Positions 1-64,000 of a stretch of DNA of 64,000 nucleotides are shown here, piece after piece (position 1 is the stretch's first letter; every line of letters begins with the position of its first letter). This stretch comes from Acidobacteriota bacterium. GTDB taxonomy: Bacteria; Acidobacteriota; UBA890; WLXD01. Both the position numbers and the translations under genes were made by a program. The notes below the pieces were generated by a model. It was given only the letters and a program-made list of their open reading frames with translations, was not told the DNA's origin and did no database searches. The stretch covers positions 256,001 to 320,000 of the forward strand of contig CBDBHB010000006.1 in the NCBI GenBank assembly GCA_965205505.1, given 5' to 3'.

Positions 1-11681: not shown

Positions 11682-12486
11682 CGTCGCCCGATCCCCGCCC
11701 ACTGGACAGCATGTACGAGCGTGTCGGCGGCGCGCGCCGCGCAGTCGACTCGCGCGACCACGATCGCTGCTGGCAGCGACAGTGAGGCCGCGGCGCTGAG
11801 CGGAAGGGTGCCGGGATTCCCCATCAGACCATAATCGATTTCGACGCCCGCAAGACCGTCGACCACCGGCTGCCAGTTTCCGCCGTCGTCACGACGTATC
11901 AGCTCGTCGCCCGTCGTGGCAGGTCGAATCTGGTAGGTGCGCAGCATCAAGGGGACCAGTGCCCTCACGGGCCCGTGTTCCTGAAGAATGCGGAGCTGGC
12001 TAGCGTTCCATGCCACCTCGATGAGCCGCTCGGACGAGACCCGCACCGCCCTCACCACGGCGGCCACTGGCACCGCGGGGCTTGCATCGGTCAAGCCAGT
12101 CGCAGCTACCGCATGCCGACCGCTAGCGCCCCGGCCACGGCGACTCGATACCTACCGTTCGCCAGTGCGTCCACTTCCACGGGAGCCCCCACCGGTAGCG
12201 CCAGCGCCACGTTCACGCCTGCCGCGTCCGGCTCGACGACGCCGACGATGCCAGCGGAGGTGATCAGGGGTAGCCGCGATTCCAGCCCTCGTGCCGGGCG
12301 ACGGAGGTCTCCGGACAGCTCCTCGGCGCAGCGCACGGCGCGCATCGTGGCGTCGAGCCGCATCAACCGATCGTGGACGGTGCCGGCAGTGTTCACCATC
12401 AGGCCGAGCACTCCCGCCGCCAGTAGCCCGGTACAGGATGAGGCCACCAGCAGCTCAACGAGCGCGTGCCCCCCGTCGCTTCTCAC
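11678..12486 (-). pseudogene. PilW-like minor pilin, split by a frameshift near 12112
   Basis: GTG start overlaps the pilV stop; GG-HALVELLV prepilin motif; the frame ends at 12106 and resumes as 11678-12094 (LIRR...QPVVDGLAGVEIDYG, PilW-like C-terminus). Confidence 0.55.
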
Positions 12487-12896
12487 CGAGCCACCAGCAG
12501 CCTCGCGCTCGCCAGCGACTCGGGTCCATCGGAACGCGCCGCCACCCCACACCAGGCGCGGACCCAGAGCCACTGTGGTGAGAAACTCGCGAGTGCGTCG
12601 ACCTGTCGTTGGCAACCTGGCACCGAGGGCGGCGGGTCATCCGCAGTGCCCGGGCTTCCATCCGGCCCGGGCAGCGACACCGGGCGCCGGCCGATTGGAT
12701 AGTCGATGCCGGGCGCGGCCGGCTGCGCTAAGGCGCCCACGGCGTCGAGGGCCCTGCGATGATTCTCCGCGGCACCGGTCAGGTCGACCGCCGCGCCGAG
12801 GACGCGCACGATACCCAGCATGGTGATCGCCAGCATCAAGAGGGCGACCATCACCTCGACCAGGCTGAACCCGCCTCGATGCACCTGCTCACTCAT
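12483..12896 (-). CDS. PilV-like minor pilin
   Basis: GG-FSLVEVMVALLMLAITMLG class III signal. Confidence 0.75.
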   Translation of the reverse strand: MSEQVHRGGFSLVEVMVALLMLAITMLGIVRVLGAAVDLTGAAENHRRALDAVGALAQPAAPGIDYPIGRRPVSLPGPDGSPGTADDPPPSVPGCQRQVDALASFSPQWLWVRAWCGVAARSDGPESLASARLLVAR

Positions 12897-12966
12897 GCAC
12901 GGGTGAGACGGACGCGCAGATGGGGCTTCCGATCAGACGACCATTTCCACCTGGCGAAGACCGAAG

Positions 12967-13054
12967 CTAGCAGGCCAGGGACAGTGGGCCCGTGGGCCCG
13001 ACGGAGGCAGGAGGGTGCGCCGCCGTCGGGCTCCACGACCCGCTGGTGCGCTAG
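12967..13054. repeat. Degenerate CTAG-bounded inverted-repeat element
   Basis: Starts CTAGCAGGCC like the 14680 element, has an internal IR (GTGGGCCCGACGG / CCGTCGGGCTCCAC) and ends at the CTAG that forms the stop of the FimT-like gene. Confidence 0.5.
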
Positions 13055-13572
13055 TACGCGTAGCTGTGGTGCGCTACCTCTACCCTGCCGGTGGCTCGGT
13101 TGACCGTGACGGTGAAAACATCTCCAAGTGAGTTGCCCAGGAAGATCTGGTCGTCACTCGCAGTGCTGTCGTTGAGGCTGCCGTCGGAGTGGAATATGAG
13201 CTCGTCGTTGGGCGCGTCGACCGGATCGCTTTCGCCGGAATAGACCACTCCCATCGGCAGAACATGAGGCAGCGGATCGAGAAGTGTCCCCGAGCCGGGC
13301 GGGCCCTGGTATAGCGCGTAGGTACCGGCCCCGACGTCGAAGCCAATCGAGAAGTCGCCGTTCTGGCTAACCGCGCGCATGCGCTGAAGCTGCATCGCTG
13401 CAGCGATCTCCTGTGCCGCTGTACGCACTCGATAGCGCTCCAGCCATTCCTGCATGCTCGGCAAGCCGATCATCGCCATGAGCCCGATCACCGCCATCGT
13501 CACGGTAAGCTCGATCAACGAGAAGCCGCGTTCGTCACGCCGCCCCCGACGCCCTGCTCGTCGCACCCACAT
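13051..13572 (-). CDS. GspH/FimT-family minor pilin
   Basis: RG-FSLIELTVTMAVIGLMAMIGLP, LQRMRAVSQN, IFHSDGS...TGRV C-terminus. Confidence 0.85.
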   Translation of the reverse strand: MWVRRAGRRGRRDERGFSLIELTVTMAVIGLMAMIGLPSMQEWLERYRVRTAAQEIAAAMQLQRMRAVSQNGDFSIGFDVGAGTYALYQGPPGSGTLLDPLPHVLPMGVVYSGESDPVDAPNDELIFHSDGSLNDSTASDDQIFLGNSLGDVFTVTVNRATGRVEVAHHSYAY

Positions 13573-13862
13573 CGCTCGTTGCCCCCTCCTGGAGAATCGC
13601 CTCCAGAGCCCGGCTCGTCCGGGTCCCCGGTGGTCGAATCTGCTGCTGATAGAAGGCAGTCTAGGGATGCGATCGCCAGACTCAGCAGCCCGTTCGCGGC
13701 CGCGCGGGGATGTCCCCCGTCATGTACAGCACAGGCGCGGAAGCGACAGGTCTGGTGCGGCTTCCGCCGTCCTCATCAGGTCGCCCATCGACACGGTTGG
13801 CCAGGGGCGGCCACCCTTCAACCTCGGCGCGCCCGCTCGGCGCCAGAAGAAAGGGTCGGCCT

Positions 13863-14651
13863 CTACGGCGCGACGCCGAAGGTTCGCCAGTACCAGGCGA
13901 AGATCTCGGCGCCCCGGTAGCTCACCAGCACAGCGGCCGCGGCCAGGAACGTCCCGAACGGGAGCGCGTACTCCCAGCCTTTGCGCGAGAACATGATAAA
14001 CAGCGCCCCGACAACGCTGCCGAGCAGCGAGCCGATGAAGATCGTCATCAGCGCGCCCTGCCAGCCGAGGAAGGCCCCGACCAGGAGCATCATCTTCACA
14101 TCCCCCATGCCCATACCCTCACGACCGCGCGCCTTCAGGTACACGAAGGCGACCAGGTAGAGCAAACCGGCCCCCGCCAAGGCGCCAATCAACGAGTCGC
14201 GCCAGGCGACGCGCGGGTCGAAGAATGACAGCAGGAAACCGGCCACGGCGCCCGGAATGGTGATCACGTTGGGCAGGATTCGATGATCAACATCGATCAA
14301 CGCCAGTGCCAGCATGACGTAGGCGAACAACGCGGTCGATGCTGCGCTGGCGGTGAGGCCCGAGTACCAGACTGAGCTAACGAGGATGACGCCGCCGAGC
14401 AGCTCGACCATCGGGTAGCGCCATGGGATCGGTTCGCGGCACGTCGAGCACCGGCCGCGCAGAGCAAGATACGACAACAGCGGCAAGTTCTGGTACCAGT
14501 AGATAGGTGCATCGCATGCCGGGCAAAACGACCGGCGAAAGAGGTCAACGCCGATTGGTACCCGATACACGAACGCGTTGAGGAACGATCCAAAGGCGAG
14601 GCCGAGGGCAAAAGCGACGGCGGTCTCGAAAACCTCTAGTCGCATCTCCAT
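13863..14651 (-). CDS. pilD: Prepilin peptidase/N-methyltransferase (A24)
   Basis: GSFLNA, two CxxC zinc motifs (CPAC, CSTC), IDVDHRILPN, MGMGDVK, LPFGTFL. Start approximate. Confidence 0.95.
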   Translation of the reverse strand: MEMRLEVFETAVAFALGLAFGSFLNAFVYRVPIGVDLFRRSFCPACDAPIYWYQNLPLLSYLALRGRCSTCREPIPWRYPMVELLGGVILVSSVWYSGLTASAASTALFAYVMLALALIDVDHRILPNVITIPGAVAGFLLSFFDPRVAWRDSLIGALAGAGLLYLVAFVYLKARGREGMGMGDVKMMLLVGAFLGWQGALMTIFIGSLLGSVVGALFIMFSRKGWEYALPFGTFLAAAAVLVSYRGAEIFAWYWRTFGVAP

Positions 14652-14679
14652 CCCTCTCTCGGGGTGTCGCGTGGCGGTG

Positions 14680-14762
14680 CTAGCAGGCGGTGGTGGAAAT
14701 GTGGCGGGCCTGGTCGCGTCGTAACCCTCCGGGCCCGCCACACTTCCACCACGGCTTGCTAG
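14680..14762. mobile_element. 83-bp MITE/REP-like palindromic element with CTAG ends
   Basis: CTAGCAGGCGGTGGTGGAAATGTGGCGGGCC ... GGCCCGCCACACTTCCACCACGGCTTGCTAG, an imperfect IR of about 31 bp; the right CTAG is the TAG stop of 14759-15631. Confidence 0.75.
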
Positions 14763-15631
14763 CGGCTAGCGCGCGACGAACCGTCTCGCGGATCGCGAAC
14801 GGTTCCCGTCACCTGGTCATACGTATATGGCTCGCCTGTAGGCGACGATGGCAAAGACACCATGTACCCCTGGCTCCGTAGCGCGTCGAGAACTCGAGGG
14901 GGCCTTCCGCGGTCGCGCCGGAAACGCTCAATCGCTGCGTGCAGGTGCTCGAGGTCAAGCTCGATCTTCAGGTCGTACACGTGCTGCCATGAAACCGCTT
15001 CTATCTCCTCGTCACCGTTGGCCACCGCCTGACCATGCACATCCACCCAGAGCGCCAGGGCGGCCTGCCGGTCGCCCGAGAGCTCCGCCATACCGGCGCG
15101 GACGCGACTCAGCAGCCGTGGGGTACCGGGGAGCTCCAGGGCGCGATCGAAGTAGTCTGCGGCGCGGCGATAGTCGTCGAGAGCGATCCAGGCATAGTGT
15201 CCTGCTTCCATGAGGTAGATCCAGTCGGCGGGATTTGCCTCCGCACCTTTGTCGAGCAGGCGGATCGCCAACTCAGCGTCGCCCATGTCGATCGCCATGA
15301 TCAACGCGCCCGTGAGGTATGCGTCTTGGTATCGCGGATCGAGGTCGGTGATCACATCGAAAATGCGCCACAGATGGCGACGGCCCTCCTGGCTTCGATT
15401 ATGGCCGTAATACTGGATGCTCCACAGGTAAAGTGCATCGGCAAGCGCCGTCTGGAAACCGAGGCTGGCGGCATCGAGATACTGCCCACTCGGAAGAAAC
15501 AGCAGCGCCTCGGGCTGCGACCATCGAGCTCGTCGGTAATCGACCGACACCTGCGGCATGACCCAGCCGCCAAGACACACGAGCAGCAGAAACCACAGAC
15601 CGGCGGTGTGCAAGAATTCGCTGCGGCTCAT
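14759..15631 (-). CDS. TPR-like membrane-anchored pilus accessory protein (XapA/PilG-like)
   Basis: N-terminal TM, LADALYLWSIQYYG, ITDLDP, TPR-like helices, GspG-like tail; sits with the ABC genes between pilin and pilD. Confidence 0.65.
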   Translation of the reverse strand: MSRSEFLHTAGLWFLLLVCLGGWVMPQVSVDYRRARWSQPEALLFLPSGQYLDAASLGFQTALADALYLWSIQYYGHNRSQEGRRHLWRIFDVITDLDPRYQDAYLTGALIMAIDMGDAELAIRLLDKGAEANPADWIYLMEAGHYAWIALDDYRRAADYFDRALELPGTPRLLSRVRAGMAELSGDRQAALALWVDVHGQAVANGDEEIEAVSWQHVYDLKIELDLEHLHAAIERFRRDRGRPPRVLDALRSQGYMVSLPSSPTGEPYTYDQVTGTVRDPRDGSSRASR

Positions 15632-16398
15632 GTCAGATCTCGACGACGGAACAGGAGCGCCGCCAAGACGAGCATGCCGATGGTGTAGGCCGCGGCGTAG
15701 CCGAGAGCGTCGAACAAGTAGCCACCGCCGACCGGCAGCTCGTGAACCACCCTGCTACGAACGTTGAACGTCTCCAGGTCCGGGAGCGTGTAGTACAACG
15801 CACTGACCAGGATCCGCGCTGCGGTACCCGGAACGAAATCAAGGAGTGTGTTGAAAGCCCATGAGAGGTGCCCGACCACATACACGGCCACGGTAAACAA
15901 CGCCGCCAGCATCGGTGTGGTGAAGCTCGAGAAGACCAAGGCGACGGCCGTGATAATCGATAACTCCACGTAGCTGAGCATCACCGCCGGCAGCAGATGC
16001 GACGGGAAGTTGCCGCTCTTCCACCACACGAGCGCCACGTAGAACAGCGCCATCAGCCCGACTACCGCGGCGAGCGTCATCATCAGACCGAAGTACTTTC
16101 CGACCAGAAACTCCCATCGTGGAACCGGCTTGGCGAGGACAGCGTAGATGGTGCGCTTCTCTACTTCTTTGTGTACGAGCATGATGCCGATGAAAATGGC
16201 GATGACGGTGCCGAACGACGCCAGCGCGGCGAGGCCCAGGTCCGTAACGATCTTCAGCTCGCTGCCCACCGTGAGGAGCGACAGGATCGTCGACGATGCC
16301 ATCATCAGCAACGCGAAGGCCATGAACATCGCCAAGATACGATCGCGGATGGCCTCGCGGAACGTGTTCACCGCGATCGCCGTGACACGATCGATCAT
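15628..16398 (-). CDS. ABC-2 type permease (PilI/XapB-like)
   Basis: IAVNTFREAIRDR, KEVEKRTIYAVLAKPVPRWEFLVGKY, about 6 TMs, FRRRDL end. Confidence 0.88.
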   Translation of the reverse strand: MIDRVTAIAVNTFREAIRDRILAMFMAFALLMMASSTILSLLTVGSELKIVTDLGLAALASFGTVIAIFIGIMLVHKEVEKRTIYAVLAKPVPRWEFLVGKYFGLMMTLAAVVGLMALFYVALVWWKSGNFPSHLLPAVMLSYVELSIITAVALVFSSFTTPMLAALFTVAVYVVGHLSWAFNTLLDFVPGTAARILVSALYYTLPDLETFNVRSRVVHELPVGGGYLFDALGYAAAYTIGMLVLAALLFRRRDLT

Positions 16399-17457
16399 CG
16401 CGCGCCGCCGGCTACCGCTCGTCGCGGCTCAGCGCTGATGTCGCTTCGGCAAGCGTCGGGATCTGTCGGCGGGTCGGCGCCGGTTTGCTCGGACAGGGGC
16501 TCGTGTTTCGATGAAGATTGCCGCGCGGCAACCGGCTGCCGGCCCTGCACTGTTGCAACGAAATACTCCTCGAGCGTGGGGCGGTGCGGGGCGACCTGAA
16601 CGATCCGTCCACCCACCCTACGGACGGTATCTACCCAGCGATCGAGTTGCGCCACGTCGTCGAAGCGAAAGTACAGACAACCACCCTGCTGCGTACGGTG
16701 CACGAACCCGGTCAGGACATCGTCGGGAACGCCCTCACACGCTGTGTCCCAGTAACTGACACGCTCCTCGAGAAGACCCTGCACCGAGCTCTCGGCGAGG
16801 ATTCGGCCCTCAAACAGCAGGCCGACTCGGTCGCACAGGGCCTCGGCGTCGCCGAGGATGTGGCTGGAGAAAAAGACGGTGGTCCCCTTTTCCTTGAGCT
16901 CGAGGATGATGTCCTTGATCTCCCGCCGCCCAATGGGATCGAGCCCCGACATCGACTCATCCAGAATGACCAATTCGGGGTCATTGATCAGCGCCTGTGC
17001 CATTCCGACGCGCTGCAACATTCCTTTGGAAGTATTGCTTGATCGGTAGGTCGGCACGGGCGGCCATGCCCACGCGCTCGAGCAACATCGCCGTCCGCTG
17101 GAGCCGTGTTGCACGGGGCACACCGAAGAGTCGGCCGAAGTAGTCGACCAACTCACGGCCGGTAAGGTGAGGGTAGAAGTACGGCTGCTCCGGCAAGTAT
17201 CCGAGCTTCTGGCGCGCCGCGGGCTCGAAGCCGCTGCGCCCGAAGATCTCGATGGTGCCCCGATCCGGGGTCAGCAGCCCGAGCAAGCACTTCATCGAAG
17301 TGGTCTTGCCAGCGCCGTTCGGCCCCAGGAAACCGTAGATCTCGCCCGGTTCCACACACAGGGAAACGTCGTGAAGCACGGGCTTGTGGCGCAACCAGAA
17401 CCCATACGGCAGCGACTTGGCGACGCCGTCGAACCGAACGATCGGCATTGAGATCAC
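16395..17457 (-). pseudogene. ABC ATPase (PilH/XapD-like), frameshifted at ~17030
   Basis: Walker A GPNGAGKTT in 16981-17457; signature SKGMLQR, Walker B and SSH in 16395-17156. TACTTCCAAA carries one extra T versus Y-S-K. Confidence 0.85.
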
Positions 17458-17570
17458 CCCACTACGTCAGCACGGGGCACGCCGCCACCCGTGGTGCTGC
17501 GAACACACTCATAGTACCGCCCCGTGACCCGCAGCCACCTTCGCCCATCTAAAGACTATCAACCAGCAGG

Positions 17571-17610
17571 AAAAAAAACGAGCCCCCGTCGTTGATCCGA
17601 CAAGGGCTCG
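17571..17610 (-). terminator. Intrinsic terminator after the pilin gene
   Basis: Minus strand CGAGCCCTTGTCG-GATCAA-CGACGGGGGCTCG followed by T8. Confidence 0.85.
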
Positions 17611-17639
17611 GGTGGCCTGCGCCTATCTTGGTGCAGCGA

Positions 17640-18068
17640 TTATTGGCCGGTCGGGGCCTGAGTGAACTGGCCGTTGGTCAGCTCCAGGTCGATATCGTAG
17701 GGATCGTTGATCCACGGGGTCGGCGGAGCCGGGCCGTCCGCGGCGTCGGAAGCATACGACTCGAGGCTGTAGGAGCCGCTGGCCGTGCTGTACTGGAAAG
17801 CGGTTGCCCAAGCATCGTTCAAGGGCACTACCTGCATGTAGGTGGGCTGCAGGTCGGCGAGCGCCGAGGCATAAGCGCCCTGGTCGACACGGTAGGTACC
17901 ATTGGCGGTGGCGACGTTGCGCATGTCGGCCATCGTGCGGCGCTGGCGGCCGCGATCGATCGCGTCGAGCAACTGCGGAACGGCGATCGTCGCGATGATG
18001 CCGACGATGGCTACAACGATCAGCAACTCGATCAGCGAGAAGCCGCTTTCGTCGCGCTTGAAGTTCAT
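17640..18068 (-). CDS. Major type IV pilin (PilA position, GspG-like head)
   Basis: AGGAGG RBS, SG-FSLIELLIVVAIVGIIATIAVP; has its own sigma54 promoter and terminator; lies directly after pilR. Confidence 0.85.
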   Translation of the reverse strand: MNFKRDESGFSLIELLIVVAIVGIIATIAVPQLLDAIDRGRQRRTMADMRNVATANGTYRVDQGAYASALADLQPTYMQVVPLNDAWATAFQYSTASGSYSLESYASDAADGPAPPTPWINDPYDIDLELTNGQFTQAPTGQ

Positions 18069-18164
18069 GATGTTCCTCCTGGGGCTGCGACCCCGTTGCG
18101 GGCCCCAAGGTCGGCATCCGCCAGCCCCAGTAAACCCTGCCAATCATCCGTGATCGATGAGTGG

Positions 18165-18179
18165 GCAACAAACATGCCA
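18165..18179 (-). promoter_or_regulatory. sigma54 (-24/-12) promoter of the pilin gene
   Basis: Minus strand TGGCATGTTTGTTGC, exact GG-N10-GC spacing, adjacent to a sigma54 activator gene. Confidence 0.88.
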
Positions 18180-18251
18180 TAACTTATCAAAAGTCTCGAT
18201 CTAATGTAAAAACATTTAAAAATAGTTAAAAACACAGATAAACGCAGAGCA

Positions 18252-18264
18252 CAAGTTGTTGATT
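18252..18264 (-). promoter_or_regulatory. IHF-binding consensus site
   Basis: Minus strand AATCAACAACTTG matches WATCAANNNNTTR within an AT-rich tract upstream of the sigma54 promoter. Confidence 0.6.
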
Positions 18265-18383
18265 GCAGGGTAATTAGAACTAATAATGATTTTAAGTGAC
18301 TAATAACATTGTTTTCTATGTTTTTTAATTAAATAACGAGTCTTATAGATTTATGAGACGAAATTATAACAGATAGTGTCGAG

Positions 18384-18400
18384 GTGTCGAAATTTGGCAC
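18384..18400. promoter_or_regulatory. Candidate PilR enhancer (UAS)
   Basis: Near-palindrome GTGTCGAAATTTGGCAC about 210 bp upstream of the -24 box. Confidence 0.4.
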
Positions 18401-18419
18401 CCATCAGTGACGCTCCGTG

Positions 18420-19838
18420 TCACTCGGGCCTCGACTCGTCCAGTACGAACTTCTTCGCGTAGTACCGGAACGAGCGAAATGACATGCCCAGGAGCTTCGC
18501 AGCACGAGTCTGCACACCGCCGCTTTGACTGAGCGCCGCTCGCATGTAGTCGCGCTTGACCTGATCGAGGTGAGCCTCCAGGTCTATCCCCTCCCCCGGG
18601 ATGCCACAGCTCACAGGGGAGCTGTCCAGCGCCGATTCGAGAACGGTGGTCACGTCGTCGACCCGCCTGGTACCCGTGACCGTCGGCGGCAAGCTCGACA
18701 ACTGGATCCTCTCTGTCGGCTCCATGGTCATCGCGTGGCGCACGGCGTTCACCAGCTCTCGCACGTTGCCAGGCCATGTGTACTCGCGCAGCGCTTGCCT
18801 CGCCTCCGGCGTCATCCCATCGATCTCTCGCCCGATCTCCGACGCAAGCCGTTCGAAGTAGTGGTCGGCTAGCAGCAATATGTCGTCGGGACGCTGTCGC
18901 AGCGGCGGCAGATCGATCTGGATCACGTTCAACCGGTAGTACAGATCCTCCCGAAACCGGCCGTCGACGAACGCGGCGCGGAGATCTTAGTTTGTCGACG
19001 CAAGAACCCGGACGTCAACCGACGTGTCGCGCGTTGATCCCACCTGTCGAACCATGTGGTCTTCCAGGACACGCAGAAGCTTGGGCTGCATCTCGAGCGG
19101 CATATCGCTGATCTCGTCGAGCAGGATCGTGCCGCCATCCGCGGCCTCGAATAACCCCTCTTTGTGCCGGTCGGCACCAGTGAACGCTCCCTTCACGTGG
19201 CCGAACAACTCGCTCTCCAAGAGCTGCGCCGGCAGCGCCGCACAGTTCACGGCGACGAACGGCGCTGCGCCGCGCTCGCCGTTGTAGTGGATCGCGCGTG
19301 CCACCAACTCCTTGCCGGTGCCACTCTCGCCGACAATCAGAACCGTGGAAGTCGAGTCCTTCACGCGCCGGATGAGATCGAAGACCCTGTGCATCGCGGT
19401 GGAATCGCCGACCAAGTTGCCGATTCCGTGCCGCTCAGTGAGCTCGCCGCGCAACATGACATTCTCGCGCTGCAGCGCCTGTTGCTCGAGTGCGTGTCGA
19501 AGCGTGACCTTGAGCTCCTCAACATCGAAGGGCTTGGTAACGTAGTCATAGGCACCTAGTCGAACGGCCTCGACGGCCGTATCAGTGCTCGCATGCGCGG
19601 TAATTAAGATGACCTCGGTATGCGGCGACTGCTTCCGCACCTGGCGCAGCAACTCCACACCATCGAGACCTGGCATGCGGATGTCCGAGACCACCACATC
19701 AACAGGTTGCTTGCCCAGCATCGCGAGAGCTTCCTCGCCGTCCCGCGCCGCACGCACTTCCCACCCTTCATCGCCCAAGGCGATCGAGAGCATCTCGCGC
19801 ATGCTCGATTCGTCGTCGACGATCAGCACCCGGTCCAA
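18420..19838 (-). pseudogene. pilR: sigma54-dependent response regulator PilR, in-frame TAA at 18987-18989
   Basis: REC domain, GESGTGKE, ESELFGHVKGAFTGA. Sequence reads STN*DLRAAFVDGRFREDLYYRLNV in one frame, then WPGNVREL and a Fis-type HTH. Confidence 0.85.
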
Positions 19839-19989
19839 TGCAACGATCCTCCGCAGAATGATGGCCGGGGGCGCTCAGATCCCGGGGCTGAAGCCCGGGC
19901 TCCCACAAGCCCCATCAACATATACGTAGACGGTCGCGGGACCGGCCAATACGGAAGGCGGAGTGCGCTGCAACTCAACGTCAGCGCCT

Positions 19990-21852
19990 TCACCCGTCGG
20001 AACGCACCGCTCGACTCAGCTCGCCGAACAGTCGTGCCTCGCGCTCGGACCGATCCTCCACGACGACCGTCGACTCACTAGTGGACGCCGCCTCGTTTTC
20101 GAATATCAGTACAAACCGTGAGCCCTTCCCGGGCTCCGACTCGACCTCGATGCGGGCGCCGTGCTGTTCCATGATGCGATACACCATCGCCAGGCCGAGG
20201 CCCGTGCCGGTCTCAACGGAGTCGGCTTGCTTCTCGGATACGACGGGGTGAAAGACACGATCGATGCGATCCGCGGCCATTCCCACGCCCTCGTCCTCGA
20301 ACACCACTGCGGCGCCCCCGCGGCGACGTCGTATAAGCACCCGCAGGCGCCCCCCGTCCGGCATCGCTTGAATGGCGTTGCGTGCCAGGTTCCAGAACAC
20401 TTGCTTCACCCTTTCCGGGTCGACCAAGGCGAAGACTTCACGGGCATCCGAATCTACCGTCAATGAATGGTGGCGGCCCACTTCCGGCGAGTTCTCTAGC
20501 AAATCAACAGTGTCGCGCGCCAGCGCGACCAGGTCAGTGTTGGCTGCCTCGAGTGTCTCGGGGCGAGTGTAATCGAGGAAGTCCTCGATGATCTTCGAGA
20601 CTCCCTCGGATTCTTTGGTAACGATGTCCATCAGGCGCTTGGCCCGTAGCGTATCAGTGCCCACACCGCCTCCGCGCAATACTTGGAGGGACCCCGAGAT
20701 CGCGGCCAGGGGATTGCGAATCTCGTGTGCCAGCGATCCCGCCATCTCACCGAGTACAGCCATGCGCTCACGCATCCAGAACATCCGCTCCATGCGCTTG
20801 ATATCAGAGAGATCCTGAAACATGAAGATGTAGCCGCCCGCCATCGGGCCATCGGACTCGATCGCCCAGGGGCCGGTGGGAAAATACGTGGCGACCTCTG
20901 TCGCGTTCGGTTCTGGACCCTCGTCCACCGCGCCGGCAGGCTCGACCACCCGAGTGATGCTCATCCCGATGGTGCGATACTCCCCGGACGGCACCTGGAT
21001 CTGGCGTTCGGTGCGGTAGATCTGCCGCTCGTTGAGACGCACGTCGAGGTCGCTCATGACGTCGTCTCCGAGACCCAGGACCTGCGCGGCACGCAGACCG
21101 ATCAGCTCCCGTTCCGACCGCTCGGTAATGCGTTCGGCGGCACGGTTGCAAGCGATCACCCTGCCCTCGGGGTCGGCCGCGATCAGGCCGCTGCTCATCC
21201 CTGCCAAGAGCTGGTGGTTGAGTTGCTGCAGAGCCTCAAGTGCCGAGCGCTCCTTACGCAGCGCCGCGCGCGCTCCCCGTAGCCGCTCGGTGTAGGAGCT
21301 CGCCAGGGCGACGATTATGCACGCGGCGAACAACAACATCAGGATCCTGAGATACATCTCGGGCGGCGCTACCGGTGGTCCCGCCTGCCCGAGCCCAAAC
21401 TCCCGCGACGGCAGCCAATCCACGGCCCGCAGGTGGATGAGCAGCCCGTAGCTGACCGCCGTCAAACACGCGATCGCCAGCGCCGTCTGGCGTCCAGTCA
21501 TCACCCCCGCGCCGATGGCGAGTACCAGATACAGAAGCACCAGCGGCGAACGGGCTCCACCGAACACATGTACCAGCAAGGTCACCAGGGCGACATCGAC
21601 CGTCAGCTGGAGCGACAACAAACGGGGCGCCGACATGCCCAACCGCTGTGCCAACACGTACAACAAGGAAACGCCGTAGATCACGGCGATGCTCGCGTGT
21701 ACGGGAGCAAGGGAACGCTGGGTGCCGACCAGGAACTGCGAGTACAGCACCGGGAACAATAGCGCCGTCGCCGTGACGACGCGGAACAGCAGCAGACGCC
21801 GCAGGTTGTTTTCGTGTTCGCGCCCGGCCCGCTCGGCGGTCATCCGGTCCAC
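19990..21852 (-). CDS. pilS: Sensor histidine kinase PilS
   Basis: About 6 N-terminal TMs, PAS, H-box AHEIRNPL, N-box NLARNAIQA, DEGVG, GTGLGL; between pilC and pilR. Confidence 0.88.
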   Translation of the reverse strand: MDRMTAERAGREHENNLRRLLLFRVVTATALLFPVLYSQFLVGTQRSLAPVHASIAVIYGVSLLYVLAQRLGMSAPRLLSLQLTVDVALVTLLVHVFGGARSPLVLLYLVLAIGAGVMTGRQTALAIACLTAVSYGLLIHLRAVDWLPSREFGLGQAGPPVAPPEMYLRILMLLFAACIIVALASSYTERLRGARAALRKERSALEALQQLNHQLLAGMSSGLIAADPEGRVIACNRAAERITERSERELIGLRAAQVLGLGDDVMSDLDVRLNERQIYRTERQIQVPSGEYRTIGMSITRVVEPAGAVDEGPEPNATEVATYFPTGPWAIESDGPMAGGYIFMFQDLSDIKRMERMFWMRERMAVLGEMAGSLAHEIRNPLAAISGSLQVLRGGGVGTDTLRAKRLMDIVTKESEGVSKIIEDFLDYTRPETLEAANTDLVALARDTVDLLENSPEVGRHHSLTVDSDAREVFALVDPERVKQVFWNLARNAIQAMPDGGRLRVLIRRRRGGAAVVFEDEGVGMAADRIDRVFHPVVSEKQADSVETGTGLGLAMVYRIMEQHGARIEVESEPGKGSRFVLIFENEAASTSESTVVVEDRSEREARLFGELSRAVRSDG

Positions 21853-21927
21853 CCCTTACGCCCTCGATATCGGATTCTAGCAGGTTGTTGGCTTCATCCG
21901 ATCGTCTCGGAGGAGAAGCGGATGGCG

Positions 21928-21964
21928 AAAAAAGAGGGGCTGCAGTACAGCCGCAGCCCCTCTT
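21928..21964 (-). terminator. Intrinsic terminator downstream of pilC
   Basis: Minus strand AAGAGGGGCTGC-GGCTGTACT-GCAGCCCCTC-TTTTTT. Confidence 0.8.
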
Positions 21965-22045
21965 GGTAGCTTTCGCCCCGCTACGATCCCCTGATTTTCG
22001 AAAGACCCCGTCTTGCACGTCTGACCGCCGGGTCGGCGGCGGCAC

Positions 22046-22079
22046 CTAGTTGTCCTGTAACAGAGGTTCGTTGCACTAG
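22046..22079. repeat. Solo terminal fragment of the 28.1-kb MITE family
   Basis: CTAGTTGTCCTGTAACAGAGGTTCGTTGCACTAG versus MITE end CTAGTGGCCTGTAACAGATGATCGTTGCA. Confidence 0.7.
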
Positions 22080-22218
22080 AAGCTGTGTTCGGTTCCGACG
22101 GCTGGCCGAGAGTGTCCCCCTCTCTCGACCAGCCCCCGGCATGCTGCCTCCCTTGTTGCTGCAGCGTTCTCCGCATTGTGGAGCGACGCGTTGAGGCACC
22201 GCGAACATCGGCCAATCC

Positions 22219-23433
22219 TCAGATTTTGTTGACCAGCTCGAACATCGGCAGATACATCGAGATGACGATCCCGCCGATGACCACGCCGAGGAAGACGATC
22301 ATCACTGGCTCGAGCAGCGAGGTCAGGCTCTCGACCGCGGTATCGACCTGTTCTTCATAAAAGTCAGCGATCTTGCTCAGCATCGTGTCGAGCGCACCGG
22401 TCTCCTCTCCGACAGCGATCATCTGAGTGACCATCGGCGGGAAGGCTTTCGAGCTCGCCAGCGGCTTGGCGAGTGACTTACCCGCCTCGACGCTCTTGCG
22501 CGTTGCCATGATGGCGTCCTTGACAACGCGATTGCCCGCCGTCTTGGCCGTGCTGCTCAGTGCCTCGAGGATCGGGACGCCGGACGAAACCAGGGTGCCG
22601 AAGGTTCGGCAGAAGCGGGCCACCGCGATCTTGCGCGTCAGCAACCCGAAGACCGGCAGCTTGAGCACGATAGAGTCGATGAAGAGTTCGCCGGTGTCGG
22701 TCCGGTACCACTTACGGCCCGCATAAATTCCGACGATGATGCCGATGATCAGAAACGGCATGTAGGCGCCCACGAAGTTCGACGCCATTACTACGATGCG
22801 GGTGGGCAACGGCAGCTGTGCGCCCAACCCGGCGAACATGGTGGCAAAGGTCGGGATCACCTTCCAGAGGATGATCAGGACAACCACGCAGGCCACCGTG
22901 ATGATCACGGCGGGATAGATCGAGGCGGATTTCACCGCACGCTTCAGCTTGACTGACTTTTCGATGTAGTTCGCCAGGCGACGCAAAATGATGTCGAGGA
23001 TACCCCCCGCCTCACCGGCGGAGATCATGTTGCAGTACAGGGGGGTGAAGACCTGCTCGTACTGCGCCATGGCGGTCGCGAGGTTGGCGCCGCCCTCCAT
23101 CTCGTTTCTTATGCTTGCGAGCACGTCGCTGAACGCTTTGTTGTCGGCTTGCTTGGAAAGAATGTCGAGGCACTGAACCAACGGCAGGCCGGCATCGATC
23201 ATCACCGAGAACTGCCGCGTGAATACGGAGACCTCCTCCTGCGTCACTTTGGTCCGATTACCGATTCCGAACGGCAGCTTGAACGTACGCTGCTGTCCCG
23301 CGGGCTCGACCACGGTCACCCGGATACGTTGGCGGCGCAGCAAGCGCGCTACTTCGTCCGCGGAACCAGCCGCCACAGTGCCACTGGTCGCTTTGCCATC
23401 TCTTCCCACGCCCTTGTACTGGTATTGCCCCAC
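22219..23433 (-). CDS. pilC: Type IV pilus platform protein PilC
   Basis: FTRQFSVMIDAGLPLVQCL, GEAGGILD, ARFCRTFGTLVSSGVPI, GEETGALD, SMYLPMF. Confidence 0.95.
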   Translation of the reverse strand: MGQYQYKGVGRDGKATSGTVAAGSADEVARLLRRQRIRVTVVEPAGQQRTFKLPFGIGNRTKVTQEEVSVFTRQFSVMIDAGLPLVQCLDILSKQADNKAFSDVLASIRNEMEGGANLATAMAQYEQVFTPLYCNMISAGEAGGILDIILRRLANYIEKSVKLKRAVKSASIYPAVIITVACVVVLIILWKVIPTFATMFAGLGAQLPLPTRIVVMASNFVGAYMPFLIIGIIVGIYAGRKWYRTDTGELFIDSIVLKLPVFGLLTRKIAVARFCRTFGTLVSSGVPILEALSSTAKTAGNRVVKDAIMATRKSVEAGKSLAKPLASSKAFPPMVTQMIAVGEETGALDTMLSKIADFYEEQVDTAVESLTSLLEPVMIVFLGVVIGGIVISMYLPMFELVNKI

Positions 23434-23435
23434 CG

Positions 23436-24721
23436 TTACCTCCTGCGACCGATCCGTCGCACGCGCGATCTCGACGGCTCGTTACCCTTGCTCAGACCTA
23501 CGCGTTCCGCGACTTCGCGGTCCAATCGCGTGCGTCCCTTTGATGCGTCGTTGAAACGCTCGAGCATGGCGATGAGTTCTTTCTCGTCGCCCGCGGCACC
23601 AAGCGCCACCTCAGCAGTGATCTTCTCTTCCATGACCAGGCGCGCCAGGTCTTGGCTATAACGTCGTCATCCCATGCTCGGCCTGACCGGATTGCATCGC
23701 CGAATAGATCTGATGGATCTTGGACTCCCTGATGAGGTTTCGGATCGCCAGGTTCGGAATCAGGATCTCTTGCGCGAGCACGCGGCCCTTGCCCGATGCA
23801 TGACGCACCAGCGTCTGCGAGATGGCTGCCAGCAGCGTGAATGACAGCTGCGTGCGAATCTGCGCCTGCTGCCCGCTCGGAAAGATGTCAATGACGCGGT
23901 TGATCGTTTGCACCGCCGAGTTGGTGTGCAGCGTGGCAAATGTCAAGTGGCCGGTCTCGGCAAGTTTCAGCGCCAGCTCAGTTGACTCCAGGTCGCGCAT
24001 CTCGCCGATGAGCATCGCAATCCGGATCCTCACGCAGGGCCGAACGCATGGCGGCAGCGAACGAGAGTGTGTCTGCGCCGAGCTCGCGTTGGTTGACGAT
24101 CGAGCGCTGGTGCGTGTGTAGGTACTCGATCGGATCCTCGATGGTGATGATATGGTGCGCCTTTTCACGGTTGATCAGATCGATCATGGCGGCGAGCGTG
24201 GTGCTCTTACCCGAGCCCGTCGGACCGGTCACCAGCACCAGGCCACGTGGCTTTCGGCAGATGTCGGCGATCACCTCCGGCAGGCCGAGAGCCTCGAACG
24301 ACGGGATGCACCACGGGACGAGGCGCAGCGCCCCGGCGATCGAGCCACGCTGGATGAAGACGTTGGCACGGAAGCGGGCCATGTCCTTGAGACCGAACGA
24401 GAAGTCCACTTCGAGGGTCTCTTCAAGCTTCGCTCGCTGTTCCTCGGTCATTACCGAGTACAGCAGCTCCTGCGTCTCGTGCTGCGCGAGCGGTGCGTAT
24501 TCCATCGGGCGCAGGTCGCCGTCAACGCGCACCTGGGGTGGCACACCTGGCGTTATGTGAAGGTCAGACGCCTCCAGCTCCAGAACCTGGCGCAAGAGCT
24601 CGGCCAGATCTACGGCCCTCTCCGTGCTCGGCGGTGAAGCGGCGTCTAGGACCGCTTCCAGCTGTGGCGCGGCTTCGGCAGGCGACGAGCCATCTGCATA
24701 GGAGGAGTCGGAATCATTCAT
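23436..24721 (-). pseudogene. pilT: Retraction ATPase PilT, two +1 frameshifts (~24020, ~23658)
   Basis: ASDLH, GPTGSGKSTT, TIEDPIE, ALREDPD | LIGEMRD, AETGHL, TLHTNSA, AIRNLIRE, GMTT | SQDLARLV, spread across three ORFs. Confidence 0.9.
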
Positions 24722-24986
24722 TAAAAGACTTCAGAAGTAGTTCTTAATGTCAAAATCTCTGTATCAGAATGTATTGCATTGTTAAAATGTTTGTAAATCC
24801 TTTTTAAGATGATAAATTATATGTTTAGTTATTACGAGTTATTAAAAGTTATTATAACTTATCATAAGTAACAAAAATCTACCCGCGGCCGGTAATGGTA
24901 GCTTCAGTCGCTTTGCTGCCAGGTAGTTGAGACGGCCGCGTGAGCCGAACCTACGCACCGCGTCGATGGGCGATGCGGCGTGGCGC

Positions 24987-26000
24987 TCAGCCAGCCCGTG
25001 TGGCCGGCACCGCGGGACTCTGGAAGCGCTCGAGATACCAGGCCACCGTCTGCTCCAAGCCGGCGGCAAAGTCGACTCAGGGCAGATAACCGATGGCGTG
25101 CTGGGCGTGCTCGATGGCCGCCTGCGAATCACGCACGTCGCCCACGCGAGCAGGCGCGAACTCGGGCTCTAGCGAGGTACCGAGGATCGCATTGACAGCT
25201 TCGACGAGCTGTAGCAGACAATAGCGCTCGCCCACTCCGATGTTGGCCACGGTACTGCGACCGCTTGCAGCCGGCTCGCCCTCGCCAACGCAATCGATAC
25301 CGGCCGCCAACAAGTTGGCGCCTACCGCGTTCTCCACGAAGGTGAAGTCGCGCGACTGGCGACCATCGCCGTAGATGATGGGTGACAAGCCGTCGAGCAT
25401 GCGCTGGATGAACTTGGGCACGACGGCAGCGTAATTGGAGGTTGGGTCCTGACGTGGCCCGAAAATATTGAAGTAGCGTAGAGCCACCGTGCGGGTGCCG
25501 TACTGGCGAGCCCAAATCGCCAGCAACTCCTCCCCGACCGCCTTGCTGAGAGCGTACGGAGAGAGCGGCTCCAAAGGCATATCCTCGTGCTTCGGCAGGG
25601 TTGGCGAGTCGCCGTACACCGACGATGAGCTAGCCATAACGACCCGGTCCACCGCTAGCTTTCGGCAGGCCTCGAGCAGCGTTGCGGTGCCCTCGATATT
25701 GACTCGAAGCGTCGACGCCGGGTCGTCGAACGAACGTGGCACAGAAGGAATCGCAGCCTGGTGGAAGACCGCCTCGGCACCGTCGAGCGCGGTATGGATG
25801 GCCGTCTCGTCGAGGATGTCGGCGGTCAGTAGAGTCAGATCGCCGGCATGCTCGCCGGCCGAGGCGCGTGCGTCGTCGAGATTGTTGCGAGTCCCCGAGG
25901 ATAAATTGTCGACGACGACAACATCGTGACCACGCCGCAGCAGCGCTTCGGTCAGGTGCGATCCGATGAAGCCCGCGCCACCAGTCACCACGTACTTCAC
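24987..26000 (-). pseudogene. NAD-dependent sugar epimerase (WbpP/GalE-like), in-frame TGA at 25077-25079
   Basis: TGGAGFIG, SSSSVYG, YALSK, RYFNIFGPRQDP. After GYLP* the same frame continues VDFAAGLEQTVAWY, a typical family C-terminus, to TGA at 24987. Confidence 0.8.
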
Positions 26001-27757
26001 AACGCTGTCTCCCTCAACACTTCTTCGATCGATGTCACACCCTGCCAGATCTTCACCAATCCACTCTCGCGCAAGGTGATCATCCCGGCGCTTCGCGCCT
26101 CGGATCTGATCTCCTCGTTGGTCGCGCCGTTGACGATCATCTCACGCAACCTCGCGCTGATCCGCATCACCTCGAACAGGGCGATGCGACCCTTGTAGCC
26201 TGTCCCGAGGCAGGCGTCGCAGCCGACCGGGTGGAAGACGGTGACGGCCATCGCCTCCTCCGGCGACAGGCCGATCTCGACCAGCGCCTCCGGATCCGGA
26301 GTGGACACCTCGCGGCAATTCTTGCACAACCGACGGATCAACCGCTGCGCCACCACGAGCTGCACCGACGACGACACCAGAAAACGCTCCACGCCCATGT
26401 CGACCATCCGGTTGATCGTTGAAGGAGCATCGTTGGTGTGCAGCGTCGAGAGCACGAGATGTCCGGTGAGCGCGGCCTTGATGGCAATGTTCGCCGTCTC
26501 GGCGTCGCGAATCTCACCCACCAGGATCGTGTTGGGATCCTGGCGAAGGAACGCCTTCAGCGCGGTGGGAAACGTCAGCCCCACCGCCTCGTTGATTTGC
26601 ACCTGGTTGATCCCCTCGAGGTTGAACTCGACTGGATCTTCTGCAGTCATGATGTTGGTGTCGGCGCTGTTGACGGTCGAGAGCGCCGAATACAAGGTGT
26701 TGGTCTTGCCTGAGCCGGTCGGGCCGGTGACCAGCACGATGCCGAACGGAAGTCGTATCGATTGCTCGAAGCGCTCCAACGATGCCTTCTCGAAGCCGAG
26801 ATCGGCCAGGTTGAGCTTCAGTCCCTCGGGGTCAAGCAAGCGCATGACGATCTTCTCGCCCCAGATCGTCGGAAGCGTCGACACGCGCAGGTCGAGCTCC
26901 CGAATGCGCTCAGCAAGCTTGACGCGGATCTTGATACGCCCGTCCTGCGGTCGGCGACGCTCGGAGATGTCGAGCTCAGACATGATCTTGATGCGCGATG
27001 CGATCGCTTGTTGCAGATGTTTGGGAGGCTCCATCACCTCGTAGAGCAAGCCATCGATCCGGTAGCGCACGCGCAGCCGCTTTTCGTATGGCTCGATGTG
27101 GACGTCGGACGCCTCGCGGCGCAGCGCGTCAGTGACCAGTAGGTTGACGAGCTTGATGACAGGTGCGTCGCCGCTGGCCCTCGAGAGCGCCTCGAGGTCG
27201 ATTTCTTCCTCGTCCTCGACGATCTCCACGTCGCCGGGGTTGCGGATCTCTTCCTCGAGATCCGTCATCATCTGGCGCATCTTGGCGTCATCATGACTGC
27301 CGTAGAGAGCGCTTATAGCGTCGCTCACGGCGCGATCGGCGGCGACCATCGGCTTTACCCGCAGGCCGGTCGCGAACTCGATGTCATCGATCGCCACCAC
27401 GTCTGTGGGGTCGACCATGGCCAAAGTGAGGCTCTGTGAGTCGGCTGCTACTGGAACCGCGAGATAGCGTTTCGCCATCTCCTGTGGCACGAGGCTCAAG
27501 ACTGTGCTCGACACGTCCAGGTTCTGGAGGTCGGCGGCAGGAACGCCGAACTGGCGCGACAGCAGATCGATGAGATCTTCTTCGCTCAGCAGCTCCAGCA
27601 CTACGAGAATGTTGCCGAGTCGCTCGCCGGTCTCCGCCTGCATCTGCAGGGCGCGCTCGAGGTCGGCCTCCGAAACCAATCCCGACTCGACGACGATCCG
27701 GCCGAGTCGAACGGTCGCACTGGCCGCCTTACGACCCGCGGTCGCTCTGCTGCCCAT
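25997..27757 (-). CDS. pilB: Type IV pilus assembly ATPase PilB
   Basis: MshEN-like RLGRIVV...RLGNILV, ASDVHIEP, GPTGSGKT, AEDPVE, LRQDPN, Cys zinc motifs. Start inferred at ATG 27757. Confidence 0.94.
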   Translation of the reverse strand: MGSRATAGRKAASATVRLGRIVVESGLVSEADLERALQMQAETGERLGNILVVLELLSEEDLIDLLSRQFGVPAADLQNLDVSSTVLSLVPQEMAKRYLAVPVAADSQSLTLAMVDPTDVVAIDDIEFATGLRVKPMVAADRAVSDAISALYGSHDDAKMRQMMTDLEEEIRNPGDVEIVEDEEEIDLEALSRASGDAPVIKLVNLLVTDALRREASDVHIEPYEKRLRVRYRIDGLLYEVMEPPKHLQQAIASRIKIMSELDISERRRPQDGRIKIRVKLAERIRELDLRVSTLPTIWGEKIVMRLLDPEGLKLNLADLGFEKASLERFEQSIRLPFGIVLVTGPTGSGKTNTLYSALSTVNSADTNIMTAEDPVEFNLEGINQVQINEAVGLTFPTALKAFLRQDPNTILVGEIRDAETANIAIKAALTGHLVLSTLHTNDAPSTINRMVDMGVERFLVSSSVQLVVAQRLIRRLCKNCREVSTPDPEALVEIGLSPEEAMAVTVFHPVGCDACLGTGYKGRIALFEVMRISARLREMIVNGATNEEIRSEARSAGMITLRESGLVKIWQGVTSIEEVLRETAL

Positions 27758-28096
27758 ATCCGACGTGCGCTGCTGCTTTGGCGCCAAGTTGACTCCCGAA
27801 ATGGCTCTACCGGGAACGACCCATGCCACTTGATAGACGGCCGGCGGACGTTCCCGTACTAACCGTTGAACGCTCGAGAACGTTATGACGAGATTACTTA
27901 GAATTACTATGCAACTCAAAGCACAAACATGGCCACTAAAAGATAAAAAGAGATAGCTAGCGACCCTCCTGGACGTTCTAAGTCGCCCAGGGTCCCGTTG
28001 CGAGACTGTCGGTGTATCCTCGAGGAGGGCCGACGGCGGAGGCGGCCGGTCCCACAGCCACCCGTAAGGGCTGGGACGGATTCCCGACTCAGGACA

Positions 28097-28452
28097 CTAG
28101 TGGCCTGTAACAGATGATCGTTGCATATCGCAGATGGGATTTGCGGGTGAGATCAAGGCGCGGCGAGGAAGGCGATGCTAGCAGGCCGTGATGGAAGTGT
28201 GGTGGGTCTGGCAAATGGGACTCACGGGCTAGGGCAAGGATCGACGACGAGGCGATGTTTGCCCATCGTCGAGGAGGAGAGACGCCGCCATCGCCCGTGA
28301 CTCCCACTTACCCTACGGGTTACGCCGCCAAGGGCGCGTCTGCGGCGTTGCTCCTCCTCGAAGATGGGCAAACATCGTCTCGTCGTCGCGCCTGGCATCC
28401 GGACCCATTTCGCCACCACGATATGCAACGATCATCTGTTACAGGCCACTAG
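28097..28452. mobile_element. 356-bp MITE with perfect 30-bp terminal inverted repeats and CTAG flanks
   Basis: CTAG-TGGCCTGTAACAGATGATCGTTGCATATCG (28101-28130) and its exact reverse complement (28419-28448)-CTAG; long internal IR; no transposase ORF. Confidence 0.88.
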
Positions 28453-29141
28453 CGTCGGGGAATCAGCCCCTGACCGGAAGGGGCTCGCGTGCCACCGTCG
28501 AGGGGTCTGGCGGCGCCGGCCGCGACCGCCTGCCCACCGACAAACACCCACTGGCTGTACTTCGTTCTGTCGCCATAGACGCGCAACGACGTCTCTGCGG
28601 AGTGCGAGACAACGCCGACGATAGCGTTCTCGCCTCCGGCCCCAGCGCTGGCCAGCCGCAAAGTGGACCGCCCTATCGTCGTCGCGCTCGATGCGACGCC
28701 GGTGGCGAGGCCCCCCCGATCATCGGCAGAGCCCTGATCGACTGGTCCAGCATTGCTCGCGAGCCCGGCTGCAGCGTCGTTGTCGTCCACCCCGGCGCCG
28801 AGTAGCGCGGCAATCGTCCCATCAGCGACATCCTGTTGGCGGAGGACGCGCCACTGACCGTCGCTCGCCATCGGGTCGCGGTACAACCGCCGTAGACAAT
28901 TCGTCTCCACCAACTGTTCGAACCGTGTCAACGGCTGCCCGGTGCTGGCTTGCTCATAGCACCCGACGGCGCGCGCGATCTGCTCGCCGCGCCATATGAG
29001 CTCGGCCTCGCGTGCCCGGCGCCCGAGGGTGCGCGTCGACGTAACCGCAACGGCGAGCGACACGTTGATCACCGCCACCGCCACCATCAAGCCGACGAGC
29101 GTGTAGCCGGACTCGCCTCCACCATCAGGTTGCTGCATCAA
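28449..29141 (-). CDS. T2SS-like minor pseudopilin
   Basis: SG-YTLVGLMVAV (no Glu5), REAELIWRG, LRRLYRDPM, IVGVVS...YSQWVF. Confidence 0.8.
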   Translation of the reverse strand: MMQQPDGGGESGYTLVGLMVAVAVINVSLAVAVTSTRTLGRRAREAELIWRGEQIARAVGCYEQASTGQPLTRFEQLVETNCLRRLYRDPMASDGQWRVLRQQDVADGTIAALLGAGVDDNDAAAGLASNAGPVDQGSADDRGGLATGVASSATTIGRSTLRLASAGAGGENAIVGVVSHSAETSLRVYGDRTKYSQWVFVGGQAVAAGAARPLDGGTRAPSGQGLIPRR

Positions 29142-29573
29142 CTACCACTCCCTGTACGGAACGCCGTTGAGACCATCCCCGTCGGCGCCCGAAAAGACGT
29201 TCCAGATTCCGGCCGGCTGCCCCTGGTCAATCATCATCCATGGGGCGACCTCGGTTTCCCAGGTGTCGTCCGAGCGGGTGAGCGGATCCACGGGCAGGCT
29301 ACGCAAGTAGCCGTCGCGCACCAGGTCGTCCAGCGCCTCCGGATAGGCACCCTTGTCGGTGAGGTACTCTTCGAGGCTGTCGCGCAAGCGCTGTAGATCC
29401 TCCTTGAGGACGGCCTCACGTGCACGCACCACCGCATCTTGGTAGGCTGGGAGCGCATAGACGACCAGGATACCGAGCACTGCCATCACGACGATGAGCT
29501 CCAGCAACGAGAAGCCGGGCGCGCCCACCCTACGATCACAGCACCGTCCGAAGAGCGTACGGAACTCACCCAT
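29142..29573 (-). CDS. GspG-like pseudopilin
   Basis: PG-FSLLELIVVM, AREAVLKEDL, DKGAYPEALDDLV...YLRSLPVDPLT, GVPYREW. Confidence 0.88.
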   Translation of the reverse strand: MGEFRTLFGRCCDRRVGAPGFSLLELIVVMAVLGILVVYALPAYQDAVVRAREAVLKEDLQRLRDSLEEYLTDKGAYPEALDDLVRDGYLRSLPVDPLTRSDDTWETEVAPWMMIDQGQPAGIWNVFSGADGDGLNGVPYREW

Positions 29574-30624
29574 CGACAGCGTCCTCGCCGGACCATCTCA
29601 GCACTGCAGTGCGTAGGCCCTCCTCGCGCGCCGCGATGCGCTCATAGATCTCGCCGATTCGATGCCACGGCACCACCGATGAGACGAGATCGCCGGCCGG
29701 CAGGCTACCGTCGAGAATCAGCTCCAGGAGGTATGCCGCGTTGCGGCGTATGGTGAAGCGAATATCGCGCGCATCGATTTCGACATCGGGAGTGTAACCG
29801 CACGAGATCAAGCTCAGCTGCTTGCGATAGAACCACTGCGGATCGAGCGGGTTGAACGGCGGCGTAGGATGGCGCCGCCCCGGGAAGCCCAACAAGCAAA
29901 TGCGTCCCCCGGGCCGCACGAGCTCGATTGCCAGTCGTAGATCGTCCCAGCTGCTGCTCGTGAGCACCACTATGTCAATGCCGGTGTTGGCCGTGTTGGC
30001 GGCGATGCGCCCCTTGGTGTCGTCATCGTACGACTTGCCGAACAGCATCCGAGCACCGACGTCGATCGCGATTCTCGCCGATGGAAGGTCGCTAAAGGCA
30101 AACACCCGGGCACCAAATCGACTTGCTACCGCGACGGTTGCCAGGCCGAGAGTACCTAGTCCAACGACGGCGACGTACTGACCCGGCTTCAGGTCTCCGC
30201 GAAGCAGAGCGCTGTATCCCTGATGAAACAGATACGTCGTCGTCGCCTCAGCCAGCTGTTGCTCTTCGTAGTCGCGATACGGCAAGCGCAGCAGGATCTC
30301 GTCGTCGTCGCAGACAAAGTGGCTCCGGTGCGACTGCAAGGTCAAGATCAGATCACCCACGCGAAAGCGCGTAACCCAATCGCCGACCGCAATCACCCGC
30401 GCCAGGTTGCAGTAGCCAACGACCTTGGTGAACTTGCGATCGGCTCGCAGAGGCTGTAGGCCCTCGTACACGGCAAGCTCGGTGCCGGGCGAGATCGCCG
30501 TGTAGAGGGTCTCGGCGGCTACCTCGCGCTGACCGATGCCCTCGAGGATCAGTGTCTCGCTCTCGATCCGGACCTCGCGTGGTCCGGCTATCTGGACAAC
30601 GTTGGTCTCTACGGTGGGTCGCAT
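29566..30624 (-). CDS. MDR-family (zinc-binding-type) dehydrogenase
   Basis: AISPGTEL, VGYCNLARV, GLGTLG Rossmann motif, GIDIVV, VRPGGRI. Confidence 0.8.
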   Translation of the reverse strand: MRPTVETNVVQIAGPREVRIESETLILEGIGQREVAAETLYTAISPGTELAVYEGLQPLRADRKFTKVVGYCNLARVIAVGDWVTRFRVGDLILTLQSHRSHFVCDDDEILLRLPYRDYEEQQLAEATTTYLFHQGYSALLRGDLKPGQYVAVVGLGTLGLATVAVASRFGARVFAFSDLPSARIAIDVGARMLFGKSYDDDTKGRIAANTANTGIDIVVLTSSSWDDLRLAIELVRPGGRICLLGFPGRRHPTPPFNPLDPQWFYRKQLSLISCGYTPDVEIDARDIRFTIRRNAAYLLELILDGSLPAGDLVSSVVPWHRIGEIYERIAAREEGLRTAVLRWSGEDAVDG

Positions 30625-30656
30625 GGTTGTTCGTCACGGATTGGCGCAGCCGACCG

Positions 30657-31607
30657 TCACCAGTCGCGGTACCGGGTGCCGTCGATCGCTTGCGCGAGGC
30701 TCTTGGAGTAGACATCGAACACGTCCTTGCCACACCACAGGCGGTCGTCGGGCGGCTCACCGTAGCAACGTAAGCCCCACTCCGCCGTGCCGGTGAACGG
30801 GTCCACCGGCAGCCGTCGTAGGAAGACCAGCATGACCGGCTGGCCATCGGGCCCGAGCAGCGGTTGCTGCTGAGCGGCCTGCGTTTGGCCCGCCCCGCCG
30901 AGCAGGCCGGACAGGCCTCCCGCTGCCTGCTGCCCTCCCTGTAGGTTGCTGCCCGGTGCGAACGCGGTCGACCCCGGTCGCTGACCCTGCATCACCGGCC
31001 CGCCTGTCGACCCCGGGGTCCGACCCCCGAGCTGCAGCCCCGACCCGGCAGCCGTCTGCTGTTGGCTGAACGGCCCGCGCCCTGGTCCGGCGGCCGGCCG
31101 CTGGGCGCCGGGAGGGCTCAGCGAGCCGAACCCACCACCGGGCTGCTGCTGTGGCTGGATAGTGCCAAAACCGGTCGGTTGACCCTGCGATCCGGGCAGG
31201 CCCTGGCCGGCGCCCTGGGCCTGCGCGTTGGCCAGCTGTCCTTGGATGCCGCCCGTCAGGCCGGGGCCAGTAGCGGTGTATGCATCGGACACCGCCGGCG
31301 CCAGCGGAGGCATCTGACCAAGCAGCGGCACGCCCTCGAGCAACTGGTCCAGGCTCGGCGGATAGCCTGTATTCCCCTCGTCCACCTGAATCAGTCCGGC
31401 GGCCGCGGCATCACGGTACTGGTCGATGGCGTTGCGCAGGACACGCAGGTTCTGTTGCAACTCGAACTCCCGATTGCGCTTCACGGTCCAGCGTGCGAGC
31501 GGCAGTGCCGCAGACGCAAGAATGCCGACGATGGCAACCACGATCACCAACTCGATGAGCGTGAACCCGCCGGTTGCGCGCGCACGCGTTCGAGGGCGGC
31601 ACCTCAC
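30657..31607 (-). CDS. GspG-like pseudopilin with long Gly/Gln/Pro insertion
   Basis: AGGAGG RBS, GG-FTLIELVIVVAIVGIL, REFELQQNLRVLRNAIDQY, GYPPSLDQLLEGV...FLRRLPVDPFTG, DVFDVYS...DGTRYRDW. Confidence 0.85.
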   Translation of the reverse strand: MRCRPRTRARATGGFTLIELVIVVAIVGILASAALPLARWTVKRNREFELQQNLRVLRNAIDQYRDAAAAGLIQVDEGNTGYPPSLDQLLEGVPLLGQMPPLAPAVSDAYTATGPGLTGGIQGQLANAQAQGAGQGLPGSQGQPTGFGTIQPQQQPGGGFGSLSPPGAQRPAAGPGRGPFSQQQTAAGSGLQLGGRTPGSTGGPVMQGQRPGSTAFAPGSNLQGGQQAAGGLSGLLGGAGQTQAAQQQPLLGPDGQPVMLVFLRRLPVDPFTGTAEWGLRCYGEPPDDRLWCGKDVFDVYSKSLAQAIDGTRYRDW

Positions 31608-31608
31608 G

Positions 31609-33795
31609 TCAATCCTCCTGTGCCTCGACCGCGGCGGCCCGGAACGCCACCGGTTGCGGACGCCCCTCGGAGTCGCGCAGCGCCGCCGAGATGATCTGCA
31701 CCGGCGTCTGACCCACGCCGACAACGCGGAAGTTGAGGGTCGCAAGCACGCCGCGCGCGCGCACTCCCCCCACCTGCCCAACGCGTCCGATCCCGATTGC
31801 CACCGTGCCCTGAGTGGCCGCGCTGCTCGAGAAGGTGGTCTCCGAGCCGTCGGAGCTCAGGAGGTTACCCTCCGTGGCTTCTACAAACTGCAGCACCTGC
31901 GGGTTCCAGTTCACCCGCAGCCCGACGTTGTTGATATCGCCGTCGCCGTCCGTCATGACATCAACGCTCAGCGTCTGGCCCACCTGCGCGTTCTGATCAG
32001 CGGGCATTAGGCTAACGAGAATCGGATCGGTATCGCCGGTCCCGAAATCACCCTCCTCGTCTTGACCTGGCCGACCTCGACCACCGCGTCCGCCGCCGCT
32101 GATCGCGTCCTCGGTGCCAACGTACACCGTTGCGAGGTCGGCCTCGGTGATGTCGGCCATGCGCACGATGTACGGCGTGATCGACATCACGATGTCGGTC
32201 TGCAGAACGGTCTGGGAGGTGCTGCCAAAGAGATGCTTGAGCACCGGAATCTCGGACAGGATCGGCAAGCCCGTGTACACGGTGCGCTCGTCGTCACGGA
32301 GGAGCCCGGCCAGCAAGTTGGTTTCGCCCTCCATCAGGCGCAACGTCGTCGTCAACGTGCGCGCGGTGAACACAGGCTGCTCCAGGACACCGCTGCCCTC
32401 CTGCACCGCCGTTACCTGGAGCACGAGCTGAAGCGTGATCGTGCCGTCGTGATGGACTCGCGGCGTCGCATCGATAACGATGCCGACGTCGCGGTACTCC
32501 GTGGAGGAGATCGGAACCACATTGCCGCCGACAGTGCTCGTGGGATTGAACGTGGTGCTGATGATCGGCCGTTGCTCGCCGACCAGCAGCGACGATATCT
32601 GGCCGTCGGAGGCTCGCAGCTGCGGTTGCGCGATGAGCCGGAACGAGGAGTCCTGCTTCATGAACTGATAGCGCAGCGACGGAATCGTGAGAAAGGCGTT
32701 CTGAGTGGTGAGGCTCCCCAGATCGGCCAATGAGATACCGGCCTCGGTCTGGCCAATCGACGCGGTGGTTGAGTAGTCCGGCTGCAGCGACAGGCCATAG
32801 TCGTCCATCACCGTTCGGTTGACCTCGAAAATCTCCACGTTGAGCAGCACTTCGCCGCCGGCCTTGTCGAGCGACTTGATCATGCGCTCGGCGACCTCGA
32901 CCACGTCCGCGGAGTCGCGGATCGTGACGGCGTTGAGCGCCGGCGTGGGCATGACCTGGCGCGCTCCGAGAATGGTCTGCAACGCGCTAGCGATCTGTTC
33001 CGCGTCGCCATTCGAGAGATAGAACGTGCGCATTACCTGCGGCTCGTACTGCCGCCGCTTCTGCTGCGTGTCTTCGGCGACAAGGATCGCATTGGCCGAC
33101 ATCACCCGGTAGAAGTGGCCGTGCGCTGCGGTCAGAATCTCGAGCGCGCGCTCGTACGTGACGTCGGCGAGAAAGAACGATGTGTTGGGGTTGTCGACGT
33201 CCGGGTCGAACAGCATGTTGATACCGCCCAGACGGCCCATAGCACGGTAGATGTCTTTGATCTTGGCGCGCCGATAGTCGAATGACATCTGGCCGATGGC
33301 GTGATGCTCGAGCTCGGGTAATGGCGGCGGGGCATCCATCGACGCGTCGACCGCCCGTTCGATAGCCGTCCGTTGCTCGCCGCGACTGAGTCGCTCTGCT
33401 TCCCACGCCTCGTTCACCTTGCGCAGCTCGACAGCCGCCGCTTGGTTGGTGCGATCCAGCCGCACAGCGAGCTCGAGCTCAAGCTGTGCACGCTGCAGAT
33501 CGCCGCCCTCGGCCAGCGCCTTCCCGTGAACGCGATGGAACTGTGAGGCATTGGTCTGCGCCAGCAGCAGCTTCGATCTCGCCGTGCGATTGCCGGGATC
33601 GTCCTTGAGCACCCGCTGGTAGTAGGTGATCGCCGTGTCCCACTCGCCGACGCGGGCATGCGCATCGGCTCGATTCAGCGTGCTGCTTCCACTGGCGCAT
33701 GCTGTCGCCCCCACCAGAAGAACGAGCACGCAGATAATCGCGGCCAGATGGCGCCGCCGATCTCTGGTTGTGATCACGTGTTCTTTCAAGCTCAT
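31609..33795 (-). CDS. Secretin (GspD-like) lipoprotein with N-terminal TPR and C-terminal cohesin-like domain
   Basis: LVGATAC lipobox, TPR, RTFYLSN, YRDVGI...PRVH, GETNLLAGL, GLPILSEIP; C-terminal beta-sandwich (WNPQVLQFV...GVLATLNFRV). Confidence 0.9.
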   Translation of the reverse strand: MSLKEHVITTRDRRRHLAAIICVLVLLVGATACASGSSTLNRADAHARVGEWDTAITYYQRVLKDDPGNRTARSKLLLAQTNASQFHRVHGKALAEGGDLQRAQLELELAVRLDRTNQAAAVELRKVNEAWEAERLSRGEQRTAIERAVDASMDAPPPLPELEHHAIGQMSFDYRRAKIKDIYRAMGRLGGINMLFDPDVDNPNTSFFLADVTYERALEILTAAHGHFYRVMSANAILVAEDTQQKRRQYEPQVMRTFYLSNGDAEQIASALQTILGARQVMPTPALNAVTIRDSADVVEVAERMIKSLDKAGGEVLLNVEIFEVNRTVMDDYGLSLQPDYSTTASIGQTEAGISLADLGSLTTQNAFLTIPSLRYQFMKQDSSFRLIAQPQLRASDGQISSLLVGEQRPIISTTFNPTSTVGGNVVPISSTEYRDVGIVIDATPRVHHDGTITLQLVLQVTAVQEGSGVLEQPVFTARTLTTTLRLMEGETNLLAGLLRDDERTVYTGLPILSEIPVLKHLFGSTSQTVLQTDIVMSITPYIVRMADITEADLATVYVGTEDAISGGGRGGRGRPGQDEEGDFGTGDTDPILVSLMPADQNAQVGQTLSVDVMTDGDGDINNVGLRVNWNPQVLQFVEATEGNLLSSDGSETTFSSSAATQGTVAIGIGRVGQVGGVRARGVLATLNFRVVGVGQTPVQIISAALRDSEGRPQPVAFRAAAVEAQED

Positions 33796-34913
33796 CGGTC
33801 TTGCTCCGTTACTCCAGGGTTCTCGTCTCTTCGCAGCGATAGCCGCGTGGTCTCATTGCCGGCTTCCAGCTCTACGCTGGTGAGATCAAGGTGCGCGACG
33901 CGATAGCCATCCGGCAGCAGCTCGCCACGGCGCACTAGCAACACCAGATCGTCGCCACCGCTGAGCGTTGCCAGCAACCCATCACGGGTGCGGGTAACTC
34001 CGATGAGCTGATAAGGGGTCACCGGATCAGGGGTGAACTGGCTGGCGAGCGCCGCTAGGGCTTCCTCCGGATCGGGCTCGGCCGCCGTCACCTGTGTCGG
34101 AAACGCGAAGAGGTTCCGACGCGTCTGCGTCTTGGCGGGCAATGGCGTATCCAGTTGCTCCAATCGAAGCTCGAGCTCCTCCGCCAACAGTGGGATGGCC
34201 GGCAAGCGCTGCAGACGTGACGCCAACGAGCTTGCCAGCGCCAGCGGTTCACCTGTCTCGATCGGCGAGGTGGTGATCATCGACGGTTCCGCACTGTCAT
34301 CGGCGGCTCGCACGAATACCGAGGCTGTCGTCGACAGCAGGAGCTGGCCGGTTGGATCGTTAAACGAAGGCGTGGACGCGCCGATGCGCTCGAGCACCAC
34401 GAACATCGGGCCGGCCAATACCTCGTCGAGAAACCGCCGTAGCTGCCCGTAGCTACCGCGTAGCGGCAGGTCGATCTGCAGTTGCATCAGCCCGAGCTCT
34501 GGCACCGGCTGCACCGCATAGCCGATACGGGCCGCGCCGAGGCCGGCAGCGTCCACTGCCGCGCGTAACGTCGATACGACTTCCGACACGGCGCCGCCTC
34601 CGATGCGTTCGCGAAGCTCTGTGACTTCTGACTCCGCATCCAGCACGCGGCCGTACATGCGGCGTGCACGCTCCAGTGCCGGGCGCAGCGCTGCCTGCGC
34701 GGCAACGCCTTCGCGCGACGCCGTATCGACGGCGGCGATCGAGCTCCAGCGCGGCCAGGTAACTCCCAAGAAAATCGCCAGGTTGGCGGCCAGCAACAGA
34801 ATGACCCCGAGAAGCTGTGGCCGAACGAGGTTCCACCCCGGGCCTAGATCGATCGACAACGAACCGACCTCGGAGCCCAGGCGCAACCACCGCGATCTCC
34901 GGAGTTGGATCAT
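33792..34913 (-). CDS. PilO/GspM-like protein fused to a PilP/GspC-like domain
   Basis: TM, LPLRGSYGQLRRFL (PilO-like), then RRNLFAF...YQLIGV...VRRGELLPDGYRV. Confidence 0.7.
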   Translation of the reverse strand: MIQLRRSRWLRLGSEVGSLSIDLGPGWNLVRPQLLGVILLLAANLAIFLGVTWPRWSSIAAVDTASREGVAAQAALRPALERARRMYGRVLDAESEVTELRERIGGGAVSEVVSTLRAAVDAAGLGAARIGYAVQPVPELGLMQLQIDLPLRGSYGQLRRFLDEVLAGPMFVVLERIGASTPSFNDPTGQLLLSTTASVFVRAADDSAEPSMITTSPIETGEPLALASSLASRLQRLPAIPLLAEELELRLEQLDTPLPAKTQTRRNLFAFPTQVTAAEPDPEEALAALASQFTPDPVTPYQLIGVTRTRDGLLATLSGGDDLVLLVRRGELLPDGYRVAHLDLTSVELEAGNETTRLSLRRDENPGVTEQDR

Positions 34914-35569
34914 TGCGCGTCTCCGGCGATTCCGGAGGATGCCTGCCCGGTAGTTGGGGGGGGTGCCTCGGTGGGCCTCGTCTCCGCATCCGCCTCGGGC
35001 TCACCACGACGTACGTAGAGCGCCCGCAACGTCATCCGCGACGATCCGTCGGGGAGCGTCTCCTCACGGTCTGGCCAGGCCTCTTCAAAGGCAGGGTGTA
35101 ACTCGAGCTCCAGCAACAGGTCCTGCAAGGGGCCTGGGTCAGTCGCAGCGGCGGTCATCTGGATCCGCACCGCCCCGTCGCCATCGATCCCAGGTGCCAC
35201 CACCTCGAGGCGCGCGCGCTGCGGCAGTACCTGCTCAAGATCCGCGAAGATCGAGCGCCAAGGAATGGTCCTCCAGGCGATGAGCTGGTTTCCGCTTTGG
35301 ACGGCCTCGCCAGCCGCACGAGCGCGCTGCACATCGGCAACCGCGGCCAGGCGATCCACCTCCGCCTGCCACTCTGCCAACGTTGACGCGTCGATGGGGG
35401 CCTGTGAAGTCGCTTGCGACACACCTCTTCCGCCCGTTCCCCATCCCAGAAACGCCAGGTGGACCAGGCTCACGATCACCGTCGCCGCCGCTGTATACGC
35501 GACTGCTCGCCGTGCTGCGCGCACCTTCTCGATCGGCTGCGCGGCCAGGTTGATCGGAAAGCGACTCAT
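34910..35569 (-). CDS. PilN/GspL-like protein
   Basis: INLAAQP start, TM, coiled coil, WRSIFADLEQVLP, LELHPAF. Confidence 0.78.
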   Translation of the reverse strand: MSRFPINLAAQPIEKVRAARRAVAYTAAATVIVSLVHLAFLGWGTGGRGVSQATSQAPIDASTLAEWQAEVDRLAAVADVQRARAAGEAVQSGNQLIAWRTIPWRSIFADLEQVLPQRARLEVVAPGIDGDGAVRIQMTAAATDPGPLQDLLLELELHPAFEEAWPDREETLPDGSSRMTLRALYVRRGEPEADAETRPTEAPPPTTGQASSGIAGDAQ

Positions 35570-36477
35570 CCGCGCAACGCTCCGGCCAGTGCTTCCTCGG
35601 GATTCACGCGACGCACCTCCAGGTCGACTGCATCGCAAGCCGCCGCGACCGTTGTCGACCAATCGGCTGTGCCACACAGGCTCACCTGTCCGATAGTCAT
35701 TTCGAGGTGGTCGTTCACGTAGCGTCGCAGCGATGGCAGCTCCTCGGCGACGCGATCGCCGTCGACTCGGGCGCGCCACGCACGGTGGAATCGCGGCACG
35801 CCGCCGGCCTCGAACAGGCAGGCAAGGGTGCCGTCAGCCTCGCACAAGATGAGCCGCCGAGGCGACTCTTCGGCGTCCGCCGATTCGCTCTCGGGTCGCG
35901 TTTTGTCGCTGTCATCGACCGAGGCGGCAGCAAGCGTCCAGGGCACGATACGTCCCACCGTCCATCCGTAAGGATCCACGAGGGCCTCGTACTCCCGCAG
36001 TAATTCTGCATCGCCCCCAACGCTCAGCATCCAGCGGTCGGGCTCGGCGTCGGCGACTCCCGGCGTGGCCATGATCGCCCAATCTACGCGGGCCGCGTCG
36101 GCCTCCACAGGCAGCAGCTCGCGTAGCACCCAGCCGGCCATGCGGTGGCCCTCGGCAGCTCCGGGTGTCTTACCCTCGATCGGTGCTGCTGCAATCTTGA
36201 CCGAGCCATCGGTAATCACCAGTGCGACGAGGTCGGGCCGGCGGCGCAGCAAACCAGCGGCGCGCGCGTCGTCCAGCAGCTCATTCAGGGCCGCCGCAAT
36301 CGCCTGTCGGTCGGCAGAGAGCGGCGCCCGCAGCCCGCCGCGAAGCGCGCCCTTTGGCAACTCGCGCGAGCCACTGTGGGCAACGCTCACGGAGCCGTTT
36401 CCGCGTGCTACCAGCAGGCGCAGTCGGTCCTTCCCGAGACCGACTGCCACCCGTTCTTTGCTCGCCCAGTACGCCAT
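35566..36477 (-). CDS. PilM-like cytoplasmic protein
   Basis: Position between GspE and PilN; actin-like features (RELPKGAL, VALVITD, LREYEAL). Confidence 0.62.
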   Translation of the reverse strand: MAYWASKERVAVGLGKDRLRLLVARGNGSVSVAHSGSRELPKGALRGGLRAPLSADRQAIAAALNELLDDARAAGLLRRRPDLVALVITDGSVKIAAAPIEGKTPGAAEGHRMAGWVLRELLPVEADAARVDWAIMATPGVADAEPDRWMLSVGGDAELLREYEALVDPYGWTVGRIVPWTLAAASVDDSDKTRPESESADAEESPRRLILCEADGTLACLFEAGGVPRFHRAWRARVDGDRVAEELPSLRRYVNDHLEMTIGQVSLCGTADWSTTVAAACDAVDLEVRRVNPEEALAGALRG

Positions 36478-36486
36478 ACCATCGCC

Positions 36487-38124
36487 TCAGTCGACGAACG
36501 TCACCTTGTTGATCTCTTGCAGCGTGGTGAGGCCAGCCTTCACCTTCTCGAGCGCCGAGTCGCGCAGGAACTTGATCCCCTCGCTGGCTGCTTGGCGCCT
36601 GATCTCGGAGGTCGGCCGTCGCTCCAGGATCATCTCCCGCACGGTGTCTGACAGATCCAGAAGCTCGGCAATCACCGTGCGACCGTAGTAGCCCGTATCC
36701 CGGCACTCAGCACAGCCGACACCTTCGTACAACGGCCCGTCCTCGAGATCACGAGGGCTCAGCCCGGAGTCCCGCAACAACGTGGCGCTCGGTTCTACGA
36801 TGCGCTTGCATTGTTTGCAGATCAGTCTGACCAGTCGCTGCGCCAGAACACAGTTGAGTGCCGACACGAACTGGTATTCCTCGACCTCCATGTTCATCAG
36901 GCGGCCGATGACGTCGATGGCGTTGTTCGCGTGGACGGTGGTGAAGACGAGATGACCCGTCAGCGCCGACTGCACGGCGATGTTGGCGGTCTCCGGGTCA
37001 CGGATCTCACCGACCATGATGATGTCGGGATCGTGCCGGAGCACCGATCGGAGACCGCGCGCAAACGTCAGCCCCTTCTTCTCGTTGACCGGAATCTGGG
37101 TGATGCCCGGGAGCTGGTACTCGACCGGGTCCTCGATTGTAATGAGCTTCTGTTCCTCGGTGCGAATCTCCGACAGCGCCGCGTACAGCGTCGTGGTCTT
37201 GCCGGAGCCGGTCGGACCGGTCACCAGGAACATGCCGTATGGCTCACGACTGTACTTGCGGATCTTGAGCATGTCGGCGTCGGTGAAGCCGAGCGTGTCG
37301 AGGCGAAGCTCGGAGAATTCCTCCGCGAGGTACTGCTTGTCGAGAATGCGAATGACCGCGTCCTCGCCGTGGATCGAGGGCATGATCGAAACGCGGAAGT
37401 CAACTTTCCGACCCTGCAGGCTGAGCTTGAAGCGACCGTCCTGAGGGATGCGTTTCTCGGCGATATCGAGATCCGACATGACCTTTACGCGCGAGAGGAT
37501 CGCATCGTGGTGGCGCAGTTCGATGGGGTCCATGGCCGGGTACAGAACGCCGTCAACGCGATACTTGATCCATACCGCGTCGTCGCGTGTCTCGACATGA
37601 ATGTCCGAGGCGCGGCGCTCGATAGCGTTCAACAGCGTCGTATCGACCAGCCGCACGATCGGATGCCCGGCATCTGTGGCCAGGCCCGCCAGCGTCAGGC
37701 TGCCCTCATCCTCGACGTCGGCGACGCCGCTACGCTCGAAGGTCTGCTGAACGGAAGCCAGAATGCGCTCACCAGCGCCGGCGCGGCGGAGCGCGCGCTC
37801 GACCGCATCGGGGGCGGCGGCGCGTACGGCGACTGAGGCGTCGAGAAGACCCTCGAGCGCGTCGAGCGCGGCTACGTCCGCGGGGTCGCACATCGCGATC
37901 GCTAGCGAGTCGTCGTCGGCACGGTGCAGCGGTACGAAGGCGTGCCGCACCATCAGCTCGATCGGAATCTGTGCCAAGAGCGCGCGATCGAGCTGCACAT
38001 CGTCGAGGTCAACGTAGGGAATACCGAGCTCGCTAGCGCGCCGTTCGTACGCTGATAGCAGCTCCGCGCCCCCCTCCCCGGCGAGGGGATCCCGACGCTC
38101 GTGCGGACCCTTCGGCGCGCTCAT
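36487..38124 (-). CDS. GspE/PilB-family secretion ATPase
   Basis: ASDIHVE, PQDGRF, GPTGSGKTT, TIEDPVE, LRHDPD, TGYYGR. Confidence 0.93.
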   Translation of the reverse strand: MSAPKGPHERRDPLAGEGGAELLSAYERRASELGIPYVDLDDVQLDRALLAQIPIELMVRHAFVPLHRADDDSLAIAMCDPADVAALDALEGLLDASVAVRAAAPDAVERALRRAGAGERILASVQQTFERSGVADVEDEGSLTLAGLATDAGHPIVRLVDTTLLNAIERRASDIHVETRDDAVWIKYRVDGVLYPAMDPIELRHHDAILSRVKVMSDLDIAEKRIPQDGRFKLSLQGRKVDFRVSIMPSIHGEDAVIRILDKQYLAEEFSELRLDTLGFTDADMLKIRKYSREPYGMFLVTGPTGSGKTTTLYAALSEIRTEEQKLITIEDPVEYQLPGITQIPVNEKKGLTFARGLRSVLRHDPDIIMVGEIRDPETANIAVQSALTGHLVFTTVHANNAIDVIGRLMNMEVEEYQFVSALNCVLAQRLVRLICKQCKRIVEPSATLLRDSGLSPRDLEDGPLYEGVGCAECRDTGYYGRTVIAELLDLSDTVREMILERRPTSEIRRQAASEGIKFLRDSALEKVKAGLTTLQEINKVTFVD

Positions 38125-39398
38125 CCTACTACCTGCACCGTCTGGAACAATGGCACGTACAGCGACATCAGGATGCCGGCGACGAGCAGGCCCATGCCAA
38201 CGAGCATCGCTGGCTCCACGAGGCTCACAGCGGTCGTCACCTGCCGATCGAGAACCTCGTCGTACGTGGTCGCAACATGGTCGAGCATCTCTTGCAGCGC
38301 ACCCGTTGATTCGCCGACCTGCACCATCTCGAGACCGAGAGGCTCGAGAAGGCCAAGGGTCTCGAAGGCCACATGCAGGCTCGTACCCTGCGTGACCAGC
38401 TCGGACACCTGCACGATCCGGCGGCGAAAGGCACGATTGCTGGTACCGTCGGCCGTCACACGCAGCGCCGCCACGAGCGGGGCACCGCCGCCCAGCAGCG
38501 TCGATAGCGTGCGGGCCATCTCGAGGCCGAAGTAGCGACGTTGCAGCGCGCCGATCATCGGGACACGCAGTTTCATGTCGTCGAGCGACTCTCTCCCGGC
38601 CGGCGTTCGCGCCCAGCGGCGCACCGCCAAGAATCCGACCGCAACGGCACCCGCTAGCAACAGGCCGTAGCGCGAGACGACCCCCGCCAGCCCCATCAGG
38701 GCGCGCGTCGTAAACGGCAGCTCGGCTCCCGACGAGGCATAGAACTCGGCGAACTGCGGAATGACCATCACCAGCAAGATGAGCACGACGACCAGCGATA
38801 CGGCAGCCAGCACCATCGGATACACCATCGCCGCGCGAACGCGCCCGCGAAGCTTCAACGACTTGTCGAGGTGTGCCGTGTAACGCCGGATCGCGCGTGC
38901 CAGGTCGCCGCTCGCCTCCCCGACCTGTAGCGACGTGACAAACAGCTCGGGCAACCGAACCCGATCGATCTCAGGTCGAAACGCGCCGGAGATACCCTCA
39001 CCGCCGGCAAGCAGCCCTCGAACCCTATCGAGCATGCTGCCAACCACCGACCCAGCGCGACGCGCGCGAAGAATATCGACGCATCGAAGCAGCGGTAAGC
39101 CGGCGTTCACCAGCGCCGCGAGCTCCTGGTTCAGCACCAACAGTTCCGCCGGTACCAAGTGTGTCCGTCGACGCCTGAAAAACCGTCGTCCCGAGTTCGC
39201 GGATGCCCCACCCAGCTGAATGGACGCGAGCTTGCGCCACGTCGGCAGGGCGGTGGATGGGCGGCCCTCGACCACGTCGAATATCTCGAGGCCGTCCGCG
39301 GCCAGCTGCTCGCGTGCGGACGCGGCGGAGACCGCAGAGACATGGCGTTCGGTGATGGCGCCATTCGGCGCGCCGACCCGGCAGCAAAACTCAGGCAT
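38121..39398 (-). CDS. GspF/PilC-family platform protein
   Basis: NQELAALVNAGLPL, GEASGDL, GESTGAL, SLYVPLF. Confidence 0.92.
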   Translation of the reverse strand: MPEFCCRVGAPNGAITERHVSAVSAASAREQLAADGLEIFDVVEGRPSTALPTWRKLASIQLGGASANSGRRFFRRRRTHLVPAELLVLNQELAALVNAGLPLLRCVDILRARRAGSVVGSMLDRVRGLLAGGEGISGAFRPEIDRVRLPELFVTSLQVGEASGDLARAIRRYTAHLDKSLKLRGRVRAAMVYPMVLAAVSLVVVLILLVMVIPQFAEFYASSGAELPFTTRALMGLAGVVSRYGLLLAGAVAVGFLAVRRWARTPAGRESLDDMKLRVPMIGALQRRYFGLEMARTLSTLLGGGAPLVAALRVTADGTSNRAFRRRIVQVSELVTQGTSLHVAFETLGLLEPLGLEMVQVGESTGALQEMLDHVATTYDEVLDRQVTTAVSLVEPAMLVGMGLLVAGILMSLYVPLFQTVQVVG

Positions 39399-39413
39399 CG
39401 CGTGGAGCCCTCA

Positions 39414-40178
39414 CTACTCCTGCGGGCCGTCCGCAGGTTCAGTCGCCGGCGCCGCACGGGGGCGCACGGCGATGGCCAGAAACAAACCTCCAGTCTCGAC
39501 TTCGGCGCCGGGGCGCACGCCGACTACGTGGGGATCGCCCGGGGTCAAGGTCATCTCGGAAGCGACCTTCAAACGCTCTTCGCCTTCGAGCCAGACGTTG
39601 CGCAGCTGCAGGGCGCCGTTGTCGGCGTCGACTCCCACCAGTTCGAACGCCAGGGCTCGACTGTTGGAGAGTGGCACCTCGCCGTCGGCCTCCTGTATCT
39701 CCCCGGTCCACTCGCCCACCAGGCCGAAATCTTCGAAGCGCACGAGCGATGCGAGGTCGGCACGCAGATCCGCCAGCCGACTGGCCCCGCCGGCGCCGTC
39801 GACAACCTCCGGGCGCACGTCGGCGGGCGGGGCACCGTCGAATCCGCGAACCAACCGAACGTCGAGCTCCCACACCGATACCAAGGCATCGGCAACAGGT
39901 GCCGGCATCGCGATCAGCGGAGCAGTCTCACCAACCCGGACTGGCTGCCACCAGATCGCGATGGCCACTGCGGCGATCGCCGTGACCGCGCCTGCCAGCT
40001 GCAGCCCAGGGCATCGAGTTGCGGCCGTCAATGGTTGCAAGAGTCGGCTAGCCGTCGCCGGCGACGGTGGCTCCAGACGTGCCTCGATGCGACGCCATAG
40101 TGCTTCGGAGTCCGCCTCCGCCGCACGACTGCGTCGCAGAACACGGAATATTTTCTCGGGACGATACTCGTCGGTCAT
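39414..40178 (-). CDS. Hypothetical single-pass membrane protein (anti-sigma-like N-terminus)
   Basis: AGGAGG RBS, LWRRIEARL then TM AGAVTAIAAVAIAIWW, beta-rich C-domain. Confidence 0.55.
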   Translation of the reverse strand: MTDEYRPEKIFRVLRRSRAAEADSEALWRRIEARLEPPSPATASRLLQPLTAATRCPGLQLAGAVTAIAAVAIAIWWQPVRVGETAPLIAMPAPVADALVSVWELDVRLVRGFDGAPPADVRPEVVDGAGGASRLADLRADLASLVRFEDFGLVGEWTGEIQEADGEVPLSNSRALAFELVGVDADNGALQLRNVWLEGEERLKVASEMTLTPGDPHVVGVRPGAEVETGGLFLAIAVRPRAAPATEPADGPQE

Positions 40179-40260
40179 GAAACTCCTCCTGGCATGTATA
40201 CGGAGCTCGCGGTCGGAGCGTCCAAGACAACCGGCGCTGAGGTGTTCTATGCTGCGGGGG

Positions 40261-41028
40261 ATGCAGTCCGAAGAGACCGATCGACAACCCGAATCCTCAG
40301 CAAGAGCGGCCCCTCCGCCGTACTCGACAGACGGCCATCCGTCCCTCGACCCGAGAGCCCGAACCGTCGAGAGCCGGCCGACGCAGAGTTGGCGGCGATG
40401 GCCTTTGCTGATTGCCACCGTGCTCTTCGTCCTGTTCCAAGCCGGTCCATGGTTGCTGGGTTCGCTCGGAGCTTGGCTGGTCGTCGAGGATGAGATCGGT
40501 CAAACCGACGTGATCTTCGTTCACAGTAGCGATGTGCCTTACCGCGCGATGGAAGCCGCAGAGCTCTACGGCCAAGGTCGCGCGCCCGAGGTCTGGATCG
40601 CCGCGCTCGTCCCGAGCGAGCGAAGCCGTGCCCTCGAACGGATCGGCATGAGCTTCCTCGGATCACACTACTGGGAACGTCAGATGCTGCAGCGCTTGGG
40701 CGTGCCGGCGGGCGCGATTCGGGTAATGGACACGCCGGTCCTGAATACACTCGACGAGATCGACGCCCTGCGCGCCGAGATGCTGCAACTGGGCCGCACG
40801 AGCGTGATCCTGGTGACCTCGAGGGCCCATTCGCGCCGCGTACGGCTGCTCTGGAGCAAGGCGGACGACGCCTCGATTGAAGGTGCGGTGCGCTGGGCGC
40901 GTGCCGATCCATTCGATCCGGATCGATGGTGGACAAACACCGACGACGGTAAGGAGGTCGTGCATGAGCTGCTCGGAATTCTTGACATGTGGGTCGGCAC
41001 CGGCTTGCGTCCGAAGCGCCAGGAGTAA
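40261..41028 (+). CDS. YdcF/DUF218 (ElyC-like) protein
   Basis: TM, WLVVED...DVIFV, RAMEAAELY, LGVPAGAI, NTLDE, ILVTSRAHSRR, WW...HE. Start approximate. Confidence 0.85.
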   Translation: MQSEETDRQPESSARAAPPPYSTDGHPSLDPRARTVESRPTQSWRRWPLLIATVLFVLFQAGPWLLGSLGAWLVVEDEIGQTDVIFVHSSDVPYRAMEAAELYGQGRAPEVWIAALVPSERSRALERIGMSFLGSHYWERQMLQRLGVPAGAIRVMDTPVLNTLDEIDALRAEMLQLGRTSVILVTSRAHSRRVRLLWSKADDASIEGAVRWARADPFDPDRWWTNTDDGKEVVHELLGILDMWVGTGLRPKRQE

Positions 41029-41030
41029 CC

Positions 41031-41055
41031 CGTACAGGCCACTAGTGGCCATACG
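41031..41055. repeat. Abutted MITE-end palindrome (footprint)
   Basis: CGTACAGGCCACTAGTGGCCATACG: TACAGGCCACTAG is the MITE right end and CTAGTGGCC is the left end. Confidence 0.55.
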
Positions 41056-41999
41056 TCGGCTGGGGCGCCCGTTCCGCGACCTCGCAGCTGCAGGCGTTGG
41101 CGGAGCGCGTGGGCGCCCCGGTGGCGACCACGCTCCAGGGGCTCAGCGCGTTCCCGGCCGACCACCCTCTGCACGTCGGCATGGGCTACGGTAACTCTGC
41201 GGTTCCCGCGGCAAGGTCGGCGTTCGCCGAGTGCGATTGCTTGCTCGCTGTCGGGGTCCGTTTCGCCGAGCTCGCCACCGGCAGCTACGGCATGCGGGTG
41301 CCTGCCGATTTGATCCATGTCGATATCAACCCGGCCGTGTTCAGTCGCAACTACGAGGCGGCAGTCGCCATCGAGGCCGATGCGACGGCGGCCCTCGATG
41401 CCCTGCTGGAGCTTTTGCAGGAGACTCTGCCGGAACCGCGCGATTGGGGGGAGCGGCGGCGGTTGATTCGTTCCGAAAAGGAGGCGTTCGCTGCGTCCTG
41501 GACCGCGGAGCGTAGTAACGAACGCGTCAGCCCGGGCATTTTCTTTCGGGCGCTCCGCGGCGCCCTCGATCGCGACGCTTTTCTCGTGGTCGACGATGGC
41601 AACCACACGTTCCTGGCGGCCGAGCAGTTCCCCGTATACGCGCCCGGCCGGTTCCTGTCGCCGACCGATTTCAACTGCATGGGGTATTGCGTCCCGGCGA
41701 CGATCGGCGTGAAGCTCGCCAACCCGGACGCGCAGGTGGTGTCGGTGGTGGGCGACGGGGGCTTTCTGATGACCGGGCTGGAGATCCTGACGGCGGCTAC
41801 CTTGGGGCTCGGAGTGATCTTCTTCGTTTTTCGTGACGGGGAGCTGGCGCAGATCTCCCAGTTCCAACAGCTACCGCTCAACCGCAAGACCTACACGGTG
41901 CTCGGCGAACTTCATGTCGAGGGGGTGGCGACAGCGACGGGGGCGGCATTCGCGCGGTTGGCTACCGATGCCGACGTCGACGCCGTGATAGAGCCCTGA
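41046..41999 (+). pseudogene. Truncated TPP-dependent enzyme (acetolactate synthase-like)
   Basis: Frame opens at YVGWGA...APVATT (central domain) and has the GDGGFLMTG TPP motif; the N-terminal Pyr domain is absent and it ends abruptly at VDAVIEP*. Confidence 0.8.
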
Positions 42000-42088
42000 T
42001 ACGGCATACGCTGGGGTGACGGTGGGCGCCCGGTGATCGGGCGCTACCAGTGCGGCACTGCGCGCCAATTCTCGCCGGCCAGCGTTGT

Positions 42089-42418
42089 CTACTGTCCGGC
42101 GCGACCGTACTCGGCGCGGTAGTGGCGCAACCGCTCTAGCACCATTTCGTAGTTGGCTCGCTCAGCCTCCGGCACGTCGAGCGCGGTGTCGCTCAGCGAC
42201 ACGGACATCCACGAGATGTTGGCGTCGAGCAGCTCCAGCGCCAGCTGTGGGTCTGCCTGGCGAATCGATCGAGCCGCGCTGAGGGATACCTTCGCCTCGC
42301 TCATTCCCGAGACCACCGAGTGGTACTCGAAGCCTCGATACCAGCCCCAAACGTATCCGCCGTAGGCTGCGCTGCAGGAGATCGCTATGAACGCAATGAC
42401 GGCGAGGGCTCTTTTCAT
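42089..42418 (-). CDS. Hypothetical membrane/secreted protein
   Basis: GGAG RBS, MKRALAVIAFIAI hydrophobic N-terminus, 109 aa. Confidence 0.55.
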   Translation of the reverse strand: MKRALAVIAFIAISCSAAYGGYVWGWYRGFEYHSVVSGMSEAKVSLSAARSIRQADPQLALELLDANISWMSVSLSDTALDVPEAERANYEMVLERLRHYRAEYGRAGQ

Positions 42419-42602
42419 GGGTCTCCAGCAGGAAGCACCGGCGGCTCGAAACGGGAATTCGCGATTCCGGTAGGTTGCGCAACGATAGTCCATCGCTCCC
42501 TTGCGGCCCAACCCGCATGCGCCAGAGCGGTGGACTGGCGCGGCCTCCGTGCGTCACGGCATCACGAGCGGCTAGACTGGCTGGGGGTCCCCACCAGTCG
42601 AT

Positions 42603-43611
42603 GTGACGTTGATGCCGAAGAAAAGACTCCACGTGAACGTCTCGCTGTTCGCCGCGATGCTGCTCCTGACGCCGGCTGTGGCTCGTTCGACGCCGTCGGC
42701 GCTGCGGCCGCAGGTGGAGTCCGTCTCGGAGCTCGAGGCGCTGCTCGACGTCATGAGCCGGGTAGCGGGGCTGTACCGCGACAACGCACTGAGCTTCACG
42801 TGCGTGGAGCGCATTACCGATACCCGCTATAGGGTCCGGAATCGGGTGGCACAGCGAACGACGCACCTCTTCGACTACTTCTACGTCTTCGAGAAGGTGC
42901 CTGCCACCGACATCATGCGCGTCGATGATGCTGCCACGGCGGATGTTGACGCGGCGCCGACGGCGGGCACCCCTGCTGGGCGGCTGCAAGACTACCGGAC
43001 GGCACGCGGCAGGCAGGACGACGGCGCGGCGCGGCGAATCCTGCTGGGCGACATCGGGTTGCCCGCATATCTCGAGCGCGCCTACTCGTGGGTCTTCATT
43101 TTCCAGCCTGGCCTTCGCGAGTACTTCGACTTCGCCCTGGAGGGTCGAGACGAGATCGACGGACGGCCTGCCTTCGTGGTGCGGTTCGATCCGCGGGCGC
43201 CGTACCAGGCCGGTCTGAACGACTGGTTCGGCCGCGCCTGGATAGACGCCGATCGATACCAATTGTTGCGCGTGGATGCGGTGCAGTCGCAAGAGGTGTT
43301 GGCGGTCCTGCGGGCAGCGGACGCCGTACCGGTGGCCCCATTGGGGGGGTATCTGTTCACGTGGGCGCGGTCGGACTTCGAGCAGGACACGAACGGCATG
43401 CGGTTCCCGAGCCGGGCGATGCTTATCGGCACCGGGCGTTAGCTTGGCGCAGCCGAGCGACGACAACTATCGAGCAACAGCAGCGGAAATGCTGCGTGAC
43501 GGCATCGCCCACGACCGACTCTTCCGGGTTGAGCACCGGTACAGCGACTACCGTTTCTTCCGCGTCAGGACGGCGACGGAGATCGATCTGGCGCTCGCTC
43601 GACCCCAGTAA
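42603..43611 (+). pseudogene. Hypothetical secreted beta-rich protein, apparent +1 frameshift at ~43435
   Basis: Signal peptide, LSFTCVERI, GRAWIDADRYQLLRV, NGMRFPS. The terminal EHRYSDYRFFRV strand is in another frame; ACCGGGCGTT appears to carry an extra G. Confidence 0.6.
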
Positions 43612-43667
43612 CCGGGCGCCACGCGTCGCAGGAGCTGGTCACACTCGAGCCGAGATACACCCTGACT

Positions 43668-44420
43668 TCAACGCGAGGTGAACACGTCGGCGGCGATCTC
43701 GCCTTCGATACGGGTGTTCGGGCGAATCACGTCGGCGAGCGTCGTGGCTTCGATCTCGGCCAGATGGGTGCCCTTGAAGGCTCGCTTGTAGAACAGACGG
43801 TCGGCGTCGCGCAACCCGTCGTGCCGCAGCCGTAGCAGTCGTGGCGACACCATGCTGTGGCCAAACCGGAAGGCGGCAGTCGAGAACTCGGTGCAGATCC
43901 CGGCGTCGGCGCGACGGTCCCAGCCCTGATATCGACCGACCGCTCTGCCGCCAAGCAGCCGCGGGAGAAACTCGTTGTAGGTGATCGCTTGCACGAGGCC
44001 GATCACCCTGGCGCGCGCTCGTGCGTAGATCCCGTCGCCCTCCAACCCCGGTGAAGCGTGGCGTATCAGCCGCGCCTGACGGTTGTGCTCGCGTGCCCAC
44101 AGCGTATGCATCGCCAGCAACGCGACGTTCTCGTTGGCGCGGATGTCGCCCGCCAGATAGAAGCTTCTCAGCGTGCCACCGGCGTTGGCGAGGCCGTCTT
44201 CGTTGAACGGCAGCATTCTGCCGTCGCTGGTCAGTAGCTCGCCGCTGCCGTCGTTGGTACGCAGAGCGCTGGCACGCGCCGCATCCGAGCCGTACACGTT
44301 GGAGGCGTCGATGTACGCCGTGATCTCGTTGAGTTGCTGACGCGGGTTGCCTGCGCCGCTACCCGAGGCCGGGTCGTAGATCGAGCGGTTGAAGCAGATT
44401 ACCCGCGTGCCGGTGCTGCT
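43668..44420 (-). pseudogene. Animal-type heme peroxidase remnant
   Basis: RQQLNEITAYIDASNVYGS, AGDIRANEN, HTLWAREHN, QAITYNEFLP, AAFRFGHS, LRDADRLFY, TLADVI. The N-terminus and a large internal block are missing. Confidence 0.85.
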
Positions 44421-44773
44421 TCTGCCGCCAGCAGGACGTTGTCGGCCGACGGTATGCCCCGGCCGTCCACTTCTCGTTAGCCGGAGGACCGGTCGGAACG
44501 GATCAGTGGACAGGGGCGGCCACGGGCGACGCCAGGCCGTCGGCAGCGGCCAGGAATTCCTGTCGCTGTTCGCCTCGAGCGGGGACTCGCTGCGTTGCGT
44601 GCTCCGAGCCGGCGTGCCGTGCTCCTTTGAATCCGATCGCCAGGCCCGCCGCACTTTCACCACGGCCTGATAGCGGCAGGCGACATGGTACGGTGGCTTG
44701 GCTCCAAGCGCAGTTGCTGCATCCAATAAGATGAGCTCACAAAGCTAAGAACACCAGAGACAAGAGAACGACG

Positions 44774-45013
44774 ATGGGCGACGATCGACACGGCCTGGAT
44801 CGGATCGAACTACGATCACCCGGCAACGCGCCGACGATGGTCCGAGCGGGCATGGCGCTGGCGGCAGTGCTGGCAGCTGTCCTGCTGGTGGCGATGTCCG
44901 TGCTGGGCACGACCGCGACCGTCAACGCGGCGTCGCATCCGACGATCCAGGCGCAACAGGCCGGCGACGCCGCTATCGCCGAAACGGTGAGCGTCGCCGA
45001 TTCCGAGCGTTGA
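44774..45013 (+). CDS. Small hypothetical exported protein
   Basis: Hydrophobic signal-like segment ending VNA-AS; TTGA overlap with the next gene. Confidence 0.35.
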   Translation: MGDDRHGLDRIELRSPGNAPTMVRAGMALAAVLAAVLLVAMSVLGTTATVNAASHPTIQAQQAGDAAIAETVSVADSER

Positions 45014-46608
45014 GCGCCACCCACGACGCGATCGTTATCGGGGGCGGCCACAACGGCCTTGCCTGCGCCGCCTACTTAGCCCGTGCGGGCATGGACGTCC
45101 TCGTACTGGAACGCCGCCATGTACTCGGCGGGGCCGCCGCCACCGAGGAGCCTTGGCCCGGCTACAAGATCTCGTCGGCGGCGTACGTCACGAGCCTGGT
45201 GCCGCCGCGCATCATCTCCGAGCTCAACCTCGATCGCTTCGGCTACAAGGTCTCGATTCTCTCGCCCGACTACTGGGTGCCGTTCGACGACGGCACCGCG
45301 CTAACGCTGCATGGCGACGCCGGCCAGACCGCCGCCGAGATCGCGCGGTTCTCCAAGGCCGACGCCGCCGCCTACCTGAAGTTCGACGAGTACTTCGAGC
45401 ATATCGGCAACCTCGTGCGCGACCTGCTGTTCGTGGTGCCGCCGCGGCTGGAGTGGCGGGAGATACCCAAGTGGCTGTCGCTCGGCCGGCGGTTCCGGCA
45501 CTGGACGGCGCGCGACATCGCCGAAGTCACGCGGCTCTTCACGCTTTCGGGCGCGGACTTCCTCGACGAATGGTTCGAAGATGAGCGCGTCAAGGGCGCC
45601 ATGGCCACGCAGACCATCATCGGCGGGTGGGGTGGGCCCATGAGCCCGGGTTCCGCGTACGTGCTCATGCACCACTGGATCGGTGAGATCGACGGCCAAT
45701 CGGGTGCCTGGGGATGGGTGCACGGTGGCATGGGAGCGCTGAGTCAATCGATCGCCGACTCGGCTCGCGCCGCCGGTGCAACCGTGCGCGCCGAGGCGCC
45801 GGTCCGCCGGATCGTCATCCAGGACGGCAGGGCATCTGGCGTCGAGCTCGAGAGCGGAGAGGTGCTCCACGCGCGGCAGGTGATCTCGTGCGCCCATCCG
45901 GTAACCACCTACTTCGATTTGGTCGGCAAGGAGAACCTTCCTGACGAGGTGGTCGCGGACGTTGGCCGGTATCGCAGTCGCTCCGGCTCGGTGAAGGTCA
46001 ACCTAGCGCTCTCCGAGCTACCGAAGCCGACCGCTTGGAAAGGACCGATTCCCGGGGACCCCCATACCGGGCTGATCGCTATCTCGCCGTCGGTCGAGTA
46101 TCTCGAGCGCGCTTGGGACGACGCGAAGTACGGTCGCACGTCCGAGCATCCCTATCTCGAGGCGGTATTCCCCACGGTGCACGAGCCCGGTCTGGCCCCG
46201 GACGGCAAGCACATCGGGCTGTTCTTCACGCAGTTCGGCCCGTATCACCTCAGGGAAGGCTCGTGGGATACCGAGCGCGAGGTCTACGGCCGCCGGATCC
46301 TTCGCAAGATGGAGGAATACTGCCCCGGCTTCGAGGCTTCCGTCGAGCACATGGAGGTGCTGGCGCCGCCTGACATCGAGGAGCGCTTCGGCCTGCTAGG
46401 GGGCAACATCTTCCAGGGCGACATGGCGCCCGATCAGCTTTTCTGCTTCCGTCCCATTCCGGGCTACGGGGACTACCGGTCGCCGGTCAAGAGCCTGTAT
46501 CTGTGCGGCTCCGGCACCCATCCGGGCGGCGGCGTCATGGGTGTGCCCGGCCGCAACTGCGCTCAGGTCGTCGGTCGCGATGCCCGGCGCCGCTGGTTCG
46601 GCAGGTAG
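45010..46608 (+). CDS. Phytoene desaturase-family FAD oxidoreductase (PYROXD2-like)
   Basis: GGGHNGL, LERRHVLGGAA, GSAYVLMHH, GGMGAL, GGNIFQG, LYLCGSGTHPGGGVMG. Confidence 0.9.
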   Translation: MSATHDAIVIGGGHNGLACAAYLARAGMDVLVLERRHVLGGAAATEEPWPGYKISSAAYVTSLVPPRIISELNLDRFGYKVSILSPDYWVPFDDGTALTLHGDAGQTAAEIARFSKADAAAYLKFDEYFEHIGNLVRDLLFVVPPRLEWREIPKWLSLGRRFRHWTARDIAEVTRLFTLSGADFLDEWFEDERVKGAMATQTIIGGWGGPMSPGSAYVLMHHWIGEIDGQSGAWGWVHGGMGALSQSIADSARAAGATVRAEAPVRRIVIQDGRASGVELESGEVLHARQVISCAHPVTTYFDLVGKENLPDEVVADVGRYRSRSGSVKVNLALSELPKPTAWKGPIPGDPHTGLIAISPSVEYLERAWDDAKYGRTSEHPYLEAVFPTVHEPGLAPDGKHIGLFFTQFGPYHLREGSWDTEREVYGRRILRKMEEYCPGFEASVEHMEVLAPPDIEERFGLLGGNIFQGDMAPDQLFCFRPIPGYGDYRSPVKSLYLCGSGTHPGGGVMGVPGRNCAQVVGRDARRRWFGR

Positions 46609-46785
46609 GCGGGCGGGCAGTGGGCGAACCCATAGTGCGCTGTCCGGTTGACGCTTGCTGCCACCTACCGCGTAGCTCCGTCCAGAGCGACCTGGGCTGC
46701 CGACGGCCGGTGCTAGACTCCGGCGCCGTTGCCGCAAGGCAACCGCGCAGGCGACGCGAATGTGCACCAGCCAAGGAGGTACCGA

Positions 46786-47883
46786 ATGGAGGTGAGAGCT
46801 GCAGTTCTCGAGGAACCGGGCGCCGAGTTCAGCGTCGGCCCCGTGGACCTGGACGAGCCACGCGGCGATGAGGTCCTCGTCAAGGTTGTTGCCACCGGCA
46901 TCTGCCACACGGATCTGTCAGTGCGCGATCAGTACTATCCGGTGCCGCTGCCGGCAGTTCTCGGCCATGAGGGTGCCGGCATCGTGGAGCGCGTCGGCTC
47001 CGACGTCATCAAGGTCAAGGAAGGCGATCACGTCGTCCTGAGCTTCCACTCATGCGGCGCCTGCGGGAACTGCAAGCAAGGCTCGCCTGGGTACTGCCTG
47101 GAGCTGTTCGGGCACAACTTCGGCGGCGCTCGGCCCGATGGGTCGCCGGTGATGCACCGCGGAGACGATGTCGTCCACGGCGCTTTCTTTGGCCAGTCGT
47201 CCTTCGCCGACTACGCGCTGGCCTTCGAGCGCAACGTCGTGAAAGTACGCGAGGACGCGCCGCTCGAGATGCTCGGCCCGCTCGGCTGTGGGATCCAGAC
47301 GGGAGCCGGAACGGTGCTGAACAACCTGCATCCCAGGGCCGGCCAGAGCATCGCGGTCTTCGGCGTCGGTACCGTCGGTCTGTCGTCGGTCATGGCAGCC
47401 AAGATCGCCGGCTGCGATCCGATTATCGCCGTCGATCTGAACGTCAAGCGACTGAGCCTCGCCGAGGAGCTCGGCGCGACGCACGCGATCAATGCCTCTG
47501 ACGCCGATCCGGTCGAGGTGATTCAGGAGCTCACCGGCGGTGGTGTCAACTACTCGGTCGAGGCGACCGGCGTCCCCGAGGTGGTGCGTCAATCGGTGGA
47601 CTCGCTCGGACTCCTGGGCGTTTGTGGCCTGCTGGGGACCTCGCCGCTAGGAACGGAGATCACCCTCGATATGAACGCCATCTTGTTCGGCCGCACCGTC
47701 CGCGGTGTGATCGAGGGTGACGCGGTGCCGGATCTGTTCATTCCGCAGATGGTCGACATGTACATGGCGGGCAAGTTCCCGATCGATCGCCTGATGGAGT
47801 TCTACAGCCTCGATCAGATCAACGAGGCGGTCGCAGCGACCGAGGGCGGAGGCACCGTGAAGCCCATCCTACGAATGGGCTGA
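46786..47883 (+). CDS. NAD-dependent Zn alcohol dehydrogenase (aryl/allylic alcohol DH type)
   Basis: AAGGAGG RBS, GICHTD, GHEGAG, CGACGNC...C, FFGQSSFA, GPLGCGIQTGAG, IEGDAVP. Confidence 0.93.
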   Translation: MEVRAAVLEEPGAEFSVGPVDLDEPRGDEVLVKVVATGICHTDLSVRDQYYPVPLPAVLGHEGAGIVERVGSDVIKVKEGDHVVLSFHSCGACGNCKQGSPGYCLELFGHNFGGARPDGSPVMHRGDDVVHGAFFGQSSFADYALAFERNVVKVREDAPLEMLGPLGCGIQTGAGTVLNNLHPRAGQSIAVFGVGTVGLSSVMAAKIAGCDPIIAVDLNVKRLSLAEELGATHAINASDADPVEVIQELTGGGVNYSVEATGVPEVVRQSVDSLGLLGVCGLLGTSPLGTEITLDMNAILFGRTVRGVIEGDAVPDLFIPQMVDMYMAGKFPIDRLMEFYSLDQINEAVAATEGGGTVKPILRMG

Positions 47884-47889
47884 GGGAGA

Positions 47890-49410
47890 TCACGGGTCGA
47901 GAGCGCTCAGCTCACGCCGCATGATCTTGCCGGTGCTGGTCTTCGGCAGATCGTCGACGAACTGCACCGTCCGCGGCACCTTGTACGCAGCCAGGTGCTC
48001 TCGGCAGTGGCTGACGATCGCCGCTTCGTCCCCGTTCGCGCCTTTCTTGAGAACCACGTAAGCCTTGGCTGTCTCGCCCTTCATTTCATCCGGCTGACGT
48101 CCTACGGCCACCATGGCGACGTCAGGATGCGCCGCGACGACGCGCTCGATCTCCGCCGGGTACACGTTGTAGCCGCCCGTGAGGATCATGTCCTTCTTGC
48201 GATCGACGATGGTGACGTAGCCATCGGCGTCCATGCTGGCCAGGTCTCCGGTGTGCAGCCAGCCATCCGGCTCGATGGTCTCGGCGGTCCCCCGCTCGTT
48301 GCCGTAGTAGCCCTGCATGACGATCGGGCCGCGCGCCATCAGCTCGCCGACCTGACCACGTGGCAGGGTCTGGTTCGCGTCGTCCACTGCCGCTATGCGC
48401 ATCTCACAGCTGGGCAGCGAAACACCGATCGAGCCGTGCTTGTTGAGCCCATACCGTAGGTTGGTGGTGCCAAGCCCGGCGAGCTCCGTCATTCCCCAGA
48501 GCTCGATGAGCGGGCAGCCGAAGCGTTCCTCGACCTCCCGCATCTTGTTGACCGCCATGGTCTGGCCGCCGACCGTGCAGCAGGTGAGCGACGACAGATC
48601 GTAGTTGACCAGCCCTGGGTGATCCAACAGGTACAGATACATCGTCGGCACACCCTCGAATATGGTGGCGCCGTGGTCTTGGATCGACTGCAAGATTTCG
48701 TCCTGCACGAACAGCGGATGTAGAACTAGCTTCATGCCAACCATGAAAGCGGCGTTGAAGATGACGTTGCCGTATACGTGCGGACACGGCAGCGCCGTGA
48801 CGATGGTGTCTTCGGCGGTGCGCACGTGCATGTTCGCCAACAAGGCGGCGTTGATGATCACGCTCCGGTGGCTTTGCATGGCGCCCTTCGGGTGCCCCGT
48901 GGTGCCCGAGGTATAGCAAATCGTCGACAACGCGTCGGCCGGTACCTCGCGGACCTCGAAGCCGGGTTCGTTGCTCTCGACGAGCTCGTTGAACGACCGC
49001 GCATCGGCGGGGACCTGGTCGCCGAAGACGATGATCTCCTCGACGTCGGAGGAGTCCTTGAGGCCGAGGATCGGTTCCCCTTTTTCTTTCGAGGCCAACA
49101 CCGCCTTTGCGCCGCAGTCGGCGGCTACGAACGCGACCTCCTCCGGGGTCAGCATCACGTTGATCGGATTGATCACCGCCCCGGTCTTGAGCGCTGCGTA
49201 GTAGCTGACGATCCACTCCCAGCGGTTGGCGGAGTACAGCGTCACGCGATCTCCGGGCGTGATTCCGAGCGTCTCCAGACCCTTTGCCAGGCGATCGGAT
49301 AGCTCATTGAGGTCGCGGAACGAGAACCTCTTGTCCCCGGACACCAGCGCGGTCTTCTCGCCGTACTTCACGGCAGCGGCGGGCAGGATCTCTCCGAGCG
49401 AGGTCAGCAT
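47890..49410 (-). CDS. Acyl-CoA synthetase (AMP-forming, FadD-like)
   Basis: YTSGTTGHPKG, WGMTE, GWLHTGD, DRKKDMI, LPKTSTGK. Start approximate. Confidence 0.93.
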   Translation of the reverse strand: MLTSLGEILPAAAVKYGEKTALVSGDKRFSFRDLNELSDRLAKGLETLGITPGDRVTLYSANRWEWIVSYYAALKTGAVINPINVMLTPEEVAFVAADCGAKAVLASKEKGEPILGLKDSSDVEEIIVFGDQVPADARSFNELVESNEPGFEVREVPADALSTICYTSGTTGHPKGAMQSHRSVIINAALLANMHVRTAEDTIVTALPCPHVYGNVIFNAAFMVGMKLVLHPLFVQDEILQSIQDHGATIFEGVPTMYLYLLDHPGLVNYDLSSLTCCTVGGQTMAVNKMREVEERFGCPLIELWGMTELAGLGTTNLRYGLNKHGSIGVSLPSCEMRIAAVDDANQTLPRGQVGELMARGPIVMQGYYGNERGTAETIEPDGWLHTGDLASMDADGYVTIVDRKKDMILTGGYNVYPAEIERVVAAHPDVAMVAVGRQPDEMKGETAKAYVVLKKGANGDEAAIVSHCREHLAAYKVPRTVQFVDDLPKTSTGKIMRRELSALDP

Positions 49411-49563
49411 CTCGACGTTCTGGTACAACGGGCACGGAGCGTAAGTCAAACGGAGGGTGGAGGGACCCTTGACGGTTTCGGAGGTCGGAAACTAGTCTCG
49501 ACAGACACCCTGCGTCTCAGTCTTCGGCCCATCTCGAACTGCACAGCACCCTGGAGCGGCACC

Positions 49564-51210
49564 ATGCGGCATCGCGTCCTACCAATCTCTGTTCTCTGCG
49601 CGGCGCTGGTCGGTGCGCAGCCGGTCGCGCCCCCGGCGGGCGCGGCCATCCTCGCCTCCGACTATCCCTCGCTGTCTACCGAGGAGATGGGGCACGTCCG
49701 CCACATGATCAACCTCGCCAATCAGCTCGACGGCGACTGGTCGCTGATGGGCAACACGCCGGGTGGCAACAACTTCGACGCCTACCAGTTCCAGATCGCC
49801 TTTGCCACCTACGCACTGAGCCTGGCGCAGTACCACAAGGTGCCGGCGCATCGGGACCTCTACCGAGACGCGTCGAGGCGGCTCATCGAGAAGATGATCT
49901 ACAAGGACGTCTGGCAGTACTGGGCGCGCATGAGCCAGTACGAGAAACGCGGTGCGGACCAGGACGGCAACAGCTCCGTGTATCGCGAGGATGGCTGGCA
50001 AGGATGGATCGATCCCAACATCAAGTCGAACATCATGTACAGTGGTCACCTGCTGCAGATGGTCAGCCTGCACGAGTCGCTGTTCGACGACCATCGCTAC
50101 GATGATCCCGGATCTCTGCCGTTCGTGTTCCCGGCGATCGAATACGGCGGCGAGCCGCTGCGCATGGACTACGACCACCAACGGCTGGCGACGGTGATCT
50201 ACGACCAGTTCGTTGCCAGCGACTTCCTCGGCATTGAATGCGAGCTCGGCGCCATCTACACCGAGTGCAACCAGCATCCGATCCTCGGCCTGATCCAGTA
50301 CGACCAGACGCACGGGACGGACTACTCGGCCGAGGTCGAGCAGGAGTTCGCCAAGACGATCCACGAGCGGGAATTCATCTCGCCGGAGAACCACACGACG
50401 ATGTTCTACCTCCACGTGCGCTCCGACGAGGTGATTCCGGCGTCGACCAAGTGGTCATCGACCGGCATGGCCTGGAGCGACGGCTGGAACGGACAGGCAC
50501 ACCACGTCTGGGCCCCGCAGTACGTCAAGGACCTGTATCGCGAGCAAGTGAAGCTCTACATCCCGGGCATGTTCCAGGGTGAGCCCGGCTCCGACATGGG
50601 CTGGACGTCGTCGTTCGATTTCGGCTGGTTCGCGGTGCTGGCGGCCGAGGTCGGCGACATGAAGACCGTCGCCACCATGCTCGAGTACGCCGACGAGCAC
50701 TTCGGGCCTACCTGGCGTGACGGCGGCCTCTATTACCCGCACACGCCCGATTACCGAGAGAACTTCAACCGCGACGAGAACGGTTTCATCCACAACATCA
50801 GCCCAGTCACCGGCAACGTGCTGGTGGCGATGGCGCGCCTCAACCCTGGCGACGGTCTGTGGACGCTGTACAACCAGCCGTGGGAGGAGGAGCACTTCGC
50901 GGAACCGTTCGTTAGCGGCGTGGAGTACATCGAGGCTAATGTCACGCAGGCGATCTACGATCGCGAGGAGGCGGCTCTGATCGTCACGCTGGCGCCCGGA
51001 CCGGTGGAAACGGACAGCACCACCTTCACGATCAACCAGCTCGATCCAACGATCTCGTACTCGATATACAAGGATGGCCGCCACCTCGGCGACCTGAGCA
51101 GTGGATCTACGAACAGAGTGGCGGGGATCCTGTGGAACTTCGACGGTACTCTGACGATCTCCACCGAGCTCGACGAGGCGCATAGCTTCGTGGTGGCCGC
51201 CGATCGGTGA
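49564..51210 (+). CDS. Secreted linalool dehydratase/isomerase-family protein
   Basis: Signal peptide; YQFQIAFATYAL, KMIYKDVWQYW, DPNIKSNIMYSGHL and GIECELGAIYTECNQH, which recall LDI DPIEKENIMYKGHL and GIVCEPDNYFVQCN. Confidence 0.85.
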   Translation: MRHRVLPISVLCAALVGAQPVAPPAGAAILASDYPSLSTEEMGHVRHMINLANQLDGDWSLMGNTPGGNNFDAYQFQIAFATYALSLAQYHKVPAHRDLYRDASRRLIEKMIYKDVWQYWARMSQYEKRGADQDGNSSVYREDGWQGWIDPNIKSNIMYSGHLLQMVSLHESLFDDHRYDDPGSLPFVFPAIEYGGEPLRMDYDHQRLATVIYDQFVASDFLGIECELGAIYTECNQHPILGLIQYDQTHGTDYSAEVEQEFAKTIHEREFISPENHTTMFYLHVRSDEVIPASTKWSSTGMAWSDGWNGQAHHVWAPQYVKDLYREQVKLYIPGMFQGEPGSDMGWTSSFDFGWFAVLAAEVGDMKTVATMLEYADEHFGPTWRDGGLYYPHTPDYRENFNRDENGFIHNISPVTGNVLVAMARLNPGDGLWTLYNQPWEEEHFAEPFVSGVEYIEANVTQAIYDREEAALIVTLAPGPVETDSTTFTINQLDPTISYSIYKDGRHLGDLSSGSTNRVAGILWNFDGTLTISTELDEAHSFVVAADR

Positions 51211-51977
51211 TCCAACGAGCCGCCATAGATCGGTACGTCCTGCTGATCGTCTCCGTGACCTTGTTTGCGGCGTGCAACGACGCGGTCGAACGACCGGACC
51301 ACGACCCGCAGACCGAAGAGCTGGTACGTCAGTACCTGACGGACAACCCAGGGTTCCTGCTCGACAATCCCGAGCTTCTCGCAAACGTTCGGGTGGCGGG
51401 GCAGGCGCGCGATGAGCAGCGTGACGCGGAGGCGCGCCGGGCGATTCTCGACGCCCGCGCCGACATCGTCATTGACCCGGAGCTGACCCCGACGATCGGC
51501 TCGACAGGCGCATCGGTAACGATCATAGAGTTCTCCGACTACCAGTGCGCGCCGTGCAAGGCGAGCTATCCGGAGATCGCGGCGGTGGCCGCATCTGACG
51601 GTGACCTGCGTCTCGTTCATAAGCAGCTGCCGGTGTACGGGAGCCACTCGGTGCTCGCCGCTCGGGCGGCAACGGCTGCTCATCGGCAGGGAGGCTTCGT
51701 TGGGTTCCACGACGCGCTGATGACCACCATGACGCCGCTGACCGCGGAGCTTGTCTACGCTACTGCCGATGATCTGGGACTCGATGTGGACGCGCTCCGG
51801 CGAGACATGCGGGATCCGCGACTGATCGAGTATCTCGCCGCCGTCAAAGAGCTCGCCGAAGCGCTCGATATCGACAGCACACCGACCTTCATCGTTGGCG
51901 ACCATCTCGTCCGCGGCGGTCTGAACGCCGAGCTGCTGCGGGAGTTGGTGCAGAAGCAACGCGCTGTGGATGGCTGA
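51207..51977 (+). CDS. DsbA-family (Com1/ScsC-like) thiol-disulfide lipoprotein
   Basis: LFAAC lipobox, VRQYLTDNP helix, EFSDYQCAPCK, cis-Pro STPTF; GTGA overlap with the upstream gene. Confidence 0.88.
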   Translation: MIQRAAIDRYVLLIVSVTLFAACNDAVERPDHDPQTEELVRQYLTDNPGFLLDNPELLANVRVAGQARDEQRDAEARRAILDARADIVIDPELTPTIGSTGASVTIIEFSDYQCAPCKASYPEIAAVAASDGDLRLVHKQLPVYGSHSVLAARAATAAHRQGGFVGFHDALMTTMTPLTAELVYATADDLGLDVDALRRDMRDPRLIEYLAAVKELAEALDIDSTPTFIVGDHLVRGGLNAELLRELVQKQRAVDG

Positions 51978-52079
51978 TTGCGTTGCAACTGCCTGTCCCG
52001 CACATAGCTTTGCTGTTCGCCAACCCCCTCGGCGCGGTGCGCGTTCCGGCCAGCCGGTCAGTGAACTCCCGGCGTTGCC

Positions 52080-52193
52080 TCAAGGCCCCTAGCTTCGAAG
52101 AGTACCTGGTGGCCGGGCGCGATGACGACGCCGATCCTGGTTTGCACGTTGGCGTCTACCTATTACGGCCTCGACGTGCTGTTCGGTACGTGA
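52080..52193 (+). pseudogene. Sodium:solute symporter N-terminal remnant
   Basis: FEEYLVAGR, then in a shifted frame MTTPILVCTLASTYYGLDVLFGT*, resembling the SSS DYFLAGR motif and following helix. Confidence 0.5.
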
Positions 52194-52197
52194 GGCC

Positions 52198-52329
52198 ATG
52201 AACGGTTGGGACCTGTTTACCTGGATCAACGCGCTAGTGCTGGCGGCGAGCGCGGTAGTGATCTTTGCTTACTTCTTACGTGACGCCCGCGCAGTACTCG
52301 GGCGTCAGGGGCGTGACCACGATGAGTGA
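52198..52329 (+). CDS. 43-aa single-TM small protein
   Basis: GAGG RBS; MNGWDLFTWINALVLAASAVVIFAYFLRDARAVLGRQGRDHDE*; overlaps the MOSC start; below the ORF track cutoff. Confidence 0.65.
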   Translation: MNGWDLFTWINALVLAASAVVIFAYFLRDARAVLGRQGRDHDE

Positions 52330-52876
52330 GCTCGCTGGGTCGGTCGTATCCGTCCACAGTGGTGACCATGTCGACTTGCACAAAGAAGAGCAGCCGGAAG
52401 TTCAGGCGCAGCTCGATGGCTTCGTCGGCGACAAGCACCGCGGCTACTCGCGTGTGGCCTTCGCGGGCGACATCGATCCGGTGGGCACCGTGCGGCGAAA
52501 CGAGCGTCAGTGGTCAGCAGTGTCGATCGAGGAGCTCGAGGTAGTCGCGCAGCGGATGGATCTGCGGGAGCCGCTCGCCGCCTCGACGCTGGGAGCAAAC
52601 CTGTGCTTCCAGGACATCCCAGATCTGTCCGGGCTGCTGCGGGGTACACGCTTACACTTTCCTTCCGGAGCCGTCTTGCGCGTCGAGGAGTGTAATCCGC
52701 CCTGCGTCGAGATGGGGGACCAAATTGCCGCCGCCTACACCACCCACGCCGGTGGTCCGGTGGTCGCCGCCATGTTTCCCAAACACGCGCTGAACCTGCG
52801 CGGCGTGGTCGGGGTGGTCGACGTGCCCGGCCCCATCAGGGCGGGTGACCGCGTGGTAGTCAGATCGGCGCCGTAG
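52322..52876 (+). CDS. MOSC domain protein
   Basis: GFVGDKH, RQWSAVSIEE, LGANL, NPPC, RGVVGVVDVPGPIRAGD. Confidence 0.88.
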   Translation: MSELAGSVVSVHSGDHVDLHKEEQPEVQAQLDGFVGDKHRGYSRVAFAGDIDPVGTVRRNERQWSAVSIEELEVVAQRMDLREPLAASTLGANLCFQDIPDLSGLLRGTRLHFPSGAVLRVEECNPPCVEMGDQIAAAYTTHAGGPVVAAMFPKHALNLRGVVGVVDVPGPIRAGDRVVVRSAP

Positions 52877-52912
52877 CGTCGGGCGCTTTGCGCAAGTGCT
52901 ACTGCTGCACGT

Positions 52913-53646
52913 CTACTTGCGTACCAATGCGTCGAAGATAGCGTTGCGGATGCGCGGGGTCGGTCGGTCACGTAGCTCGGCGTCGTCGAGCGACTCGGCG
53001 ATCTTCATCAGCACCGTCGAGATACGCCGCGGTGCTCCACCGCCTTCGCGAGCCCGCGCACCAGTCGGGCGGGATGAAGGGCGGCAACCTCGGCAAGAAA
53101 CACGCCGCCATAGTTTCGCGCCGTACGGATGTGCGAGGCACATTCCTGCGGTTCCATCCAGCGCACTTCGTCGTCGGTGGCTCCGAGCGCCCGCCAGTCG
53201 TCGAGCTCTTCCCTGACGTGCGCGTGGAACATTTTCGAGGTGGCGATGGTGATATTGCCCCCTTTGGCCCAGTTGCAGTCGATCTCCTCCTGTACACAGA
53301 CACGCCCGACCTCATCGACGGTGTTGAACAGCGCCCGCTGCAAACGAATCGCGCCGTTGCGCTGAGCTGGATCGTGCAGCAGCTGGCCGATGCCGGCCAT
53401 GGTGCCGAGACACCATCCCCCGTTGCGGCCCGACGCCCCGAATCCGGCGATCTCGGCCTCGAGGATGGCTATACGGATGCCGGGCTGACGCTCAGCGAGG
53501 TAGTACGCGGTCCACAGCCCGGTGAACCCGGCACCGACGATAACGACATCTACTCGCTTGTCGGTGGTCAGGCCGGGGCGCGGCGCCAGCGGCTCTGGAA
53601 CCGTGTCGTGCCAGAAGCTGAGGTTGCGGTACTCGTTAGCCGACAC
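52913..53646 (-). pseudogene. DadA/PuuB-like FAD oxidoreductase with large internal deletion
   Basis: SFWHD, GAGFTGLW, GASGRNGG, LHPARLVRGLA; stops after 212 aa, with a C-terminus-like tail (ISTVLMKIAESLDDAE...) joined out of frame. Confidence 0.78.
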
Positions 53647-53679
53647 GCGGGCCCCCTCGGGAGCGCCCGCTGCATCCGA

Positions 53680-55392
53680 TCAAGGTCGCTGCTCCAGATC
53701 TCGCCCGAGCGCCTCGATGCGCGTCGCTTCGTCGAGACGGCCGAGGGCGCGCAGCTCCGCAGCCAGCACCGGGTAGGTCGAAAAGCGCCCGGGGTTGAGC
53801 CGCCGCGCGCGCTCCAGTGCCACCACCGAGCTCTCGTGGTTGCTGAGCGCGGCGTACGTCATACCGAGGTTGAAGGCAACGAGCCAGTCGTCCTGCGCTA
53901 GCTCGGCGGCGCTCTCGAACAGCTCGAGCGCTCGCTCGAGGTTGTCCTGGCGAAAGTAGTACAGCCCCTGGATGTTGGCGAGGCCGATCTGCGTCACGCG
54001 GTTGGTCTCCAGCTTCTCCTGTTCGTCTGCGGCGGTGAGCGTTCGGTAGCGTTCCATCAGCTGCCGGCTCTCGTCGGTCTTGCCACGATCCCGCAACACC
54101 AGCGCTAGCGTGTAGTAGCCCTCCAGTAAGTCGGGGTTAAGCTCCAGAGCCCGTCGGCAATACGTCTCGGCAGCGGCGAGGTCGCCCATTTCTCGACGCA
54201 CCCGACATAGCTCCTTGTGCGCTAACGGGCTGCGCGGCACGGCACGGATGGCGCGGGTCAACAGCTCATCGGCGACCTCCGGCTGGTTGCGCTTGACGTA
54301 GATGTCGGCCAGACGAATGTAGGCGCTGATCCCCCGGCGGCGAAGCTCGATGGTGCGCTCGTATTCGGTGATCGCCGTCTCGTATTCGGTAATCGCCGTG
54401 TCGAAATCGCCCTGGTTGTCCGACATGACGGCGAGCTCGAGGTAGGAAGGTCCGGCGGCCTGTGGTCCCTCGGCAGCGCGGAGAAAAGTGGCCCGCGCCT
54501 CGGTGTAGTTGCCCATCTGCAACTGCATCCGCCCCTTGAGCAGGTAGAGCCGCGGATCCTCGATGCCGGCTCGCTCGCAATCTCCGATCAAGCTCACAGC
54601 CTGCTCCGGGAGGTACAAGCGTCGATACGCACGGCTGAGCGCCAGGCAGCTATCGCCTTCGTGCGGGCGCTGTTCGAACACCTTCTCGAACGCCTCGGCG
54701 GCCTTCAACACCGCCTCGAGTTCAGTGCCGTGCTCGCTCAGGAGCCGCCCTAGCAGCAACCAGGCGTCGGTCGTCTGCGGCGCAACGGCCACACATTCCT
54801 CAAGCTCTATGATGGCTTGAGCGTGGTCGCCGAGCGCCGCGTAGGCGAGCGCCAGGCCGTAACGCGGCAGCGCTACCTCCGGATTCAGCCGCGAAGCGGC
54901 GCGCAACCAGTTGATCGCTTCCTCGTGCCGCCCGACCCGGAGCAGGGCGATGCCGAGGTTGAACTGGGTGACGAACAAGTCGGGCGCCAACTGGGCTGCC
55001 TGGCTCAGCAGCGGCAACGCTTCGTCGGAGTACCCGAGCTCGAGCAAGGACCGTCCAACCTGGCTGCGCGCGATGGGGTCGTCGGGCTCGAGCACCAGGG
55101 CGCCGTCGAACGCCTCCAGCGCTTCCTGGAAATCACCGTTCTGCAGCGCCGCGGCGCCGGCCAGCAGCAGAGTCTGGAACTCGTTCAGCTCCGCTGGGGG
55201 AGCTTGGTCCTGGGTGTTGGCGAGTACCCCCGACGATCCGAGGCTGCCCGTCGCCGGGGCCGGGGGGGCCGCCGGGTGCAGACCCACCAGCACGCCGAGC
55301 GCGCCCGCAACCAGGATCGACCGGTGCCAGAAGTTGATTGTCGTGAATCGAGTCAAACTGTGTTGATCCGCCATCGGGCTGCCTCTCGACAT
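53680..55392 (-). CDS. Exported multi-TPR protein
   Basis: N-terminal hydrophobic segment and many TPR units (FNLGIAL...A...A...NP). Confidence 0.85.
   Translation of the reverse strand: MSRGSPMADQHSLTRFTTINFWHRSILVAGALGVLVGLHPAAPPAPATGSLGSSGVLANTQDQAPPAELNEFQTLLLAGAAALQNGDFQEALEAFDGALVLEPDDPIARSQVGRSLLELGYSDEALPLLSQAAQLAPDLFVTQFNLGIALLRVGRHEEAINWLRAASRLNPEVALPRYGLALAYAALGDHAQAIIELEECVAVAPQTTDAWLLLGRLLSEHGTELEAVLKAAEAFEKVFEQRPHEGDSCLALSRAYRRLYLPEQAVSLIGDCERAGIEDPRLYLLKGRMQLQMGNYTEARATFLRAAEGPQAAGPSYLELAVMSDNQGDFDTAITEYETAITEYERTIELRRRGISAYIRLADIYVKRNQPEVADELLTRAIRAVPRSPLAHKELCRVRREMGDLAAAETYCRRALELNPDLLEGYYTLALVLRDRGKTDESRQLMERYRTLTAADEQEKLETNRVTQIGLANIQGLYYFRQDNLERALELFESAAELAQDDWLVAFNLGMTYAALSNHESSVVALERARRLNPGRFSTYPVLAAELRALGRLDEATRIEALGRDLEQRP
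54358..54399. repeat. 21-bp tandem duplication (TAITEYE x2)
   Basis: CTCGTATTCGGTGATCGCCGT / CTCGTATTCGGTAATCGCCGT. Confidence 0.85.
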
Positions 55393-55396
55393 GGTT

Positions 55397-57757
55397 TCAG
55401 CTACCGACCCTCGCCTGGGCGCGCTCGGCGAGGCGGGCATTCAGGCGGGACAGGTCGTCCCGGCCGAGTCGATTGTAGATGTCTGCCAAGAGGAAGTGCC
55501 CCAGCGCGCGATCCCGCGGCGGGATCCCGCTCACCGCCAGGGCTCCCTCGACCAACTCGATGGCCTCCTCGTAACCCTGACCGCGCACCAGGTGGATGCG
55601 TGCCATGAAGAGACGCGCGCGCGGGAACATCGGATCGATCGTTAGCGCCAGCTGGAGATAGCGCTCCTCTTGCTCCAGATCTTGCAGGTTACGGTGTATC
55701 AGGCTCAGGTTGAACGCCGACATCAGGTGCCCGGGCGAGATCTCGAGCTCGCGACGGTAGGCGGCGATCGCCTCGTTCAGTCGACCCCGGCGCTCGAACA
55801 GCTGGGCCCAGGTGAAGTGCAGCTCCGGTATCTGGTCGTTGAGCTCCTGGGCGCGATCCAGCTGCGGCTGGGCGAGCTCGATACGACCGAGTTGCATGTG
55901 CGCGCTGGCCAGCCCGACGTGCGCCCCGGCCATGTTGGGGTCGAGCTCGAGCGCTTGGTTGAACGCCGCGATCGCTTCCTCATGGCGCCCGCTGCGCTGG
56001 TAGATGCCTCCGAGGGAGAGTTGAACCCGGGCGTCTGGCTCCAGCACATCGGCGAAATCGGTCAGCACCCGCTCGGCATCATCGGTCCGCCCTGAGCGCA
56101 TCTGAGCGTTGGCGAGGAACAGCACCATGCCGATGTCGTCTGGCTTTCGGGCGATCGCCTCCTCGAAGACAGGGATAGCCTCGGGGTAACGTTCCTGATC
56201 GCTCAGCAGGTTGCCGAGCGCTTGGTAGGCATCGATCACCCCGGGGTCGGCAGCGATGATGCCACGGAACAGCGATTCCGCCTCCGCTAGCTCAGACCGC
56301 AACGTCAGCGACCGCGCCCTCAGGAGATCGTTGTAGATGTCGATCTTGCCTACGGGGCTGGCTCGGATCTCGGTGTCGTCCTCGATGGAGTCGGCGAAGT
56401 TGCCCAGATATCCGAGGGCGGCGAGCCGCCGGCGGGTTTCCTCGTCGAGCGTCACGGCCTCGGCCAGACCGCCATCCTGCTCGTAGTCCGCTACCAGGGT
56501 GTCGGCCTGCTGACGTAGCAGCTCGGTGGTGGCGGCGCGCTGCTGCGACAGGTTCACGGCCTCGTCCGGGTCCGATGCCAAGTCATAGAGCTCCGGCTCG
56601 GACGACATGATGAGCTTGTACTCGGGGCTCAGCAGGACACGTAACTCGCTCCAACCGAAGTGCAGCCGCGGGTAGTAGGTCTCGGAGTAGACCAAGCTGT
56701 CGGTGCGCTCGGGAGCGCCGGCGCCGAGCAGCGGGACCAGGCTCTGGCTCTGCACCTCGGACGGAATCGGCAGCCCGACCAGCGTGAGGATCGTGGGCAT
56801 GATGTCGACCAGCGACACGGGCTCGGATCGCCGTACGCCCTGATAGGCCGCAAACGGTGTGGAGATTACCAGGGGAACGCGGATCGTCGCTTCATAGAGA
56901 AAGAAGCCGTGCTCGATCTCGCCGTGCTCACCGAGGCTCTCGCCGTGGTCCCCCGCTACGATCACGAAGGTATCCTCACGGCGGCCGCTGCTGTCGAGCC
57001 AAGCGATCAGGCGACGGAGCTGCGTATCTGCATAGGCGATCTCGCCGACGTACGGGCGTTCCGGATATCGGTCGCGAAATTCAGGCGGTGGCTCGTACGG
57101 GGTGTGGGCGTCGAACATGTGGACCCACAGGAAGAACGGCGCCGATGGATCTTGGCGGGACCACGCCAGCGCGGCGTCGACCACGTCCGACGCCGGCCGC
57201 TGGATGCTCGCCAGCGCGATCATGCGCGTCCGGGGCACCTCGAACTCGTCGAAGTAGGTGTCGAAGCCCTGCGCCAGCCCGAAGCGCCCGTCGAGGACGA
57301 ACGACGAGACGAACGCCCCCGTCCGATAACCGGCGTCGCGGAACAACTCCCCCAGCGTATCCAGATCGTCGGGCGCCACAAAGGCGCCGTTGTCGCGCAC
57401 GCCGTGGTAGGGAGGGTACGTGCCGCTCATCAACGACGTATGCGATGGCAGCGTCAGCGGCGTCGCCGAGTAGGCGCGCAGGAAGGTAACGCCCGCAGCG
57501 GCCAGCCCATCGAATGCAGGGGTCTCGATGTCGTCGTAGCCATAGGCCCCGATGCGGTCGGCCCGTGTCGTGTCGAGCGTTACCAGCATTACGTTCATCT
57601 GTCGGTCGCCGCGCAGCGAGGCGATGTCAGGTGCAGTCGTCGGTGCCGACAACAAACGATAGCCGACATACGCGAGCGCCGTCACGACCGCCAGGCCTAC
57701 CACGGCGCGCACTGCTATGGTTTGCCAGCTTCGTGATCTGGAGGTCAGCTTGGTCAT
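55397..57757 (-). CDS. Sulfatase-like hydrolase/transferase with C-terminal TPRs (paralog 1)
   Basis: TM, LDTTRAD, PLTLPSHTSL, HMFDAHTPY, GDHGESLGEHGE, ELYDL..DP, LAALGY, TPR array. Confidence 0.9.
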   Translation of the reverse strand: MTKLTSRSRSWQTIAVRAVVGLAVVTALAYVGYRLLSAPTTAPDIASLRGDRQMNVMLVTLDTTRADRIGAYGYDDIETPAFDGLAAAGVTFLRAYSATPLTLPSHTSLMSGTYPPYHGVRDNGAFVAPDDLDTLGELFRDAGYRTGAFVSSFVLDGRFGLAQGFDTYFDEFEVPRTRMIALASIQRPASDVVDAALAWSRQDPSAPFFLWVHMFDAHTPYEPPPEFRDRYPERPYVGEIAYADTQLRRLIAWLDSSGRREDTFVIVAGDHGESLGEHGEIEHGFFLYEATIRVPLVISTPFAAYQGVRRSEPVSLVDIMPTILTLVGLPIPSEVQSQSLVPLLGAGAPERTDSLVYSETYYPRLHFGWSELRVLLSPEYKLIMSSEPELYDLASDPDEAVNLSQQRAATTELLRQQADTLVADYEQDGGLAEAVTLDEETRRRLAALGYLGNFADSIEDDTEIRASPVGKIDIYNDLLRARSLTLRSELAEAESLFRGIIAADPGVIDAYQALGNLLSDQERYPEAIPVFEEAIARKPDDIGMVLFLANAQMRSGRTDDAERVLTDFADVLEPDARVQLSLGGIYQRSGRHEEAIAAFNQALELDPNMAGAHVGLASAHMQLGRIELAQPQLDRAQELNDQIPELHFTWAQLFERRGRLNEAIAAYRRELEISPGHLMSAFNLSLIHRNLQDLEQEERYLQLALTIDPMFPRARLFMARIHLVRGQGYEEAIELVEGALAVSGIPPRDRALGHFLLADIYNRLGRDDLSRLNARLAERAQARVGS

Positions 57758-57797
57758 CAGGGCTCGTCGCTGATCAGCGGTGCGCAGGGGTCCATCG

Positions 57798-60251
57798 TCA
57801 GCGCTGTGTCCCGTCTCGGAGCTGCATCCCAAGACGGGCGTGCTGGTTGGAGAGCTCGTTTCTTCCGAGTCGATTGTAGATGTCCGCGAGCAAGAGATGG
57901 CCCAGCGCCTGGTTCTGCCTGGTGATCTCTTGCGGTACCCGACGCGCCGTCGATGATTCCATTCGCACCAACGCCTCCTCGACGAGCGACAAGGCCTCGT
58001 CGAGGCGCTCGTTCTTCACCAGGTGGATGCGAGCCAGGAACAGGCTTCCACGGGTGAACTGCGGGTTGATCTCGAGGGCCAGACGCAGGTACCGCTCCTC
58101 CCCGACGAGGTCGCGTCGGTTGCGGTAGATGACGCTGAGGTTGATCGCGGCCCTGATGTTGCGCGGCACGTTCTCGAGCTCGCGGCGGTAGGCGGCGATT
58201 GCCTCGTCCGGCTGTCCTCGGGCCTCGAACAGCAAGGCGCGATGGAAGTGCAGATCGGCGAGGGTATCGTTGAAGCCGCGCGCCAGGTTCAGGTGGTCAT
58301 CCGCCAGGCGCGGGCGGCCGGCGGCCAGGTGGACGGCGCCGAGCCCGAGGTGCGCGGCGCCCATGAGATTGTCGACCGGCTTGGGTGCGGTTCGCAGCAG
58401 CCCTGGCATGTCCGCCAGACTGCCCTCGCTGAGGCGCAACGCCTCGTTGAAGTAGGTTGCCGCCTCGTCGTAGGACCCCGTGGATCGCTTGATCTGCCCT
58501 AGGTTGATGTAGAACCGGGCATCCGGCTTCGGGACGTCGATGAAGTCCAGCAACAGAGCCTCGGCCGCGTCCATCCGACCGGCCTGCATCTGCGACTTGG
58601 TGAGATGCACTACCAGGCCTGCATCTTCGGGCCTCATAGAGAGCGCGGTCTCCAAGACTTCGATTGCCTCCTCGTAGCGGAACTGCTCCAAGAGCAGAGT
58701 GCCGAGCGACTGGTGCGCATCGACTACGCCGGCATCCTCGGCGATGACCCTCCGCAGGAGCGTCTCGGCCTCGGCTACCTGGTCGCTGAGGGTCAGGCCG
58801 CGGGCTCGGATCAGGTCGTTGTAGATCTCGATCTTGTCCCTCGGGTTGGCGCGCTCGACGTCCGGGTCGTCGGCGTCGGCGCTGTAGGTGCCGATGTAGC
58901 CGAGCGCGGCGAGCCGCTGCCGCGTCGCCTGGTCGACTGCGACGGTGTTCGCTGGGTTGCTATTCTCCTCGAGCCGCGCCACCAGCTCCTCGGCCTCCCG
59001 GCGCAGCGCCTCTGCCGTGGCGGCGCGCTGTGATACGAGGTTCTGCTGTTCTCCGGGGTCCTGCACAAGATCGTAGAGCTCCGGCTCGGGCGAGATGATG
59101 AGCTTGTAGGTTGGGTCGAGGATCGCCTGGAGCTCGCTCCAGCCGAAATGGAGGCGCGGGTAGAAAGTCTCGGCATAGACGCGCTCGTCGCGCCAGCCCT
59201 CGACCTCGGCGTGCCTGGCAAACAGCGGTACCAGGCTCCTGCCCTGCACCTCCTCGGGGGTCTCCAGCCCGGTCAACTCCAGCACGGTCGGCATGACGTC
59301 GATCAACGAGACCAGCTCGTGACGCTGGATGCCCTGCGGCTCGCCGAATGGCGCGGCGATGATCAGCGGCACCCGGATGGCCGACTCATACAGCAGCAGC
59401 CCGTGCTCGTTCTCCCCGTGCTCGCCAAGGCTCTCGCCGTGATCGGCTGCCACCACCACGTAGGTGTCGTCGGACAGACCGGAGTCGTCCAGCCACGAGG
59501 TCAGCCTGCCCACCAAGGAGTCGGTCCAGGCGATCTCACCGACGTAAGGCCGATCGGCGTATCGTGACCTGAAGGGCTCCGGCGGCTCGTATGGGGCGTG
59601 CGGATCGTACAGGTGTACCCACATGAAGAACGGGGTCGTGTCGTCCTCGCGGGCCCAGGCCAAGGCGGTGTCGATGACCTCCGATCCGGGACGCTGCACG
59701 TGGCCCAGATCGATCTGTCCTTGCTCGGGCGCCTCGAACTCGTCGAAGTAGCGGTCGAACCCCTGCGCCAGGCCCCAGCGCGAGTCGAGGACGAAGGCCC
59801 CGACGAAGGCGCCGGTGCGGTAGCCGGCCTCCTGGAAGCTCTCGGCCAGGGTCTGCAGCCCTTCCGCGGCAACGTACGCGCCGTTGTCGCGCACCCCGTG
59901 GTAGGGCGGGTGGGTGCCGGTGAACAGCGACGTGTGCGAGGGCAGCGTCAGCGGCGTTGGGGCGTAGGCGCGCATGAAGGTGACGCCGCGGGCGGCAAGC
60001 GCATCGATAACAGGTGTGTCGACGTCGTCTGATCCGTAGACTCCGATGTGATCGGCGCGCGTCGTGTCGAGCGTCACCAGCACGACGCTCATCTGCCGGT
60101 CGCCGCGCCGCGAGCCGAGGTCCGGCGCCGAGCCCGGGAGGCGCCAGAACAGATATCCGATGAGGGTCGATGAGAGCACGATCGCCAGGGTGATGCCGGC
60201 GCGAACGGCTCCGGGTCGACGACGAAACGAGCTGGCAGTGGAGTGGGTCAT
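57798..60251 (-). CDS. Sulfatase-like hydrolase/transferase with C-terminal TPRs (paralog 2)
   Basis: Same architecture: LDTTRAD, PLTLPSHTSL, HLYDPHAPY, ADHGESLGEHGE, TPR array. Confidence 0.9.
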   Translation of the reverse strand: MTHSTASSFRRRPGAVRAGITLAIVLSSTLIGYLFWRLPGSAPDLGSRRGDRQMSVVLVTLDTTRADHIGVYGSDDVDTPVIDALAARGVTFMRAYAPTPLTLPSHTSLFTGTHPPYHGVRDNGAYVAAEGLQTLAESFQEAGYRTGAFVGAFVLDSRWGLAQGFDRYFDEFEAPEQGQIDLGHVQRPGSEVIDTALAWAREDDTTPFFMWVHLYDPHAPYEPPEPFRSRYADRPYVGEIAWTDSLVGRLTSWLDDSGLSDDTYVVVAADHGESLGEHGENEHGLLLYESAIRVPLIIAAPFGEPQGIQRHELVSLIDVMPTVLELTGLETPEEVQGRSLVPLFARHAEVEGWRDERVYAETFYPRLHFGWSELQAILDPTYKLIISPEPELYDLVQDPGEQQNLVSQRAATAEALRREAEELVARLEENSNPANTVAVDQATRQRLAALGYIGTYSADADDPDVERANPRDKIEIYNDLIRARGLTLSDQVAEAETLLRRVIAEDAGVVDAHQSLGTLLLEQFRYEEAIEVLETALSMRPEDAGLVVHLTKSQMQAGRMDAAEALLLDFIDVPKPDARFYINLGQIKRSTGSYDEAATYFNEALRLSEGSLADMPGLLRTAPKPVDNLMGAAHLGLGAVHLAAGRPRLADDHLNLARGFNDTLADLHFHRALLFEARGQPDEAIAAYRRELENVPRNIRAAINLSVIYRNRRDLVGEERYLRLALEINPQFTRGSLFLARIHLVKNERLDEALSLVEEALVRMESSTARRVPQEITRQNQALGHLLLADIYNRLGRNELSNQHARLGMQLRDGTQR

Positions 60252-60427
60252 GATGGCTTGGAGTCGGCACCGGTCGATGAGGCCGAGCGGTGCGCGGCGC
60301 GGCACTCCGACCAGGGGTTGCCCGACGGGCATCCATGTAGTTTATAGGTGTACTGGGGCGGCTCACCAGATCGCCGGCCCGTGGATGCGAGGCGATCCTG
60401 CCGGTGAGGCTCAGACTTCGGTTGAGG

Positions 60428-61954
60428 ATGGAAGACGTGCGGAATCGCGGCGGCCGGCACTGCGCCGCGACGTGCCTGCGGCCGACGGCGATCGCTCTGG
60501 CGCTGATCTCCACGCTGGCGCTCAGTGCGCCGGGCAGCGGACAGGACGAGGTCGATGTCCGGTTGCAACGCGGCATACAACTGCTCAGCGCAGCACGGTT
60601 GGAGGAGGCCATCGCGGAGCTCGAAGCCGCGGCTTTACTGGAGGCGCGTAACTGGCAGGTCCGTTATCATCTCGGGCGCGCTCTCTATGCTGGCGGCCGT
60701 GCCGAGGAGGCGGTGGCGCATCTGGTCGCTGCGCTCGAGCAGACGCCCGAACCGGGCCGTGTGCAATACCAGCTGGCGCAGGTCTGGCTTCAGCTAGAGG
60801 AATGGGAGGCGGCCGCCGAGGCGCTCGACGCGACCGAGCGCGCGATGCCAGGATTTCCGCCGGCGACGTTTTATCGGGGCGAGCTCTGCTACCGGCTCGG
60901 ACGCCTCGAGGTGGCACGCCGCTACGTTGAGAAAGCCGCCGAGGCCGCTCCTGACTGGGACAGGCCGCTTCTCAGCGCTGCCGTACTGGCCGAGGAGGAC
61001 GAAGATCCGGAGGCCGCGGCCCGCTGGTTGCGGGCGGCCGTTGAGCTGCGACCCGACGATGCCATGTTGCGGGTGCGGTTGGGCAGCGCCCTGGCGGCGG
61101 CGCAACAGCCGCGCGAATCACTCGTGGCGTTTCGGCGCGCCTTGGAGATCGCCCCTGATTTGGAGGCGGCGCGCGTGCGGCTCCTGGTGCAGCTCGATGC
61201 GCTCGGCGACCGCGGCGCGCTGGTTCGGGAGATCGACGCGATCCTTGCGCGCGAGCCCGGTAACGGCGCCGCCCGATCCCAGCGAGCGCGGCTGCTCAAC
61301 CGTGAGGGGCGCACGCAAGATGCTCTGGCGGAGATCGATGAAGCGATTGTCAGGCTGGCCGAGGCCACCCCGGCGCCGGGACAGAACCTCGGGACCGTGG
61401 AGCGCAACGCCAGAGGGTTTCGGGCACGACTTCTGATGCAGCTTGGTCGCAACGCCGATGCCGCCGCCGAGGCGCGGGCCTTGGTACAGGAGCATCCATG
61501 GTACCCGGAGCCATTTTTCGTGCTCGGCACGATCCTGATGCGGCAGGGAGATTCCGAGGGACGGTCGTTGCTCGAGCGCTTCAAGGCTCTGTCGGATGCT
61601 CGGGAGCATCGTCGGACTGCAGGCGGCCTCCTGCTCCGAGGAGATCTGGAGCGGGCGAGCGGCGAGTACCGGGCGGCGCTCCGGCGGACGCCGGGGGAGC
61701 AGCGGGCGAGTCTCGGTCTGGCGATCGTGTTGCGTCGCCAGGGCGATCACGCTGGTGCGCTGGCGCTCCTTACGCCGCTCACGGAAGATGTGTCGTTGCT
61801 GGCCGAATGGTATCGCGAGCTCGTGCTGGCGCTGCACGGCAGCGGTCGCGGCGACGAGGCGCACGAGCTCTGGGAGCAGCTGCACGAGCGCGGCTTCGTG
61901 CTCGGCACAGAGGTTCTGCGTGCCATGTACGCGGCCGTTTCCGCCTGTCGCTAG
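60428..61954 (+). CDS. Exported multi-TPR protein
   Basis: Signal-like AIALALISTLALSA and repeated TPR units. Confidence 0.8.
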   Translation: MEDVRNRGGRHCAATCLRPTAIALALISTLALSAPGSGQDEVDVRLQRGIQLLSAARLEEAIAELEAAALLEARNWQVRYHLGRALYAGGRAEEAVAHLVAALEQTPEPGRVQYQLAQVWLQLEEWEAAAEALDATERAMPGFPPATFYRGELCYRLGRLEVARRYVEKAAEAAPDWDRPLLSAAVLAEEDEDPEAAARWLRAAVELRPDDAMLRVRLGSALAAAQQPRESLVAFRRALEIAPDLEAARVRLLVQLDALGDRGALVREIDAILAREPGNGAARSQRARLLNREGRTQDALAEIDEAIVRLAEATPAPGQNLGTVERNARGFRARLLMQLGRNADAAAEARALVQEHPWYPEPFFVLGTILMRQGDSEGRSLLERFKALSDAREHRRTAGGLLLRGDLERASGEYRAALRRTPGEQRASLGLAIVLRRQGDHAGALALLTPLTEDVSLLAEWYRELVLALHGSGRGDEAHELWEQLHERGFVLGTEVLRAMYAAVSACR

Positions 61955-62044
61955 CCGGCCACCGCGTCCGAGCGCTCGGTAGACAACGCTTCGACGACGG
62001 AAACAGTGCGTGCACGAGCAAGTGTGCGCAGCCAGCCTCAGATC

Positions 62045-62089
62045 AAAAAGAGAAGGCCGGCTGCCCGGATCGGACAGCCGGCCTGTCTC
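62045..62089 (-). terminator. Intrinsic terminator after the TonB-dependent receptor
   Basis: Minus strand AGGCCGGCTGTCC-GATCC-GGGCAGCCGGCCT followed by TCTCTTTTT. Confidence 0.8.
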
Positions 62090-62127
62090 CTACTTCTACG
62101 CGGGTTCAGCCCGCGGCGTGTGTTCGT

Positions 62128-64000
62128 CTACCAGACGAAGCGCACACCTAGGCGGAGCTCGCGGGGCTTCGACGGCCAACGTATCTTCCCGAAGGAGGAT
62201 CCCCCCTCGAGGTTGTACGTCGACTCGTACGAGGTGTCGACCTCGCCGCTGCCGTAACCGCGGCGCCAAGGGTTGGCGCGGTTGGTCAGGTTGAACACGT
62301 CGCCGATGAGCTCGATGCGGTTGTTGCCCACATCGAAGCTCTTCTGCAGCCGCAGGTCGACGTTGAACTGCCTCGGTGCGCGACGGTTACCCCTCGGCTC
62401 CAAGCGTATGCTGCGGATGCGCGTGTCGTTGAAGGAGATGCCCGTTGCCCGCACCCGGAGGTTCGGTTGCCACGGACGTCCCGACAGGGACTGTATGTAG
62501 GTGCTGGCGAGGATCCCGCCCGGCAGGCGGTAGTTCGTCAGCAGCTTGTACTGCCAGGTGCGGTCGAAGTTCAGCGGACCGTCCGTGAACGGATGGCCGT
62601 TGAACATGGGCTTCTGGGCCTCACCGAAGGCAGCGAAGCCCCAGTTCGTCTGCACCGTGTTGCCGATGTTCCCCGTCGTGCGCTGATAGGTAACCGACGC
62701 ATCGAAGTTGAACCCGGCGCTCGGGCGCTTGCGGAAGGACAAGATGGCCAAGTGATGCTTACGTTGATAGTAATCATCGTTGTTCATGAACAGGTCTTCC
62801 GGATTGTCATCCGTCCTCACATACACCGTCTGCGTCGTACCGATCACAGGGTTGGTGTACTCCACGGGGTCGTACGTGTGTGAGTTGATGTCAGTCTGGA
62901 TCAGGAAGTCCTTGTCTCTCTTGTAGATGTAGTCCGCGGTCAGCGCGTAGTCACGGCCGACTGCGACCTCCAGCCCGACGTTGAAGGCGTCGGTGCGCGG
63001 CATCCTCAAGCTGTTGGGGATGTCGCGAGGCTCGCTGACCCAGCGGTTAACGAACGAATCCGCGTTGATGATCGAAGCTACGAGCGCATCGGCCTGCTCC
63101 GGAGAGAGACCGTCGAGGGTGTCGTAGTCGACCGCTGGCAACAAGGTGAAGTAGTCGTCCGCCGCCTCGAAGGCGTTGCCGCCCTGCGCGATCGGACCGT
63201 AGGTCAACGCCTTCTCGAAGTAGCGTCCCCAACCGACGTGGGCAACCCACTTACCTTCACCCGTTACGTCCCAGTTCAGGCCGATACGGGGGGCATAGTT
63301 CTGGTAGCTGGTGAGCTGTCCCCCATTGAAGTTGGGGTCTCCGGCAGGAGTGCCAATGGGATTGCCCTGGCGCGGACGCCGTGCGTCGGTGCGCGTGCAG
63401 CAATTGTCGTGGATCTGCGGGTTGTCGAAGCGGAAGCCCACGTTCGCCGTGATGTTGTCGCTGAACGTGATGTCATCCTGCACGAAGGCAGCATAGCGGT
63501 TCACGCCGACATCCAGATGGGCATCGTACGTATAGCCATACGCGTACGTATAGCCATAGTAGTCACCGAGGGAGAGCCAGGCTCCGCCGTAATCGCTGAG
63601 GAACAGCGACCACGTGTTTTCGTACTCCGCACCGATCTTGAGGGTGTGGGAGCCGCCCAGGAAGTCGTCGACATACTGCGTCACGCTGGTGTTGATCTCG
63701 TGACGACCGTTGGTCTCATCCCAGTTGTAGGCGCTGGATGAGTAGGTAACACCGGTCTGCCAGGCATTGATGATCGGCAGGCTACATCCAGGCGGCTTGA
63801 TGCGGTCATTCTGCGAATTGCACGAGTTGGCGAAGCGGAAGTTGTCGCCAAGATAGCCGCCATAGCGGAAGTCCAGGAACGTGTCGTCGCCGAGCTCCGA
63901 CTGCCAGGTGGCAAGCCAGGTCTGCGAACCGAAGGTGAACCCGTAGCCGATCGAGTCGCTGTCACCAGCGCTGCGGCCGAGGTTCTCGTCGGTGCCCGGA
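62128..64000 (-). CDS. TonB-dependent receptor (Oar-like), 5'-partial
   Basis: AAFVQDD...NVGFRFD, APRIGLNWD, GWGRYF, DLRLQKSF, DVFNLTN, PRELRLGVRFVW end. The frame is open without a stop to the window edge. Confidence 0.9.
   Translation of the reverse strand, partial: PGTDENLGRSAGDSDSIGYGFTFGSQTWLATWQSELGDDTFLDFRYGGYLGDNFRFANSCNSQNDRIKPPGCSLPIINAWQTGVTYSSSAYNWDETNGRHEINTSVTQYVDDFLGGSHTLKIGAEYENTWSLFLSDYGGAWLSLGDYYGYTYAYGYTYDAHLDVGVNRYAAFVQDDITFSDNITANVGFRFDNPQIHDNCCTRTDARRPRQGNPIGTPAGDPNFNGGQLTSYQNYAPRIGLNWDVTGEGKWVAHVGWGRYFEKALTYGPIAQGGNAFEAADDYFTLLPAVDYDTLDGLSPEQADALVASIINADSFVNRWVSEPRDIPNSLRMPRTDAFNVGLEVAVGRDYALTADYIYKRDKDFLIQTDINSHTYDPVEYTNPVIGTTQTVYVRTDDNPEDLFMNNDDYYQRKHHLAILSFRKRPSAGFNFDASVTYQRTTGNIGNTVQTNWGFAAFGEAQKPMFNGHPFTDGPLNFDRTWQYKLLTNYRLPGGILASTYIQSLSGRPWQPNLRVRATGISFNDTRIRSIRLEPRGNRRAPRQFNVDLRLQKSFDVGNNRIELIGDVFNLTNRANPWRRGYGSGEVDTSYESTYNLEGGSSFGKIRWPSKPRELRLGVRFVW

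Follow-up and report, generated by a model that had tools for sequence, protein, structure and literature searches.

A stretch of bacterial DNA of 64,000 nucleotides, here termed the window, appears to carry a compact catabolic module. The module is built around a secreted, cofactor-free enzyme of the linalool dehydratase/isomerase (LDI) family, P0001, which would be kept reduced by a partner protein and would feed an alcohol dehydrogenase (ADH) and a CoA ligase. We give this reading a probability of roughly 0.55. The presence of an LDI relative together with a thiol-redox partner and ADH and ligase genes in a soil-type bacterium points to a widespread candidate route for the breakdown of terpene-like alcohols.

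An earlier, sequence-only reading had described a module ending at position 51977. All five open reading frames exist and the end coordinate stands, but the fifth gene, encoding P0266, was not described in that reading (Table 1).

Table 1. Features of the module and its surroundings (positions in the window)
Feature	Position	Strand	Basis
TPP-enzyme fragment	41097-41999		
Peroxidase fragment	43668-44726		Pfam profile 123-328 of 530
CrtI/CrtO-like (phytoene-desaturase superfamily) FAD flavoprotein, 532 aa	45010..46608	+	Pfam, NCBIfam, PDB
Zn-dependent medium-chain ADH, benzyl/aryl-allyl alcohol type, cytoplasmic, 384 aa	46729..47883	+	Pfam ADH_N + ADH_zinc_N
Acyl-CoA ligase (AMP-binding), 519 aa	47890..49449	-	Pfam
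Divergent intergenic region, ligase/LDI, 114 bp	49450..49563	.	sequence read directly
P0001, LDI-family protein, 548 aa	49564..51210	+	Pfam Ldi + AlphaFold model
Predicted Sec signal peptide of P0001, residues 1-19	49564..49620	+	inferred by inspection; likely cleavage after V-G-A
NIMYSGHL motif, residues 156-163	50029..50052	+	translation + phmmer alignment
Catalytic Cys pair C226...C235 (C-E-x7-C-N)	50239..50268	+	alignment to LDI C171/C180
C-terminal beta-sandwich domain of P0001, residues ~449-548	50908..51207	+	AF2 model
P0266, ScsC-type (DsbA-like) thioredoxin-fold lipoprotein, 256 aa	51207..51977	+	Pfam, NCBIfam, PDB matches
DAO fragment	53008-53646		

Family, fold and predicted export of P0001

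P0001 is a true member of the LDI family by profile match, fold and catalytic Cys pair. The Pfam Ldi profile (PF18566) matches at E 3.2e-78 with 263.9 bits (cut-off 26.1) over positions 1-315 of 318. The AlphaFold (AF2) model (pLDDT 94.0, pTM 0.93) predicts an (alpha,alpha)6 barrel and then a C-terminal beta-sandwich, following a signal-peptide-like N-terminus. Castellaniella LDI occupies Foldseek ranks 1-27 with this model (E ~1e-13, TM(target) 0.74-0.78, 22% identity), and from rank 28 onward there are other folds at E >= 1e-7 and TM(target) <= 0.5 (0.21-0.48). Direct comparison by phmmer with the LDI chains 7ad2_A/5hlr_A gives a modest match (E 1.2e-13), and the PDB searched with a profile of 138 homologs returns LDI chains exclusively (eight distinct sequences, best E 2.3e-52). 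Thus the profile search and the structural comparison proposed in the sequence-only reading both bear out its family assignment. The notion of a family with few relatives is outdated, as it numbers 724 representative clusters at E <= 0.001.

Both motifs on which that assignment was first based are present in the translation. The phmmer alignment to the two LDI chains pairs M158 with LDI M125 and H162 with H129; M158 is conserved in 128 of the 138 homologs and H162 in 109, with Tyr in its place in 21. Entries in the PDB include a structure of the LDI M125A mutant. The catalytic cysteines are retained in the alignments to LDI and are nearly invariant among homologs (C226 in 137/138, C235 in 138/138). 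The only other Cys in the P0001 translation is at position 12, and the mature protein would have C226 and C235 only; exactly two Cys after residue 35 are found in 80 of the 138 homologs.

P0001 and Castellaniella LDI share the barrel, the active-site Cys pair and the Met/His motif, but the C-terminal beta-sandwich is present only in P0001 and a second, channel-capping disulfide pair only in LDI. The capping disulfide of LDI is described as C48-C101 (PMC6600392); in the profile alignment, P0001 has Y113 at the position of the capping Cys (KMKCK). In LDI, moreover, residues from an adjacent subunit of the pentamer complete the active site. Several points count against the preferred reading, namely the ~22% identity to LDI, the modest phmmer E value, this need of LDI for a second subunit and the absence from P0001 of a capping disulfide that is said to be essential in LDI.

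Judged from its N-terminus, P0001 looks secreted. R2 and R4 precede a hydrophobic core at residues 8-17, the AF2 model has pLDDT 49-57 over residues 1-20, and a similar N-terminus is found in 121 of the 138 aligned homologs. The hydrophobic 19-mer at this end is the only one in the protein, and therefore there is no multi-TM anchor, as had been claimed. The beta-rich C-terminal extension pointed out earlier is also present. Its DSSP strands span residues 449-546, it is modelled confidently on its own (pLDDT 92.9), and it is common to the whole LDI subfamily of ~540-560 aa. Foldseek against the PDB with this domain gave no matches at E <= 0.001 and no assignable family; a weak likeness to glycosidase accessory/CBM-like domains appears at E 0.01-0.1.

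Neighbouring genes and the probable substrate

Profile and PDB matches agree with the earlier assignments of a Zn-ADH and a phytoene-desaturase-like flavoprotein beside the LDI gene. The flavoprotein has the Pfam domains FAD/NAD_binding_8, Amino_oxidase and DAO; among NCBIfam models CrtO scores best, at 285 bits (cut-off 1000), followed by crtI_fam at 148.6 bits (cut-off 238), and its best PDB match is CrtI (4dgk, E 2e-22). The Zn-ADH is closest to 5tnx (E 4.7e-135) and to benzyl alcohol dehydrogenase 1f8f (E 1.6e-124). These alignments start at residue 21, and the true start may be ~15-20 codons further downstream. The acyl-CoA ligase has full-length domains (AMP-binding 3-384 of 384, AMP-binding_C 1-76 of 76) and best matches a feruloyl-CoA/fatty-acyl-CoA synthetase (8wev/8weu, E ~6e-73). 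Its gene is convergent with the ADH gene and, as the sequence-only reading had it, divergent from the LDI gene. A GGAG is situated 7 nt upstream of the LDI ATG; a search of the 114-bp intergenic region for a sigma-70-like promoter gave no match above shuffles.

The association of these genes was surveyed by tblastn within 8 kb of an LDI homolog at 77 loci. A Zn-ADH homolog, 45-94% identical to that of the window, is present in 21 loci (56-62% in most non-acidobacterial loci, 45% in one). A ligase match is present in 23, and for 17 of these the identity is 46% or more across 250 aa or more. Clustering of open reading frames from 77 sources (76 distinct loci and the window) gives ADH in 22, ligase in 22, a TonB-dependent receptor (TBDR) in 19, a PQQ-ADH with cytochrome c in 15 and an aldehyde dehydrogenase (ALDH) in 11. 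At least four gene orders are found across several phyla: ADH> ACS< LDI> (the window); LDI> Scs> ADH> TBDR> ACS>; ADH< LDI>; and ADH> ACS> ALDH ... LDI>. The association is also present in several deep clades of the LDI tree. By our estimate, this ADH subfamily turns up, in different phyla and gene orders, far more often than chance would give. Counting against the preferred reading is the absence of ADH from 56 and of ligase from 54 of the 77 loci. The flavoprotein adjoins LDI homologs in two loci only (L001 and L002, both acidobacterial), as an accessory gene confined to the cluster in its acidobacterial form. Of the route suggested earlier, isomerase/hydratase to ADH to ligase, the gene association stands; its terpenoid or apocarotenoid substrate class is putative, and its flavoprotein link is confined to these two loci.

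In the preferred reading, P0001 would be exported by Sec to the periplasm and would generate an allyl cation there by protonating an allylic alcohol, either tertiary or primary. Addition of water at the other end would amount to a 1,3-hydroxyl shift, converting a tertiary to a primary alcohol; an alternative outcome would be an LDI-like interconversion of alcohol and conjugated diene. The primary allylic alcohol would then enter the cell and be oxidised by the benzyl-alcohol-type Zn-ADH, and an ALDH encoded elsewhere in the genome would make the acid. The window itself was thought to have no ALDH, and indeed tblastn with one ALDH from locus L055 gave no match at E <= 1e-3, nor was an Aldedh domain found among the 48 window open reading frames scanned; this lack counts against the preferred reading. 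The divergently transcribed ligase would activate the acid for a beta-oxidation-like breakdown. The flavoprotein, as a lineage-specific add-on, may dehydrogenate, hydroxylate or saturate beside C=C, a role likened to that of the COG1233 enzymes CtmAB acting on limonene.

The flanks of LDI homologs in other taxa contain genes that a plain terpene route does not predict. These are amine-related, and include a spermidine dehydrogenase (SpdH) homolog (11 of the 77 sources; E 1.6e-157 to 7d9f), DAO-family oxidases (nine), HDAC-like amidohydrolases (six) and, in locus L020, an amidase; PQQ dehydrogenases also occur in these flanks. At L001 and L002 a DAO gene comes after that of the thioredoxin-fold partner, and the window has only a fragment of it. 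Perhaps, then, the proposed enzymology holds but the substrate is non-isoprenoid, either a cinnamyl/coniferyl-type allylic or benzylic-allylic alcohol, or an amine or amide compound that needs amine oxidases and amidohydrolases. This is possible, if on the unlikely side. The nearest solved relatives of the Zn-ADH are benzyl alcohol dehydrogenases, the best PDB matches of the ligase are feruloyl-CoA synthetase and 4-coumarate-CoA ligases, and the best models for the flank ALDH representative are aminobutyraldehyde, betaine-aldehyde and phenylacetaldehyde dehydrogenase, all below cut-offs. However, the only amine-related gene in the window is this DAO fragment. The only known chemistry of the family is with terpenoid allyl alcohols and small analogues, and the ADH subfamily of the window presumably includes GeoA-type enzymes. 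The four gene types, flavoprotein, ADH, ligase and LDI, also serve a terpene route in the Castellaniella monoterpene island, which is described as encoding CtmAB, GeoA, GeoC and LDI as their counterparts, with GeoB in addition (PMC4109377). In the preferred reading, an isoprenoid alcohol or diene is the likeliest candidate substrate.

The thioredoxin-fold partner P0266

A thioredoxin-fold gene is the most conserved partner of the LDI gene. It is found within 250 nt of 43 of 77 LDI-homolog open reading frames (27 ScsC-like, 13 SCO1/SenC and three TlpA-like), on the same strand in 42 of the 43. Counting against the preferred reading, the other 34 have no such neighbour, some being at contig ends; homologs with full flanks that lack it are in Bacteroidota, Gemmatimonadota and Terriglobia. 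In the window, the GTG start of the P0266 gene overlaps the LDI-gene stop by 4 nt (GTGA), the two genes being translationally coupled.

P0266 has a lipobox (L-F-A-A-C23), an active site C114-A-P-C117, a Thr225-cisPro226 loop and an N-terminal helical region. It matches Pfam Thioredoxin_4 and DSBA and, weakly, an NCBIfam thioredoxin-like lipoprotein family. PDB matches are 3gyk (E 1.4e-28) and 7rgv (E 7.5e-26), and also include the ScsC proteins 4xvw, 4gxz, 6nen and 7jve. All of 24 aligned partners share CxPC and Thr-cisPro, and their consensus N-terminal motif is LLxHPExVLDDPE; P0266 has DNPG where most have EHPE, a point against the preferred reading. According to Cho et al., the EHPE hinge motif defines CcScsC-type proteins, which are kept reduced by ScsB and have a role in reductive pathways (PMC3322552).

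Complex prediction lends weak support to the pairing. The score is 0.34 (runs 0.39, 0.34 and 0.07; best of three controls 0.00), on a scale where 116 of 157 solved complexes and two of 215 mismatched pairs come up to the mark, and where scores at or below 0.60 that reach it come from only 18 of the 157 solved complexes plus both passing mismatches. Between runs, 93% or more of the contacts are the same, with P0266 pLDDT at or above 87.

We infer that the redox action of P0266 is in the reducing direction. P0266 would keep C226/C235 reduced, or return them to that state, in the oxidising periplasm, and in other lineages a SCO1/SenC- or TlpA-like protein would take this role. The step is proposed because the only cysteines of mature P0001 are catalytic and the LDI pair must be thiols. 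LDI C170/C179 'must be kept in a reduced state' (PMC6600392), and the enzyme is described as O2-sensitive and as requiring DTT (PMC6600392; PMC6013536).

A different role, which we consider doubtful, would be that of an oxidase or isomerase forming a C226-C235 disulfide, structural or as an on/off switch, or of a Dsb protein that serves the envelope in general and has no particular tie to the LDI homolog. The Pfam families of P0266 would suit such a role, and no electron donor of the ScsB/DsbD/CcdA type is encoded among the conserved neighbours in the 77 sources. On the other hand, the adjacency in 43 genes involves three different thioredoxin-fold families, TlpA/ResA-type CxPC proteins are reductants, and the Dsb-type disulfide of LDI has no counterpart in P0001. 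Two of the partner families are characterised as reductive-branch, with CcScsC reduced via ScsB (PMC3322552), although trimeric relatives with oxidase activity are described, e.g. StBcfH, an N-terminally extended ScsC relative that is an oxidase as well as an isomerase (PMC8900818). LDI function in E. coli is reported to rely on the periplasmic Dsb machinery, but the same account has the catalytic pair reduced (PMC6600392).

ScsC, SCO1/SenC and TlpA have all been linked to Cu(I) handling, which raises the question of whether the pairing is about copper. The partner could shield P0001 thiols from periplasmic Cu, or load Cu(I) on a Cys/Cys/Met/His site to give a metalloenzyme unlike LDI. The affinity of CcScsC for Cu(I) is described as subpicomolar, and copper tolerance is ascribed to Scs proteins (PMC8900818). 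The 13 SCO1/SenC and three TlpA-like partners, the common TonB-dependent receptors and the typical soft-metal ligands C226, C235, M158 and H162 would fit. We nevertheless regard this as improbable, as such a metal site is based on residue types alone, Tyr replaces H162 in some homologs, the conserved neighbours include neither a copper oxidase nor a CopA or CueO-type gene, and LDI is described as cofactor-free (PMC6013536).

Genomic context

Least probable of all, and very unlikely, is that the neighbours reflect chance or island assembly and that P0001 has an unrelated role, e.g. a glycoside-hydrolase-like one: its barrel and beta-sandwich layout recalls barrels of the GH127, GH9 and GH76 types, which end in a beta-sandwich and come after LDI among the structural matches, its C-terminal domain has the weak likeness mentioned above and most loci lack ADH and ligase. 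Yet glycoside hydrolases match at E >= 1e-5 against E 1e-13 and TM 0.75 for LDI, the conserved neighbours include neither sugar transporters nor kinases, and the ADH recurs, by our estimate, far above chance.

The remnants that the sequence-only reading noticed around the module are present as peroxidase, DAO and TPP-enzyme fragments, the first being short by ~446 bp relative to L001. The region is syntenic with two Acidobacteriota MAG contigs at 75-90% nucleotide identity, and the earlier attribution to a probable acidobacterium therefore fits.

Gene cluster and fold of the LDI homolog

Five intact genes lie between positions 45010 and 51977, four of them as the sequence-only reading had described, and the stretch from the flavoprotein gene to that of P0266, a thioredoxin-fold partner protein, is collinear with the two closest acidobacterial contigs at 83-85% nucleotide identity. 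The best NCBIfam matches of the FAD protein are CrtO, at 285 bits far under the cut-off of 1000, and crtI_fam; CrtI (4dgk, E 2e-22) is its top match among solved structures. The acyl-CoA ligase has a feruloyl/fatty-acyl-CoA synthetase as best PDB match. A scan of 44700-52400 gave no promoter-like and three terminator-like sites, not above shuffles, and no operon boundaries are drawn.

Features of the window (positions in nucleotides)
Feature	Position	Strand	Remarks
Sigma-54 activator, truncated-looking	18987-19838		without C-terminal part
T2SSE ATPase fragment, truncated-looking	23978-24721		profile 13-213 of 370
TPP enzyme, truncated-looking	41097-41999		without N-terminal domain
ORF, 434 aa	42162-43466		upstream of peroxidase remnant; no family match
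Animal-haem-peroxidase ORF, remnant	43354-44726	-	Pfam profile 123-328 of 530
FAD protein, phytoene-desaturase superfamily, 532 aa	45010-46608	+	Pfam Amino_oxidase, DAO, NAD_binding_8
Zn-dependent medium-chain ADH	46729-47883	+	nearest solved: 5tnx, E 4.7e-135; Acinetobacter benzyl alcohol dehydrogenase 1f8f, E 1.6e-124
AMP-binding acyl-CoA ligase, full length	47890-49449	-	PRK06187, 475.1 bits (cut-off 476)
P0001, LDI homolog, 548 aa	49564-51210	+	114-bp divergent spacer to ligase gene
P0266, partner, 256 aa	51207-51977	+	start overlaps P0001 stop codon as GTGA
DAO fragment, inverted	53008-53646	-	Pfam profile 1-164 of 353
TPR protein	53680-55440		adjoins sulfatase-TPR genes
Sulfatase domain with long C-terminal TPR array, 811 aa	55397-57832	-	tandem with next
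Sulfatase domain with long C-terminal TPR array, 844 aa	57798-60332	-	tandem with previous
TPR protein	60404-61954		adjoins sulfatase-TPR genes

P0001 matches the Pfam Ldi domain of linalool dehydratase/isomerase (LDI), PF18566, at 263.9 bits (cut-off 26.1; E 3.2e-78) over positions 1-315 of the 318 in the profile. A phmmer search of the PDB finds only chains of the Castellaniella LDI (8 distinct sequences, E 1.2e-13), a profile built from 138 homologs lifts this match to E 2.3e-52, and a Protein Atlas look-up with P0001 returns Ldi-family clusters only. The AlphaFold2 model made on the 138-homolog alignment has a pLDDT of 94.0 and a pTM of 0.93; Foldseek places LDI chains at all of ranks 1-27 (E ~1e-13, TM-score normalised to LDI 0.74-0.78, 22% identity), followed by a phage tail protein and then by barrels of the GH127, GH9 and GH76 types, all with E 1e-7 or weaker; the target-normalised TM-scores of these further folds are 0.21-0.48. 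By this model and comparison, the (alpha,alpha)6 barrel of P0001 is most like that of solved LDI.

Both catalytic cysteines are matched in the alignments. C226 and C235 align with LDI C171 and C180 (PDB numbering; equal to C170 and C179) and are kept in 137 and 138 of the 138 homologs, respectively. M158 and H162 align with LDI M125 and H129, where P0001 reads NIMYSGHL and LDI NIMYKGHL, and they are kept in 128 and 109 homologs; an M125A mutant of LDI is among the PDB entries matched, and H129 we take to be a catalytic residue. In the alignment, Y113 takes the place of the KMKCK Cys of LDI, a residue that supplies half of the channel-capping disulfide. The only cysteines of P0001 are residue 12, in the signal peptide, and residues 226 and 235, so that the mature protein contains the catalytic pair only, and neither the alignment nor the cysteine positions offer a counterpart of the C48-C101 disulfide. 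Exactly two cysteines follow residue 35 in 80 of the 138 homologs.

The N-terminus resembles a Sec signal on inspection (R2, R4, a hydrophobic core at 8-17 and a V-G-A site), a similar one is found in 121 of the 138 homologs, and the single hydrophobic 19-mer window of P0001 is at its extreme N-terminus. P0001 looks like a secreted protein with no multi-TM anchor, as had been proposed, and is predicted to be exported by Sec to the periplasm. The C-terminal beta-rich extension, also noted earlier, is a beta-sandwich of residues ~449-548 that LDI lacks. Modelled separately it has a pLDDT of 92.9; Foldseek of this domain against the PDB gives no match at E <= 0.001, the best being a phage tail protein (E 0.0097).

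LDI is a homopentamer in which a neighbouring subunit completes the active site (Tyr, Asp), and it interconverts linalool, geraniol and myrcene. P0001 shares with the Castellaniella defragrans enzyme (LDI/LinD; PDB 5hlr, 5g1u, 5i3t; EC 4.2.1.127 / 5.4.4.4) the Pfam domain and barrel, the catalytic Cys pair with identical C-x8-C spacing, the Met/His motif NIMY-x-GHL, a Sec-type signal and periplasmic location (predicted for P0001), and, nearby, a CoA ligase and an ADH (GeoA in Castellaniella, a putative GeoA-type enzyme here). However, the two are only ~22% identical, P0001 has 548 aa versus 397 and adds the ~100-aa beta-sandwich, and it has a dedicated, translationally coupled thioredoxin-fold partner, while PMC4109377, on the Castellaniella island, mentions no thioredoxin. 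The C48-C101 disulfide, described in an extract of PMC6600392 as capping the substrate channel and essential, is a feature of LDI and not of P0001. Extracts of PMC6600392 and PMC6013536 present LDI as a cofactor-free, periplasmic and oxygen-sensitive enzyme that needs a mild reductant.

The linalool isomerase (Lis) of Thauera linaloolentis is a distant LDI relative that functions in linalool-to-geraniol catabolism and needs a reductant for activity; the extract of PMC4791888 gives it 644 aa, with a catalytic domain in the cytosol and four TM helices at the N-terminus. Measured against that published description, P0001 differs in that it has a signal peptide, lacks a TM anchor and is extended at the C-terminus instead of the N-terminus; its single hydrophobic segment leaves no place for four N-terminal TM helices of the Lis type.

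Matched by gene type alone, each gene type of the cluster has a likely counterpart in the Castellaniella island (ctmAB-geoA-geoB-geoC-ldi). Extracts of PMC4109377 and PMC3490891 list LDI, GeoA, GeoB, GeoC (a perillate-CoA ligase) and CtmAB (a COG1233 phytoene-dehydrogenase-like limonene dehydrogenase), to be compared with the COG1233/phytoene-dehydrogenase-like flavoprotein, MDR Zn-ADH, acyl-CoA ligase and LDI homolog here. The window has five adjacent genes, whereas those of Castellaniella are part of a 70-kb island, and unlike that island it has no GeoB-type ALDH, ferredoxin or ring-cleavage genes. The absence of an aldehyde dehydrogenase, stated earlier, holds in a domain scan of the window ORFs and in tblastn with one ALDH, although ALDH is present in 11 of 77 related sources. 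Linkage of the flavoprotein to LDI homologs is also a point of difference, being limited to Acidobacteriota (2 of 77 loci). The window ADH, a benzyl-alcohol-DH-like MDR protein, is likened by family alone to GeoA, which is presumably of the benzyl-alcohol-DH class. GeoA is a member of the MDR (PMC3490891).

The thioredoxin-fold partner

The gene for P0266 was overlooked in the sequence-only reading, though it lies inside the cluster. The protein has a lipoprotein-type signal (...TLFAAC23), an active site C114-A-P-C117 and a Thr225-Pro226 loop. It matches Pfam Thioredoxin_4 (E 5.7e-18) and DSBA (E 3.2e-14), and among solved structures it is related to 3gyk (E 1.4e-28), to 7rgv (E 7.5e-26) and to the ScsC proteins 4xvw, 4gxz, 6nen, 6mhh and 7jve, with phmmer E values to solved ScsC proteins of 4e-16 to 6e-12. 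In 24 aligned partner orthologs from LDI loci, the CxPC motif and cis-Pro loop are invariant or near-invariant and the N-terminal consensus is LLxHPExVLDDPE; P0266 reads LTDNPGFLLDNPE there (LTDNPG versus LLxHPE). Its N-terminal region aligns with 7rgv from residue 34 and with 4xvw from residue 50.

By the criterion of Cho et al., as given in an extract of PMC3322552, an EHPE hinge motif defines CcScsC-type proteins; there CcScsC is kept reduced by ScsB as part of a reductive pathway. It is described as a trimeric isomerase that also binds Cu(I) in an extract of PMC8900818. P0266 resembles the CcScsC/PmScsC type (PDB 4xvw, 7jve and relatives) in its DsbA-like thioredoxin fold, CXXC, Thr-cisPro loop and envelope location, and the partners as a group may share the N-terminal helical region, with the hinge motif in most orthologs. 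P0266 differs in its CxPC active site and in being a lipoprotein, and the partner gene is tied to one client enzyme, not to scsB or copper-stress operons as ScsC-type genes are. No gene for an ScsB/DsbD-type electron transporter is among the conserved neighbours in the 77 sources.

A thioredoxin-fold gene lies within 250 nt of 43 of 77 LDI-homolog ORFs (27 ScsC-like, 13 SCO1/SenC and 3 TlpA-like). With one exception the two genes share a strand, and in many cases they overlap by 4 nt as in the window. The same genomic slot is filled by three different thioredoxin-fold families, lineage by lineage. Five of the LDI ORFs that have no such neighbour are at contig ends (L008, L018, L034, L041, L074); those that have none despite full flanks belong to a Bacteroidota/Ignavibacteriota clade, Gemmatimonadota, two Terriglobia and a few Proteobacteria. 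Some SCO1/SenC-like partners seem to begin right at the catalytic domain, their called ORFs lacking a signal sequence (L033:1877-2383, L056:9613-10134, L059:9503-10018, L061:9509-10024); these are either miscalled starts or cytoplasmic pairs.

The catalytic pair is the sole cysteine pair in mature P0001 and thus the sole possible client there for the adjacent thiol-disulfide oxidoreductase. From this single pair, the three thioredoxin-fold families in one slot and the reductive role of CcScsC, we infer that the partner would keep or restore the catalytic thiols of P0001 in the oxidising periplasm. TlpA is a reductive-branch protein, and DsbG and DsbC protect single catalytic cysteines, a role comparable to that proposed for the partner. 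A predicted complex of P0001 (29-548) with P0266 (24-256) scores 0.34 (runs 0.39, 0.34 and 0.07; best of three controls 0.00), on a scale where 116 of 157 solved complexes pass the mark, as do 2 of 215 mismatches, and where scores in the passing range up to 0.60 comprise only 18 of those 157 plus both passing mismatches. At least 93% of contacts are common to the runs, and the pLDDT of the partner is at least 87; the prediction weakly supports such a complex.

Spread and neighbourhood of the subfamily

A homology search with P0001 gives 414 proteins at E <= 0.001. In the 120 of them that are listed, PF18566 is present throughout, lengths are mostly 520-570 aa, and functional names go no further than 'hypothetical' or that of the domain. 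An exhaustive search gives 724 cluster representatives at E <= 0.001; of these, 372 remain at E <= 1e-10 and 95 at E <= 1e-30. Among the matches listed, the closest relatives (91% and 83% identity) are from Acidobacteriota MAGs, as are the two closest genomic loci (90% and 87%); the ~550-aa subfamily occurs in Acidobacteriota, Gamma- and Alphaproteobacteria, Myxococcota, Actinomycetota and others.

One scan of genome contigs with motifs of the 550-aa subfamily yielded 77 loci with at most 8 kb of flank per side. Cultured carriers in this set include Luminiphilus sp. nBUS_07, Pseudohalioglobus sediminis NY5, Sphingomonas colocasiae JCM 31229, Sphingobium phenoxybenzoativorans SC_3, Undibacterium terreum and Kutzneria viridogrisea DSM 43850. 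L019 duplicates L009, and clustering used the 76 distinct loci plus the window, i.e. 77 sources; ORFs of at least 90 aa were compared all-against-all and representatives were named by Pfam and NCBIfam. Three ORF clusters were rejected as shadows and left out of the neighbour counts: c30 (523 aa, no Pfam) is apparently antisense to an ALDH gene, its L055 member, 5961-6680(-), lying inside the ALDH ORF 5836-7263(+), and c13 and 1 overlap LDI genes in other frames.

Neighbours of LDI-family genes
Gene type	tblastn with window protein	ORF cluster	Remarks
ScsC-like (P0266)	30/77 loci	29/77 sources	
Zn-ADH	21/77 loci	22/77 sources	tblastn: 45-94% identity; 56-62% in most non-acidobacterial loci
Acyl-CoA ligase	23/77 loci	22/77 sources	tblastn: 17 with at least 46% identity over at least 250 aa
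Flavoprotein	2/77 loci		acidobacterial loci only
MOSC protein	2/77 loci		acidobacterial loci only
Peroxidase	2/77 loci		acidobacterial loci only
TonB-dependent receptor (TBDR)		19/77 sources	
PQQ-dependent ADH with cytochrome c domain		15/77 sources	
SCO1/SenC		15/77 sources	
Cupin_3		11/77 sources	
640-aa flavoprotein		11/77 sources	
ALDH		11/77 sources	
DAO-family oxidase		9/77 sources	
TlpA-like redoxin		7/77 sources	
HDAC-like amidohydrolase		6/77 sources	

Gene orders vary. The window has ADH> ACS< LDI> Scs> (ACS, acyl-CoA ligase), and other orders are PQQ> LDI> Scs> ADH> TBDR> ACS>; ADH< LDI> Scs>; and ADH> ACS> ALDH … LDI>. A quick-mode ML tree of 72 homologs, which has long branches, was used for the distribution of neighbours only. 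The window groups in it with the acidobacterial loci L001 and L002 (support 100), and this group is nested in a clade of 19 rows (support 100), which is made up of Woeseiaceae, Halieaceae, Porticoccaceae, Myxococcota and other marine MAGs. Every member of that clade has the ScsC-like partner but L008, whose contig stops 10 nt past the LDI gene. Several other starred clades of the tree have ADH, ligase and ALDH neighbours as well. These homologs represent an LDI subfamily that is large and uncharacterised; it has fewer cysteines, an additional domain and a thiol-redox partner dedicated to it, and is set in a recurrent alcohol-to-acyl-CoA module.

Two divergent LDI-family paralogs share one neighbourhood in L033, L035, L039 and L049, and also in L027 plus L028 (OZ242169.1, ~15 kb apart). 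The tree separates the paralogs of a pair into different clades, suggestive of subfunctionalisation. The Bacteroidota/Ignavibacteriota clade (L067-L077, 26-28% identity) has a quite different conserved context, consisting of a TPR-LuxR regulator, a response regulator and three families (299, 434 and 228 aa) that match neither Pfam nor NCBIfam; no thioredoxin-fold, ADH or ligase neighbour is present in these loci.

Proposed reaction, likely substrate and other features of the window

In the proposed route, a periplasmic LDI-type step would give a primary allylic alcohol, which would then be oxidised by the cytoplasmic NAD-type ADH; an ALDH step, its gene outside the window, and the CoA ligase would follow. 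By analogy, the order of these downstream steps would match that in Castellaniella.

The cluster had been interpreted as a terpenoid/allylic-alcohol module. This stands as far as the LDI family, fold and Cys pair and the recurrent ADH and ligase neighbours are concerned, but the terpenoid substrate is weakened by amine-type genes in the flanks. A 640-aa flavoprotein of gammaproteobacterial loci, present in 11 of 77 sources, is closely related to the Pseudomonas aeruginosa spermidine dehydrogenase SpdH (7d9f, E 1.6e-157). Other flank genes encode HDAC-like amidohydrolases, DAO oxidases, an amidase, alpha/beta-hydrolases, a PhyH-family dioxygenase, a P450 and several SDRs, and in L001 and L002 a DAO gene directly follows the partner gene. 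In addition, the ADH and ligase families would suit cinnamyl-type alcohols as well as terpenoid ones. In view of these flank genes and of this breadth, we commit ourselves to the reaction type, in which an allylic alcohol would be isomerised or (de)hydrated and passed on to oxidation and CoA activation, with an isoprenoid as the most likely substrate class.

The 640-aa flavoprotein was also considered as a counterpart of the CrtO-like gene of the window and rejected: BLASTP shows that the two share the FAD-binding motif only (E 0.001 over 46 aa). A single recurrent 'CrtI-type' partner is likewise rejected, the protein being an SpdH homolog and not a CrtI relative. Its gene is found ~2-4 kb upstream of the LDI homolog in L026, L028, L029, L034 and L046 (representative L046:3660-5582); after it come a conserved 144-aa ORF that belongs to no known family and a PQQ/cytochrome c dehydrogenase gene.

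The acidobacterial relatives have one or two full DAO-family genes between the ScsC-like and MOSC genes (L001:10504-11955 and 12775-14157), and this interval is longer than that of the window by 1.7 kb in L001 and 5.5 kb in L002. The window has only the inverted fragment, and thus the module has lost a gene here. In L005, a Pseudomonadales MAG, a gene of the phytanoyl-CoA dioxygenase family (PhyH, 2361-3482) is found with a luciferase-like monooxygenase and three SDRs just upstream of the PQQ-ADH/LDI/ScsC unit; this context is a weak hint of branched-chain isoprenoid acids.

A broader reading, to which we give roughly one chance in five, is that LDI-type chemistry is a widespread means, independent of oxygenases, by which isoprenoid dienes and tertiary allyl alcohols are activated (myrcene/linalool-, nerolidol-, isophytol/phytadiene- and even isoprene/methylbutenol-type) in aerobic marine and soil bacteria of several phyla, not an oddity of two anaerobic betaproteobacteria, and that it works via an obligatory co-translated thiol reductase (ScsC-, SCO1- or TlpA-type) that holds both catalytic Cys as thiols.

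LDI is valued for adding or removing water at unactivated alkenes and for forming dienes (isoprene, butadiene), and its use is hindered by oxygen sensitivity, reductant dependence and poor heterologous activity. As late as 2019 it was deemed nearly alone in sequence space, with Thauera Lis the sole notable relative, in an extract of PMC6600392. What is new here is a large uncharacterised subfamily with a simpler cysteine complement, the catalytic pair only, and a conserved candidate helper protein; the literature searched, with patents and subscription journals outside its scope, contains no description of the subfamily or of the LDI-partner pairing. If the partner does keep the enzyme reduced, co-expression would be a direct way to air-tolerant LDI-type biocatalysts. 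The module would also mark an unrecognised sink for terpenoid alcohols or hydrocarbons in soils and the coastal ocean (Halieaceae, Porticoccaceae, Woeseiaceae).

Elsewhere in the window, the three truncated-looking ORFs lie in or beside a type IV pilus/T2SS-like cluster (~22-39 kb) and reflect either gene decay or assembly frameshifts. Compared with L001, the peroxidase remnant has ~446 bp missing, at position 43816.

Follow-up and report, generated by a model that had tools for sequence, protein, structure and literature searches.

Periplasmic thiol reductases that serve one particular client have been described for cytochrome c, CuA and SoxY. SoxS reduces SoxY, and DsbG protects the catalytic cysteine of L,D-transpeptidases; in both cases a periplasmic thioredoxin-fold protein keeps an active-site cysteine reduced, the role that we propose below for a lipoprotein (ORF2) encoded directly after an Ldi-family enzyme (ORF1). 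The gene for DsbG, a general protein, does not adjoin those of its clients, whereas the subfamily of ORF2 is client-linked and carries a motif of its own. The DsbL/DsbI pair of uropathogenic E. coli resembles the present case in that a DsbA paralogue lies beside, and is dedicated to, one exported enzyme, an arylsulfate sulfotransferase. That pair is oxidative, makes a structural disulfide and has its own DsbB-like partner, whereas the motif of ORF2 and the chemistry of its client point to reduction.

TlpA, CcmG and ResA share the C-x-P-C motif with ORF2, and each serves one reductive purpose in a compartment that is oxidising, with electrons from CcdA or DsbD (PMC5909903). The periplasmic reductases ResA, TlpA, CcmG and HelX all have C-x-P-C; it occurs as CEPC in ResA and CVPC in TlpA (-256 mV for both) and as CAPC in HelX and CcsX, and ResA, TlpA, HelX and CcsX are reduced by CcdA or DsbD (PMC5909903). 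The residue before the cis-proline is typically Thr in isomerases and Val in oxidases (PMC5909903). The best sequence and fold matches of ORF2 are the ScsC proteins, of which those of Caulobacter crescentus and Proteus mirabilis share with it a DsbA-like domain, a long N-terminal helical stem and the Thr-cisPro. ScsC proteins are reductases or isomerases; ScsB or DsbD maintains them in the reduced form, and DsbB oxidises them less readily because of their N-terminal oligomerisation (PMC8900818, PMC11634996). They can also oxidise in vivo if given an oxidant, and bind Cu(I) (PMC11634996, PMC8900818).

The sole characterised member of the Ldi family, the linalool dehydratase/isomerase (Ldi or LDI) of Castellaniella defragrans (PDB 5g1u, 5hlr, 5i3t), catalyses redox-neutral reactions, was cofactor-free on purification (Figure S4 legend), is O2-sensitive and requires DTT; its C170/C179 'must be kept in a reduced state' (PMC6600392). 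Its maturation is periplasmic and Dsb-dependent, export in E. coli yields active enzyme, and its use in biocatalysis is marked by low yields and strict cysteine redox control (PMC6600392). The linalool -> geraniol -> geranic acid route is described in PMC4109377, the available excerpt of which names no thioredoxin-like neighbour of Ldi.

An Ldi-type enzyme with a lone pair of cysteines

The gene pair lies in what we call the window, i.e., the whole stretch of 64,000 nucleotides that was analysed. The first gene has the following features:

49564..51210, + strand: ORF1, Ldi-family protein, 548 aa
about residues 1-27, + strand: N-terminal hydrophobic leader of ORF1
about residues 30-447, + strand: (alpha/alpha)6-barrel of ORF1
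50239..50268, + strand: C226-E227 ... C235-N236 motif of ORF1 (residue-wise alignment to PDB 7ad2)
50908..51201 (residues 449-546), + strand: C-terminal beta-sandwich extension of ORF1 (DSSP strands, AF2 model)

Residues 75-394 of ORF1 matched the Pfam family Ldi (PF18566) with an E-value of 3.2e-78 (263.9 bits, cut-off 26.1; the match spans profile positions 1-315 of 318), and LDI structures (e.g., 5g1u and 7ad2) were matched by phmmer at E 1.2e-13. The AF2 model (pLDDT 87.4) predicts an (alpha/alpha)6-barrel; in a Foldseek search with this model, ranks 1-26 of the listing were LDI chains, the best being 5g1u/5g1w (TMt 0.78-0.79). ORF1 shares with C. defragrans Ldi the Pfam family, the barrel, the residues Cys171/Glu172/Cys180/Met125/His129, an N-terminal export leader and a context of alcohol dehydrogenase and acid-activating pathway genes. 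The two proteins differ in sequence (~21% identity in the structural alignment) and in the extra C-terminal beta-sandwich of ~100 residues in ORF1; the LDI chains have 361-365 residues, and their Foldseek alignment to ORF1 covers the barrel only.

ORF1 contains three cysteines, namely C12 in the leader, C226 (50239-50241) and C235 (50266-50268). The latter two belong to a motif that is the counterpart of the catalytic Cys171-Glu172 ... Cys180-Asn181 of C. defragrans LDI, and M158 and H162 align with LDI M125 and H129 (PDB 7ad2 alignment). The residues of this motif are invariant in our Ldi alignment (A1), and C226, E227, C235, N236 and Q237 were the same in 82/82 Ldi rows, with one variant noted at N236-Q237 (NE, in locus L071). 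Outside the leader, C226 and C235 are the only cysteines of ORF1, and the catalytic pair was likewise the sole one outside the leader or an over-extended ORF start in 25 of the 31 Ldi proteins linked to a DsbA-like gene. The structural disulfide Cys48-Cys101, which caps the active site of LDI, has no counterpart in mature ORF1; because C226 and C235 are all the cysteines that the mature protein has, there is no structural disulfide to be made. LDI is further marked by activity on linalool, myrcene and geraniol, by pentameric assembly and by its O2 sensitivity; its N-terminal residues Asp39 and Tyr45 fall outside the phmmer alignment with ORF1. By homology with LDI, ORF1 probably needs C226 and C235 as free thiols for its chemistry.

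A ScsC-like lipoprotein with a C-x-P-C active site

The second gene overlaps the first. The overlap, the lipobox-like site and the active site below were read directly from the sequence.

51207..51210, + strand: GTGA, overlap of ORF2 start and ORF1 stop
51207..51977, + strand: ORF2, ScsC/DsbA-like thioredoxin-fold lipoprotein of the C-x-P-C subfamily, 256 aa
51273..51275, + strand: Cys23 of the lipobox-like LFAAC, predicted lipidation site
51306..51470, + strand: N-terminal helical stem of ORF2, residues 34-88 (AF2 model and 7rgv alignment)
51546..51557, + strand: active site C114-A-P-C117 (CAPC)
51879..51884, + strand: T225-P226, predicted Thr-cisPro loop (conservation and PDB alignment)

ORF2 matched Thioredoxin_4 (PF13462; E 5.7e-18, 66.1 bits, cut-off 23.2) and DSBA (PF01323; E 3.2e-14, 53.6 bits, cut-off 25.6) in Pfam, and in the PDB both 3gyk (E 1.4e-28) and Caulobacter ScsC (7rgv; E 7.5e-26, residues 34-253). 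The best Foldseek matches of its AF2 model (pLDDT 90.8) were 7rgv, 5id4 and 3gyk, the last with TMt 0.93 and rmsd 1.7. In the stem, the model has helices at residues 34-46, 49-53 and 55-83 and the sequence has a conserved V-R-x-Y-L-x-x-x-P motif, of which V40, L44 and P48 are invariant in our partner alignment (A2). The HMMER alignment to 7rgv spans chain residues 9-218, and the stem looks like the trimerisation stem of CcScsC and PmScsC. Around the active site, F109, D111, Y112, C114, P116 and C117 are invariant in A2, as is P226, which is preceded by Thr (T225) in at least 90% of the rows; T225-P226 aligns with the 'gTPaF' stretch of 7rgv and 3gyk.

Both products are predicted to be exported. 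Judged from the amino acid sequences, the leader of ORF1 has an n-region with Arg and a hydrophobic core followed by AGA|A, and that of ORF2 has an n-region with Arg and a hydrophobic core followed by the lipobox, which suggests that ORF2 is anchored as a lipoprotein. Its three cysteines are C23, C114 and C117, and a cysteine stands at the position of C23 in 16/22 rows of A2. No other in-frame start of ORF2 would keep the leader, and the alignment with the homologue in locus L005 begins at residue 1. The GTG start (51207-51209) and the TGA stop of ORF1 (51208-51210) overlap by 4 nt. An earlier note on this DNA had described the overlap, the export of both products, the CAPC active site and an Ldi protein whose mature form has only the two motif cysteines, and our analysis agrees with it on each of these features.

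ORF2 differs from the ScsC proteins in its C-x-P-C (CPYC or CGYC in ScsC) and its lipoprotein anchor, and in that scsB, scsA and scsD are absent beside the gene, which always accompanies one client-like gene and not a copper-stress operon. Several other assignments were considered and discarded. ORF2 scored 65.6 bits against NCBIfam NF041057 (Rcas_1661 thioredoxin-like (seleno)lipoprotein), below the equivalog cut-off of 190. It is not a member of the TlpA/CcmG/ResA group, as it showed no Redoxin/AhpC-TSA match, has Q and not W before the first cysteine, and has a DsbA/Thioredoxin_4 sub-fold with a helical insertion; C-x-P-C is all that it has in common with the W-C-x-P-C of that group. A general DsbA oxidase would have CP[HxF]C and Val-cisPro and, with DsbB or VKOR, be the sole or main DsbA in its cell, whereas ORF2 has CAPC and Thr-cisPro, and a CPFC DsbA-like protein and VKOR are encoded elsewhere in the genome.

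Conservation of the gene pair

We compared 78 loci and the window. Each of the 31 partner-subfamily genes found in this set immediately follows an Ldi gene and shares its strand, and 31/31 encode C-x-P-C. In the Ldi clade of the window (25 rows), 23 Ldi genes have the partner, and the other two end at a contig edge. Pairwise identities of Ldi and partner are correlated with r = 0.95 across 29 pairs, a value reached by 0/2000 Mantel permutations. Some rows depend on each other: L013 and L022 are two identical cassettes that share a contig, and L017, L018 and L026 hardly differ from one another. The pair was found in Acidobacteriota, Gammaproteobacteria and MAGs labelled Myxococcota or Planctomycetota, as well as in two cultured hosts, Luminiphilus sp. 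nBUS_07 and Pseudohalioglobus sediminis NY5.

The association also holds in the opposite direction. When five genomes were searched with a partner profile, the six strong matches (at least 269 bits) were the six genes adjoining Ldi, and all others scored at most 28 bits. We further searched two whole-genome samples of 401 genomes each, one from a single gammaproteobacterial order and one from Acidobacteriota. The C-x-P-C subfamily was present in eight genomes across both samples, each time adjoining Ldi: four gammaproteobacterial ones (4/4) and four Acidobacteriota, all in the genus of the window (4/4). Weaker ScsC-like matches with CG[YF]C occurred in 14 gammaproteobacterial genomes, none of which had an Ldi gene within 1.5 kb of the match. 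Among 33 other matching Acidobacteriota genomes, the 25 examined had CGYC, CPYC, CPFC or CGFC (the match in L136 has no CxxC), and no Ldi gene was found near these relatives.

As 31/31 partners lie downstream of Ldi and every C-x-P-C member from the genome searches adjoins Ldi, the adjacency of ORF1 and ORF2 is far beyond chance, and the pairing is conserved, co-diverging and reciprocally specific. A pairing unique to this genome would, by the earlier note, have refuted its reading, and this is not the case. It had also suggested translational coupling; this fits the 4-nt overlap in the window but is not a conserved trait, as most pairs are separated by -4 to about +50 nt, and L066 and L034 have wider gaps of 121 and 391 nt, respectively. 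We found in the literature no description of an Ldi gene paired with a thioredoxin-like partner, no report of an Ldi-type hydratase with a client-specific thiol reductase and no report of a DsbA/ScsC scaffold with a reductase-type C-x-P-C motif.

Genomic context and other thioredoxin-fold neighbours

Two genes upstream of ORF1 belong to families that recur at Ldi loci:

46729..47883, + strand: Zn-dependent alcohol dehydrogenase (Pfam ADH_N, ADH_zinc_N), found beside Ldi in 22 loci
47890..49449, - strand: AMP-forming acyl-CoA ligase (Pfam AMP-binding, E 8.7e-91), recurring in 21 loci

Together with aldehyde dehydrogenase and PQQ dehydrogenase, which also recur, these neighbours mirror the linalool -> geraniol -> geranic acid route. 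PQQ-dehydrogenase genes were absent from the mapped 41-60 kb stretch of the window, and within 6 kb of the pair in many partner-bearing loci (including L004, L005, L017 and L018). Among the genes adjoining ORF2 in the window, only Ldi has a product with an export leader. General oxidation has machinery of its own elsewhere in the genome, namely VKOR genes and a separate DsbA-like lipoprotein with CPFC (L002, 901-2013). DsbD_TM was matched only once in the genome, by a 242-aa CcdA-type ORF on contig C9, a different contig from that of the pair; no DsbD, ScsB or CcdA gene lies beside the pair, and no scsB-like family recurs in the partner-bearing loci.

Other Ldi genes have, in place of an ORF2-type partner, a thioredoxin-fold neighbour of another kind. 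Counting all kinds, a thioredoxin-fold neighbour was present within 400 nt of 52 of the 72 evaluable Ldi genes and came from three families: the C-x-P-C ScsC-like proteins, TlpA-like Redoxin proteins (WCAPC in 6/8, WCGPC in 2/8) and SCO1/SenC proteins (16 alone, 2 together with Redoxin), which keep the CxxxC and the downstream His. The remaining 20 of 72, including some of aerobic lineages (e.g., Terriglobia and Gemmatimonas), had no neighbour from these families. In L047, a homologue of the copper chaperone NosL follows the Ldi gene (PF05573, E 1.5e-13). No leaders were apparent in eight Ldi relatives and their SCO1-like neighbours (L052, L055, L061, L063, L067, L068, L075 and L081), and thus a partner occurs also where the compartment is already reducing.

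A proposed client-specific reductase for Ldi

We consider it somewhat probable, at roughly 55%, that ORF2 works in the periplasm as a reductase specific to one client and maintains the catalytic dithiol of Ldi in reduced form. ORF1 and ORF2 would then constitute a two-gene module of an exported Ldi-type enzyme and a membrane-tethered ScsC-like protein. In the oxidising, copper-containing envelope of aerobic bacteria the cysteines of ORF1 may become oxidised, and ORF2 would contact the enzyme directly and reduce the C226-C235 disulfide, or a sulfenylated or mixed-disulfide cysteine. A membrane electron shuttle would in turn restore the reduced state of ORF2, the putative donor being the CcdA-type protein encoded elsewhere in the genome.

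The ScsC scaffold alone does not fix the direction of electron flow, because ScsC proteins can also oxidise in vivo and bind Cu(I). The C-x-P-C motif, the Thr-cisPro, the ScsC-like stem, the separate genes for oxidation and the cysteine requirement of Ldi, however, favour a reducing over a generic oxidising role. We also count the TlpA-like Redoxin and SCO1/SenC neighbours of other Ldi genes, as a case of convergence, for the reductase. Against it stand the lack of a donor gene beside the pair, the 20 of 72 Ldi genes with no neighbour from the three thioredoxin-fold families, the apparently leaderless pairs, the activity on export in E. coli of C. defragrans Ldi (PMC6600392), for which the excerpt of PMC4109377 names no such neighbour, and the dependence among some of the rows. 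The idea that such a pair keeps a thiol-dependent enzyme active in an oxidising periplasm, put forward in the earlier note, therefore gains from the conserved pairing and the reductase features, while the reduction of C226/C235 by direct action would still be an inferred step and the logic of an oxidising periplasm does not explain the SCO1-like neighbours of apparently leaderless Ldi relatives.

If ORF2 is genuinely a reductase of Ldi, this would explain how aerobic marine and soil bacteria run a chemistry that is O2-sensitive in the only studied example, and would assign a function to a distinct ScsC subfamily. Co-expression of the cognate partner may be a practical remedy in biocatalysis, where the activity of Ldi is poor and depends on reductant. 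The two cultured hosts make the hypothesis directly testable.

Alternative explanations

Alternatively, ORF2 may handle copper as a Cu(I)-binding protein of ScsC type, which shields the Cys2/His/Met site of Ldi from copper or helps to load a metal. The nearest solved relatives of ORF2 are 'suppressor of copper sensitivity' proteins, and CcScsC binds Cu(I) with subpicomolar affinity (PMC8900818); SCO1/SenC copper chaperones with CxxxC and downstream His retained adjoin other Ldi genes, as does the NosL homologue in L047; and the TlpA-like neighbours recall TlpA, whose targets ScoI and CoxB are reduced prior to metallation (PMC5909903). A metal role would also account for the Ldi/SCO1 pairs without apparent leaders better than protection against an oxidising compartment does. 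Nevertheless, C. defragrans Ldi was purified cofactor-free (PMC6600392), and its catalytic residues are conserved in ORF1 and the Ldi rows; no copper gene family besides those already noted recurs in at least 4 of the 79 sources; and C-x-P-C, Sco and ScsC aside, is a motif of reductases, the known ScsC proteins using CPYC or CGYC. We thus regard copper handling as unlikely. It is attractive, if doubtful, to speculate further that the conserved cysteine pair of Ldi, a large and mostly uncharacterised family, is not just an acid/base pair but a redox-active or copper-binding centre in need of a dedicated service protein, for which three thioredoxin-fold families and once a NosL homologue were recruited independently as its reductant or as a metallochaperone, apparently cytoplasmic members included. 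Many 'Ldi-like' proteins, on this view, would not be simple cofactor-free hydratases but would form a new class of enzymes that depend on thiols or copper and have obligate partners.

It is quite unlikely that ORF2 is an oxidase or isomerase that makes or reshuffles a C226-C235 disulfide (e.g., as a storage or regulatory form) or aids the assembly of an oligomeric Ldi. Mature ORF1 has no counterpart of C48-C101 and only two cysteines, which leaves nothing to isomerise; the catalytic pair of LDI must stay reduced (PMC6600392), C-x-P-C with Thr-cisPro is not an oxidase feature (PMC5909903), and the genome already has a CPFC DsbA-like protein and VKOR. These points outweigh, in our view, the DsbA-like fold of ORF2, the isomerase activity and in vivo oxidation reported for trimeric ScsC (PMC8900818, PMC11634996) and the Dsb-dependent periplasmic maturation needed by C. 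defragrans Ldi (PMC6600392).

Thioredoxin supplies electrons to methionine sulfoxide and arsenate reductases, and ORF2 might by analogy supply electrons to an enzyme whose cysteine pair is oxidised in each turnover, the chemistry being reductive and not a redox-neutral hydration or isomerisation. The link of 52 of the 72 Ldi genes to three thioredoxin-fold families, the partners beside apparently cytoplasmic relatives, where simple protection is unneeded, and the tight co-divergence of the pair are in keeping with this. We nevertheless find it very unlikely: the sole characterised member is redox-neutral (PMC6600392), the neighbouring genes mirror a route that needs a hydratase/isomerase (PMC4109377), and the partner is missing from 20 of 72 Ldi genes.

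Still less probable is that ORF2 does not act on Ldi directly and serves another envelope protein of the catabolic cluster, co-inherited with Ldi: PQQ-dehydrogenase and TonB-dependent receptor genes do recur in many partner-bearing loci, but the partner follows Ldi in 31/31 cases, PQQ-dehydrogenase genes are missing near many pairs, that of the window included, and no adjacent gene in the window other than Ldi encodes a protein with an export leader. On this reading, candidate clients of ORF2 would be, e.g., a PQQ dehydrogenase, with its vicinal disulfide, or a TonB-dependent receptor.

An Ldi-like enzyme and its ScsC/DsbA-like neighbour

The gene pair consists of an exported protein of the Ldi family (ORF1) and a putative lipoprotein that we call the partner (ORF2):

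49564-51210, + strand: ORF1, 548 aa, Ldi family by sequence and Pfam (PF18566)
51207-51977, + strand: ORF2, 256 aa, with Pfam Thioredoxin_4 and DSBA matches
51207-51210, + strand: GTGA, in the sequence the GTG start of ORF2 over the TGA stop of ORF1

ORF1 matched PF18566 with an E value of 3.2e-78 and, in a HMMER sequence search, the solved chains of linalool dehydratase/isomerase (LDI) with an E value of 1.2e-13. Its AF2 model (pLDDT 87.4) comprises an alpha/alpha barrel (residues ~30-447) followed by a beta-sandwich (449-546), and Foldseek ranks 1-26 for the model were all LDI chains (TMt up to 0.79). The HMMER alignment pairs C226, E227 and C235 with Cys171, Glu172 and Cys180 of LDI, and M158 and H162 with Met125 and His129. 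The first three residues were kept in 82 of 82 Ldi proteins. Besides C226 and C235, ORF1 carries only C12, which lies within the N-terminal hydrophobic leader; these two residues are likewise the sole cysteines outside the leader in 25 of the 31 Ldi proteins linked to an ScsC-like partner. The structural matches next after LDI were GH127 beta-L-arabinofuranosidases (HypBA1), at a weak level (E ~1e-6, TM ~0.3). GH127 enzymes combine an (alpha/alpha)6-barrel with a beta-sandwich and use a cysteine nucleophile; the likeness of the ORF1 model to them may reflect a shared fold, and perhaps nothing beyond.

The best PDB matches of ORF2 were 3gyk (E 1.4e-28), Caulobacter ScsC 7rgv (E 7.5e-26, spanning residues 34-253) and Proteus ScsC 4xvw, and its model (pLDDT 90.8) superposed best on 7rgv, 5id4 and 3gyk. 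In order along the protein lie a lipobox-like LFAAC, a helical stem (34-83) and the C114-A-P-C117 active site, followed by a T225-P226 loop. All of the checkable details observed in the earlier note (coordinates, GTGA overlap, cysteines, CAPC motif and families) were correct. A complex prediction for ORF1 29-548 with ORF2 80-256, fed with alignments of Ldi proteins and of partners, gave a median score of 0.26 against a mark of 0.32, which we count neither for nor against binding. ORF2 also matched NF041057, a "(seleno)lipoprotein" family, weakly. In line with this match, a DsbA/ScsC-like gene at another locus (L136; genome G766, contig C9:84307-84807), which contains a single in-frame TGA and, over its aligned stretch, lacks CxxC, may encode selenocysteine at its active site.

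Conservation of the pair

Searched against 5.8 billion proteins, ORF1 gave 414 relatives at E <= 0.001; almost all measure 500-570 aa, and marine Gammaproteobacteria contribute many of them. A scan restricted to one genome per species gave 78 loci, the closest of which (90% and 87% identity) belong to MAGs labelled Acidobacteriota, and those at 54-60% to Woeseia, Porticoccaceae, Halieaceae, Luminiphilus, Pseudohalioglobus and MAGs labelled Myxococcota or Planctomycetota. Across the 78 loci and the window, a homologue of ORF2 lies directly downstream of Ldi on the same strand in 31 cases; the pairing, the conservation of which the earlier note had proposed to check, thus extends beyond this genome. 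A profile built from the 31 partners found no member elsewhere in the 79 sources. We placed 82 Ldi proteins on a quick maximum-likelihood tree (LG+G4, midpoint-rooted, with SH-aLRT support), in which the window's clade has 25 rows, 23 with the partner and two cut by a contig end. The partner is also present in two other clades, L034/L066 and L028-L032 with L053; in the latter, Ldi is ~37% identical to ORF1 and the partners ~25-28% identical to ORF2. Pairwise identities among the Ldi proteins track those among their partners closely (r = 0.95, 29 pairs, partly non-independent as L013/L022 are identical cassettes on one contig and L017/L018/L026 near-identical; none of 2000 Mantel permutations was as high), which shows that the two genes travelled together.

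Most pairs have an intergenic gap of -4 to ~+50 nt; it widens to 121 nt in L066 and to 391 nt in L034. The conserved trait is tight operon linkage; the translational coupling proposed in the earlier note agrees with the GTGA overlap in the window, but the exact stop/start overlap is not kept across the family. Two loci deserve a remark. The partner in L025 (1227-2049) appears as two overlapping ORFs, which may be due to a frameshift or a sequencing error. L013/L022 (JAQWRT010000029.1, a 30-kb contig) are two identical Ldi-partner-TonB-receptor cassettes in opposite orientation, which arose by inverted duplication or are an artefact of assembly.

Since the loci had been fetched around Ldi genes, we also ran the reverse test, searching whole genomes with the partner profile. 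Five locus-derived genomes gave six strong matches (>= 269 bits), exactly the six genes adjoining Ldi, and all remaining matches were <= 28 bits. Among 401 genomes from the order of one gammaproteobacterial host (E <= 1e-30), 18 matched: four scored > 350 bits, all with C-x-P-C and all beside Ldi, and the remaining 14 (110-155 bits) have CGYC or CGFC instead, with Ldi absent within 1.5 kb of each. PF18566 was matched in 11 of these 401 genomes; the partner accompanies all four Ldi proteins close to ORF1, and the remaining genomes hold distant Ldi subfamilies with no thioredoxin-fold neighbour within 1.5 kb. Among 401 genomes of the window's phylum (E <= 1e-25), 37 matched, four of them at > 330 bits, with C-x-P-C and beside Ldi, all in the window's genus (the window's genome included); one more genome of that genus gave no match at this threshold. 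We inspected 25 of the other 33 matching genomes, leaving aside eight (G555 among them): the 25 carry CGYC, CPYC, CPFC or CGFC, except one with an in-frame TGA and no CxxC, and none of the 25 has Ldi nearby.

Thioredoxin-fold neighbours across the Ldi family

We clustered the neighbours at all loci and scanned them with Pfam.

Neighbours within 400 nt of the 82 Ldi genes
ScsC/DsbA-like: 31
SCO1/SenC: 16
TlpA-like Redoxin: 3
Both SCO1/SenC and Redoxin: 2
None of these: 20
Neighbourhood cut by a contig end, outside the evaluable set: 10

A thioredoxin-fold neighbour thus accompanies 52 of the 72 evaluable Ldi genes. The full-length Redoxin neighbours (n = 8) carry WCAPC (six) or WCGPC (two), sharing the C-x-P-C pattern with the ScsC-like partner but differing in sub-fold, and the SCO1 neighbours keep CxxxC and the downstream His. 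In the 20 loci with none, HMMs of the three neighbour types gave no extra members, and a Pfam scan of 67 hand-picked ORFs out of 144 flanking ones returned only NosL (L047) and PF01323 (L045). The former (L047:7554-8039, +) is a NosL copper-chaperone homologue (PF05573, E 1.5e-13) that starts at the Ldi stop and is followed by an FtsX/MacB-like permease. The latter (L045:3692-4411, -) is another DsbA-family protein (E 5e-32), encoded divergently ~46 nt upstream of Ldi at a locus lacking the ScsC-like partner.

One Ldi clade (L052, L055, L061, L063, L067 at 5836-7536, L068, L075 and L081), which includes Streptomyces spiralis (L068), seemingly lacks the N-terminal leader and has an additional Cys where the alignment places residue 230. 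Directly downstream of each of these Ldi genes, often with a 4-nt overlap, stands a SCO1/SenC-like gene that appears leaderless too and keeps CxxxC and His.

Other recurring neighbours are Zn-alcohol dehydrogenase, aldehyde dehydrogenase, AMP-forming ligase, PQQ dehydrogenase and TonB-dependent receptor. This set resembles the route of Castellaniella defragrans from linalool through geraniol and geranial to geranic acid (PMC4109377), and points to an unsaturated alcohol or terpenoid as the compound catabolised.

A proposed client-specific reductase and its alternatives

We consider it somewhat better than an even chance (about 0.55) that ORF2 is a client-specific reductase, which protects the exported Ldi-like enzyme's catalytic dithiol or rescues it. 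ORF2 would reduce or shield C226/C235 of ORF1 in the envelope, and a CcdA-type DsbD_TM protein of the same genome could be its electron donor. The data establish the family assignments, the motifs and the linkage of the two genes, in partial support of the dedicated redox partner proposed in the earlier note; the contact between ORF1 and ORF2, the direction of electron flow and the donor we infer.

Data on the sole family member studied so far fit a need for reduction. According to PMC6600392, the Sec-exported Ldi of C. defragrans is O2-sensitive and DTT-dependent, in agreement with the earlier note; it has a structural disulfide (C48-C101), its C170/C179 (Cys171/Cys180 of LDI) "must be kept in a reduced state", and Ala or Ser at either position inactivates it. 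The invariant C-x-P-C of the partner is the motif of periplasmic reductases (ResA CEPC and TlpA CVPC, both -256 mV; HelX/CcsX CAPC), which are reduced by CcdA, DsbD or ScsB-alpha; the residue before the cis-Pro is typically Thr in isomerases and reductases and Val in oxidases (PMC5909903). ScsC proteins are reduced in vivo, and N-terminal oligomerisation hinders their oxidation by DsbB (PMC8900818, PMC11634996).

Besides ORF2, the window's genome encodes another DsbA-like lipoprotein, of the classical CPFC type, two VKOR matches and one CcdA-type DsbD_TM protein, and no DsbB was found in it. A general oxidising pathway and a possible donor therefore exist apart from ORF2. We rejected ORF2 as the cell's general DsbA on account of the CPFC protein and VKOR encoded elsewhere, and because whole-genome searches met the C-x-P-C subfamily only beside Ldi. 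The two VKOR matches (G000:C7:404333-404719 and G000:C9:4181-4567) score the same (75.3 bits, E 2.1e-20), and one is located close to where its contig ends; they may stem from a segmental duplication or from a contig end that the assembly repeats.

Several observations count against the reductase. No DsbD/ScsB-type gene stands beside ORF1/ORF2, 20 of the 72 evaluable Ldi genes have no thioredoxin-fold neighbour, and the C. defragrans enzyme works with no such neighbour named in the available text of PMC4109377. If the Ldi/SCO1 pairs are leaderless, as they appear to be, protection from an oxidising compartment cannot explain their pairing. Given an oxidant, ScsC proteins can act in the oxidising direction, and they also bind Cu(I) (PMC11634996, PMC8900818). 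As copper-linked families (ScsC, SCO1/SenC, TlpA and NosL) recur near Ldi, we keep copper handling by the partner as an improbable alternative. It is less probable again that the partner is an oxidase or isomerase: ORF1 has no counterpart of the C48-C101 pair, so that an oxidase would have no evident disulfide to make. A reductant within the catalytic cycle of the enzyme seems highly unlikely, and service to another envelope protein, with for example the recurring PQQ dehydrogenase as the true client, slightly more so.

Periplasmic thiol-disulfide oxidoreductases dedicated to one client are a known kind of system. Full-text searches of the open literature, which covers neither subscription journals nor the primary LDI structure papers, returned no description of the pairing, in keeping with the earlier note, and neither a Cys171-Cys180 distance nor a mutual disulfide. 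Within that literature we found no precedent for the client family, for the C-x-P-C subfamily of ScsC or for what appears to be convergent recruitment of three thioredoxin-fold families.

Transcription signals and other genes in the window

Across 49300-52400 the promoter scan came up empty, and a single terminator-like hit, on the minus strand, did not exceed what shuffled sequences gave; neither result bears on the operon. At least half of the sampled words of 49564-51977 were present in 19 sequencing runs from eight studies, and DNA contigs of two runs, which may include the window's source, span the whole 3-kb stretch near-identically. One metatranscriptome run (X20) held a single 261-nt contig identical to 50763-51022, within ORF1, leaving the ORF1/ORF2 junction unbridged; as DNA can occur in RNA libraries, this contig does not establish transcription, and stretches left uncovered carry no evidential weight.

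Four further genes lie downstream:

53008-53646, - strand: FAD-dependent oxidoreductase (DAO), 212 aa, covering profile positions 1-164 of 353
53680-55440, - strand: TPR protein, 586 aa, adjoining the sulfatase pair
55397-57832, - strand: sulfatase, fused to a long TPR region in the scan
57798-60332, - strand: second, adjacent sulfatase

The DAO homologues in L004 and L005 are ~460-487 aa long, and the window's ORF is probably frameshifted or truncated in this assembly.
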